Of a stretch of 64,000 nucleotides of DNA, positions 1 through 64,000 are shown one piece after another. The position numbers and the translations under genes are program-made. Source of the stretch: Anaeramoeba ignava BMAN (Eukaryota; Protista; Anaeramoebae); the NCBI GenBank assembly GCA_028826165.1, contig JAPDFW010000071.1, forward strand, positions 124,001-188,000, in the 5' to 3' direction. The notes under the pieces were generated by a model. The model saw nothing but the letters and a program-made list of their open reading frames with translations, was not told the origin of the DNA and did not search any database. The number at the start of each line of letters is the position of its first letter. The first letter of the stretch is position 1.

Positions 1-1149
1 GAATTTGATTTAAATATATTTTGACTTTGATTTTGATTTTGATTTTGATTTTGATTTTGATTTTGATTTTGACTTTGATTTTGATTTTGATTTTGATTTT
101 GATTTTGATTTTGATTTTGATTTTGATTTTGATTTGAATTAATTGGTGATTTTGAAAAAGATTTTTGAGAATTTGATTTAATTGGTGATTTATTGAATCT
201 ATTTTGATTCGAATTAATTGGTGATTTATTTGATTTTGAAAAAGATTGTTGAGAATTTGATTTAAATATATTTTGACTTTTATTTTGATTTTGATTTTGA
301 TTTTGATTTTGATTTTGATTTGAATTAATTGGTGATTTTGAAAAAGATTGTTTGAGAATTTGATTTAATTGGTGATTTATTGGATCTATTTTGATTTGAA
401 TTAATTGGTGATTTTGAAAAAGATTTTTGAGAATTTGATTTAATTGGTGAATTGAATCTATGATTTTGATTTTTGAAAAAAATTGATTTGATTTTGATTT
501 GGATTTAATTGGTGACTTATTGAATCTGATATTGATTTTGATTTTGATTTTGATTTGGATTTTGATTTTGATTTTGGTTTTGGTTTTGATTTGGATTTGA
601 ATTTGATTTAATTGGTGATTTTGATTTAAATATATTTTGATTTTGATTTTGATTTTGATTTTGATTTTGATTTTGATTTTGATTTGGTGATTTGTTCCAA
701 TAATTTCTTTCTTGATAATTCCCAAAATTTTTCTTTGATGAATCTTGATTAAAATTATGAGAAAACGAAGGTTTATTAAATTGACTTGTAATTCGCTTTT
801 TTAAATTATCACTTGTTGTTTTTGCATTTGTATCTCTATTAAGAACAACACGACCTTTTGAAACTGAGAATTTACGGTTTGGAGAAGAAGATTTATATTC
901 TGGTTCTTTTCTTTGTTGAGGAAAATTATGAAGATTTTTTTCTTGAATTTGAAAATTTTTTTTATTAGAATTATTTGAATTTTTTAAATTATTTCCAAAT
1001 TGATTTTTTGGAGATTTTTTTTCAAATTGTTTTGAAGAAGAAAAATGATTGGAATTTTTTGAAAAATTTGGAGATTTTTTATGTGTTATTGATTTTGAAT
1101 AAGATTTTTTAAGTTTATTAATTCTTTCTTTTTTTTCCAAAAGATTCAT
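1..1149 (-). CDS. Low-complexity QN/SP-rich protein of unknown function (3' end runs off the window)
   Basis: ATG at 1149 (MNLLEKKERINK...) follows an ATGA/TCAT-containing spacer. QN runs and SPIKSNS/SPINSN repeats continue past the stop at 517, implying a frameshift. Confidence 0.6.
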
Positions 1150-1295
1150 TTTAAATTTTTTAATTTTAATTTTTATATTTTTTTTTGTAAATAAAAAATA
1201 AAAAAAGAAAAAGAAGAAAAATGAAAATTTTTTTTTCATTTTTTTTTTCTCATTTTTTAATTATTTTTTTAATTATTTTTTTAATTATTTTTAAA
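1150..1295. promoter_or_regulatory. Putative bidirectional promoter with mirrored ATGA/TCAT Inr-like motifs
   Basis: A-tract with AAATGAAAA, then T-tract with TTTCATTTT twice, between divergent ATGs. Confidence 0.6.
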
Positions 1296-2897
1296 ATGAC
1301 AAAAATATATCAAAATTTTTCTCAACTCTCAAATGATTTAAATAAATTACTTAAAGAAGAACAAGAATATTCAGATTTTGAAATTATAGTGAATTCACCT
1401 GAAAATATTAAATCAATATTTAGATGTCATCGAGCAATATTATCATCAAGAACACAATATTTTCGCGGATTATTTCGCAGCAGAATGAAGGAATATCAAG
1501 AAGGAAAAGTAGAATTCGATAACATTTCACCTGAAATCATGTTGCAAATACTTCAGTTTATTTACAACGGAAAAATCGAAATCAATCAAGAAAATGCAAT
1601 TGAACTTCTTATTCATTCACAAAAATTATTACTATTTGATTTGGAGCTTTTTCACTATTTGGATCAATTTATCATGGACAACATTTCAGTCGAAAATGCG
1701 ATTGATATACTTAATATTTCTGTGCGCCACCACCGTACAGATCTATACCAGTTCTGCTTAGAATTTATAACAGAAAATTTTGATGAAATTCTTGATTGTG
1801 GATTTTTTTATCATCTCAAAATTACAGAATGGAACACTCTCTTGAAACGCCATGATCTCTGGGTTCAAAAGGAGATCAAGGTTTTTGAGTCTATTATTAA
1901 ATGGGCGCAATTCCACAACAATTTGACTTTTGATATCGATTGGCTTTCCGATCAAACAGACACTGAAAATGATGACAAAAAGGATGAAGTCGCAAGTAAA
2001 ATTGCAGAGAAAATGCGCGACTTGTTCCGCAACATCCGTTTCTGCGAAATGAACTCGGCAGAGATTGAGAAGATCTCGAAGATGCATTTATTGCCTTTTG
2101 ATCTTGAGCAAGATATCCAGAATTTCCACAAAATGTCACGAAATGAACAGAAAAAAATATTCATCAAAAAATACCGACAAAATCAATATCAGTATGAGAA
2201 ACAACCACAAGCACCACAACTGCAGCAATTGCAACAGAAGCTGCAGCAAGAATCACCGCAACAGCTTCTTGTGTTCCATCCCAGAATTGCATTCCGCAAG
2301 AGCAAGATCATTGCGAAGAAAAACAAGAAATTTGTTGAATTTTTAAGAAAATGGATAATTGATGATGAATTCTTTTTTTCCATGGATTTGGGCTATTCGG
2401 GAAGTCGTGACGGCTTTTCTGCAAAGGCTTTCCATGATGCGTGCGATGATAAGGGCAAATCACTTGTGCTGATCCAAACATTGGAAAACAATATTTTTGG
2501 GGGATACACTCAAGTCGGTTGGATGACCCAAAAGGAAAAATGGAATTCGATCCAAAAAAATTTGGATGGAAAGGATTTTGGTTGTATTGAAGACCCGGAT
2601 GCGTTTCTCTTTGCTCTTAAAAACCCCTATAATTATCCCCCTCAAAAGATGCATGTTAAGAAGGAGTTTAGTTCTTTTGCTATTGAGTATGATTTTGAAG
2701 GTGGTCCTTCTTTTGGAAAGGGTGTTAGGAATGATTTGTATATTAATAATGGTCTTAAAGGTGGTTATTCTTTTTTAGGGATTTGTTATGAAAAGCCTTC
2801 CGAGATTCAAAAGTTTTCGCATGATTTTCTTGCTGGTTCTCAGAATTTTCAGATACAAGAGATTGAGATTTATTTTTCTTTTCTTGATCATAAATGA
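1296..2897 (+). CDS. BTB/POZ-BACK-TLDc domain protein, intronless
   Basis: BTB: YSDFEIIV...HRAILSSRTQYFRGLFRSRMKE...FIYNG. BACK: C.EFITENFDE...EIKVFESIIKWA. TLDc: YSGSRDGFSAKAFHDACDDKGKSLVLIQT..NIFGGYT...AFLFAL...GPSFG...EIEIY. The true start is likely the Met at 1296. Confidence 0.92.
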   Translation: MTKIYQNFSQLSNDLNKLLKEEQEYSDFEIIVNSPENIKSIFRCHRAILSSRTQYFRGLFRSRMKEYQEGKVEFDNISPEIMLQILQFIYNGKIEINQENAIELLIHSQKLLLFDLELFHYLDQFIMDNISVENAIDILNISVRHHRTDLYQFCLEFITENFDEILDCGFFYHLKITEWNTLLKRHDLWVQKEIKVFESIIKWAQFHNNLTFDIDWLSDQTDTENDDKKDEVASKIAEKMRDLFRNIRFCEMNSAEIEKISKMHLLPFDLEQDIQNFHKMSRNEQKKIFIKKYRQNQYQYEKQPQAPQLQQLQQKLQQESPQQLLVFHPRIAFRKSKIIAKKNKKFVEFLRKWIIDDEFFFSMDLGYSGSRDGFSAKAFHDACDDKGKSLVLIQTLENNIFGGYTQVGWMTQKEKWNSIQKNLDGKDFGCIEDPDAFLFALKNPYNYPPQKMHVKKEFSSFAIEYDFEGGPSFGKGVRNDLYINNGLKGGYSFLGICYEKPSEIQKFSHDFLAGSQNFQIQEIEIYFSFLDHK

Positions 2898-2949
2898 TTT
2901 TTATTTTTATTTTTATTTCTAAAATGAAATAAAAAATAATTTGGATATT

Positions 2950-4435
2950 GATTTAAATATTTGATTTAAATATTAATTTAAATATTTGATTTAAATATTT
3001 AATTTAAATATTTTGGATTTAAATATTTGATTTAAATAATTGATTTAAATATTTGATTTAAATATTTGATTTAAATATTTGATTTAAATATTTGATTTAA
3101 ATTTATTTAATTTAAATATTTTGATTTAAATATATTGATTTAAAAATTTAATTTAAATAATTTGATTTAAAATATTTGATTTAAATATTTTGATTTAAAT
3201 ATTTGATTTAAATATTTGATTTAAATATTTGATTTAAATAATTGATTTAAATAAATTGATTTAAATATTTGATTTAAATATTTGATTTAAATAATTGATT
3301 TTAAAATATTTGATTTAAATATTGATTTAAATATTTGATTTAAATATTTGGATTTAAATATTTTGATTTTAAATATTTTGATTTAAATATTTGATTTAAT
3401 TATTAGATTTAAAATTGATTTAAATATTTGATTTAAATAATTGATTTAAATATTTGATTTAAAATATTTGATTTAAATAAATTGATTTAAATAATTGATT
3501 TAAAATATTTGGATTTAAATAATTGATTTAAATATTTGATTTAAATATTTGATTTAAAATATTTTGATTTAAATATTTGATTTAAATATTTGATTTTAAA
3601 TAATTGATTTAAATAGATAGTGATTTAAATATTTGATTTAAATATTTGATTTAAATATTTGATTTAAAAATAAATTGATTTAAATATTTGATTTAAATAT
3701 TTGATTTTAAATATTTGATTTAAATAATTGATTTAAATATTTGATTTAAATTTAAAAATATTTAAATTTAAATATTTGATTTTAAATATTTTGATTTAAA
3801 TATTTGATTTAAATATTTGATTTAAATATTGATTTAAATATTTTGATTTAAATATTTGATTTAAATAATTGATTTAAATATTTGATTTAAATATTTAATT
3901 TAAATATTTGATTTAAATATTTTTGATTTAAATATTTTTGATTTAAATATTGATTTAAATATTTGATTTAAATATTTGATTTAAATAATTGATTTAAATA
4001 TTTGATTTAAATATTTGATTTAAATATTTGATTTAAATAATTGATTTAAATAATTAATTTAAATATTTGATTTAAATATTTGATTTAAATATTTGATTTA
4101 AATAATTGATTTAAATATATTTGATTTTTTAATTTAAATTTGATTTAAATATTTTTGATTTAAATATTTGATTTAAATAATTGATTTAAATATTTGATTT
4201 GAATAATTGATTTAAATATTAGATTTAAATATTTAATTTAAATATTAGATTTAAATAATTGATTTAAATATTTGATTTAAATATTTGATTTAAATATTTG
4301 ATTTAAATATTTGATTTAAATAATTGATTTAAATATTTGATTTAAATATTTATGATTTAAATATTAGATTTAAATATTTGATTTAAATATTTGATTTAAA
4401 TAATTGATTTAAATAATTAATTTAAATAATTGATT
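2950..4435. repeat. Intergenic AT-rich minisatellite, ~13-bp unit (TTTGATTTAAATA)n
   Basis: Directly visible degenerate tandem array of about 1.5 kb. Confidence 0.95.
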
Positions 4436-4557
4436 TTTTGGTTTAGAATTAAAATTTGTGTTGTTTTTTTTTTAAATATATTTTTTTTCCTTTTTTTCAT
4501 TTTTTCATTTTTTTATTTTTTATTTTTAAAATTTTTTTTTGCTTTTTCAAAAAAAAA

Positions 4558-5844
4558 ATGAGAATAACACAAAAATTATTAGCAATTACACTTATACTAG
4601 TAGTAATCAAATGTAACTGGGAAGGATATCCACGAACATTTGCATCTGACGCAACAAGCGAATCACAATATGGAGTAAGTGTATCAGTAAGCGAAGGGAA
4701 CCTATTTGTAGGAGCACCAACACACAGTTTCGGAGCGAGCAAAACAGGAACAGGATATGTATATGAATTTGATTACGAAAACGGATGGGAATACAATACA
4801 TTAATTAGCGGCACTGGGGGAGACTACAGTGAATTTGGAAAGAGCGTATCAGTTTACTCAATAAATGCTTTTATAGGAGAACCTTATCGCACAGGGGGAG
4901 CAACAGAGAGCGGGATGGTTACTGCGTATTACAAGAGCGGAACCGCATGGTATCTTCGGCAAACTATTAATCCACCTTCAGCAATAGTTGGTGGAAATTT
5001 TGGATCTTCCGTTGGAATGTCAACTTCTTACGGCGTTGTTGGCGCTCCTGGAAATAATACAAACGGAAACCGCTCGGGTTCGGCTCAGGTCTATAAACTT
5101 TACGGCGCTTCTTGGATTTGGACTTCTTCCCTCATTGGAGATGACACGACCGTTGGTGATGAATTTGGTTCTGCAGTTGCTATTTTTGACCCTTATATCG
5201 CTGTTGGCGCTCCATACCATAATACAGTCGGTACTGCGAGTGGATACGTCTATATCTTTACTAGATCTGTGGAAGTTTGGTCGCAAACTGCAAAGCTCTC
5301 TCCCTCAAATTTAGCCGCGTTTGATAAATTTGGTTCATCTCTTTCTATGTACAATAACCTCCTCTTAATCGGCGCTCCAAATCATAATTCAAGTGCTTCC
5401 GCAGCGGGTTCTGCTTATCTTTTCACTCGCTCCGTTACTTGGTCTCAAACTTCGGAAATTGTTCCGAATTCTCTTTCTGCCGGATCTCGTTTTGGTTCTT
5501 CTGTCTCAATTTCTGGCAACTTTCTCGTTATTGGCGCTCCTGGTTTTTCTGATTATGCTTCTTCTTCAGGTGCTGCGTTTTTGTTTGAATACAGATCTTC
5601 TAATTGGCAACTCGCCCAAACTCTTCTTCCTCATACTTATACAAGTTTCCTTTATTTTGGTAGTTCAGTTTCTCTTGATGGTGGTCAAGTTGTTGTAGGT
5701 TGTTTTGGTGACCCTAGTAATGGTACTCAAGCTGGTTCTATTTATACTTGGAATTATGTTTTCCAATTCCCTCAACTCGGTTATTCTAATCATCTTTATT
5801 TCTCTTTTGTTCTTTTCTTTCTTTTATTTTTTACTTTTTTTTAA
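4558..5844 (+). CDS. FG-GAP repeat (integrin-alpha-like beta-propeller) surface protein
   Basis: About seven repeats of FG.SV(S/A)....l.vGAP......G.(A/V)Y.F. N-terminal signal peptide MRITQKLLAITLILVVIKC. Hydrophobic C-terminus LYFSFVLFFLLFFTFF with no cytoplasmic tail. Confidence 0.9.
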   Translation: MRITQKLLAITLILVVIKCNWEGYPRTFASDATSESQYGVSVSVSEGNLFVGAPTHSFGASKTGTGYVYEFDYENGWEYNTLISGTGGDYSEFGKSVSVYSINAFIGEPYRTGGATESGMVTAYYKSGTAWYLRQTINPPSAIVGGNFGSSVGMSTSYGVVGAPGNNTNGNRSGSAQVYKLYGASWIWTSSLIGDDTTVGDEFGSAVAIFDPYIAVGAPYHNTVGTASGYVYIFTRSVEVWSQTAKLSPSNLAAFDKFGSSLSMYNNLLLIGAPNHNSSASAAGSAYLFTRSVTWSQTSEIVPNSLSAGSRFGSSVSISGNFLVIGAPGFSDYASSSGAAFLFEYRSSNWQLAQTLLPHTYTSFLYFGSSVSLDGGQVVVGCFGDPSNGTQAGSIYTWNYVFQFPQLGYSNHLYFSFVLFFLLFFTFF

Positions 5845-5859
5845 TTTGATTTTTTTTTT

Positions 5860-6460
5860 TTGGAACCAAATTCAAATTCAAATCCAAAATTTAATTAAAA
5901 TTTAATTCAAATCCAAAATTAAATTAAAATCTAATTCAAATCCAAATCAAAAATTTAATTCAAATTCAAATTCAAATTCAAATTCAAAATTTAATTAAAA
6001 TTTAATTAAAATCTAATTCAAATCCAAAATTAAATCAAAATTTAATTCAAATCCAAATCAAAATTAAATTAAAATCCAAATCAAAAATTAAATCAAAAAA
6101 AAGTGGAATAAAAAATTTTTTACTTTTTGTTTTTGTTTTTATTTTTGATTCAAAAAAAAATTGAAATAAAATTGTTTTCTTTTTTGATTTTGATTTTGAT
6201 TTTGATTTTGTTTTTGATTTTGTTTTTGATTTCTTTTTTGATTTTGTTTTTGATTTTGATTTTGATTTTGATTTTGATTTTGATTTTGATTTTGTTTTGA
6301 TTTTGATTTTGATTTTGTTTTTGATTTCTTTTTTGATTTTGATTTTGATTTTGATTTCTTTTTTGATTTTGTTTTTGATTTTAATTTTGATTTTGATTTT
6401 GATTTTTGATTTTGATTTTGTTTTTGATTTTTATTTCGTTTTCGTTTTCGTTTTTGTTTT
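5860..6460. repeat. Convergent intergenic microsatellites (AAATTC/AAATCC, then TTTTGA)
   Basis: Visible hexamer arrays between two 3' ends. Confidence 0.8.
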
Positions 6461-6471
6461 CGTTTTCGTTT

Positions 6472-9400
6472 TTAAATCTTCTTCAAACAACTCTCAAAAT
6501 ACTTATAAGCTTCAACACAATTCTTATTGTAAATCTCAGGAGGAAAATACTCTTGAATATCTTCAGAAAGAGCTTCCTCTTCCTTAATCTGAACAAAAAT
6601 TATCAAAGCTTGTTTCAAGCTTTTATCTGGCAAAATATTATTATCATCAATCTCTTTAATAAATTCATACCAAAATTTAAGCAAATGAGTCGACTTGAAT
6701 TTCGCACAACAATTCTCAATTTCCTTCTTTTGAACAGTGTTTAATCCACTTTTGAATTTTTCTGGAGCTTTATCAATAGGACTTAATGATAACTCCTTTA
6801 TTTTGTTCTTCAAAAAATCAATATGTTTCAATTTAGGATATATTTTGAAATGCGGACATTCCACAAAAACATCTTCAAATTGACTATTCTTCAAAACTCC
6901 ATTCAAAAAATCATAAATAGTCATTTCAAATATCATTTCTTTCTCGGTTTCTAAACTTTCTTTTTGCAAAGAAGCTGAAACATGATCAATTAGAATAGAC
7001 ACCATTTGAACACGTAATTTTTCTTCTAATTCTTCTTGAACTACCTTCCATTCCCTTTCAATCATCTCTTCTTGATGTATTTCAGCACGTTTCTCAACTT
7101 CTTCCATATCAGAATAAATAAAAGAAGGGATTTTTTCACTTAATTTTCCCACAGAAAACTTCAAGTCTAAAATAATCAATCTCGAAAATCTTTCAATCAA
7201 AATCAATGATCCTCTGTTAATAATTTGTTGATTCAAAAATTCTTCAAATTTTCTTTCATCAATTCCAAAAATGGGTATTTTCTCAATCCTTTCAAACGGG
7301 ATTGGCAATGAAATTTGATATTCTTTCAAATCAGATCCCAAATACTCTTCATTCCCGAAATTCTGTTTGTAAATATCCTCAATTTCGCTCAGTAATTTAT
7401 TGTTCAAAAAAATTGCATTTTCAACTTGAATTTTCACAAACAAATTTTCCTTCTCATTTCCAGGTAAACAATAACATATTTTTTTCTGTTCATCCAATTC
7501 AAATTTCTCCATCTCTTCAGATAAAAAGTTCTTTTGGATTAGCCATCGTGAATACTCCCAGTTTAAGTTCCAGAATTTCTGGAAATCGTTATAAACATCT
7601 TCCAAATTTTCTTTTTTAAATGTTTCTTTGTTTTCTCTGATAAAATCACCCAAGATCATTGATTTCGACTCTTCTTGACTAATTTTGCCGTTGAATTTTT
7701 GGATTAGCACACTTTCAAAAAGCAAAAACCTGCGGAACAAACGAAGAATCTTCAACTCATTCAGGTTTTTCATAATAAAATGTGTAAACGCAATTGTTTT
7801 TTGTGTCTGCATTTCTTGGAGTGAAAATATAAGGTTTGTCAACTTGAATATTCCTTTACTTTCGAAATGAAGAAACATCCAGTTTCTCTCTCGTAAATGC
7901 TTTTTGCAGATTCTGAGTAGATCTTGGTTTGTTACTGTAGAATTACGTATTTCATAAACCCATTTATCTTTTTTTTCTTTGATACAACTTGATATTTGAT
8001 TTTCAAATGAGTCGCGAATTTCTCTTTTTGCAAAATTGGCAAAAATGCTAAAATCGATCGAGAAGGAGTTATTTTTGTATCTCTTTTGGATCACTGATAC
8101 AACTCGATGGAAAAACAAGATCGCAAATTCAAAAGGAAGATCAAGCAATCGAGACAAAACCTTCAAATCCTTCTGGACATGTCTTAATAAAAACAAAAGC
8201 AGCTGGTCTTTTGAATTCATTTGGAAAAACATATTGTTTATATTCATATTGAATTTTTTGGTAAAATGTGTGCTTTGTGTGAAATGGATCATGAATGAAT
8301 GAATAAATAATCGAAGAAATCGAAATTCAATAGGATGTAAATTTCTCACTGTGAACATTGGATTGGTATTCGGGAATTCATGTGTGGAATACGAAATCGG
8401 ATATTCAATCAATTCCCTTTTTTTTGATTCATTAACAAAATTTGATTCGCAATAATGGCATTTTGAAGAATCTTCTTTGATTTGATTGTATGACAAATGG
8501 TTGTTTTCACAAATGCGCCATTGACTATTTTCGATTAGTTCCTTGGCGTTGTATATCTCAGAGGCTCCTGGCCAATAAATATTGAACACTTTTTCATTAC
8601 TTCTTGTTTTGCTCTCAGAAAGACATTCCGAAATTGTGAAAAATGGTTCAATTTTATGTTCTGTCTCAAAAATAACTGATGATGAATGCAAAACCATTTC
8701 ATAGATATCGATGTCTTTCACTGATTCTTTAATTGCCCGATATTCATTTACTGATTGATCGAAATATTCTGAATAGTTATCCTGGAGCTTTTCGGGAATC
8801 CCATCAATTAAATCATGTTCCCGATAATATTTGAACAATTCGCAATTATTTATGAATTTTTTCAATAATGGATTTTCTTTTGTCATTCTTTTGAATTTTT
8901 TGATTGCTGGGATTCTTAATAAATGGTTTTTCTTGATAATTTTCTTGATGTCTTTGAGTCCCTTTTTTTTGTAGGCATCTTCGAAAATGTAAGAAATCCA
9001 TGGATTTATATTTTTTTGGTTAATATCCCAATATTCATAAATTTGTGTAGGTTTTTGTTTGATTTCTTTTCTTTTTTCTGCAATTTGGATAATTTTTTGA
9101 ATTGTAATTGGAAGGTTTATTTGAAAGTTTTTTTCTTTTTCTAAATTATTTTCTTCTAATTTTTCTGTTTGAATAGGTTTATACTGAGACTCTTTTTGTA
9201 ATTTCTGATTATCCTTATTATCATTATCATTTTTTGATTTGTTTGTATTTTTATGTTTATGTTTTCTTTTTGGTTTTTCATCATCACTATCATTTTCATC
9301 ATTTTCATCATTATAATCATTATCATCATTATCATCATTTTCATCATTTTCATCATTATCTTTTTTTGATTTATTTTTATGTTTATGTTTATGTTTATGT

Positions 9401-12400
9401 TTATGTTTTCTTTTTGGTTTTTCATTTTCATTTTCATCATTATCATCATTTTCATTTTCATCATTATCTTTATTTGATTTATGTTTCTTTTTATGTTTTC
9501 TTTTTGGTTTTTCATTTTCATTTTCGTCATTTTCATCATTTTCATCATTTTCATCATTTTCATCATTTTCATCATTTTCATCATTATCATCATTTTCATC
9601 ATTTTCATCATTATCATCATTATATCTATTTATTTGATTTATTTTTATGTTTATGTTTCTTTTTATGTTTTCTTTTTGGTTTTTCATTTTCATTTTCATC
9701 ATTTTCATTATTTTCATCATTATCATCATTTTCATCATTATCATCATTTTCATCATTATCATCATTATCTTTTTTTGATTTATTTGATTTATTTTTATGT
9801 TTATGTTTCTTTTTATGTTTTCTTTTTGGTTTTTCATTTTCATTTTCATCATTTTCATCATTTTCATCATTATCATCATTATCATCATTTTCATCATTTT
9901 CATCATTATCATCATTATCATCATTATCATCATTTTCATCATTTTCATCGTTTTCATCATTATCTTTTTTTGATTTATGTTTGTGTCTATGTTTATGTTT
10001 ATGGTTTCTTTTTGATTTTTCATTTTCATCATTTTCATCATTTTCATCATTATCATCATTTTCATCGTTTTCATCATTTTCATTATCATCATTTTCATCA
10101 TTATCATCATTATCATCATTATTTGATTTATTTGATTTATGTTTCTTTTTATGTTTTCTTTTTGGTTTTTCATTTTCATTTTCATCATTTTCATCATTTT
10201 CATCATTTTCATCATTTTCATCATTATCATCATTATCATCATTATCATCATTTTCATCATTATCATCATTATCATCATTATCATCATTATCATATTCTCT
10301 TTATTTGATTTATTTGATTTATTTGATTTATTTGATTTATGTTTCTTTTTATGTTTTCTTTTTGGTTTATTATTATTATTATTATTTTCATCATTATTAT
10401 TTTCATTATTATCATCATTTTCATCATTTTCATCATTATCATCATTATCATCATTATTTGATTTATTTGATTTATGTTTTCTTTTTGGTTTTTCATTTTC
10501 ATTTTCATCATTATCATCATTTCTCATCATTATCATCATTATCATCATTATCATCATTATCATCATTCTCTTTATTTGTTTTATTTGATTTATTTGATTT
10601 ATTTGATTTATTTGATTTATTTGATTTATTTGATTTATGTTTCTTTTTATGTTTTCTTTTTGATTTATTATTATTATTATTTTCATCATTATTATTTTCA
10701 TTATTATCATCATTTTCATCATTTTCATCATTATCATCATTATCATCATTATTTGATTTATTTGATTTATGTTTCTTTTTATGTTTTTTTTGATTTATTT
10801 TCTTCATTTTTGATTTATTTGATTTATTTGATTTATGTTTCTTTTTATGTTTTCTTTTTGGTTTTTCATTTTCATTTTCATCATTTTCATCATTATCATC
10901 ATTATCATCATTATCATCATTATCATCATTATCATCATTATTTGATTTATTTGATTTATGTTTCTTTTTATGTTTTCTTTTTGGTTTATTATTATTATTA
11001 TCATTTTCATTATTATCATCATTATCATCATTTTCATCATTTGATTTATTTGATTTATTTGATTTATTTGATTTATTTGATTTATTTGATTTATTTGATT
11101 TATGTTTCTTTTTATGTTTTCTTTTTGGTTTATTATTATTATTATTATCATTTTCATCATTTTCATCATTTTCATATTCAAAAATTCCTTTCACACTCTT
11201 TAATTTTTCAATAAAAATTGGATTCTCTTCAAAAAACTTCAAACAGTATAAAGATATCCAATTCTTAGAATGATTATGAACAGAATCAATAGTTGAATCG
11301 CTTAAAAATTTATCTAATGATTTCACTAAACCTTTCAAAAAATTATCATCTTTTCCAACCAAAAACAAATTTTTTATAAATGAATTTAACAAGGGATGAT
11401 TGATATTATTCTCATTTGATTCTAAATTCAACAGAATCCTTTCTTCTTCCTTTTCAGTTATTAAATTTAGAAAATCAATAGCATTTTCAATAAAATCACA
11501 ATCTTTCTCTTTACTTAAAATAAATTTCCTTAAATTTGTTCTTTCAGCCACAATCTCTCCAATTTTTGGTAAAAAATAATATCGATAAAGCAATAATTTT
11601 CCGGAATTCCTCTTCATAAATCCTGGTTTTGTCATCTTTGAAAATAGACACAAAATGAGAACGAAGATTCACATATCTCCCACAAATTTTACAAGTTGCT
11701 GAATCTGAATTGAATTTCTTAATGTCTCTGATTTCTCCCTCTGAAATTATTCTGTTTTTAAACCTCGTTCGCCTCTTTTTGGAAGATTTTTGCTTCTTGT
11801 TATTAGGACAATAAAACATTTCAATTGGTGAGCAAAATATTTGCTTAAACTTCTCAAAATTCCCAAAATACTTGGTAGATTTATCTTTAAAAGGCTCCCA
11901 GATTTTCTCTTTGAATTCGTCCCAAAGTGGCATGATCTTTGTTCTTATAAACGAAATGCTTCCTTGGAATTCAACAATTTCTTTTGAAATTTTAAAATCA
12001 GAAATACCAAATTCAATATAAAGCGAAAGTAAATGGTATTCAATCAAAATTTGATGCCATTTGTTGATCCAATTCCTTCTTTTTTTAGTGCTATTATTTT
12101 CCTCAAGACAAGCGCGAAGAAAGGTTGGAAAGTTGGATGATAAGTGTTGAATCATCTGAGTAACTTGAACTTGTGTTTTCGAGGAATATTTCTTTTCTAA
12201 TTTCCCGAGAATTACCCCAAAGCACGCATCAAGAAAATTCAAAATGGAAAATTCGCTCTTTTTGAATGCATCTTTTGAACTTGGAAACAAAGTCACCATT
12301 TTATTCCATGTTGTTGTTATTGCTTGCACAATTTCTTCCACTGAATCGAAGTAGTTTTTGTGAATCTCAACCACAGAAAGACTTGCAAATTCTTGATGTG

Positions 12401-15400
12401 AAAAGAGCTCAATCAAGTTTTGGATGTTGATTTTCACATCTAAAACAATATTGTATTCTTCTGGGGAAAGTGCAAAACGAATAAAATCAGCAAAATAGCT
12501 TCTTGCTAAATTAGATTTGTTTTTATCAAGTTCAGTTAGTTTTTGAGCCACAATTTCTTTCAGAATCTTATCATCATCTGGAATCTCATTTTGTTGGACA
12601 TAATTGTAAATTAAATGAGAAAATGGAAATTCCGCATTTTCAAAATCATCCTTAACAATAACAGGATAACAAGGCAAATTAGCATTATAAGCAATTTTTT
12701 CCCAAATTCCCCGAATAGCATCATCTTTTGATACAAAAAGAGTTAAATTTCTATTGCGATTAATGTTATTCAAGAAAATCGCAAAAATCTCTATTAATTT
12801 ATCTATGAAGGTTTTGTAAAGTGTTGATGAAAATGTTTGCAACTCATCCTTTTTATTTTGTTTTTTTTCCACAATCCGATATAAATCCCATTGATAAAGC
12901 TCGATATTTTGAGCGCCATCTTTTGCCATTTGGTTAATTGATGAAATGATCAACTGATAAAAATGCTCATTATTAATCAAATCAAGTATTTTTTCGAGAA
13001 TTGATTTGAATTTCTCTGTTGTCGGATGAATTAATTTCGAAAGAGAAAATCCTGCAATTTCTCGAAGCAACAAAGCAAACTCTTTATTTCCCGAAATTTT
13101 TTTGATCAATGTCTCCATAGAAACGTTCTTATGCAACGCAGCGTCTTTGATATCAAACGAAATTTTGGGAGATAAATCTTCCACATAATAATACTCCCAA
13201 TTTTCCTCAAAACAATATGAGAATCTTGACTGGTGTGTGTAAGGAGAAAGGTGAACAATAAATGAAACATAAAATGTTTGGCTTTTGAAATGGTAGTTTT
13301 TCTTTTCTCTCTCAGTGTTAAATTCCTCTGAGGTTTTGAGATTCTGATTCCTTTTTTGGAGATGATTATAAATTAGAACCTCAACAAGATATTTTGATTG
13401 GTAAAAAATCTCCATTGGAAGCTCGCTTGGATTGAAATGAATCATGAGAATTTTCGTTGTTTCATTATCATTATCATTATCTTTATCTTTATCTTTATCT
13501 TTATCTTTATCTTGTGAATTAAACCATTGATATATTCTTCTCTCAAGTAATTTATCAGTTTCAAAATCCACAATTCGAACAGAATCAATTTTTGTTTTTT
13601 CTGGCTGTTTAATTAATTGGTAATTTGGCGAGTGAGTGAAAATTATTGAGTTGTGAATTTTCTTTTTTTGCAGTTCTTTTGTGAATAATTCCTCAAAACT
13701 ATTTGAATACTGAGTAAAATAATTCGAGCATATTTGCTTCAAAAATCTAAATGAAAAATCAAGATTTTCATTTAGTGTTTCCAATATTTTGCTTAATTGA
13801 AGCATCATATCAATTTTGCAAAGTCTGATCCAAAAAGAAGTGCCTAAATCAATAATTTTGGAAATATCTGAATCCTGTTCTTCATTTTTCTTGTTTTCGT
13901 TTTGTTTCTGGTTTTTGTTCTTCTGTTTTTGATCTATTTTGACAATATTGATGATTTTTATTGCAAGAGCAGGAAAAAGATCGCTGTGGTAATTGAGAAT
14001 CAAGTTATGCCGATTTATTTTATTTGAGGTCACTCTTTCAATATCATCTAAAACACTTTGATTGGCTTTCAAAAAATTCATGTTGTGGTTTTTGATGAAA
14101 TGCTCAGGAATAACAAATTGTTTTTCAAATCGGTTCAAAACAGCAGGTGATTCAATTCGATAAGCTCTGTTTTTATCAGTGATCACAATAATCCGGAATT
14201 TTGGGTTGATTTGCACATGATTTGATGTGTCTCCAAATGATATTCTTGTGAAAAGTTTGTTTTCAATTTGTATGTAATTCTGGTTCAAAAGATCATAAAG
14301 TGGCTCAAAAAGTTGTTGATTATTGCATAAAATGACTGTTTCTCCTAACGAAACAGAGAGTTCAATTTTCTTCAAATTTTGAATGATTCTTAATGTTTCT
14401 TGATCTTCAGAAAATGATGATCCAAACAAAACAACAGCTTTGGCTTTGATTTGGTTCAAAATCACAGGGAAAAGTGCCAAGTTATCAACAAGAAGCATTA
14501 AATGACGTGAAAATTTATGCACTTGATCTTTGGAAAGTTCGAATTTTTCTTGTTTTTCTGGAGGAAGTAATCTTCCCTTTAAATTTTGATTGATTAATGA
14601 CATGATTTGCGGTTCTGGTGTTGGAATTGATATCCCCAAAATGTCCCTGATTTGAGGTAGTAATTCTTTAAGGAAATCGGGTTTTGATCCAAAATTTCGA
14701 TATATTGAATTCCATATCACTTGAGAATCCCAAACTGGTTTCTGGAAATGTATTGATTTGGAAATCATTTTGAGTAGATAATAAAAATCTCTTAATCCAT
14801 AGTAATTTGTATTTGTTCTTCTATTGGATTGTGCTCCTCTTGGTAAATCTTCGTTAGAATTTGAGTTTTCCTGATTTCTTTGTTTTTTTGTGATTAAATC
14901 ATAAACACGCGCTAATTTTTTTGCTAGTTCTGTTGAAGGATTTGAGTGAAGAGATTCAAAAATTGATTCTGCTGTTTGTTGTAATTGGTCAGTATCTGGA
15001 TCTGGACGACGCAATAAAATTCCTCTATTTGTATTTGCTGGATCAAGTTTCCAATTTGATATTGCAAGAACAGAAATTGTAGGTTTTTTTCTCTTCTTTT
15101 TTTTGATTTGATTTTCATTTTCATTATTATTTTCATCACTTTCATCACTTTCATTTCCACTTTCATTACTTTCATTACTTTCATCACTTTCATCACTTTC
15201 ACTTTCATCGTTTTCATTTAAAAATTGATATAAATGTCTTTGATCTGCTTCTTCTAATTCAGAATGCAATATTTTTAATGGTAAATCTGGACTTAAATCT
15301 GCCAAAGCAACCTCATCTAAAACAACTACTGAAATTAAATCTTCTTTATTAAAATTTTTAGCATGATTTTTTGCTAAATCAAAAGCATGTTGGATTCTAG

Positions 15401-18400
15401 CTGATGTAATAACTGGTGAACATTGGATATAAAAAGTTTTTAAAGCTGGTAAATCCCAATTTTTTAAAAATGGATTACTGTTTTTGGGATATCTAAGAAG
15501 AAAAGTAAGTAACTCGATTGAAAGAGATTTTGAAGATCCTTGTTTTTATTATTATTGTTTTTGTTCAAAATTTAAATTTGAATTAATAAATTATTTAAAT
15601 TTTGAAATTATTGAAATTTACCTGGCTTTCCAACAATAAATAACGGAATTTGAACATAGCAAGTAAGAAATATCATCAATAAATTCTCTTTTAATGCATT
15701 ATTCAAAGCAACTTCATGATTCAAATCATGAATTTTCAAAGAATTAACAAAATTGGTTTGAGTTCTTTCAATAAATTTTTGGATTGATAACAATTTCTTG
15801 CTTTTTTGAATATCCCTCATTTTATTATTAACTCCTTCCAAAAATTCAGTTCGAGATTTATCAGCATAACGAGCTGCATAACAAGCAAATAAAGCCAAAT
15901 AAAGAGAGTAATAAATTTGGGGATCATTATCAGAACTGATTAGCAATTTCCCAGCTTTTTTCTCTAACAACCATTTCAAAATTCTTAATGTTCTTGCTGT
16001 ATCTCTTAAAGAAACAGAACTTTGAGGATCATCTGAATTTGATCGAACAAAATCATGTGAATAGCAAATCAACTCCTTAATTTTATCTTTGAATTCTTCA
16101 AGATCATTCCTATTTTGCTGGCTATTTTCGAAAATTTCTTCAAATGCTCGATCTACCATATTCGAAATATATCTTCTTTCTGTTGGACTCTGTAAGTTTC
16201 CAAAATCATAAATATCCTCAAAAAAAGAATCAGGAATTGCATGCACACGATAAACAGAGCGACGAATCTTTCTCATATTTTCTTGCTGTTTGCCAAACTT
16301 ATAAGCAAATCCGGCATCAGTAAGTAAATCTGGATCATCTTCATTCGAATCTTTATTACGATTATTATTATTATTGTTGGATTGGTTTACTCGATATTGG
16401 CCACGAATACGATATGGATTTGCAGCAACAAGAATATTGATTTTTTTACTTATAGGAAAACCATCCATTGATCTGTCTACTAAAATCTCCTTTAACAAAA
16501 CAATGCAATTATTCGGTGCTGTATTATACTCATCGAAGAAAACATTCACTTTACAAAATGAATGCTTTTGAGAATTTTTGTTCTTGGCTGCTTTCTCTTT
16601 AAGTCTCTTCACCTTTTGATTCGCCTTTTGTATTATTGATCTAATATGATTCATTGTTGTTCCTCCATGAACATCTAGAATTAATAATTTTTGTCTCATT
16701 ACTTTTTTCAATAAAAACTTGATCAACGAAGTTTTTCCACATCCAGTTTCTCCAAATAAACTGACAGGAATTCCCGCAAATAATTTGTATTGGAAATAAA
16801 CCATTTTCAAGAAGTTGTCTGATGTTAAAACATATCTTTTTTGATCGTGATAAAACTCATCCAGTTCATCAACCGAAATTGGAACCGTATTCAAAGCTGA
16901 TAAAATTTGGAAAGCAGTTTTGAGATTGATTGCTTTTTCCAGATCAGCGCTTCTATCATTGTTTGCGAATAAATCATAGAAATTGAATTTGTTATTTTCA
17001 AGTGTTTGATGAAGACCTGGATTGAATAATTTTCTCATTGCAACCTGATCTTGTCCAATTAAATTGATTCCGTTGATTTCTTGGTTGTGTTTGGCATATT
17101 GATTTTCAATGAAAAGCACAAGAAGGCAAAGACCTCTTGAATCCCATGGTGTTGCTGTTTGTAAAAGAGATGATAGATCTTCCAGTTCGATTTGTTCTGA
17201 ATTTTTTGACTCAGTAGTCCAGTTTATTGATCGAGAAATCATGTTGACAACTGAATATAAATATGCCTTGAAAAAATCCTTGAGAAATTGTTTTGCTAAT
17301 TGAATGCTCCCAAATGTGGTTTCAGCTACTTTCATATCAAGAAGAAAATACTGAGATAATCCATTTATATGGCTTTTCATTACTTTCCAAAAATTTGATA
17401 GCAATCTGAAAGTAACAGGAGAATTTGGATTTTTATTCTCATCAGTTAAAATTTTGACAGAAAAATCATAGAAGGTCTTTGGATTTGTTTCGGAAGTGAG
17501 AAAAATAAAACGTTGTTCAATTGAAATTTGGTTAAATTCTTTGAAATCGGATTGTCCAATTTCAAGAAATTTAGAAACTTTTTGAAGATCAGTATCAACT
17601 CTTTTATCAATTTTAAATGGATTTTTGATCCTGTATTCTTCAAATGTGAAAACTTCTTTATTCGCATCAAATTGATTTTCTTCAAGATATTTCAAAGGTG
17701 GGAAATTAATAAGTCCGTTGCATGAATTCATGACTCTTGAACTGGGAATTTCCAGATAAATTCTTGTTGTTTTTTTCATATGCCAAATTAAATGATTATT
17801 ATAAGAAATTGATCTTCTTCCTTCTATTGAACCCCACATAAGAAATTCCCAAAGAAAATCACTTGTTTTTCTTTTGGAAATAAACGGCAATTCAATATGG
17901 AGAAATTGTAAAGAATAATCATTATAAAACAATTTATTTTCAAATAATTTTTGTGTTTTAGTGATAATTTCTGAAACTGTTCCTTTTGAAAGTGGAAGGT
18001 ATTGATAATTAAAAGTAGCGTTAGTTGTATTTAATTCATAACATTTTTTGCGAATCTGAAATGTTTTCCCACCTCCAGAAAAGTGAGAAGTATAAACTTG
18101 AATATAATTGTAATAACGGAATTTCTGTAAAAAAATGTTATTAATTTCCATTCTAGAAAGTGATTCAATTTGCTTCTCTATTTTTCCTTGTTGAAAAGCC
18201 TTGAGCATATTGTTGACTTCAAATGAATCACCGGAACACAATAAAAGAAGTGGATATTTTGTTGGATAGTCAATTTTCTGTGGATTGTTTTGATCAAAAC
18301 ATTGCTATTAGCTTTGTTCAAATCATCAGAAAATAAAACAGTAAAAAGAAATTTTGGGAAATATTCATCTTGTTGGTTCTCATTTGAATTGATATTTTCC

Positions 18401-21400
18401 AATTTGAAATTTGAAATTTCATTACTTGTGTTGTAAAAACGATAAATTCTAAAGAAATTCTGAATATCACTTTTGGTTGTTTTTGGATTGCAAATCAAAA
18501 CATTTTCTCTCAATGGGAAATGTTTGGAATAAATGAAATATAATGAGGTTGTGATATCATAAGTTTGTGCACTGTTTACAAGTTTTGTGATGTATATAAG
18601 TGGATCTGCAAGAGTGCCTTTTCTTTTATTGAATTGTTCATTGTATTTCAACTCAATTTTACTTATATTTTCGTTTCCTACTGGGAAAACTGGAATTATT
18701 CTTTCTTTGATTGAACGAGAAATTTTGAGTAATTCTTTTGACATTTTTAGAAGAAAATCAGCAATACGCAAATCTCTTTTGTTCACAAAATTACTGAAAG
18801 AAGTAATCAAAGGAGTGATTTGAGGTTTTTGATTGATGGATCAAATAAATTAAATATAGAAATGAGCAAGTCAGCATCTTTTGAATGAGCAAAATGATAA
18901 AATATTGTGTAAAATTGTTCTCGTGAAAAGATAGATACCAAAGGCGCCTTTTTATAACACTCTTTAAATTGTTTTTTCCAATAATCTAGATCTTGTTGGT
19001 ACTTTTGCTTTTGTTTTTTGAAAGTGTTTTCCCACTCCATGTCGGGACTCACCTTAATAACTTCCTCAAAGTTTTCTTGATCGTAAATAAAATGTTTTTC
19101 GAGCTTCAATTTTTCAAGTAATTTTGAAATATCCTCAATAATTGGGAAAACAGATTGGAAAGTTTCCATATTTTGTAAAAATTTTTGGTTGTTTTCATCT
19201 TCTTTTTGTCTAGCATTTATGTTTAAAATTTCTGTTTTTTCAATCTTGTTATAGTCTTGGAAAATATAAAACATGTCATAAAAATTATTGATATAAAGTT
19301 TTTTGTCTTCAAACTCAAATTCCAAGCAATGAAAAGAATCTTTATGAGTGAAAAAAGCAAATCTAGCTGTTCCATTTTTAGAAAACATCAAATTAAGTCT
19401 TTTTTTGGCTTTCATTTGTGGTGAATCTTCTTCATATTTAATAGCCTCAATAAATTCATTGAAAATTCGATGTAAAAATTTGAAATCAAAATCCAATCCT
19501 TTGTTTAATTCTTGGAAATTTTCTTCTGATTTCTTAATTTGTTCAACAAGTTCTCCAAGATCTTTCCATTCTTTTTCTGCATATAAATAATCTTTAACTC
19601 TTTCCCTTAAAGAGGATAATAAAGTTGCTGCTTTTGCAATTTTTCTATCATTAAATCGGTCAGGATCAACTTTTTCATAAAATTCTTTTTCATCTTTTTG
19701 TTCTTTTAACCATTTAATAACATCATCATTTAAAAGATCTTTTTCATTATTTTCATTTGAATTTTCATTTGAATTTTCATTATTTTCATTATTTTCATTA
19801 TTTTCATTATTTTCATTATTTTCATTTGAATTTTCATTATTTTCATTATTTTCATCGTCTTTAATTTCAATTTCATTTGAATCTTCATCGTCTTCAATTT
19901 CAATTTCATTTGAATCTTCATCTTTGTTATTTTCATCTTTTTTATTTTCATCTTTTTTATTATTTTCATTATTTTCATTATTTTCATCTTTTTTATTTTC
20001 ATCTTCTTTTTTATTTTCATCATAATTTCGATTTGAATGTAATTGTCCAGGAATCAAATCCCCTACAAAATTTAATATCTCATTTGTCAAAAATCCTGCT
20101 TGAAGTTCAGTTTTCATAATTTCATTTACTTTTTTCAAAGTTGGTTTTTCTTGATGATCTTTAATAAGAAAAGTGGGTTTTGTTATAAATTTAAATAATG
20201 AACATAATTTTTCAAGAGAACCAGTAGATCTTTTGTTTTTACGAATTTGATGGAAATTGAAAATTTTATCCTCATTTATAGTAACTTCATTGGTATTTGG
20301 GAAAAAATTAGTTGCTAATGCCTTGGCTTCATATCTTATTTTTTCATCTTCTTGATTAAAAGGAAAAAGTTTTTCCAATTCATCAAAAGTAATAGATTCG
20401 TTATGTAATTTTTGTTGTAATTTTTTCCATTCATCCTTGATTGATTTATTGATCAAATGCTTTTGTAAATCTTCAACAGAAATTGGAACTTTATTTCGAG
20501 ATTTCCAAAATTTTTTTGTTTCTTTTTTCCAAATTCCCAAAAAAATATTACTTTGGAATAAATTACGAATAATTTGTAAATCCTCGAAATTAAAAGGTAA
20601 CACACTAAAAAATGTTTCTATTTCTGAAACATTCCGACTTTGATTTTCTATTGAATTTTCCATTTTCTTTTCTTCCTTGATTTTTGCTAATACATCTTGA
20701 ATTGGTTTAGTATCAAATTTTTGTGAATCACGAAGAAATAAATCATGAAATTCTCGTAGATTTAATTCTTTTTTGTTTAAATCGACCATTAAATTGTATG
20801 ATTCATAGAAATTAAATTTGGGGTAAAATATCTCTAAAAATTTGTTATAATATGTATAGAAAACAAGATAATCTTCAAATTCATTGATTGCACAATCTTT
20901 GGGATTTGTCAGTTTTTTGACTTTATCTTGAATTTCGTTTTTCCAATTTGAAAGTGATTTAAAGAGTGATTTAATTGAAAATTGAAATTGATTTTGAAAT
21001 TGAAATTGGAACTGAAACTGAGTTTGAGTTTGAGTTTGATTTTGATTTTGATCTTGATTTTGATTTAATTCTTGAATTTGAATTTGATTTAAATCTTGAT
21101 TTGGAAATAATTTTTCAAACTCGCGAAACCATTGAAGAGCATAAACATAATTTTGTTGTTGAAATTCTGTTAAAAATTTAATAATGTTGAAAAAGATGAA
21201 TTTCGAATAATCTCAATATCAAATAAAAAATAGGGAATCCAAAATTCAAGTTGATATTCTAAAGGAACAATAGATATCAAAGAATTTTCAAAAGGAAAAC
21301 TACGAGGGTCAATCAATTTCAAAACGTGCATTGTAAAATTATGAATAATTTCTTTAATAACATTGCTATTTGTTTTCAAAGGAAATATGTTTTGTGATAT

Positions 21401-22807
21401 TAAAATTTGTTTTTTTGCGTTTTGATCCAAGTCAATATATTCATGTGTTGTAAAACTTGTGTTGATATATTGATCTACTGTTGATTTAAAAATATGTGCA
21501 AAATTGGGTGATCTCTCTGAATATTTGCATGGAATTTTCATGTTTTTAAGATCATTTTTTTTGTAAATATTAATTTGTTCTAATGCTATATTCCAAAAAT
21601 TAATCCAATCAGAAAGTTTTGCAAATTTAGTAGTAGTAATGAATCCGAATATAATGCCTGGACTAATAAAATGAATAAACTCAATAAATAAACCATTATC
21701 AAATGAATATTCAAGTAATATTTGTCTGTTATTTGAGTTATTGTTAAAGAAAGCATGAAAGCAACTATAATCAAATTGGAAAGACAATTTTTTTGAATCG
21801 AAAACTATTTGAATCATTTTGCAAAATTCTTCCACATATTCATTAGTTTTTTCTCGATTGTTTTGAGGTTGTTTGATTGGGAAAACATTTTTGCTATAAA
21901 TTTGGAAAAGTGGAAGATATTTAATGAATTTAAATTGGTCACTAACTGTATCCAAAGTTGCTGATAAAGTGGAAAAAATAAGTGAAATTTCTTCTTTTTT
22001 CAGTAAGAAAAACACTTCATCAACACTTTCAAGAAAATCTGGAAATTTTTGAGAATCAATGTTTCCTGATAAAGCAGAAATTAAAAGGTTTTTATCTGGA
22101 ATAAATTGGCAAAATCTAATGAATAATATTCTTAATATATCTGGGAAGTTTTCTTGTGAAACAGTTTGAATATCATATTTTTGAAAGAAAGTGCCAACAA
22201 CTTCCTTTTTGGGAGCCATTTTTGAAATTTCTTCAATTCCTTGAGAAATAAAATCTATTGCACTCGGAATATCTGGAAAAAATGAAATAACTTTTGCTAT
22301 AAAGGTAGATAATAAAATTGAAGCAATATTGATTTTTTTTGTAGGTGTGAACTCTTTTGGTAATGATTTTTTTTTTGAAAAATTAAAAATATGGAAGAAA
22401 ACTTGATTTTCAAATGTTGGATTAAATGAGAATTGATTTTCTTTAAAAATTTCTTCTTTCATATTTTTTTTATATTTTTCCATTTTTTTCTTATGATTTT
22501 GTTGTTGCTCTTTATCTTTTGTTGTTGTAATTTTTGGGTATTGTTGGTTTTGTAACAGATTGTATTGTTTTGTTTGAAATTCTAATTTTTCTGTTTTCTC
22601 TTTGATTTAAAAAAAGTTCAAATTTTACAAAATAAGTATTTTTGTCTTCTAAAGGTTGTGACATTGGTTTGCTGTTAAAATAAACAATGAATTTTTGATC
22701 TCCAAATGTTTGTGTAATATCTTCTGGATTTAAATATAAATAAAAATAAATTTGTGATTTTTCTGAATTTAGAAAAGTTTGTGTTTTAGTTTTTTTGCTG
22801 AACTCAT
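6472..22807 (-). CDS. Giant RNF213/mysterin-like dynein-related AAA+ ATPase / E3-module protein, split by frameshifts and one intron
   Basis: Walker A GETGCGKT, Walker B VFFDEYN and AANPYR. Second module LFIVGKPG|SSKSLS (intron 15539-15621), SVVVLDEVALADLSPDLPLKILH, ISNWKLDPANTNRG, YYGLRDFYYLLK. These parallel RNF213 motifs as I recall them (VVVLDEVGLAEDSP..PLK.LH, ISNW.LDPAKMNRG, FFGLRDYYSL.K). Also FRIIVITDK...P..LNRFEKQ and a C-terminal RZ-like region. ORFs 21170-22483, 18807-20789, 18178-18810, 15608-18241, 11544-15305, 10517-11653 and 6472-~9620 join by 1-nt shifts. The 5' end (ATG at 22807) is less certain. Confidence 0.88.
9215..11175 (-). repeat. Coding tandem repeat: acidic D/E/N blocks alternating with KPKRKHKKKHKSNKSNK blocks
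   Basis: (TCATTTTCA/TCATTATCA)n and (TTTGATTTA)n arrays. The D/E/N frame is continuous with flanking coding sequence at both ends. Confidence 0.85.
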
Positions 22808-22895
22808 TTTTTTAATAATAAAAAAAAGGAAAAAAATGAAAAAATGGAAAAAAAAAAAAAAAAAAAGGAAAAAAATTTCAAATAAAAATTAGTAA

Positions 22896-25877
22896 TTATT
22901 GTTTATTTAATTCTCCATATTTTTTTTGCCAATCAATATATTCTTGAGGAGGATATTGAAATTTTTTAATTTTAACAAGATCTTCTTTTTCTAATTTTTT
23001 AAAATCTTTACGTTTTTGGAAATTTATGAAATTATTTCCAATTTCCCAATAACAAAATTCTAATAAAAACTCAGAATTATAAGTTTTAGCAATTTGAAGA
23101 GTTGGAATTAACATTTCATGAGATAAAGTTTGAGATAGATTGACTTCACACAGTTGTTTTAGTCTATCCATTTGAAAATAATCACTCAAAATGAATAAAT
23201 CCAGAATGATTTTATTTGAATTGCAAATGAAAGTTGTGTTTTTTTCAATAATAGCAAGTTCAACACTTGGAGGAAAGAATCTGTTTGAATAAATATATTC
23301 CAAAATCATCAATAATGATTCAAATTTTATATCTTTAAATATAATTTCTTTGTTGATATTTTCTTGCATTTGATGTTGAGATAGAGATTGAAAATATTTA
23401 CTTCTTTGTGACAATATTGCTAAATGAACTTTGATTATTTGGTTTTTGATTTTCTTTTTTATTTTGATTTTTTTGATTTGATTCTGTAGAAATTATTGAG
23501 AAATCAGAGAAAGAACCAGAATGTATTAATTTTTCTAGTGAATTTGCAATTATATCAATTTCTGTTTGAAGAATATCTTGAATAATATTTTTATTATCTT
23601 GAATATTTTCTTGAATATTTTCTTGAAGAATATTTTTATTTTCTTGAATATTTTCTTGAATAATATTTTTATTTTCTTGATTTTTTTCTTCAACATTCCC
23701 ATTCTTCTTAATAATAAGCTTCATTATTAAATTTAATGATTTCATCTTAAATAAGTCACTAATTGATAATATTTGTTTAACTAAATTTATATCTTCAAAA
23801 ATATTTTCATCTATTTCCCCACAATAAATATATTTTATTAAAATATAAAATGGAAGAAATGGATATTCAACAAATATTTTGATTTTGTTCTCATCAATTA
23901 TATATTTAGATTGTGATTTTTCTTGTTTTTCTTGTTTTTCTTGTTTTTCAATTTTCAAACAAAATTTCTGACAAAATTCATTAAAATCTTGTGATTTTGT
24001 TTCAAATTTATCAATTAATTCTTTGAATATCAAATTTCTTGAGTAAAGAATAATTCTATGAAGAAATAAAGATTGTTTTTCATTTTTTTGATTATCAATT
24101 ATAATTAACTCAACATCTGAAAATTGTTGATTATTAAGTAATTTAAATAAATCTTCTTGGTAAGTATTTGGAATAATTGAGAGTTTTGGTTTTGGGATTT
24201 GGTTTAGGAAGTTTGGGTTTGTTTGGAATTGATTTTTGTTTTGATTTGAATAATTTTTTGAAGAATTTTTTCTTTGTTTTTTTTTCTTTTTCCTCTAATT
24301 TTCCAGTTTTAATAAAATAATCACGACAAACAATTGCAAAACATTCATCAATATTTATACGAGTTTTGCAAGAAATTTCAATAAAGAAAAGACCGTTTTG
24401 ATTAGCAAAATCTTTTAATTCCATTTCTGTTAATTGTCTTTCTTGAATTAAATCTATTTTATTTGCAGCAAGAATTATTGGAATTGAATCAAGATCATCA
24501 ATATTTTTATATCTTTTGATTTTTTCAAGATATAAAGGAACTTGTTCAAGATCTCTAAAATTTGTAATTGAAACTGTAATTACAAAAATATCTCCATTTC
24601 TATAATATTCATTTTCAAAATGAATAAAATCATCGTCAAAATTTTGAATATAAGTAACTTCAAAAATATCAGAAATTGGTTCAATATAAATTTGTTTTCT
24701 TATTGAATCTTCATGTAAAAAAGCATCCGTAGCACTTTGATTTAAATTTATTTTTAATTATAATTAGAATTAGATTTAGAATTAGAATTAGAATTATAAT
24801 TAGAATTAGAAGTATATTTAGAATTAGAATTAGATTTAGAATTAGAATTATAAATAGAATTATAATTATAATTAGAATTAGAATTAGAATTAAAATTAAA
24901 ATTAGAATTAAAATTAGATTTAGAATTAGATTTAGAATTATATTTAGATTTAGAATTATAATTAGAATTATTAGAATTAGAATTAGATTTGGGAATTAGA
25001 ATTAGATTTAGATTTGGAATTAGAATAAATTATATTTAGAATTTAGATTTTAGAATTGAATTAGAATTAGATTTAGAATTAGAATTAGAATTATAATTAT
25101 ATTTAGATTTAGAATTATAATTAGAATTATAATTAGAATTAAATTAGAATAGAATTGAATTAGAATTTGATTTTAAATTTAAATTCAGAAGAAATTCAGA
25201 ATTTAGATTTGAATTTAGAATTAGATTTAGAATTAGAATTAAATTAGATTTAGAATTGAATTATAAATATAATTATTTAGAATTGTGAATTATATATTTA
25301 GATTTTAGAATTATAATTATAATTAATTAGATTTAGAATTAGAAATTGTAAATTTAAATTAGATTTTAGAATTTATATAATTGAATTTAAAATAGGAATT
25401 AGAATTAGATTTAGAATTAGATTTATAATTAGAATTATATTTAGAATTAGATTTAGAATTAGATTTAGATTTAGAATTATATAATTAGATTTAGATTTAG
25501 AATTAGATTTTAGAATTAGAATTTAGAAATTAGAATTAGATTTTAGAATTAGATTTAGAATTAGATTTAGAATTATAATTAGATTTAGATTTAGAATTAT
25601 AATTAGATTTAGATTTAGAATTAGATTTAGAATTATATTTATAATTAGAATTAGAATTATATTTAGATTTAGAATTATAATTATAATTATATTTAGATTT
25701 AGAATTATAATTAGAATTAGAATTAGATTTAGAATTAGATTTAGAATTAGAATTATATTTTAATTTCAAAATTTACTCATCAACAAAATGGTTTTGACAA
25801 TATTGAATAATAAGTGTTTTTCTTCCAGAAAAACTAGGACCACAAACACATATTTTTGGAGTTCTAAAATTATCCAT
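22896..25877 (-). CDS. Ras-like (degenerate) GTPase fused to two BTB domains
   Basis: Exon 1 (25877-25777) reads MDNFRTPKICVCGPSFSGRKTLIIQYCQNHFVD. After intron 24735-25776 it reads EDSIRKQI...PIILAANKIDL...FIEISCKTRINIDECF. BTB1: FSDVELII..LHRIILYSR..YIYCG. BTB2: FSDFSII..VHLAILSQRSKYF..LEYIYS..SDYFQMDRLKQLCE. Two 1-nt frameshifts (~24180, ~23440). Confidence 0.88.
24735..25776 (-). repeat. Intron filled with (TTAGAA/TTAGAT)n microsatellite
   Basis: GT..AG boundaries restore the Ras reading frame, and the hexamer array is visible. Confidence 0.9.
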
Positions 25878-26040
25878 TTTTATATTTAAAAAAAATTGAA
25901 AAATAAAAAAATGAAAAATCAAAAAAAAAAGCAAAAAAATTTTTTTCATTTTTCTTTTTCATTTTTTTCTTTGTTTTTTTTTTTGTTTAATTTCCCACAT
26001 AAAAAAAATTTTTTTAATTAAAAATAAAAAACACAAAATT
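25878..26040. promoter_or_regulatory. Putative bidirectional promoter with Inr-like motifs
   Basis: AAAATGAAAA, then TTTTCATTTT twice, between divergent ATGs. Confidence 0.6.
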
Positions 26041-29000
26041 ATGTCAAAACCAAATTTAACAAGATCACTTTCTTTAGCGAAAAAAATTTTAGCAAGAAGC
26101 CCAAGTCATACAAAAGTAACAAAATCAACATCAACACCAAATTATATATTAAGATATATAACTTCAGGTAAAAAATTCCATTAAAAAAAAAATAATTAAA
26201 AATAACGAAATTTGACAAGTGATTAAAAAAAATATTTAAAAACAAAATTTCTAAACAATTTACCACAAATTTGTTTATTTAATTTTAATTTAAATTTTAA
26301 TTTTAAATTTAATTTTAATTTTAATTTTGATTTTAATTTTATTTTAATTTTAATTTTAATTTTAATTTTAATTTTAATTTTAATTTTAATTTTAATTTTA
26401 ATTTTAATTTTAATTTTAATTTTAATTTTAATTTTAATTTTAATTTTAATTTTAATTTTAATTTTAATTTTAATTTTAATTTTAATTTTAATTTTAAATT
26501 TTAATTTTAATTTTAATTTTAATTTTAATTATAAATTTTTTAGATCAAAGAATTTATACAGGTCCAAATATAAACATAAATAAAGCAGTACCAAATATTA
26601 CTGACTCAGGAAAACAAGGACTTCCAGTTTATTTTGATTCTACAGGAAATTTTTATGATATTTATTTTCAAGAAGTTTCAGCAGATTTTTTTCAAAATTT
26701 AAAGAATCAAAAAAATTTAACAGAAAAGCAAAATTTATTAATAAAAAAAGGACCAAAATTCACTGATAAATTTCCAGATTTTCCTAAAACAGATGATTTT
26801 ACTTCATATAATGATTATGAACAAGCACTTCGTGAATGGAAATTAAGTGTGGAAACTATTGCTGGTTATTCTATTTTTCCAATAATTTTAGGAAGAGCTT
26901 ATTCACGTCCTCATTACTCAAAATCACAGGTATTTTTATATATAAAATTAAATATAAAATTATTTATAAAATTATTTATAAAATTATTTATTAAATTATT
27001 TATAAAACTATTTATAAAACTATTTATAAAATTATTTATAAAATTAAATATAAAATTATTTATAAAATTATTTATAAAATTAATTATAAAATTATTTATA
27101 AAACTATTTATTAAATTATTTATTAAATTAAATATAAAATTATTTATAAAATTATTTATAAAATTAATTATAAAATTAATTATAAAATTATTTATAAAAT
27201 TATTTATAAAATTAATTATAAAATTATTTATAAAATTATTTATAAAATTAAATATAAATTTATTATAAAATTAATTATAAAATTAATTATAAAATTAAAT
27301 ATAAAATTATTTATAAAATTAAATATAAAATTATTTATAAAATTATTTATAAAATTATTTATAAAATTATTTATAAAATTATTTATAAAATTATATATAA
27401 AATTATTTATAAAATTATTTATAAAATTAATTATAAAATTAAATATAAAATTATTTATTAAATTATTTATAAAATTATTTATAAAATTATTTATAAAATT
27501 ATTTATTAAATTATTTATAAAATTATTTATAAAATTAAATATAAAATTATTTATAAAATTATTTATAAAATTATATATAAAATTATTTATAAAATTAATT
27601 ATTAAATTATATATAAAATTAATTATAAATTTGTTTATAAAATTATTTATAAAATTAAATATTAAATTATATATAAAATTATTTATAAAATTAATTATAA
27701 AATTATTTATTAAATTAATTATAAAATTAAATATAAAATTAAAAAATTAATATTTTAGGATGAAAAAAGTTTTGGATTTTCTGAAAGAACTTCAATTGAA
27801 AGAAGATCTTCTTCTTATATTGATAAAAAATCAAATGTTGGTGATAATAGAATTAGTACTGAACATTCACATTCATCACTTGAAAAAATGACAATTCCTC
27901 AAGAATCATTAAATGGAAAAGAAGAGAAACAAGAAGAAAAGAAAGATCTTGAAGAAAATTCAAAAAATGTAAAATAAAATAAAATTTGAAAAATTTAATT
28001 GAAAAATAATTTAAATGTAAATGTAAATTTAAATTTAAAGATTGAAAAAGAAGAAACTCTTCCAGAATATATGGATGGTACAAGTGATTTAATTGTTAAA
28101 ACACTTTCATGGGATCATCAATTATATCCACCAGAACCTGATCCAACAAATTATCAAACTTTTAGAGGTTTGAACAAAAAAAATATTTAGATATAATTTA
28201 ATTGAAAAAAAAAATTTAATTGAAAAAAACTAAAAAGAATTTGAATTAAGTTATAAAAGATGGTCAAGAATTGTTTTAAAAACTGTTAAAGAAGTTCCAC
28301 CACATTCTTCACAATTTATTGATATGTATGGATTAATGACAGCAGATGAAAAAGAAGAAAAAGAAAGAGAAAGAAAAGCAGCAGAAAATGCAAGATTATT
28401 TAAGGTTTGAGAAAAAAAACAAAACAATTTTTTTCTTCTTTACTCATATAATTAATAAATTTTTTTTTCTCTCTCATTTCATGTTTAGGAAGAAATCCGT
28501 AAAAAAAAGAAGAAAAGAAAAATATTTGATATTCCTTTTCTCAGATGGAAATCAAAAATTGATAGAAGAATGCTTCAATATTCATCAACTTGTGATCCAA
28601 ATTCATATGAAACACTTTTATATTATTATTTCCATTCAGAATATGAACAGCAAATGGCACAAAAATATCAGAAAAAACAAGAAAAAACAGAAATTGAAAT
28701 GCGAAACCAAAAAGAAGAAGAAGAAAAGATGAAAAGCGATTCTGTGATGATGAGTTTTAGTTTATCACAAGAAGACAATAGAATGTCTAATCTTACATCT
28801 TTAAGTGATATGAGAATTGAAAAATTAGAACCTAAAGTTCAGCAATCTTTAACTCATTTTATATCAACAATTTATGATCGAAATCAATCCAATTTCAAAA
28901 AATATCATCAATTTACAAAACCTTTGATTGGAAAACTTCATTCTTCTTTTCCAAGAAATGAATTGGATGATGTTTCAAGACAATTATGGAGTAATAACAA

Positions 29001-31970
29001 TAGAAAATCCAAATCAGTTGATCATTCAATTTTTAATGGTTGGCTTCGAAATGAAGATTTGGAAAAAGTTCTTCTTGATGAATCAAAAGGGCTTCCTGAT
29101 GAAATTGATGTAAATAAATTCAAATTTAAAATAAAAATAAAAATTCAATTTTAAAATTCAATTCAAATTTAAAATTAAATTCAAAATTTCGTTTTTCTTT
29201 TTTCTTTTTGATTAATATAAAATAATTAATAGGGAAAAACTGTTATTTTTGCTGTTCCTAGATATAATATTTCAGAAAAGATTGATTTAAAACAATTAAA
29301 GAAAGATCCTATTTATTTAAAAGTCTTTAAGATATAAATGTCAAATTATTGATAAATTTAATAGACATGATAAATTTCAATCATGGAATTATCCAGAGAA
29401 AAAAACAAATGAAGTAAATCAAAATCAAAATCTAAATCAAAATCAAAATCAAAAAAAGAAAAAAAAAAGAAATATTAAAAAAATTCTTTTTCTTTTTGGT
29501 TTGAAATAATTTATTAGCTTCGTCAAAATGCTAAAGATTATATCAATTCTTTGATTCAAGATCCTAATGGATTTACTATTGAATCTCTACGTAAAGTTTT
29601 ATGTCATAATATGTTTCTTGATATTTTTACACATTTATTATCAGAATATACTTTTCATGAAAACAGAGAAAAACCTTATTCAGAAGTATTTTTATCACCT
29701 GTAAAATTAGATAATTATAGTCAATTATTATCTCTTTTTAGTGATTCTCGTTCTCCAATGATTCATGCAAAAGTAATAGCAAAATAAATTAAAATTAAAA
29801 TTTAAATTAAAATTAAAATTAAAATTAAAATTAAAATTAAAATTAAAATTAAAATTAAAATTAAAATTAAAATTAAAATTAAAATTAAAATTAAAATTAA
29901 AATAAAAATTAAAATTAAAATTAAAATTAAAATTAAAATTAAAATTAAAATCAAAATCAAAATTAAAATTAAAATTAATTTTGAAATTAATTTTAAAAGG
30001 TTTCTCAATTTGTTTCATCAATGCTTCAATCAAATTTTTCAAAATCTCTTCTTGAGAGAATTGTTCATGATCAAGATATTCAATCACTTTATAATATTGC
30101 TTATGCAATGAATTATTTTGAAGAAAACCCAACACATGTTTTTCCTCCTCTTCCAGAAATGAGACAAGTTTCATTACTTGTAAAGAACAAATTTTTTAAT
30201 CAAAAAAAAAAATTTTTAATCACAAAAATTTTTTTTAATCAAAAAAAAAGATGTTCAAAAAAGAATTTGAATCACTTGAAAAAAGTGTTTTCTTGCATTA
30301 TTATCTTACAATTATCCAGAAAATAATACAAAATGAAGGACAAGCATTTTTATTTGTGAATATTGTAACATCTATTGAAACTATGGTTAAGAATTTAAAA
30401 ACATCATTTGGAATGATTCTTCAATCTAATCCATCATTTTTCAAAACTGATATTTTCCGAGCAATATCATCACCATTTCCAATGCTTTCTACTTATTATT
30501 TGTTCATTTTGATATATCTTTTAAAAACGGATGATAAAGTTTTAATAGTAAATTTCATGTTAAAAAAAATTTTAATTAAATTTCATGTTAAAAAAATTTT
30601 TTTAGGATATAATTCAATCTAAAGATTCAGACATTTTGGGTTCATTAAGAAAATTAACAACTGAAAAATATAAGCATATAAGAATAGCATCACAATATAT
30701 TTGGGGAGTTTTCCAAAGATTTGAAAGATGGTGGATTTTTATTGTCCAAAAATATTCAAACAATATAGAAATGCTTTTATCAGATTTAACACCACCCAAA
30801 AGACCAATAAAAATGGAAGATGAAGATGAAGATGAAGATGAAAACGAAATACAAGAAATCCCACCTTTTATTGATTTACTTCATGATTTCATGATTTTTG
30901 TTTTCCAAAACTCGAAAATTGGACAAAGCACAACAATTATGATTGAATCACTATTTTTTGACTTGTTAAATCACTTGTCAAAACAAATGAAAGAAGATCC
31001 CAAAAACTTAGGATTATTTCTTATAGGAGATATTGTTTCCAAAATGGGAAAAGCTTTTTCAAGAATGAATTTGATAGAAAGTCAAACAAAAGAGACACGA
31101 TTAGCATTTGCAATAACGACAAAAAAACGGAAATTATATGTTAAATCGGAACATATAGAAAATATTATCCAGATGATAAATGATACACCTATGAATTTAT
31201 ATAGTTTGAAGTCATCACTTGTTTCTTTATTAAGAGACGTTATTCGAACAGAATCCGTTTTTGATGACATGAAATCAAAACCAGAGATTTTCTCCAAAAT
31301 CATAAATTTGTTCAGATATTCAAAGGATTTCGGACTTAGTTCTCAACTTTGGATGCTTGTTTATGAATGTTTATTATATCATTCAGGAATGTTTGAATAT
31401 CTTAAGAAATCAAAGCATTTAAAACCTATTATTGAATTGATTTCAACAAGTTCTGATGCTTCAATAACAATAACTGGTCTTCATTATTTGAGGAAAATAT
31501 TTATGATGGCAGAACGTGAATCAAAAAGAATTTCTAGTTCAAAACCTCCTACAAGACCACTTGAAAAGGATTCTTTCCGTTCAATCCAAAAAGATTTGAA
31601 ATTTTTTGTTGATTATTTCGCAAAAAATTCTTTGTTTGTTAGAATTCATATGATTTATATGAATACTTCAACTAAAAATGGGATTTTATTTGATGTAAAA
31701 AAATTTAAATTCAAAAAAAATTTAAATTCAAAAAAATTTAATTCAAAAAAATTTTTTTAGAATGTTGCTCAATTTTATAGTACAATAATTTCTCTTCCAA
31801 TTTGCTCAAAGATTGTTAAAGAATCAGTTAAAAAAGATAGTTATCGTCAAGGTATTTTAACAATGCATGATATGATTGCTGGAAATGATGAATCAAATAA
31901 ATCAAAATTAATTCTTAGAATTAAATCAAAAGAAGAGAAAAGATTAAAAAAATCAGAAAAGAAAAATTGA
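26041..31970 (+). CDS. Multi-exon scaffold protein, probably like Dictyostelium Sca1-complex ScaA
   Basis: ATG at 26041 and about ten GT-AG introns (e.g. 26168-26543, 26930-27758). It has repeated FPDFPKTDDFTSYNDYEQALREW and WDHQLYPPEPDPTNYQTFREFELSYKRW motifs and a helical C-terminal half. The gene is well supported; the family call is from recalled motif resemblance. Confidence 0.6.
26930..27758 (+). repeat. Intron filled with 12-bp (AAATTATTTATA)n satellite
   Basis: Visible array between CAG|GT and TAG. Confidence 0.9.
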
Positions 31971-32139
31971 TAATTCTTTTTTTAATTTACTTTAATTTGA
32001 TTTGCTTTTTTTTTTTTTTTTGCTTTTTTTTGAAATTTCCCAAAAAAAAAATTTTTTTTTTCCTTCTTCTTTTTTTTTTCTTTTTGATTAATTAAAAAAA
32101 AAAATTTAATTTAAATTTTAAATTTTAAATTTTAAATTT

Positions 32140-34731
32140 TTATTTAAAATGTTTTGATAATTCAACTAAACAAAGTGAAGCTAATTCTCTACAATTTTGA
32201 TTTGAATCTTGAACAATTTCAAATTCTAACCAATCTTTAAAATTTTCAAAAAATTGAAATGAAAAAGATTCCAAAAGTAAATCAGAAGAAATGAAAGAAA
32301 GAAGTAAATAAAGAGTATAAAGAAGATTAGATCTAACAAAAGATTCTTTATGATAACGAACAACAGTAAACAAATCAAATAAAGCTTTTGCCATTTCAAC
32401 CAAAATAGGATTAGACTTTCCTGCACAATCAATAAAAATACCAAAAGTTCCAATTAGTTTTCCTAATAATAATCCATCTTCACCTAATAAATGATAAGAA
32501 TTCTTTCGAGTGTCATATTTTTTGATTAGAGGAAAGAAAAACAATCCAATTTTTTTGGCAAATTGATTTATATATCCTTCATTTTGTGGTTTTTTCTGTC
32601 TTAAAGCCCATCCCCATTTTCTTGTTTTTTCTTCAATTAAATTAGGGAAAATTGTTTTGGGTTGTATTTCAAGATCAAGTGAAAATGGTTTGAGTTTATT
32701 TGGAGGTTGTTTTTTATTTTTTTGTTCTTGTGATTTTTCACCAGATGAAATTTCCATTGCGGCTGCAGATAAAATTTCTAAAACTTCAATTTTTTGGGCA
32801 ATATTTAAATTTTGAGAATAAAATTGTTCAGTTAAAAACGGAACAACAATATCTGTTGCACAAACAACAATTGCAACAAGAGAATTTGTTCTCAATTCCT
32901 CAAAATTCTCAATATATTGAACTTTCATAAGATGAAGAAGACAAGAGGTTAAAGGAACAGATAAATCATTCAAATCACCTGGTTTTTTTCTGATTAGTAT
33001 TTCACATCCTTTTAATCCTCCTTCAAGATTGTCTGGTTCATTTTCAACTGATGTTAACATATCCAAGCAATCTCGAAGATAAACTGGAATTTTCACTGAA
33101 TCAAGATCTGTTTCATCATCTTCAAGATTGTAAGGAACTAAATCGCTATCACTATCATTATCGTTATCACTTAAATCATCATCACTATTTGATTGGATAT
33201 TTGAAAAGAATAAAGCATCTGGATCATTTTCATTTTCATTTTCATTTTCATTTTGAATTTTTTTTAATTTTTGTTTTGGTTTTTTTTCTTCATCTTTTTT
33301 TTCTTCTTCATCTTTTTTTTCTTCTTCATCTTTTTTTTCTTCTTCATCTTTTTTTTCTTCTTCATCTTTTTTTTCTTCTTCATCTTTTGATTCATCTGTA
33401 AATTTTAATGGATTTTCTGGATTGATTATTTTGGAAAAAATTTCTGCTGTTTTCATTCCAAATTCTCTAATGTAACTTAACGGACTTTCCATATGATATT
33501 GAATTCCATTTAGCATATTCCCAAGAATTTTTGATTGGTTAACTTCCATTTTTGTCAATATTTCAATTCCGTTTTGGATGCATTTAGTCAAAAATTCATG
33601 TTGTTCTTTTGAACAAAATTTAATGAAATTTTTATTTGACCAACAAAAGGTAAGATTTTCAATAATTTGTACAAAATCAGGCTCAGATTTGAGAAGTGAT
33701 ATTAAATATCCTGCAATTTTTGGATTTGCAGAAATATTACAAGGGAGCTTATCAGCAAAAAATTGTTTAACAAGGGAATTTTTTTGCAATAAATCATTGA
33801 AAATTAGCAGCATATTTTGATCTTGATTTTTTTGAATATTCGATTCCTGATCCATTTTTCTCACAAATCCAATAAGAAATCCTTCAATACAATTATTAGG
33901 TATTTTTTCTACGATATTTTGTAAGTAAATAATCCATTCATTTTTGGATGAAAAATCATTTAATTTTGCTAAATTTGTTTTTAATTCTGGAAATAATATG
34001 TTGACAATTAAATCAGTATGATTTAATCGACTAATTTTGCCCATAAGCATTCCAAGAAAATTTGCTGCTTGACCATTTGCGAATTGATTTGTAACTAATA
34101 CATCAATTGAATCTATGATGATTTTTGAAATGGTATTGAAATAATTGTGGATATTAAAATAATTTTCATTTTCAATAAAAAATTGGTTTTGATCTTTGTT
34201 TGTTTTTGATTGCAAAATTCTGAGTTGTTTCATTACTCTTTCTGGAAGAGATCCTATAAATATGACTAATTGCTCCATATAAATAGAATTAATAATTTGA
34301 GGATCAGAATTTGCAATTTCAATAATAAGTTGAGACAAATAAGAATTTTCGGATAAAATGAATTGTTTTAAATAATCAATTAAATTGGAAAGTATAAAGA
34401 AATCAAACGACTTGGAAATATTTGAGACTAAAACAGGGAATAGATATGTTTTTGGAATGAATTTAAAAAAGACATTAAAAATTGAGTTTTTTTCTTCTTC
34501 CGAAAAACAAAAAATCCAATTTGGATAAATTTCTGTTAATAAATAACTATAAAATCCACTATAATTTTGTTTAAAAGAAGGATTATTAAGAAATTCAATT
34601 ATTTTTTCTTGTTCATTTCCTTTAAATTGAATTGAAATTATTTGATTTAAAATTGATTTAATTTGAGAAGGTTCTTTTGATTTTTGAAGAGAATCTTTAA
34701 AATTTATAAAAAATTCTTTAAAAGAAAACAT
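32140..34731 (-). CDS. TELO2: Tel2/TELO2, TTT complex PIKK co-chaperone, intronless
   Basis: LNGIQYHMESPLSYIREFGMKTAE, acidic linker D..DSDLVPYNLEDD, PVYLRDCLDML, FEELRTNSLVAIVV, LTEQFYSQNLNIAQKIEVL, NQFAKKIGLFFFPL, LLGED..LLGKLI.T. Confidence 0.93.
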   Translation of the reverse strand: MFSFKEFFINFKDSLQKSKEPSQIKSILNQIISIQFKGNEQEKIIEFLNNPSFKQNYSGFYSYLLTEIYPNWIFCFSEEEKNSIFNVFFKFIPKTYLFPVLVSNISKSFDFFILSNLIDYLKQFILSENSYLSQLIIEIANSDPQIINSIYMEQLVIFIGSLPERVMKQLRILQSKTNKDQNQFFIENENYFNIHNYFNTISKIIIDSIDVLVTNQFANGQAANFLGMLMGKISRLNHTDLIVNILFPELKTNLAKLNDFSSKNEWIIYLQNIVEKIPNNCIEGFLIGFVRKMDQESNIQKNQDQNMLLIFNDLLQKNSLVKQFFADKLPCNISANPKIAGYLISLLKSEPDFVQIIENLTFCWSNKNFIKFCSKEQHEFLTKCIQNGIEILTKMEVNQSKILGNMLNGIQYHMESPLSYIREFGMKTAEIFSKIINPENPLKFTDESKDEEEKKDEEEKKDEEEKKDEEEKKDEEEKKDEEKKPKQKLKKIQNENENENENDPDALFFSNIQSNSDDDLSDNDNDSDSDLVPYNLEDDETDLDSVKIPVYLRDCLDMLTSVENEPDNLEGGLKGCEILIRKKPGDLNDLSVPLTSCLLHLMKVQYIENFEELRTNSLVAIVVCATDIVVPFLTEQFYSQNLNIAQKIEVLEILSAAAMEISSGEKSQEQKNKKQPPNKLKPFSLDLEIQPKTIFPNLIEEKTRKWGWALRQKKPQNEGYINQFAKKIGLFFFPLIKKYDTRKNSYHLLGEDGLLLGKLIGTFGIFIDCAGKSNPILVEMAKALFDLFTVVRYHKESFVRSNLLYTLYLLLSFISSDLLLESFSFQFFENFKDWLEFEIVQDSNQNCRELASLCLVELSKHFK

Positions 34732-35010
34732 TCTATTTATGAAAAAATATATAAAAAATGAAAAATTAAAAAAATGAAAAAAATAAATTTTATTATTATT
34801 AGTAATTATTTTAAAAAATTATTTTTAATTTTTTTTTTATTTTTTTTTTAATTAAAAAAATTTTTTTTTCTTTTATTTTTTTTTTCATTTTTTTTTAATT
34901 TCTATTTGCTTTATTTTTTTATTTACTTTTTTTTTTTCTCTTTTTCTTTTTTCCTTATTTCTTTTATTTACTTTTTTTATAATTTAAAAAAAAAAACAAA
35001 CAAAATATTT
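34732..35010. promoter_or_regulatory. Putative bidirectional promoter with Inr-like motifs
   Basis: ATGAAAAA three times next to TELO2 and TTTTCATTTT toward the DENN gene. Confidence 0.6.
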
Positions 35011-38000
35011 ATGACAAAAATTTTTGAATATTTTTTTATTATTCAAATTAAAGAAAATTCAACTTCTTCAATAAAATCAGGATCACCAGAAAATAAAAAA
35101 TTATTAAATTTTACTCTTGAATATTCTTTTCCAGAAATTTATGATAAGAATTTATTACAACAAGTTGAACTTTTTTGTCATCCTGAATTTCAATCTTCTC
35201 AAAAATTTTCTGAACTTCAAGTGTTAATATTACAATTTCAAATTCATTTATAATTTCTAAATTCATTTATAATTTCTAAATTCAATTTCAAATTCAAATT
35301 CAAAATCAAATTCAATTTCAAAATCAATTTCAAAATCAATTTTAATTTCTAAATTCAAATTTCAAATTCAAATTCAAAATTAAATTTCAAATTCAAATTC
35401 AAATTCAAAATTCAATTTCATTTATAATTTCTAAATTCATTTATAATTTCTAAATTCAATTTCAAAATCAAATTCAAAATCAAATTCAATTTCAAAATCA
35501 AATTCAATTTCAAATTCAATTTCAATTTCAATTTCAAATTCAATTTCAAATTCAAATTCAAATTCATTTATAATTTCTAAATTCAAAATCAAATTCAATT
35601 TCAAATTCAAATTCAAATCAAAATCAAAATCAAATTCATTTATAATTTCTAAATTCAAATTCATTTATAATTTCTAAATTCAAAATCAAAATCAATTTCA
35701 AATTCAAATTCAAATTCAAAATCAATTTCAAATTCAAAATCAAATTCAATTTCAAATTATAATTTCAAAAATCAATTTCAAAATCAATTTCAATTTCAAA
35801 TTAAATTCAATTTCAATTTCAATTATAATTTCTAAATTCAAATTCAAAATTAAAAATCAAAATCAAATTCAATTTCAAATTCAAATTCAAATTCAAATTC
35901 AAATTAAAATTCAAATTCAAATTAAAAATCAAATCAAAATTAAAATTCAAATTCAAATTCAATTTCAAATTCAAATTCAAATTCAAAATTCAAAATCAAA
36001 ATTCAAATTCAATTTCAAAATCAAATTAAAATTCAATTTCAAAATTCAAAATTCAAATTCAATTTCAAATTCAAATTAAAATTCAAATTCAAATTAAAAT
36101 TCAATTTTAAATTCAATTCAAAATTAGAAATCCATTTTCTTTCGTTTTAACAAATATGGAAGGTGAAAGAAATTATGGTGTTTGTAAACGTTCTTTCTTA
36201 TTAAATAAAGAAACTTTAACATGTTTTGTTATGATTGGAAAACAGTAAAAAATTTAATCAAAAAAAGAAAGAAATTTTAATTAAAAAAAAAATAAATAAT
36301 TTTTTTATATAATTAGAGCTTTAATTTCATTATTCGGACATGTTGTTTCAACAATCCATTTATTAAGAAAAGTTGGAAATAATCCAATAGAACCATTTCT
36401 AAAAGAGTTTTATGCAGAACCAATTCCTTTTCCAGGACAAACTGTTAAATGTTTAATTCCTTCAACAAAAAAAGAATTCCATTTTAAAAGATCTTGTTCA
36501 CTTCTTGGCGATGTAAATGGAAAATTACAAAGAAAAAAATACTAGAAATTTAATTTCCATTTTGATTCTAATTTACACTTAAATTATTCCTTTTATTAAT
36601 ATTCATTTTTTTTAGTATCATTTGAAAACTTTATTTAATACTTTGGATTCAAAAAGAATCATTTGTTTATTTGCTTCTTTAGTTTTTGAAAGGAAAATTA
36701 TTTTCTCTTCTTCAAATTTACATCGACTTTCAAATTCTATTATTTCTTCAGCAGCTTTACTTCATCCTTTTAAATGGGAAGTAAGTTAAACAAAATTATA
36801 AAAAGAATAAGAAAAAATGCCAAAAAGATAAAAAGTATTTTTTTGACATTTTTTTTTCAACTTAAAATTCTTTTTTCTTTTTTCTTTTTCTTTTTATTTT
36901 TATTAGCATGTTTTTATTCCAATTTTACCAGAAAAATTTATTGATGCTGTTCGTGCTCCAGTTCCTTATATTTTAGGTGTTCACAGTAGTTTTATTCCTA
37001 AATTGGAAACAATGTCTTTAAGAGATCTTGTTTATGTTGATTTAGATGATAATAGAATTGAATTTGATCCTGAAGATATTAGCTTTATTCCTTCACATAG
37101 AGCAGCAAAATTAATTCGTGCACTTAAAAAGCATCGAGAAATGACGAAAAGTATTTGAATTTTTAATATTTAATTTTTAATATTTAATTTTTAATTTTTA
37201 ATTTATTTTTATTTTTAGAAATTGGAAATTTAGAAGCAGATTTAATTGTAGAAGAATTTTTATCTTTTTGGATTAAAATTTTTGGAGATTATTCTGATTA
37301 TTTAAAATATAATGAAGAAATACAAGAATATCAATTTTTTCTTCCAGATTTTTTATCAACAAGAAGAAAAAGAACACAAAAAGTGAACAAATTTTAATTT
37401 TGAATTTTTATTGAATTTTAATATTTAATATTTATTTTAATTTTAATTTTAATTTTAATTTTAATTTTGATTTGAATTTTAATATTTAATTTTAATTTTA
37501 ATATTAATTTTAATTTTAATTTTGAATTTTTATTGAATTTTAATTTAGTTTCTTCAAAGATTTACAAAAACTCAAATGTTTGAAGTTTGGGTTCAAGAAA
37601 AGGAAAAAAGAATGAAAAATCAAGAAGAAACTGGAAAAGATGATTTATTCGAATCAAGATTAATTGATTCACCTAATATTGATGAAAAAAATACAACAGG
37701 TGGGTTTTTTAGTGGATTTTTTTCTAAAATTAGTAAATCAAAAGAAGAGAAAAAAGATGATGAAAATGAGGAACAAAATTTCAATGAAGAAAATTCAAAA
37801 AAATCAATTAGTGAAAATGGAATTGATAATGAAAAACCAAAATTACCTCCAATTTTAAACCCAAAACCAGAAGCTTTGGTTCGAAAAGTGTTGGAAATGA
37901 AAGAAGCAAGAACAAGAGCACAATCTTTAACAGAATTATCAAAACTACAAAAATCAGAAAATGATATGGATATGAATCTTTTAGATCAAGAAAATGGAAT

Positions 38001-39987
38001 GACTCCAAATGATTTAAATCCACAAAATTCAAATAATTTAAAACCTCAACTTCCTCGAAAATTTTCAAATCAAAAAAAACCTCGATATTTTCAAAATCAA
38101 GATGGAATTGTTCATGCTCATGAATTTTTGACTAATTTAAAAGGAATCAAAACAAGAAATCGAACATTTTCTGTTGAAAAGAAAATTGAAAAAGATGAAA
38201 AGGGAGAAAAAAATGATGAATATTTACTTGATTTTATTAAATCAACTTATGAACCAAAAACTGAATTTAAATCATTTTCAGCTGCTTATTCAAAAAAAAT
38301 GTATTTTGAAAACTTACAAACAATTAATCAACAAGAAAAATCTAAATTATCGAAACCAATTTCAGTACAACCACAACCACAACCACAACAGGAAAAACAA
38401 CCACAACAACCACAACAACAACAACAGGAAAAACAAGAAAATCAATTTACCCAAAATCATTCCTCTTTTAAAAATGAATCTTTTTCTCAATCAAATGTTT
38501 CAGAATCTTTAAGCCAAAATTCTCCAAATATTTCTCGTAGAAATCATGTTAGAGATCATAGTTTACCTGTCATTTCAAAATTTCAAGATTTGCCAAAATA
38601 TGAACAAGAAGATAAAAAAGTGGAACAAAAATTATCAAAGTTAAATAATCAAAGATTTCCTGAAAAAAATAGGCAATCACCACAAAATCAAAATCAAAAT
38701 CAAAATCAAAATCAAAATCAAAATCAAAATCAAAATCAAAATCAAAATCAAAATCAAAATCAAAATCAAAATCAAAATCAAAATCAAAATCAAAATCAAA
38801 ATCAAAATCAAAATCAAAATCAAAATAGAAATCAAAATCAAAATAGAAATAGAAATAGAAATAGAAATAAAAATAGAAATCAATTTAAAAATCAAAATAG
38901 AAATAAAATTCAAAAAAGTACATCACCACAATTTAAACAAAGAAATCAAGAATTAAGACATACAATCCATCCTAAATTCCAATCAAATACATTAAATAGA
39001 AATGCTGTTAATCCTTATTTACAAAAATTCAATCAAACAAAAAATCAAAATTATGAATCAAAAAATGAATTTTCACAAAAAAAAATACAACAAAAAAGAT
39101 CACCAAGACCAACAAAAAGACCACAACAAGAATCACCTTCAAAACCATTACAAAAATCACCTCAAAACAAATATAAACCATTAAATAAAAATTATTCTTA
39201 TTCAGCAAACTCCAAAAATTCAAATCAATTTCCTCAACAAAATAAATTCCCACAAAATTCACAAACGTCTTCACCAAAAAATATTTCCACAAGAAAACTT
39301 TTTAATCAACAACCAATTAAAACGCAATCACTTCCACAAGACATCAGCAGGAATTCATTAACTTATCAATATTCAAATCAAAAACAAGAATTTTCACCAC
39401 CAACAAAATCAAAATTTTCAAATGATTCTGATCATCCTGAACATAAACCAATTCCACCACCAAAACCAACACAACAATCATCACAAGATTCACAAGCTCA
39501 ATCACAAGAAAAAAACATAAGAAATCAAAATAAAGAAACAACAAATACAGATAATTCCGCAATTCAATCAACAACTATAACTAAATTCCCTCTAAAATTC
39601 CCAAAACCAAAACCTAAAATCCAACAACAGTCATTTCCAAAACCAAAGCCAAAACCAAAACGAAATAATCAATCAAATAATATTCAAAATAATCAATCAA
39701 ATAATATTCAAAATAATCAAGAAAATTATATTCAAAATAATCAAGAAAATAATATTCAAAATAATCAAGAAAATTATATTCAAAATAATCAAGAAAATAA
39801 TATTCAAAATGATCAAGAAAATTTCCAAAAAAATTATATGGATTTACAAGTTCAAAATCAAGAACCAAATCATCCTATTGATTCATATTTTATAAATGAA
39901 AATCCTAAAAAACCAATTATTCAAAATCGATTTGCTTGGCCACAACCAAAAAAAAAAGAAAATTTTAAAAGAGATGATTTAAATTAA
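35011..39987 (+). CDS. DENN-domain Rab GEF with long disordered Q/N/P-rich tail
   Basis: IFEYFFII; VELFCHP; FSFVLTNMEGERNYGVCKRF; LVFERKIIFSSSNLHRLS..AALLHPFKWE|HVFIPILP..DAVRAPVPYILGVHSS; FTKTQMFEVW. Several GT-AG introns, the first at 35221-36127. Confidence 0.92.
35221..36127 (+). repeat. Intron filled with (AAATTC/AATTTC)n microsatellite
   Basis: Visible array between GT and TAG. Confidence 0.88.
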
Positions 39988-40149
39988 ATTAAAAAAACTT
40001 TCATTTTCAAATTTCTCATTTTCAAATTTTCTTTTAAAAAAAAAAAAACAAAAGAAAACAAAAAATTAATTGGTTTGTAATAAAAAAAGGAAAACAAAGC
40101 AAAAGCAAAAATTTAAATTAGGGAAAATTTTCTTTTTGGAAATTTAAAA

Positions 40150-43100
40150 TTATTTATTCAAAATTGATAATAATTGTTCGATTGTACTTTCAGGAAGAAG
40201 AGTATGTTCATCCCAAGAACGAATAACATTTTCCACTTTTTTTTGAAAATTTTGAGCACAAATTCTTCCTGAAATTGTTTGAAGAACATCACTAAAATTC
40301 TGAATAATGTCAGGAAGTGATTCCATAATACATCTTCTAAAAGTAGGAGCATTTAAAATACTTGTTGAACAAGTATTATGAAGAATATCTGAAAGTAAAT
40401 ATAATCTTGCAATTTTAAGTTTTAAAGGTGTTTCAAAAATTGTAAGTGATTTCTTAATCATTTCAATCATTTCTTCAACATTTTCTGGATGATCAAGAAC
40501 AAATTCCATTCCTTCTTTTATTTTTTGTCTTTCTGCTGATATTGTTTGAAGCATTTCAATTAATTCTTGTTTTATTTCATTATCCATTTTTGTTGAGTCT
40601 ATTTTTATTTCTTGTGTTGACCATCTCCAATCTTCTTGTCCTATTATTTTTCCTTGTAAATGAAGATTGGAAAATTCTGGAATAATTGATTGGATTGAAT
40701 TTTCCATGTAATTTGTTGGTTCATTAATAACATCAACTTTAAGAAAGTTTCCAAAAGAGAATTTCCCTTTTAATTTTAATTTTAATTTTAATTTAAAATT
40801 TTAATTTTAATTTTAATTTTAATTTTAATTTTAATTTTAATTTAAATTTTAATTTTAATTTTAATTTTAATTTTAATTTGAATTTTAATATTAAATTTAA
40901 TATTAATTTTAATTTTAATTTTAATTTTAATTTTAATTTTAATTTTAATTTTAATTTTAATATTAATTTTAATATTAATTTTTATTTTAATTTTAATTTT
41001 AATTCTGATTTTAATGAATTTTAATTTTAATTTTAATTTCAAAATGAATTTTTAATTTTAATTTGATTTTAAACCATCTAAATTTTGTGCAGCAATTTTT
41101 GCAGATTTTCCATCTGTAAAAATCATTTTTGCAAATCCATCATTTAAATCAACTTCCAAAATTTTTCCATAAGGAGAAAATAAAGATATTAATTCAATCT
41201 TTTGAACTTCTCTTGGTAAATTGGAAACATAAATTGCAGTTGTTTCATCTTCAAAAATTTGAAAAAAATTATTGAATTGAATTGTTATTTGTTAAAAATC
41301 ATTTGAAATGAAGTTTTTGTATTGTTTTTTTTTTTCCAATTTTTTTTTTGTAATATCTCATTTACTATTTGAATATAAATTATTATCATTATAATTTTGG
41401 TTATAATTATAATTATTATTAAAATCTTTTTGGTTTATTCTTTGATCATTATTTTGCTTCATTTTGTTTTCAAAATTTAAATTTTGATATTGAAATTGAT
41501 CTTGATTCCATGTGTTTTCTTTTGTTTCATGAAAATTATTTCTTTGAAGATTAAGATTAGAATCTGTTCTAAATGAATTTTGTGGGTTATTTTGCTAAAA
41601 AATGATTTTAAATTTTAATTTTAATTTTAATTTTGATTTTAATTTTAATTTTAATTTTGAATTGAATTTTGATTTTAATTTTAATTTTAATTTTAATTTT
41701 AATTTTAATTTTAATTTTAATTTTGAATTGAATTTTGATTTTAATTTTAATTTTAATTTTAATTTTAATTTTAATTTTTAATTTTAATTTTGATTTTGAT
41801 TTAAATTTAAATTTTAATATTGATTTTAATTTTAATTTTAATTTTAATTTTAATTTTAATTTTAATTTTAATTTTAATTTTAATTTTAATTTTAATTTTA
41901 ATAAATTTTAATTTTAATTTTAATTTTAATTTTAATTTTAAATTTTTAATTTTAATTTTAATTTTAATTTTAATTTTAAATTTTTAATTTTAATTTCAAT
42001 TTTAATTTCAATTTTAATTTTAATTTTAAATTTTAATTATAATTTTAATTATAATTTTGAATTGAATTTTGATTTTGATTTTAATTTTAATTTTAATTTT
42101 AATTTTAATTTTAATTTTAATATTAATTTTAATTTTAATTTTAAATTTTAATTTTAATTTTAATTTTAATTTAATTTTAATTTTTGATTTTTAATTTTAA
42201 TTTTAATTTTAATATTAATTTTAATTTTAATTTTAAATTTTAATATTAATTTTAATTTTAATTTTTAATTTTAATTTTAAATTTAAATTTTAATTTTGAT
42301 TTTGATTTTAATTTTAAATTTAATTTTAATTTTAATTTTAATTTTAATTTTAATTTTAATTTTAATTTTAATTTTAATTTTAATTTTAATTTTAATTTTA
42401 ATTATAATTTTAATTTTAATTTTAATTTTAGTTATACTAAATAAGAATTATCAAAATTTCTCTCATCTTTTTGATAACCATCGAATTTATGATAAGAATG
42501 AGAATGTCCAGAATTTTCAGAATGGTGATAACGATGATTATGACGATTATGGTGATTATGATAATTATGATGATGACCATGTGAATTATGTCTTGAATTC
42601 CTATCATTTCTATAATCAGAACGATAATTATCTCCATATTCTCTTCTTGAATAATCAAAATCATGATAATCATTCTCTATTACTTTTTCATATTTTTTTT
42701 CTCTTTCTAATTCTTCAATAAATTTATCAATCTCTTTTTTTGGTTTTGAAATGATTTTTTTCTTCCTTTTTTTTAATAAATAATCTTCATTTTCTTTTTC
42801 ATTTTGTTCTGAATTTCCAAACGATTTTATATAATCATTTAATATTTGTTGTTCCATTTTTTGTTCATGCTTTTTTTTTTAGATTGATTTATTAAAATTA
42901 AAAATTAAAATTAAAATTAAAATTTTGAATTGATTTTTAAAAGAAACCTTCTTTTTTTCTTCAAGTTCATTTTCTTTTATTTGTTGTGGTGTAACTTTTT
43001 TATAAAATCCTTGTCCAAATCTTTCTATTTTTCTTGGATCAACTCCAGCCTTTTTTATTTAAATTATTTTTTATTTTTTTGCAATTAAATTATTTTTTTT

Positions 43101-43163
43101 TTCAGTTTAAATTAAAAATTTTTTCTTTACTTTTTTCTTTCTTTTTTTTGTATCACTTGACAT
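40150..43163 (-). CDS. U2SURP/SR140-like splicing factor (RRM plus CID)
   Basis: N-terminal ILNDYIKSF...EIDKFIEELERE. RRM TTAIYVSNLPREV...FSPYGKI...GFA. CID ERQKIKEGMEFVLDH...TPLKLKIARLYLLSDILHN. Multiple introns. Confidence 0.8.
41595..42425 (-). repeat. Intron filled with (TTTTAA)n microsatellite
   Basis: Visible array; boundaries approximate. Confidence 0.8.
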
Positions 43164-43303
43164 TTTTATTTTATTAAAAAAATTGAAAAAAAATGAAAAA
43201 AATGAAAAAGTTTTTTATTCCATTTTTTTTTTCAATTTATTTTCTTTGTTAAAATTTAATAAAATAAAAATAATATAATAAAATATAATATAAAATAATA
43301 AAA

Positions 43304-46300
43304 TTAAATGTTTTTAAAATCAATTCTTCTGCATTGATGTCCACAACCAAAAGGGCATTGCGAATGATTTTGAAACCATTTTAATAAACAATCATGATGA
43401 CCACCATGATTACAAACAGTACAAATTAAAAAATCTTTTTTAACAGGTTGTTGACTAAAAGAAAATAATTATAATTATAATTTTAATTTTAATTTTAATT
43501 TTAATTTTAATTTTAATTTTAATATTAATTTTATTTTGATTTTTATTTTAATTTTATTTTAAATTTAAATTTAATTTTAATTTTAATTTTAATTTTAATT
43601 TTAATTTTAATTATAATTTTAATTATAATATTAATTTTATTTTGATTTTTATTTTAATTTTTATTATTAATTTTAATTTTAATTTTAACTTTAATTTTTT
43701 TTACCAAAAACTACAAATTGGATAAGAATTTTGTAATTCAATCATCGTTTCAATTTGATTAATTCGATTAATTGATTCAAACTGAGAATTTTTTATAATT
43801 TCTGATGAAATTGTAAATAATTCAAATCTAAATAATAAATCAATATATTCTTGAGTCCATTTTTCTAAATTTTCAATAAAAAGTTTGTATTTTGTCTGAT
43901 CAAAATCTTTCAAAAAATTTTGTAAAATTAATGCAATATAAACACAAGTTTGAATATCTCCATTCAAAATACAAAAATCAAATATTTTGTCAAGAATAAT
44001 AAAAGGGTCATTAAAAGGATTAAAAAAATCAACTTTTGGAATTAAATCATGTTGATTATCTTTTAAAATTGTGATATTGTTATTGTTATTATTATTATTA
44101 TTGTTATTATTATTGTTATTATTATTTTTGTTATTATTGTTATTGTTATTATTATTATTATTGTTATTATTATTGTTATTATTATTTTTGTTATTATTGT
44201 TTTTGTTTGCTAAATATTCTTCTTCAATTTCTTTTAAAATTAACTCTTCTTCTTCTGAAAACAAATAATTTTCTATCAAGTTATCAATAAAAGGAAACCA
44301 AAAAGGAAGAAATTTCCAAATTAAAACAAGTTGGTCAATTCCACAAAAAATACAAACTTTGCAATTCCATTCACAAACAGTTTTGAAATCTCCTTGATAA
44401 TGATAGTTGTTTGCAATGTAAATAAAATTTTGAGGATTAATTTGATACAAATTTGTTGATTGCAAAAAAAACACTTCAACATCAAAAAGTGTTGTTTGTT
44501 TATCAAGAATATCATAAACAGTATTTTTCGTTATAACTTGAGAAATGTTGTTTTTGTTGATGTTTTGAATATTCTTTGATTTTGATCTTGATTTTGTTTT
44601 TTTGACTTGAATTTTTTGAGGAAACGAAAAAAAGGATTTTTCATCACGATTTAAATTTGGTGGATTCAGAAGCAATTCAGACTGTTTACTCCATGAAATG
44701 CAAGAGGAACTAACATGATGCAAAGGAACATAAAAGTCTTCGTGATTGAAAATTGAAATATCACCGTTTTTGTGCATGCGATAATTGAGTGAGGAGATTT
44801 ATGAAGCCATTTTATATCCACAAAAACTTCTTTAGTTGGATTTTTGACAATAAATTTAGGAAGGAAAGAATGGTTCAGATTCCAAACTAACAAATTACTA
44901 CTTCGAGAAGAGCAAGCAACAATTTCCAAATTATATTTACTGAGTAATTTTTTTGAATATTCTTCTCGAATGATTTTTTCTTTTTCTTTTTTCTCATCGA
45001 TATTTTCAATATCACTTGAGAGATGAACTTGTTGCCAATCGATGAATTCCTCATGAATTTTAGATTTGCGTTTAATTAATGAAGGTGATGAATCTTGAAC
45101 ATTTATTGAATCTGTTGGAATATTGCCGAATTTCCATTGTATTTTATTCATTGGCAAATGTGTTTGAATTGAAATCAAAGGTTTTGAGGAATCCAATTTA
45201 AGATCCCAAGCACGAACAACACAATCACGATTTCCCGCAGTGATTACAAGCGGCTCCTCTATGTAATCATTCCAATCTGCGGCAATCGTGGCTCCTTGAT
45301 GAGCACGGATGATCCGTGGCTCTTCTTGATATCTTAAATCATATATTAATAAACTCCCATCTTCTAATCCACTTGCAAATAAATTTACAAAAATGTTGCT
45401 GAATTTAATTGATCGGCATTCTGATTTTGTTTTGAAAAGAAGTGATGGTTGTGTTGGTGACCGTATATCCCAAAGTTTTAAATTTCGATCTTGTCCTCCA
45501 CTTATTATAATATTTGGATTTGTTCCATGCCATGAAACACAATTTGTCATTCTTTGGATTTTTTGATGAGATTCTCTCAAAACAACCTCTATAAATTTTA
45601 ATATAAATTTTAATATAAATTTTAATATAAATATTAATATCATTTTATTTATAATTTTATTTATAATTTTATTTATAATTTTATTTATAATTTTATTTAT
45701 AAATTAATTTATAATTTTATTTATAATTTTATTTATAATTTTATTTATAAATTTGTTTATAAATTTGTTTATAAATTTGTTTATAATTTAATTTATAATT
45801 TTATTTATAAATTTGTTTATAATTTTATTTATAATTTTATTTATAATTTTATTTATAATTTATTTATAAATTTATTTATAATTTTGTTTATAATTTTATT
45901 TATAATTTTATTTTAATTTAATTTATAATTTTATTTATAAATTTTATTTATAATTTTGTTTATAATTTTTATTTATATTTTTTTTTATAATTTTTATTTA
46001 TAATTTTATTTATAATTTTATTTATAATTTTATTTATAATTTAATTTATAATTTAATTTATAATTTTATTTATAATTTTATTTATAATTTTATTTATAAT
46101 TTAATTTATAATTTAATTTATAATTTTATTTATAATTTTATTTATAATTTAATTTATAAATTTATAATTTTATTTATAATTTTATTTATAAATTTATTTA
46201 TAATTTATTTATAAATTTATTTATAATTTATTTATAAATTTATTTATAATTTAATTTATAATTTTATTTATAATTTAATTTATAATTTGTTTATAATTTA

Positions 46301-49300
46301 ATTTATAATTTGTTTATAATTTTGTTTATAATTTTATTTATAATTTTATTTATTATTTTGTTTTTATAATTTTGTTTATAATTTTGTTTATAATTTTAAT
46401 ATAATTTTATTTATAAATTTTGTTTATAAATTAATTTATAAATTTATTTATAAATTTATTTATAATTTTATTTATAATTTTATTTATAAATTTATTTATA
46501 AATTTATTTATAATTTTGTTTATAATTTTATTTATAATTTTGTTTATAATTTTATTTTATAATTTTATTTATAAATTTATTTATAATTTTGTTTATAATT
46601 TTTATTTATAATTTTGTTTATAATTTTATTTATAATTTTATTTATAATTTTGTTTTATAATTTTATTTATAATTTTATTTATAAATTTGTTTTTATAATT
46701 TAATTTATAATTTTATTTATAATTTTGTTTTTATAATTTTAATTTATAATTTAATTTATAATTTAGTTTATAATTTAATTTTAATTTTATTTATAATTTT
46801 ATTTATAAATTTTATTTATAATTTTATTTATAATTTTATTTATAATTTTATTTATAATTTTGTTTATAATTTTATTTTTATAATTTTATTTATAATTTTG
46901 TTTATAATTTTATTTATAATTTTTATTTATAATTTTATTTATAATTTTTATTTATAATTTTATTTATAATTTTTATTTATAAATTTATTTTATAATTTTG
47001 TTTATAATTTTATTTATAATTTTGTTTATAATTTTGTTTATAATTTTGTTTATAAATTTGTTTTATAATTTTGTTTATAATTTTGTTTATAATTTTGTTT
47101 TATAATTTTATTTATAATTTTAATTTATATTTTTATTTTATAATTTAATTTATAATTTTATTTATAATTTAATTTTATAATTTAATTTATAATTTTATTT
47201 ATAATTTATTTTATAATTTATTTTTATAAATTTTATTTATAATTTAATTTATATTTTTATTTATAATTTTATTTATAATTTTATTTATAATTTTATTTAT
47301 AATTTTATTTATAATTTTATTTATAATTTAATTTATAATTTTATTTATAATTTTATTTATAATTTTATTTATAATTTTATTTTATAATTTTATTTATAAT
47401 TTTATTTATAATTTTATTTATAATTTTATTTTATAATTTTATTTATAATTTTTATTTATAATTTTATTTATAATTTTTTTTAATTTTTAATTTATAATTT
47501 TATTTATAATTTTGTTTATAATTTCATTTATAATTTTATTTTTATAATTTTTATTTATAATTTTATTTATAATTTTTGTTTATAATTTTTATTTATAATT
47601 TTGTTTTATAATTTTGTTTATAATTTTTATTTATAATTTTATTTATAAATTTATTTATAATTTAATTTTGTTTATAATTTTATTTATAAATTTATTTATT
47701 TATAATTTTTATTTATAATTTTATTTATAATTTTATTTTATAATTTTATTTATAATTTTATTTATAATTTTGTTTTATAATTTTATTTATAATTTTATTT
47801 ATAATTTTGTTTATATTTTATTTATAATTTTATTTTATAATTTTATTTATAATTTTATTTATAATTTTATTTATAATTTTATTTTATAATTTTATTTTAT
47901 AATTTTATTTATAAATTTATTTATAATTTTGTTTTATAATTTTATTTATAATTTTATTTATAATTTTGTTTTATAATTTTGTTTATAATTTTGTTTATAA
48001 TTTTGTTTTTATAATTTTGTTTATAATTTTGTTTATAATTTTATTTATAATTTAATTTATATTTTTATTTATAATTTTAATTTATAATTTTATTTATAAT
48101 TTAATTTATAATTTAATTTATAATTTTATTTATAATTTATTTATAATTTTATTTATAAATTTTATTTTATAATTTAATTTATATTTTTATTTATAATTTT
48201 ATTTATAAATTTTATTTATAATTTTTATTTATAATTTTATTTATAATTTTATTTATAATTTTATTTATAATTTTATTTATAATTTTATTTATAATTTAAT
48301 TTATAATTTTATTTATAATTTTATTTATAATTTTATTTATAATTTTATTTATAATTTTATTTATAATTTTATTTATAAATTTATTTATAAATTTATTTAT
48401 AATTTTATTTATAATTTTGTTTATAATTTTATTTATAAAATTGTTTTAATTTATAATTTTTGTTTATAATTTTATTTATAAATTTATTTATAATTTTATT
48501 TATAAATTTATTTATAATTTTATTTATAATTTAATTTATAATTTTATTTATAATTTTATTTATAATTTAATTTATAATTTTGTTTTATAATTTTATTTAT
48601 AAATTAATTTATAATTTAATTTATAATTTATTTATAAATTTAATTTATAATTTTGTTTATAATTTTATTTATAATTTAATTTATAATTTTATTTATAATT
48701 TAATTTATAAATTTGTTTATAAATTTATTTATAATTTATTTATAATTTTATTTATAATTTGATTATAAATTTATTTATAAATTAATTTATAATTTTGTTT
48801 ATAAATTTATTTATTATTTAATTTATAATTTTGTTTATAATTTTGTTTATATTTTTGTTTATATTTTTGTTTATAAATTTATTTATAATTTTATTTATAA
48901 TTTTATTTATAAATTTATTTATGAATTGATAGATCTTACCAACATGATCTTCTCTATCTAATCTCCAAATAACTACAGCACCATTATTTACTGAAGAAGC
49001 AATAAAATTTTGGAAAGCTAAATAAATAAAATTTTTGGAATTAAAAAAAAAAATATTTTTATTACAAAAGAAATTGAATGAATTAAGAAATTTTTTTTAT
49101 ATTATAATATATATATTTATTTACATTTATGTGTATGCCATTCTATACTTGAAATATGTAAATTGTTCCTCATACTAAATTTATATGTTAATTTATTATT
49201 TTTATTTTCAATAATTGAAACCGTTTCATTTCCTGCAACTGCAATTAAATTTTCTTCTAAATTTGTTGTTAATCCAATTAATGAACCTGTTCTTTGAGAT

Positions 49301-49314
49301 AAATTAATTGTCAT
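43304..49314 (-). CDS. WDR24: WDR24/Sea2-like GATOR2 subunit (WD40 plus C-terminal zinc/RING domain)
   Basis: WD40: IISGGQDRNLKLWDIR, FASGLEDGSLLIYDLR, AHQGATIAADW..TAGNRDCVVRAWD. Also GDIQTCVYIALIL...W.QEYIDLLFRFELF. Spliced C-terminus CSFCQQPVK..ICTVCNHGGHHDCLLKWF...CPFGCGHQC. One frameshift at ~44770. Confidence 0.85.
45589..48939 (-). repeat. 3.35-kb intron of ~12-bp (TTTTATTTATAA)n satellite
   Basis: G|GTAAG donor and ATAG|AG acceptor join DHV-EVVL in frame. Confidence 0.92.
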
Positions 49315-49432
49315 CTTAAATTAATTAAATAATTGATTAATAAAAAAAAAATTAAAAAATGATTTTTTTCATTTTTCATTTTTCATTTTTTTCATTTTTC
49401 ATTTTTATTTTCTTTTTAAAATTTAAAACAGA
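49315..49432. promoter_or_regulatory. Putative bidirectional promoter with five tandem TCATTTT
   Basis: AAAAATGA, then (TTTTCAT) five times, within 118 bp. Confidence 0.65.
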
Positions 49433-49771
49433 ATGAAATCATTTATTCTTCTTTCAATTTTTGTTTTATTTTTAGTTTACAAATCACTTGCAGGAAATTG
49501 TGGAGATTTTGATGAAAGATGTAAAAAAATAAAAAAAAAACAATAAAAAAAACAATAAAAAAATTAAAAATTTTGATTAAAATAAAATAAAGGTTGTGTT
49601 TATCAACCAGTTAAAGGAGGAAGTCAAATGGAACAAGTTCATTTATCTTATGATCCTGATTATGTTTGTCCAAATAATTATGTTGATCAATTTGGAGATA
49701 ATTATGTTCTTTGTGTTAGTTCTTGCGTTTTTAGTGATGCGGATTGCCAATTTACTTATTGTCCACAATAA
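49433..49771 (+). CDS. Small secreted cysteine-rich protein (88 aa, 8 Cys)
   Basis: Exons 49433-49520 and 49593-49771 give MKSFILLSIFVLFLVYKSLA-GNCGDFDERCCVYQPVKGGSQMEQVHLSYDPDYVCPNNYVDQFGDNYVLCVSSCVFSDADCQFTYCPQ*. It has a signal peptide, an upstream TCATTTT array and a GT-AG intron. Confidence 0.85.
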
Positions 49772-49986
49772 GAAAGATTCAATTCAATTCAATTTTTTTC
49801 CAATTCAATTCATTTTTTTTTCAATTCAATTCATTTTATTCAATTCAATTCAATTAAAAAAGTTTAAAAAAAGTTTTTTCTTTGTTTTTTTTTTTAGTAT
49901 TTTACTTGATAATTTGAAGAAATTAAAAAAAAAAAGATTCAATTAAAAAAAAAAGATTCAAATTAAAAAAAAGATTAAAATTTTTC

Positions 49987-51883
49987 TCATTTTTGTTGAA
50001 GTTGTTTTCTTTCTTTTCGAACTGCTTGAATTAAATTATTTTGTGATCTTCCTTGATAAAGATTAGAAGTTTTTCCACCTTTTTTCAATTTTAATCTTGG
50101 CATACTAATTGCTTGTTGTTTCAAAACATTTATCCATTCATTCATTAAAGATTCTTTGCAAAAAAAAAAAAAGAAGAAAAGAAAGAACAAAATTTGTTAA
50201 TACATTTCAATTTAAATAGAAATTAAAATTTGATTTAATTAATAAATACCATTTTCTGCTGCAAAATAGTGAGTTTTATCTTTTATTTCTATTCCAAATG
50301 AAAATGGAGTTTGTGTTTCACTTTCTGCTACATAAATAGATTTGGATTCCCAAAGAAGATATGTTGTTGAAGGTGTTTTAGATTGATACTTTTGTGTTGA
50401 AAAAATTTTAAGAGAATGACCAGAAACAACACAAAATTTTTTATTCCATTTTTTTCTTCTAAATAATTTGAATTTAAATTTTTAATTTTAAATAAATATA
50501 AATATAATTATAATTATAAATACGATTTTGCATTATTTTTTTGTCTCAACCAACCAGAATAATCACTTCCTTCTTTTTTATTTACCTTTATTAAAAATAA
50601 TATAATAATTTTTTTTTGAGTTAGAGTGAAATTGCTAGAATAAATATATAAAAATTTACTTGAGAAACATTTTCTAATCTTTTTGATTGTTGAAATTCTT
50701 TTGTTTTACGATAAACCAGAGTATTTAATGTTGACACCCATTCTTTCATCATCTCATAATTTTCTGCAACAAGCCAATAACTTCGAGTTGGAACTACAAT
50801 AGAAAAACAATTTTCTTTATATCCATCTTCTCCATAATTTACAATTCTAACTGTTTTAATTTCAACAAGTGGAATCACTCCTAATGGGGTTTTACTCGAC
50901 TAATGTTCATTAAATTAAATTAAATTAAATTAAATTTTGATTTTTTAATTTAAATTTTGATTTTTTAATTTGTTTACTTTTTTATCATAGTATAAAATTA
51001 GTCCTCCTTTAACTACAAAATATCTGTTTCTCCATTTATCTCTGACTTTTGAGTTGCCTCTTTTAAGAAAAACTGCTGCCATTGTGTGAGGATCATTTGA
51101 ATTAGAATTTGAATCCTGTTCAATATCTTTTTTCTTTTCTTTTTTCTTTTCTTTTTTATTTTCTTTTTTCTTTTCTTTTTTCTTTTCTTTTTGATTTAAT
51201 TCTTGGTTTAATTCTTGATTTGATTCTTGATTTGATTCTTGATTTAATTCTTGATTTAATTCTTGATTTGATTCTTGATTTGATTCTTGATTTGGAATTG
51301 GAAAATTTTTTGGTTTTTCTTTTGGAAGAGGTGGAGGTAATTTATTTGGTTTTTGATTTTCTTTTGATTCTTGATTTGATTCTTGATTTAATTCTTGGTT
51401 TAATTCTTGATTTAATTCTTGATTTAATTCTTGATTTAATTCTTGATTTAATTCTTGATTTGATTCTTGATTTGGTTCTTGATTTGGAAGTGGAAAATTT
51501 TTTGGTTTTTCTTTTGGAAGAGGTGGAGGTAATTTTTTTGGTTTTTGATTTTCTTGTGGAAATGGTGGAGGTAATTCATTTGGAATTTGTGATAATTCAT
51601 TTGGAATTTCATCTTCTAATTCATCTTGAATTTCATCTTCTAATTCATCTTGATTTTCATCTTGATTTTCATCTTCTAATTCATTTGGAATTTGAGATAA
51701 TTCATTTGGAATTTGAGATAATTCATTTGGAATTTGAGGTAAATCATTTGGAATTTGAGGTAATTCATTTGGAATTTGAGGTAAATCATTTGGAATTTCT
51801 GGTAAATCTCCAAATTGTGAAGGAAAAGAAGGTGGTGGAATGGGATTTGAAATATTAATTGTATCACTAAAATCAAAACTCAT
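49987..51883 (-). CDS. Proline-rich, tandem PH-domain protein
   Basis: PH1: FLKRGNSKVRDKWRNRYFVVKGGLILYY...PLGVIPL...CFSIVVPTRSYWLVAENYEMMKEWV. PH2: YSGWLRQK...WNKKFCVVSGHSLKIF...FSFGI...HYFAAEN.SLMNEWI. Multiple short introns. Confidence 0.88.
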
Positions 51884-52019
51884 TTCTTTTGTGTAAAAAA
51901 TAAAAAATAATTAAAAAAAATAAAAAAAAAAAAAGAGAAAAAAAAGAGAAAAAAAAAATGAAAATAATAAAGGAGAAAAATTTTTTTTTCATTTTTTTCT
52001 TTTCATTTTTCTTTTCATA
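51884..52019. promoter_or_regulatory. Putative bidirectional promoter with Inr-like motifs
   Basis: AAAATGAAAA, then TTTCATTTT twice, before Rpn11. Confidence 0.6.
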
Positions 52020-53204
52020 ATGGATTTACAACAATTACTTCAACAATTTGGAGCTCATCAAAATCCTCAAATAGGAATAGATACACCACAAGTAGATACA
52101 GCAGAAACTGTGTACATATCATCATTATCTCTATTAAAAATGTTAAAACACGGAAGAGCAGGAGTGCCAATGGAAGTTATGGGATTAATGCTTGGTGAGT
52201 TTATCGACGATTACACTGTGCGTGTACAAGATGTGTTTGCAATGCCACAAAGCGGAACCGGTGTTTCTGTCGAGGCTGTTGACAACGTTTTCCAAACAAA
52301 AATGCTCGACATGTTAAAACAAACTGGCAGACCAGAAATTGTTGTGGGATGGTACCATTCACATCCAGGCTTTGGTCCCTGGCTATCTGGCGTTGATATA
52401 AATACGCAAATGTCTTTCGAGTCGCTGAATCCTCGATCAGTTGCAGTTGTTATTGACCCAATTCAAAGTGTGCGAGGAAAAGTGGTGATTGATGCGTTCC
52501 GAACAATTCCGCAGCAATCATTGATGATGGGCGTAGAGCCGAGACAAACAACGTCTCATTTGGGTCATTTGCAACCTCCTTCTGCAGTTGCACTTGTTCA
52601 TGGACTCAATATCCATTACTATTCTATGCCCATCAAATATCGCAAAAATGAATTTGAACAAAAAATGCTTCTTCATTTGCAAAAAAGTGACTGGATTCTT
52701 GGTTTGGAATTGAATAATTCGCTTACTCACTCACAAAAAAACATTTCTTTGTTGAAAGAAATGCTGGATTTAACAAAACAATATAATAAAAAAATCCAGG
52801 AAGAAATTCAAGACGAAAAAATAAAAGATATGGATTATTTCGAAAAACAACAAGAAAAACTCCATGAAAAAGTTTTGGCAAAGAAAAAACAACTCGAAAA
52901 CCAAGAAAAAAATGAAAATGTTGATCAGAAAAAAGATCAAGAAAATAATCAAATGGATATTGAAGTTGAAAAAAATGACGTTGACAAAAAACAAGTTGAC
53001 AAAAAACAAGCTGACAAAAAAGAAGCTGACAAAAAACAAGTTGACAAAAAAGAAGCTGAAAAAAATAAAGTCAAAAAACCTGAATCCATTAAAAATGTCG
53101 GTAAACTTGATCCTAAAAAGCATTTAGAACAATACATTGATATTCTTATGGCTAGAAATATTCAACAATCTTTAGGAACCTTTTTAAACACAGTTGTGTT
53201 TTAA
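52020..53204 (+). CDS. RPN11: 26S proteasome lid deubiquitinase Rpn11/PSMD14
   Basis: [34 protein letters not shown]; [20 protein letters not shown]; [12 protein letters not shown]...TVVF. Confidence 0.98.
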
Positions 53205-53435
53205 TTTTACAAAAAATCTAAAAAGAAAAAACGAACGGAAAAGATTTAAATCCCACTTTTTCTTTCTCAAAAAACAAATCCATTTTTTTTCTTTCTTTTT
53301 CTTTTTCTAAATCAATAAATCCTCCAAAAATAAAAACAAAACAAAAACAAAATAAATTTGAAACAAAAAACGTTTTCGAAAATATTTTTTTTTTCTTTTT
53401 CATTTTTTTCATTTTTTTCGTTTTTATAATTAAAT

Positions 53436-54926
53436 ATGAAAAGTACTTATCGAAATATTGCAAAATTACAAGATGATTTCACAAATCTCTTTCAAATTCA
53501 AGATGAATTTAGTGATTTTAAAATAATTATTGAAGATCCAAAAAATCCAAATGAAGAAAAAATATTTTACACTCACAGATCAATTTTGAATTGCAGAAGT
53601 GACTATTTCCAAGCACTTTTCCGTTCGAAAATGAAAGAGTACCAAGAAGGAAAAATTTTATTTAAGAATATTTCATCAAATATTATGGAAAAAATTCTTG
53701 GTTTCATTTACACTGGTTCGCTTCAAGTTACAAATGAAGATGCAGTTGAAATATTAGTTTTGGCAAAAAAATTTTTTTTTCCCGAAATTGTCAATTTTCT
53801 TGCTGACTTCATTGCAGAAAGTATTGATGTCTCAAATGTTGCTGATCTTCTCCAAATCTCGAACCAATTTGATTCGCCTGAACTTCATGTGCATTGCATT
53901 AATTTTTTAATAAAAAATTTTCAAGAGTTTTTGGATTCCCAAAATTTTAAGTATTTGAGCCAACAAGATATTCTGAATGTTTTGGACGCACCGAATCTGC
54001 GAGTCATTTCGGAATCCACACTTTTCTATTCCGTTCTTTCTTGGGGGAAATATCAGGAAAATATCCAATCAGAAAATCACGAATTAACGCAAGAAGAAAA
54101 AGAAATTCTGTCAAGAAAAATTGCTTCTTGCATCGAAAAAATCCGGTTGTGTGATATTGATATGAAAGAACTCGAAACTATTGATGGTCTCAATGTTGTT
54201 TCTTCTCAGGTCATTTCTGATCTTAAAACGTTCCACTTTTTGAGAAGTGATTTCAAGTTTTTTTCTGATTACGAAAAGATGAAATTAGACGCAATGCAAA
54301 AAGGAATAAATATCTTCACCACTCGATCCACTTTCCCAAAAGGCACCATTTTTATCAATAGGGAATGGGAATTATGGCTCAAAAAACACATTAACAACGA
54401 TAGTTTTTTCCAAGCAATGGAAATGGGATTTTCAACTACTCAAGATGGATTTAGTTGTTCTAAATTTCATTTGAATTGCGATCGGAAATCGCCTATTCTT
54501 GTTGTAATTCAAACTGAAAACAACTGTATTTTTGGAGGATTTTCGAATGTTGGATGGAATACTCTCCGAAGTTATAATTATTTCATTTCTGATCCAAATG
54601 CTTTTTGTTTTTCTTTAAAAAGAATTGATTCACAAGAGCCTGTTTTATTCCCAATAAGAAAAAATGAAAAGAGCAAAGCCATTTATTATCACGAGGAATG
54701 GGGACCAAGTTTTGGCAAGGATGTTGCTGTTTATCGTGATTTAAGAAGTGGAGAATGTTATGATTTTGGGAACACTTATAAAATTCCAAGTGAAATTAAA
54801 GATGACTCAAAAAAGATTAGAGAATTTTTGTGTGGTTCACCTTTTTGGAAAGTGAAATTTATTGATGTTTATTTTGATTCTTCTTCTGAAAAGAAAGACA
54901 ATCCATATAATTCTTATTATTATTAA
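53436..54926 (+). CDS. BTB/POZ-BACK-TLDc domain protein (paralog of 1296-2897)
   Basis: FSDFKIII..HRSILNCRSDYFQALFRSKMKEYQEGK; BACK; DGFSCSKFHLNCDRKSPILVVIQT..IFGGFS...GPSFG. Confidence 0.92.
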   Translation: MKSTYRNIAKLQDDFTNLFQIQDEFSDFKIIIEDPKNPNEEKIFYTHRSILNCRSDYFQALFRSKMKEYQEGKILFKNISSNIMEKILGFIYTGSLQVTNEDAVEILVLAKKFFFPEIVNFLADFIAESIDVSNVADLLQISNQFDSPELHVHCINFLIKNFQEFLDSQNFKYLSQQDILNVLDAPNLRVISESTLFYSVLSWGKYQENIQSENHELTQEEKEILSRKIASCIEKIRLCDIDMKELETIDGLNVVSSQVISDLKTFHFLRSDFKFFSDYEKMKLDAMQKGINIFTTRSTFPKGTIFINREWELWLKKHINNDSFFQAMEMGFSTTQDGFSCSKFHLNCDRKSPILVVIQTENNCIFGGFSNVGWNTLRSYNYFISDPNAFCFSLKRIDSQEPVLFPIRKNEKSKAIYYHEEWGPSFGKDVAVYRDLRSGECYDFGNTYKIPSEIKDDSKKIREFLCGSPFWKVKFIDVYFDSSSEKKDNPYNSYYY

Positions 54927-55082
54927 AAATTAAAAATTCATTTTTGGTTTTTGGTTTTTGGTTTTCGGAAAATGAAATTTATTGATTATTTCTTTTCTTT
55001 CTTTTTTAAAATGAATTTTTTTGAATTAAACGAAAAGTGAAATTTAAAAGAATTTAAAAGAATTTAAAAGAGTAATTTCTTT

Positions 55083-56579
55083 TTAATCAAGATCATCATT
55101 ATCAATTTCAACTTTTTCAATTGGTTCTTTTTGTTCTTGATCATCATCTAATTCAACTTTAAGTTTTTCAATATCTTCTAGATTTTCTTCTTGTGGGATT
55201 TGAATATCGTGATCTTGTTCATCAAGATCATCTAAATTGTCTTCTGATTCACTTGATTCAACCTTTTATTTAAAATGTTTTTGAATTATTATTTTAAATT
55301 ATTTTTGAATTTATATTTTTTTTAAAATATTTACAGATTCTGGATCCCAATCAAAACCTTTTGGTGGTGCTTTTTTTCTCTTCATCTTCATCAACCCAAA
55401 GATTCCAATCAGCTTTAATCCAGAAAAATTTTCCTTTAATTTTTGTTAATCTTGGCCAAAATGGAGCTTTATCATTTTTCTTCAATAAAATAAATTGAAG
55501 GTTTCTTGGCTTAACTTTCCAGTTACTTTTCTTTTAATTTTATATTTTATTTATATTTATATTTATATTTATATTTATATTTATATTTATATTTATATTT
55601 ATAATTATATTTATATTTATATTTATATTTATATTTATATTTATATTTATATTTATATTTATATTTATATTTATATTTATAATTATATTTATATTTATAT
55701 TTATATTTATATTTATATTTATATTTATATTTATATTTATATTATTTATAATTTATATTTATATTTATATTTATATTTATATTTATATTTATATTTATGT
55801 TTATATTTATATTTTTATTTATATTTATATTTATATTTATATTTATATTTATATTTATGTTTATTTATATTTTATATTTATATTTATATTTATATTTATA
55901 TTTATATTTATATTTATATTTATATTTATATTTATATTTATATTTATATTTATATTTTATTTTATATTTATATTTATATTTATATTTTATTTATATTTAT
56001 ATTTATATTTTATGTTTTGTTATATTTATATTTATATTTATATTTATATTTATATTTATATTTATATTATTTATATTTATATTTATATTTATATTTATAT
56101 TTATATTTATATTTATATTTATATTTATATTTATATTTATATTTATATTTATATTTATATTTATATTTATATTTATAATTAGATTTATATTTATATTTAT
56201 AATTATATTTATATTTATATTTATATTTATATTTATATTTATATTTATAATTAGATTTATATTTAATTTTCGGAAAATAATTTTAAAAAAAAAAACAAAC
56301 TCCAGATTCAATTTCTTCAAAAAATTCAAGATCAAAAGCATAGCTTTTATGATCAGGACCACCTAAACCAGAAAAAACAAGTTTTGAATCAGATAATTCA
56401 ATTTTTTCATCAGAAATATCATTGAGTTGAACAGTCAAAAACAATCTATCTTTTCTTTGAGCCCAAATAATATTAGGAATACTAATAAAAGATTTGAACG
56501 AAAATTAAATTGAAATTTGAAATTTGAAATTGAATTGAATTGAATTGAATTTGATTTGAATTGAATTAACAAACCTCAT
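55083..56579 (-). CDS. p23/Sba1/PTGES3 Hsp90 co-chaperone (CS domain), absent from the ORF track
   Basis: Spliced read: MS|[19 protein letters not shown]...[14 protein letters not shown]|[18 protein letters not shown]...[28 protein letters not shown], then an acidic tail. One A-run frameshift at ~55375. Confidence 0.9.
55531..56300 (-). repeat. Intron filled with (ATTTAT)n microsatellite
   Basis: Visible array. GT/AG ends join the p23 exons in frame. Confidence 0.9.
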
Positions 56580-56745
56580 TTTTTTTTAATTATTTAAATG
56601 AATAGAAAAAAAAAAGAAAGGAAAAAAATGATTTTAAAAAAAACAAAAATAATAAAAAAAAATTTTTTTTTTTGCTTTTTTCTTTTTTTTTTTCTTTTTA
56701 GTAAAATTTTTTTTGTTTAATTTTTGTCTTTTCCTGATTTCCAAA

Positions 56746-59491
56746 TCAAGAAAGGAAGTTTATTAAAATGATTATCCAAATAACAAAAAACGAAAACACG
56801 CCAAAACCAAAGGAAATCCATATAAAAATATCGTTAGACAACCAATTCGAATAAGGTGTTTTTGATTTTCCAAAAATTTGTTGAGCAATTTTTTTCGATT
56901 TCCAAGCTAACAAAGAAGGTATCAAGTAAGCAATAAAGCATCCAAAAGTTCCGTTCATGATGATTATATCAGGAAGCTTTCGGATTAGACAGGCTCCAAT
57001 TATTGGGGGAATGGAAGCAATTAATCGAAATAAAATTTTCTTTTTTTTACTTCCTTTTTTTTTATGATAAGGAAGTAACGTTAAATCTTCGTCTGCTATC
57101 ATTTCGTCTCTTGTATCTCTTCTTTGATCTTCTTGTTGTTCTGGTTCTTCTTTTTTTTCTGTTTTTTCTTGTTCTTTCATTAATTTGTCAAATGGTATTG
57201 GATCTTTTTGAACTGGATAAACTGCAAAATACATATTATTTCCTAATGTTATTGCATGCTTTTTTAATTTTCAAAATGAATTTTAATTTTTTTCCGATTT
57301 TAATTTTAATTTTCATTTTTTTCCGATTTTGATTTTAATTTGAATTTTCATTTTGATTTTAATTTTTTATTTTAATTTTCAAAATGAATTTTAATTTAAA
57401 TTTTAATTTTAATTTGAATTTTAATTTTAATAAAATACTAAAGGAAATGCAGAAAGAACTTCAATAACAGGGAAAATAACAACACAATATTCAACAATAT
57501 ATCTCCAAGTAGTAGCAGATTTAAACAATTCAAGTTCAATCCAATTTAAGGAAATAACAGAAAGAACATTTTCACCAAAATACATAGCACAAACAATACC
57601 CAAAGTAGAATAAAAGAAATAAGTAGTTAAAAAAGCAGAATTAAAAATCACTCTCAGTTTTCTTTTTTTTTTAACAGGTTCAGCAATAATTGTTGTACTG
57701 TGATGAACCAACTGAGAAAAAATTGCATTTGTAAAAATATAAGCAACTCCTTTGAAATCAAATAGCTTTTTAGTTCCTATATATGGTGGTTTATCTGGAT
57801 GATTATCCTTTTTAACTGTGTGCATTGCAATTATTGTTGTTACTAATATTAATAATAGTGAAAATAATCGAAATATAAATAGCGCTGTTTGAACTATAAT
57901 TTGTTCTGATAAATCAAGACAAGAAAGTGGTATTGATATTAATGCAAAAAGTACCATGTATAAATAATAATTATATTGACATCCTGATGTTAATTTTCCA
58001 TCAATCTCACTAATAAATTTTGATTTTAATTTTGATTTTAATTTTGATTTTGATTTTGATTTTGATTTTGATTTTGATTTTGATTTTGATTTTGATTTTA
58101 ATTTTGATTTTAATTTTAATTTTGATTTTGATTTTGATTTTGATTTTGATTTTGATTTTGAATTTGATTTTGATTTTGATTTTGATTTTGATTTTGATTA
58201 ATAATTTTGATTTTGAAATTTAAATTTTGATTTTAATTTTGATTTTGATTTTGATTTTGATTTTGATTTTGATTTTGATTTTGATTTTGATTTTGATTTT
58301 GATTTTGATTTTGATTTTGATTTTGATTTTGATTTTGATTTTGATTTTAATTTTGATTTTAATTTTGATTTTAATTTTGATTTTAATTTTGATTTTGATT
58401 TTGATTTTGATTTTGATTTTGATTTTGATTTTAATTTTGATTTTGATTTTAATTTTGATTTTAATTTTGATTTTAATTTTGATTTTGATTTTGATTTTAA
58501 TTTTATAAATGAATTTTAATTTTGATTTACCATAAATCTCCATGTGTAAGAAATGTTAAAGGCAGAATTCTTATTAAAGAAGTTGAAAAAACTGAAGCAT
58601 AACTAATTTTAATTATATCATATAATAAAATTTCAATAAAAAATCCAAAATAAATTGTTTTTCTATTTAGTTAACTTTTTTTTTTTTTTGTAAAATTATT
58701 TATATACGACCAAAGAGCTCCATAAAGATAACAAGTAGAAGCAAATGTAAAAAATCTTTTCCCAAATTTTCCAAGAAATAAGTTACACATTTCATTAACT
58801 TCAAATTTTCGATTTTTAATTTCAAATCGAGAAATTTCTTTTTCATCAAAGATTAAATTTTGAGTTTGATCTTCAACTTTTTTAATTAATTTAATATAAA
58901 TTAATATTAATAATTTTATTTATAGTTTTATATTATAGAAGATAAACAAGATAAACTACTTGGATCTTGTTGATTATTATCACTATCATTTGACTCAGAT
59001 AAATTATTAGGATTTTGAGGTAAATTTTGTTCTTGTTTCTTTTCTTCAAAATATGAAACAATTCCTTCTGCTCGACCTTCAACTTCAACAACATACATCA
59101 TTGTTGTACTACTAAAAAATGTTACAACAAGAAGAAATATTGCTGATAATAATAAGCCAGATGCTTCGAAAGAATAAGGAATTTCAAGAATTCCTACACC
59201 AAGTATATAATTCTACCATTTATAATTTGTAGAGAATAAATTTTTATTTTGTTTTATTTTATTTTTTATTTTATTTGTTTGTTTTGTTTACAATCATAAA
59301 AACATCTATTGTTTCATTTCATCATTTTTTTTTTATAATTAAAGTTTTATTTTTTATTTTTTATTTGATTAAAATCTTTATTTGAAAAAAAAAATTTTTT
59401 TTTATGTTTGAAAAAATTTTTTTGATTAATTACATCCAATAAATGAACCAAACATCTTTTTTGGTTTTTGTTGAGAATTTTGAATATCCAT
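56746..59491 (-). CDS. Amino-acid transporter family (Aa_trans), TMEM104-like
   Basis: FIGYVFMINYILGVGILEIPYSFEASG; RKFEVMKMCNLFLG; YLYGALWS; SQLVHHS...PVKKK; FPVIEVLSAFPL; many TM helices; multiple introns. Confidence 0.85.
58010..58530 (-). repeat. Intron filled with (TTTTGA)n microsatellite
   Basis: Visible array between GTAAAT and TTAG on the minus strand. Confidence 0.88.
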
Positions 59492-59857
59492 TTTTTTTCG
59501 TATTTCTAAATGCACAAAAAAAAAAAAGTTAAAAAAAAAAAGGAAAAAAATGAAAAAGAAAAAAAGGAGAAAAAAATATTTTTTTAAAATTTAAAAAAAA
59601 TTTTGATTTGTTTTTTTCTTTTTATTTGTTAATCAAAATCTAATTTATAATTCCATTTTTTATTCCATTTTATTTTTATTTAAATTATTTTTCATTTTTT
59701 TGTGTAGTTTCTCAAAAAAAAAAGCAAAATTAAAACTTAAAAAAAAAAACAAAAACAAAAAAATTAAATTTTATTATTTTTTTTTCATTTTTTTTTCATT
59801 TTTTTTTAATTTTAATTAATAAAAGAACCACACAAAAAAAAAAGATAGAAAAGAAAG
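59492..59857. promoter_or_regulatory. Putative bidirectional promoter with Inr-like motifs
   Basis: AAAATGAAAA at ~59550 and TTTTCATTTT at ~59693, ~59785 and ~59797. Confidence 0.55.
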
Positions 59858-62800
59858 ATGGCAAATTTAGATAATTTATCTGAAGCCCAGCTTGAAGAAA
59901 TGCTTAAAGAAAGTATGAAATCAAAAGATAAATTGGATACTGTTCTTGTTAGAAAAACAAATTATGCAAAAAACCCAAAGTAAATAAAAACTAATATAAA
60001 AATAAACCAATCACATAGAACATCACAAAAAAATTATTTTTATTTGGTTTTTAATTATTTTTTGTTTTTATTTTTTTTTTTGCTTTTTTTGATTTTTTTA
60101 ATTTTTTTCCATTATTAAAATAATAAAATATTAAAATATTAAAATATTAAAATATTAAATTATTAAATTAATAAAATATTAAATTAATAAATTATTAAAA
60201 TATTAAAATATTAAATTAATAAAATATTAAAATATTAAAATAATAAAATAATAAAATAATTAAAAAATAAATAAAAAAAAAATTAAAATATTAAAAAAAT
60301 AAAAATATAAAAATATTAAAATATTAAAAATATTAAAAATAATAAAATAATAAAATAATAAAAAATAATAAATTAATAAATTAATAAAATAATAAAATAT
60401 TAAAATAATAAAATATTAAAAATAATAAAATAATAAAATAATAAAATAATAAATTAATAAAATAATAAAATATTAAAATATTAAAATATTAAAATATTAA
60501 AATATTAAAATAATAAAATATTAAAATAATAAATTAATAAAATATTAAAATATTTAAAAATATTAAAATATTAAAATATTAAAATATTAAAATATTAAAA
60601 TATTAAAATATTAAAAATATTAAAATATTAAAATATTAAAATAATAAATTAATAAAATAATAAAATATTAAAATTATTAAAATATTAAAATATTAAAATA
60701 ATAAAATATTAAATTATTAAAATATTAAAAATAATAAAATAATAAAATATTAAAATAATAAAATATTAAAAATATTAAAATATTAAATAATAAATTAAAA
60801 TATTAAAATAATAAAAAATATTAAAAAAATATTTAAAATATTAAAAATTAAAATATTAAAAATATTAAAAAATAAAATTATTAAAATATTAAAATATTAA
60901 AAATATTAAAATATTAAAAATATTAAAATATTAAAATATTAAAATATTAAAAATATTAAAATATTAAAATATTAAAATAATAAAATAATAAAATAATAAA
61001 ATAATTAAAATAATAAAATTAATAAACAAAAAAAATAATTAAAATAATAAATTAATAAAAAATAATAAATTAATAAAATATTAAAAATATTAAAATAATT
61101 AAAATATTAAAATAATAAAATAATAAAATATTAAAATATTAAAATAATAAAATATAAAAATATTAAAAAATATTAAAATATTAAAATAAATTAAAAATAT
61201 TAAAATATTAAATTAAAATATTAAAAAATAAAAATATTAAAAATATTAAAAAAAATAAAATATTAAAAAATAATAAAAAAAAATATTAAAATATTAAAAT
61301 ATTAAATTAATATTAAAATATTAAAATATTAATAATAAAAAATATTAAAATATTAAAATATTAAAATATTAAAAATTAATTAAAAAATAAATAAAAAATT
61401 AAAAATATTAAAATATTAAAAATAATAAAATATTAAAATAATAAAATATTAAAAATTAAAATATTAAAATATTAAAATATTAAAATAATAAAATATTAAA
61501 AATATTAAAATAATAAAATAATAAAATAATAAAATAATAAAATATTAAAATATTAAAATATTAAAATAATAAAATATTAAAATAATAAAATAATAAAATA
61601 TTAAAATATTAAAATATTAAAATATTAAATATTAAAATATTAATAAAATAATAAAATAATTAAAAATAAAATTAAAATAATAAAATATTAAAATAATAAA
61701 ATATTAAAAATATTAAAATATTAAAATATTAAAATATTAAAATAATAAATTAATAAATATTAAAATAATAAAATAATAAAAATATTAAAATAATAAAATA
61801 ATAATTTATTAAAATAATAAAAATAATAAAATAATAATAATAAAATATTAAAATATTAAAATATTAAAATAATAAAATAATAAAATATTAAAATATTAAA
61901 ATATTAAAATATTAAAATAATAAAATATTAAAATATTAAAATATTAAAATAATAAAATAATAAAATATTAAAATAATAAAATAATAAAATATTAAAATAA
62001 TAAAATATTAAAATATTAAAATATTAAAATATTAAAATATAAAAATAATAAAATATTAATTATTAAATTATTATCAGTTCTTCAAAAGTTGAAACAACCA
62101 AAACATATGATACTGGAATGAGAAGAGCACAAGCAAATCCCAAACAAGTAATCCTTGAATTAAAACAACAAATTCGTGAATTAGAACAAAAGCTCGCACA
62201 ATCACAAAAACAATCACCAAGTCCAACAAGAAAAAGTCCAGATAATTCAAACCAAGAAATACAAAGATTAAAGAATTTACTAAGAGAAAAAGACAAGAAG
62301 ATTGCTTCAATGCAAGAGCTTGAAAAGAAAATTGAAAGATTGGAAGAAGACTTGAAAAAAGAAAAGCGTAAATCACCAGTTGTTAAAACAGAAATCAAAA
62401 TTGAAAAAGTTGTTGATGAAAGTAAAGTAAGAGAACTTGAAAGGAAAAATAAAAGATTGGAAGATGATTTAAATAGGGAAAAGCGTAAATCACCAGTTGT
62501 TAAAACAGAAACCAAAATTGAAAAAGTTGTTGATGAAAGTAAAGTAAGAGAACTTGAAAAGAAAGTGGAACATAAACATAAAAAATCAAAAGAAAGAAAA
62601 AAGAAAATTGAAAAATTAGAAGATGATTTGAAAAAAGAAAAAAGCAAAGAACCAGTTGTTAAAACTGAAATTAAAACTGAAACCAAAGTTGAAAAAGTTG
62701 TTGATGAAACCAAAATAAGAGAACTTGAAAAGAAAATTGAAAGATTGGAAGAAGATTTGAAAAAAGAAAAAAACAAAGCAACCAGTTGTTAAAACTGAAA

Positions 62801-64000
62801 TTAAAACAGAAACCAAAATTGAAAAAGTTGTTGATGATTCCAAAATAAGAGAACTTGAAAATAAATTAAAAGATGTTGAAAAAGATAAGGGAGATCTTGA
62901 AAAGAAATTAAAAGATGTTGAAGAAGACTTGAAAAAAGAAAAGAACAAAGCACCAATTGTTAAAACAGAAACCAAAGTTGAAAAAGTTGTTGATGAAACC
63001 AAAATAAGAGAACTTGAAAAGAAATTAAAAGATGTTGAAGATGATTTAAAAAAAGAAAAAAATAAAGCACCAGTTGTTAAAACAGAAACCAAAGTTGAAA
63101 AAGTTGTTGATGATTCTAAAATTAAAGAACTTGAAAAGAAAGTGGAACATAAACATAAAAAATCAAAAGAAAGAAAAAAGAAAATTGAGAAATTAGAAGA
63201 TGATTTGAAAAAAGAAAAAAGCAAAGAACCAGTTGTTAAAACTGAAATTAAAACTGAAACCAAAGTTGAAAAAGTTGTTGATGAAACCAAAATAAGAGAA
63301 CTTGAAAAGAAAATTGAAAGATTGGAAGAAGATTTGAAAAAAGAAAAAAACAAAGCACCAGTTGTTAAAACAGAAACCAAAATTGAAAAAGTTGTTGATG
63401 ATTCTAAAATAAGAGAACTTGAAAATAAATTAAAAGATGTTGAAAAAGATAAGGGAGATCTTGAAAAGAAATTAAAAGATGTTGAAGATGATTTAAAAAA
63501 AGAAAAAAACAAAGCACCAGTTGTTAAAACTGAAACCAAAGTTGAAAAAGTTGTTGATGAAACCAAAATAAGAGAACTTGAAAAGAAATTAAAAGATGTT
63601 GAAGATGATTTAAAAAAAGAAAAAAATAAAGCGCCAATTGTTAAAACAGAAACCAAAATTGAAAAAGTTGTTGATGATTCTAAAATTAAAGAACTTGAAA
63701 AGAAAGTGGAACATAAACATAAGAAAATCAAAAGAAAGAAAAAAGAAAATTGAAAAATTAGAAGATGATTTGAAAAAAGAAAAAAGCAAAGAACCAGTTG
63801 TTAAAACTGAAATTAAAACAGAAACCAAAGTTGAAAAAGTTGTTGATGATTCTAAAATAAGAGAACTTGAAAAGAAATTAAAAGATGTTGAAAAAGATAA
63901 GGGAGATCTTGAAAAGAAATTAAAAGATGTTGAAGAAGATTTGAAAAAAGAAAAAAACAAAGCACCAGTTGTTAAAACTGAAATTAAAACAGAAACCAAA
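59858..64000 (+). CDS. Large K/E-rich coiled-coil tandem-repeat protein (3' end runs off the window)
   Basis: Exon 1 (59858-59979) MANLDNLSEAQLEEMLKE..., intron 59980-62077, then repeats of KAPVVKTETKVEKVVDETKIRELEKKLKDVEDDLKKEKN. Frameshifts at ~62780 and ~63722. Confidence 0.85.
60110..62060 (+). repeat. Intronic ~8-bp (AAAATATT/AAAATAAT)n satellite, ~2 kb, almost purely A/T
   Basis: Directly visible. Confidence 0.93.

Follow-up and report, generated by a model that had tools for sequence, protein, structure and literature searches.

A single gene of ~5,300 codons lies on the minus strand between positions 6472 and 22483 of the window, the 64,000-nucleotide stretch of Anaeramoeba ignava DNA analysed here. 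Judged from its sequence, it is probably a transcribed, full-length member of the RNF213 family whose product would be a scaffold, sensor or coat subunit driven by ATP and not a transthiolating ligase. RNF213 (mysterin) is a human Moyamoya susceptibility gene coding for an immune protein, a ligase that ubiquitylates bacterial LPS, and is, to our knowledge, known almost solely from vertebrates. A. ignava is an anaerobic metamonad protist with sulfate-reducing symbionts, and the complete RNF213 architecture is present in it. Further full-length relatives are a Copromyxa transcript (Amoebozoa) and P0015 (4,779 aa, GCA_037189345.1), from which it follows that the family predates animals.

Gene structure and transcription

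An earlier, sequence-only reading had joined seven ORFs (pieces A to G) into one gene of ~16 kb, and this was confirmed by colinearity with paralogs and by contigs of public reads. Open reading frames of 660 to 1,253 codons, as listed here, are far beyond chance in DNA of ~78% A+T. Pieces B, C, D, a small exon, E and G follow in the same order in a paralog on contig C70, within one frame that stays open over 4,182 codons. The homolog of piece A (22% identity) belongs to the closest paralog, on contig C93, where a 1,955-codon frame holds it together with the AAA core, and piece F is colinear with paralogs on C126, C58 and C93, in which it comes after the AAA core and before the finger. By this piecewise comparison the order of all seven pieces agrees with the paralogs; several independent genes were looked for, and colinearity and read contigs both gave one. 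Within the span of 6472-22807 proposed earlier there is indeed a single gene, with its stop codon at 6472-6474, and translation probably begins with the ATG at 22483 (minus strand), not at 22807. Similarity searches were run piece by piece, the only spliced translation being a 56-residue check of an intron junction.

Read contigs of two public runs, X1 and X3, contain one extra nucleotide after position 18825 and two fewer near 18279-18283. With this addition and removal ORFs B, C and D fall in one frame exactly, and the B/C and C/D breaks are small assembly indels. The ORF breaks had been taken for frameshifts, which holds for these two, while at least one other is an intron. This spliceosomal intron (15539..15621, minus strand; 83 nt, GT..AG, phase 1, ~92% A+T) splits the Walker A motif of AAA4. 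Run X3 has a 1,550-nt contig that skips it, the DNA run X1 retains it, and splicing it out yields ...IVGKPGSSKSLS... in the junction translation. The kind of run X3 is unrecorded, and it was taken to be RNA-derived because its contig is spliced; its contigs also cover piece B. Among the runs recorded as RNA, none contains the stretch of the gene. From the spliced contig of X3, one run of unrecorded kind, we infer that the gene is transcribed.

Read confirmation extends to the B/C and C/D joins and the intron and not to the joins A/B (at 21172-21212), E/F and F/G, so the product may be truncated. For the A/B join an intron with donor 21303 and acceptor 21167 is unlikely, the segment being coding-like in composition with no nearer GT. 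Public gene models at these loci are fragments (874, 1,168 and 2,641 residues), many of them named "hypothetical protein", and small indels in the assembly break the reading frames of these loci.

AAA core and N-terminal arm

The AAA core is divided over two pieces on the minus strand. Piece D (15622..18304) contains an AAA unit with the motif SGGGKT, then AAA3 and, as GKPG, one half of the Walker A of AAA4; piece E (11547..15538) completes AAA4, continues through the later AAA and hinge region and reaches the beginning of the E3 module, where a RING remnant lies. The Walker A-like SGGGKT (18062-18079, minus strand) belongs to the unit before AAA3, probably AAA2, and is invariant in six homologs. 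AAA3 and AAA4 are the catalytic units in mammalian RNF213, and in the alignment their Walker motifs match human RNF213 residue for residue: GETGCGKT (16730-16753) and VFFDEYN (16523-16543) in AAA3, and GKPG-SSKS (15620-15631 and 15525-15536, interrupted by the intron) and VVVLDEV (15309-15329, piece E) in AAA4, all on the minus strand. Piece E also carries, on the same strand, the motifs ISNWKLDPANTNRG (15021-15062) and YGLRDFY (14781-14801). All RNF213-type AAA motifs quoted in the sequence-only reading were recovered in the right order. Of a putative six-unit ring, the SGGGKT unit, AAA3 and AAA4 were located, and downstream of AAA4 a profile again gave RNF213.

The earlier assignment to the RNF213/mysterin family was borne out by searches against the PDB, in which the AAA3/AAA4 core, the middle region and also the C-terminal module had RNF213 as their sole significant match; cryo-EM structures of the mammalian protein include 6TAX, 7OIK, 8S24 and 9G08. 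With phmmer, piece D matched RNF213 only (E 1.5e-40, human construct residues 2430-2813), as did piece E (E 2e-29; Walker B exon E 5.8e-11). A profile of the middle region after AAA4 (A3) matched RNF213 at E 6e-20, extending up to the RNF213 RING. In the six PDB sequence searches with significant matches, no dynein or midasin chain appeared at E<=1. Profile A2, made for the region before AAA3, had no PDB match, and the link of this region to RNF213 comes from the fold search: for the AlphaFold2 model of piece D residues 1-480 (pLDDT 65), the best Foldseek match was RNF213 (E 4.9e-5, TM 0.47-0.49), with dynein chains lower (TM 0.2-0.3). A best match to midasin/Rea1 or dynein was thus sought by sequence and by fold, and RNF213 was obtained both times. 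The only Pfam domain reported for piece D was AAA_5, which is dynein-related and generic. The protein would still bind and hydrolyse ATP and keep the RNF213 architecture.

Ahead of piece D come pieces A (21173..22483; the N-terminus, 437 codons counted from its first ATG), B (18810..21212; the N-arm region, with an Asn/Glu/Asp-rich low-complexity insert) and C (18181..18810), all on the minus strand. In the C70 frame, residues 189-749 are the colinear counterpart of piece B and residues 837-947 that of piece C, which is in frame with B and D after the two indel corrections. No recognisable domain, CBM20 included, was found in the N-terminal arm. Piece A gave no Pfam or PDB match, direct phmmer searches of pieces A and B against the PDB gave no match, and an Atlas feature search of piece A returned weak helical-repeat look-alikes, all below 0.9.

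RING remnant, RZ-type finger and C-terminal module

The RING remnant at the end of piece E consists of FYC (11799-11816) and CKIC...H (11655-11693), both on the minus strand. In the alignment, one Cys, one CxxC and one His are left of the C3HC4 pattern, and the central C-x-H-x2-C-x2-C is absent, as it is in C70 and P0003. The remnant recurs in the two other A. ignava copies compared, C70 and P0003, and in Copromyxa P0020, whereas P0015 has a complete C3HC4 RING. In mammalian RNF213 the RING is dispensable for activity (PMC12075652).

The E3-module segment after the remnant is the structured part of piece F (11196..11668, minus strand), whose frame is one base off that of piece E. The E/F break sits at an A5 run, and read-through parallels 'LFFENFGRLLIEQ' in C70, which suggests that the reading continues across the run. 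It is followed by a low-complexity linker of ~2.1 kb (9117..11195, minus strand) with Asn/Asp/Glu runs and KPKRKHKSNKS units, ~1.7 kb longer than its counterpart in paralog C58. Its tandem repeats have periods of 9, 6, 12 and 18, its GC content is 14-22%, and its acidic or basic reading is open given frame switches near 10520, 10300 and 9629. This tract was also considered as an intron, which is unlikely with repeat periods that are multiples of three and a GC content well above the ~8% of the proven intron.

The variant RZ-type finger, CENNH-x12-C-HY-C (8449..8511, minus strand), could be aligned with canonical RZ fingers. In mouse RNF213 the zinc ligands are Cys4451, His4455, Cys4471 and Cys4474, with Cys4462 as catalytic residue and His4483 as general base (PMC12075652). 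The comparison covered 26 aligned C-terminal modules, six canonical and 20 from the clade of the window gene. The zinc ligands C, H, C and C are kept in 26/26 copies, the window gene included, while the catalytic Cys and base His are present in 6/6 canonical copies against 0/20 in the clade. Pfam PF20173 (ZnF_RZ-type) did not match the window gene at E<=1, and canonical copies pass it with 66 bits (the C70 paralog) and 60 bits. Ser stands at the catalytic column in 13/20 of the dyad-less copies; the window gene has a gap there with Ser residues nearby. The finger-loop alignment is short and gapped. A mouse C4462S mutant retains autoubiquitination activity (PMC12075652), and a serine nucleophile or another cysteine may take the ligase role.

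The E3 shell and C-terminal domain, the counterpart of the E2-docking CTD, occupy 6475..8448 (minus strand). A direct phmmer search of the C-terminal piece against the PDB gave no match and profiles were required. Profile A1 of the C-terminal module matched RNF213 at E 1.9e-44 (human construct residues 4483-5235), and profile A4, built from copies of the dyad-less clade only, at E 7e-15 (residues 4612-5236). The E2-contact residues of mouse, F5093, W5097, D5101, Y5106 and E5108, are mostly replaced: positions 6589-6639 read NILPDKSLKQALIIFVQ, with K for W and Q for D. P0015, a canonical protist homolog, also lacks the E2-contact Trp, so that this contact may be peculiar to mammals. The E3-core-like C-terminus described earlier stands as an RNF213-type shell and CTD by these profiles, with the RING and the catalytic pair missing. 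The description as an E3 machine is supported in part only, as the central Cys/His cluster of the RING and the catalytic Cys/His pair are missing and PF20173 failed. The protein would be unable to take ubiquitin from an E2 in the manner of mammalian RNF213.

Paralogs, alternative explanations and possible role

At least 48 RNF213-like loci were found in the 43-Mb genome of A. ignava, and nine A. ignava proteins (eight GenBank entries were checked by name) show 100% identity to loci of this assembly. In the tree, the dyad-less copies form one clade (SH-aLRT 99, and 98 with the finger removed), in which the pair is absent from 20/20 copies and which has so far been seen only in A. ignava; its members lack a complete RING as well but have a zinc-binding finger at the RZ position. 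The sister of this clade is a group of few copies from the same genome whose RZ finger is canonical. A long branch of 1.39 changes per site leads to the window copy and could reflect relaxed constraint, and several other paralogs contain in-frame stops. Canonical-RZ relatives are C70:179954-192499, C128, L043 and L044 in the same genome, and A. flamelloides 'rnf213-alpha' (KAJ6246387.1) and P0015 elsewhere. These are colinear with the window gene over the whole length at 22-40% identity, but keep CPNGH...C(G/T).P...C..CG..IGG..H including the catalytic pair and match Pfam ZnF_RZ-type. The family is undescribed in those parts of the literature on RNF213 in Dictyostelium, Anaeramoeba and other protists, and of the A. 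ignava genome paper and its supplements, that were available to us.

Mammalian RNF213 and the window gene agree in size (~5,000 residues), in module order (N-arm, AAA ring, E3 shell, finger, CTD), in the near-identical AAA3/AAA4 Walker motifs (GETGCGKT, GKPGSSKS, VVVLDEV), in the motifs ISNW.LDPA..NRG and (Y/F)GLRD(F/Y)Y and, by profile, in the C-terminal module. The window gene differs in its incomplete RING, in a finger that keeps the zinc ligands without the equivalents of mouse Cys4462 and His4483, in changed E2-contact residues, in an N-terminus where neither CBM20 nor another domain was found, in the low-complexity insert of ~2 kb before the finger and in being one of at least 48 loci, not a single gene. 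The other carrier of an RZ finger is ZNFX1, where it is fused to an NTPase (PMC12075652). The likeness ends with this zinc finger type at the ligase position and the NTPase fusion, since ZNFX1 is an SF1 helicase without AAA ring and its finger retains the Cys/His pair. With dynein heavy chain and midasin/Rea1 the gene has Pfam AAA_5 in common and would have a six-unit AAA ring in one polypeptide; these proteins give no significant sequence match and a weaker fold match, and they have neither E3 shell nor CTD.

Most likely, the protein works on some surface in the cell as a scaffold, sensor or coat subunit that depends on ATP; its target could be a phagosome, a symbiosome, prey or a virus. Its dynein-like AAA core, in which the Walker A and B motifs of AAA3 and AAA4 are intact and an extra P-loop unit lies ahead, would act as motor, and the RNF213-type E3 shell/CTD and zinc finger are kept while the complete RING and the Cys/His pair are missing. 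Partnership with the few canonical-RZ paralogs may, as a conjecture, supply ligase activity. It is unlikely, though worth serious consideration, that the protein is itself still an active ubiquitin ligase, with E2 docked on the CTD and a finger-loop Ser or the Cys of a CLPG motif (7459-7479) as nucleophile. The recognisably RNF213-like shell and CTD, the zinc ligands strictly conserved in all 26 modules, the activity of mouse C4462S (PMC12075652), the Ser in 13 of 20 catalytic columns and the CLPG Cys, conserved in 85% of clade members, are consistent with such activity. It is opposed by the absence of the general-base His throughout the 20 clade members, the gap at the catalytic column of the window gene itself, the unmatched Pfam ZnF_RZ-type model and the unconserved mouse E2-contact residues, among them W5097, mutation of which abolishes activity.

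The window sequence has five frame breaks, a long terminal branch and a 2-kb low-complexity tract that shifts reading phase three times, in a family where several other paralogs carry in-frame stops. These would fit a pseudogene with genuine frame breaks, one copy in decay within an expanded family. This is very unlikely given that independent read contigs show two of the breaks to be assembly indels, that frames stay open for 660 to 1,253 codons at 78% A+T, that Walker motifs and zinc ligands are intact and that a correctly spliced contig was found. Descent from dynein, midasin or another ring ATPase, with likeness to RNF213 in the P-loops only, can practically be dismissed. The generic AAA_5 as the only Pfam result and the dynein chains further down the fold-search list would suit it, but homology runs through the RNF213-specific E3 shell and CTD, RNF213 reached 1e-40 where the six PDB searches had no dynein or midasin at E<=1, and the TM scores were 0.47-0.49 for RNF213 against 0.2-0.3 for dynein.

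The dyad-less clade represents a natural separation-of-function experiment, in which the Cys/His site was shed and the zinc finger and ATPase motifs were strictly kept, and it bears on the role of the AAA core or scaffold without ligase chemistry. The RNF213 family can evidently expand, like immune receptor families, until a genome of 43 Mb carries dozens of its loci. A further, quite speculative and rather improbable proposal is a diversified surveillance system, comparable to the expansions of NLR or TRIM genes, in which the canonical-RZ paralogs would perform ubiquitin transfer and the large, fast-evolving ligase-dead clade with its divergent N-arms would provide ATP-gated recognition or coat subunits. 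At the membranes of phagosomes or symbiosomes these would distinguish between prey, invaders and the resident Desulfobacteraceae. If true, cell-autonomous immunity of the RNF213 type would go back to an early stage of eukaryote evolution. The earlier idea that the protein may sense ingested or symbiotic bacteria would agree with two facts, the symbionts of the host and the at least 48 loci of the family. Anaeramoeba ignava houses Desulfobacteraceae in symbiosomes (PMC11550330), which makes the family a concrete candidate for studying how a protist handles resident and ingested bacteria.

Structure and transcription of the gene

The RNF213-like gene sits in very A+T-rich DNA (22–30% GC), where seven large minus-strand ORFs, designated A to G from N- to C-terminus, occupy 6472–22483. 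The RNF213-type motifs listed in the sequence-only reading were all found on this strand and in the order it stated: GETGCGKT (16730–16753), VFFDEYN (16523–16543), the AAA4 Walker A in two parts, GKPG (15620–15631) and SSKS (15525–15536), VVVLDEV (15309–15329), ISNWKLDPANTNRG (15021–15062) and YGLRDFY (14781–14801). The proposal that the ORFs form one gene was borne out by paralog order, read contigs and splicing. From the ATG at 22483 to 6475 this gene measures 15,926 nt without its intron, or about 5,300 codons.

Among the paralogs recovered from the genome to which the window belongs, the one on contig C70 has an unbroken frame of 4,182 codons. Pieces B (C70-frame residues 189–749), C (837–947), D (960–1817), a small exon between D and E (1815–1894), E (1895–2988) and G (3269–3842) match this frame in that order. 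A weak homolog of piece A occurs in the closest paralog (contig C93), in the 1,955-codon frame that also encodes its AAA core. Homologs of piece F follow the AAA core and precede the finger in the paralogs on C126, C58 and C93.

Contigs from two public runs were compared with the window from 15200 to 21199. Those of both runs are 2 nt shorter near 18279–18283 (2 nt extra in the window assembly) and 1 nt longer after 18825 (1 nt absent from it), exactly the corrections that fuse ORFs B, C and D by frame arithmetic, and these two breaks are therefore window-assembly errors or strain differences. Repair of the frameshifts by reads thus succeeded for these two; another break proved to be an intron instead. 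A contig of 1,550 nt from run X3 omits 83 nt (15539–15621, about 92% A+T) with minus-strand GT..AG ends, a segment kept in DNA run X1, and its removal brings the two halves of the AAA4 Walker A together (...IVGKPGSSKS...). The library kind of X3, from a 2022 study that also included a second organism, is unrecorded; on the window the run behaves as RNA-derived, and the spliced contig indicates transcription of the gene. Within the intron, at 15542–15551, 12 nt and 6 nt of the short-read contigs are absent from the window. Two of the small assembly indels break the reading frame, and broken gene models elsewhere in the A. ignava genome may have the same cause.

Three further joins are putative. 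The A/B join (21172–21212) would require a frame change of +1 or −2, which must sit at or above 21190 since the T5 run at 21172–21176 is upheld by a short-read contig. The E/F break (about 11560–11575) is located at an A5 run, and translation through it parallels the C70 paralog. The F/G join lies inside about 2.1 kb of low-complexity sequence with repeat periods of 9, 6, 12 and 18, which exceeds the corresponding linker of the C58 paralog by some 1.7 kb; its acidic/basic reading (NDE runs, KPKRKHKSNKS) is open provided that there are frame switches near 10520, 10300 and 9629.

Relationship to RNF213

Database and structure searches were run throughout with individual ORF pieces. Sequence searches among all solved structures gave significant matches to RNF213 only. 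Piece D (AAA3 region) matched residues 2430–2813 of the human RNF213 construct (E 1.5e-40), piece E matched RNF213 with E 2e-29, and the exon with the AAA4 Walker B (E 5.8e-11) aligned SVVVLDEVALADLSPDLPLKILH of the window with human SVVVLDEVGLAEDSPKMPLKTLH. RNF213 was also found with profiles of the region after AAA4 (E 6e-20, extending up to its RING) and of the C-terminal region (E 1.9e-44), and with a C-terminal profile made only from A. ignava copies of the gene's own clade (E 7e-15). The region before AAA3 had no sequence match among solved structures; its AlphaFold2 model (pLDDT 65) had mouse RNF213 as best Foldseek match (E 4.9e-5, TM 0.47–0.49), with dynein far lower in the same search (TM 0.2–0.3). 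Midasin or dynein as the best relative was consequently rejected, RNF213 being top in both sequence and fold searches, and the RNF213-like identity first proposed was upheld. Some 440 residues ahead of the AAA3 Walker A, an SGGGKT P-loop at 18062–18079 probably forms the AAA2 nucleotide site. Six homologs show it without variation, among them the amoebozoan Copromyxa sequence P0020 and P0015 (GCA_037189345.1), a relative of 4,779 residues that has both a full RING and an RZ finger recognised by Pfam. No recognisable domain was found in N-terminal pieces A and B. The window gene has RNF213 architecture and intact ATPase motifs.

Finger, RING and clade history

The RZ domain of mouse RNF213 has zinc ligands Cys4451, His4455, Cys4471 and Cys4474, with Cys4462 as the nucleophile accepting ubiquitin and His4483 as general base; its RING is dispensable and the C-terminal domain serves E2 docking (PMC12075652). 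The window-gene finger (8449–8511, minus strand; C-ENN-H-LSYNQIKEDSSK-C-HY-C-ESNFVNESK) keeps the four zinc ligands but, unlike the mouse protein, has no equivalents of Cys4462 and His4483. Twenty-six C-terminal modules were aligned: 20 from the A. ignava genome with the window gene's kind of finger, window copy included, four from that genome with a canonical finger, P0015 and one A. flamelloides protein. The zinc ligands are conserved in all 26, the catalytic Cys and His in 6/6 canonical copies and 0/20 others. With Pfam ZnF_RZ-type, canonical copies reached 66 and 60 bits; the model did not match the window finger or three other clade members, even at E≤1. The RING is reduced to a remnant (one Cys, CxxC, one His), the same in both other Anaeramoeba copies looked at. 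Mouse E2-contact residues are mostly substituted in the window gene, which says little because P0015 likewise lacks the key Trp. The description as an E3 machine therefore held for the architecture and the zinc finger, but not for the catalytic pair and the RING, which are absent. One further locus, L043 (G000:C46:156652–160371), has two fingers in one frame: a canonical RZ finger and, roughly 440 residues upstream of it, a CKKKH...CPFC finger with the ligands only.

A maximum-likelihood tree from the C-terminal module placed all copies without the catalytic pair on one side of one branch (SH-aLRT 99; 98 with the finger deleted before alignment). With P0015 as root, the copies lacking the pair are sister to the canonical ones of A. 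ignava. A single loss of the pair followed by expansion is the simplest reading. Within a seven-member subclade, the window copy stands alone on a long branch.

Family size, proposed role and neighbourhood

The A. ignava genome, sequenced with Nanopore and Illumina, measures 42.8 Mb with a reported 80.65% A+T (PMC11550330). Counting paralogs, as the sequence-only reading had proposed, gave at least 48 RNF213-like loci from 82 matches of the AAA3 piece, and at least 34 with the finger region, both lower bounds. Near-identical pairs on different contigs (L022/L023, L028/L030, L018/L019, L031/L035 and L044/C128; branch lengths 0.001–0.06) reflect either very recent duplication or haplotypes left uncollapsed, an ambiguity that affects the copy count. 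Searched exhaustively with the C-terminal piece, a set of 1.84 billion representative proteins yielded only 18 relatives, most from A. ignava, some from A. flamelloides, one Copromyxa transcript and P0015. Loci of the genome that holds the window match nine A. ignava proteins at 100% identity. The public models for the RNF213-like loci are fragments of 299–2,641 residues, some named rnf213, the rest "hypothetical protein" or "finger protein"; homologs in A. ignava and A. flamelloides are already on record via automatic rnf213 labels on a few proteins. The literature searched yielded no description of this family, of its expansion or of a dyad-less clade within it, and the accessible parts of the A. 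ignava genome paper and supplements mention neither RNF213 nor ubiquitin (PMC11550330).

The window protein would bind and hydrolyse ATP, would not perform transthiolation as mammalian RNF213 does, and would serve as scaffold, sensor or coat subunit, possibly in partnership with canonical paralogs. Such a role has precedent, as the mammalian RNF213 coat requires the ATPase on all targets, whereas bacteria are the only targets on which it requires the RZ finger (PMC11549300). As the chief reservation about this reading, an alternative ubiquitin nucleophile in place of the catalytic Cys is possible, because mouse RNF213 C4462S retains autoubiquitination (PMC12075652) and Ser occupies the aligned catalytic column in 13 of the 20 clade members. 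Long open frames, intact motifs, the correction of frames by read contigs and the spliced contig make a pseudogene unlikely. A. ignava hosts Desulfobacteraceae symbionts inside symbiosomes (PMC11550330); for the scaffold, sensor or coat protein proposed here, a putative role toward bacteria or symbionts is a reasonable hypothesis from host biology and family size.

Directly upstream of the gene and on the same strand, two ORFs at 22896–24033 carry BTB and BACK domains; BTB proteins are typical cullin-3 adaptors. Elsewhere the window holds long satellite arrays composed almost purely of A+T: a 12-mer (TATAATTTTATT x270, 45638–48927, 3.3 kb), an 8-mer (TATTAAAA x243, 60113–62073) and two 6-mer arrays (55539–56269 and 58017–58528), because of which 2-kb windows fall to 1–2% GC.
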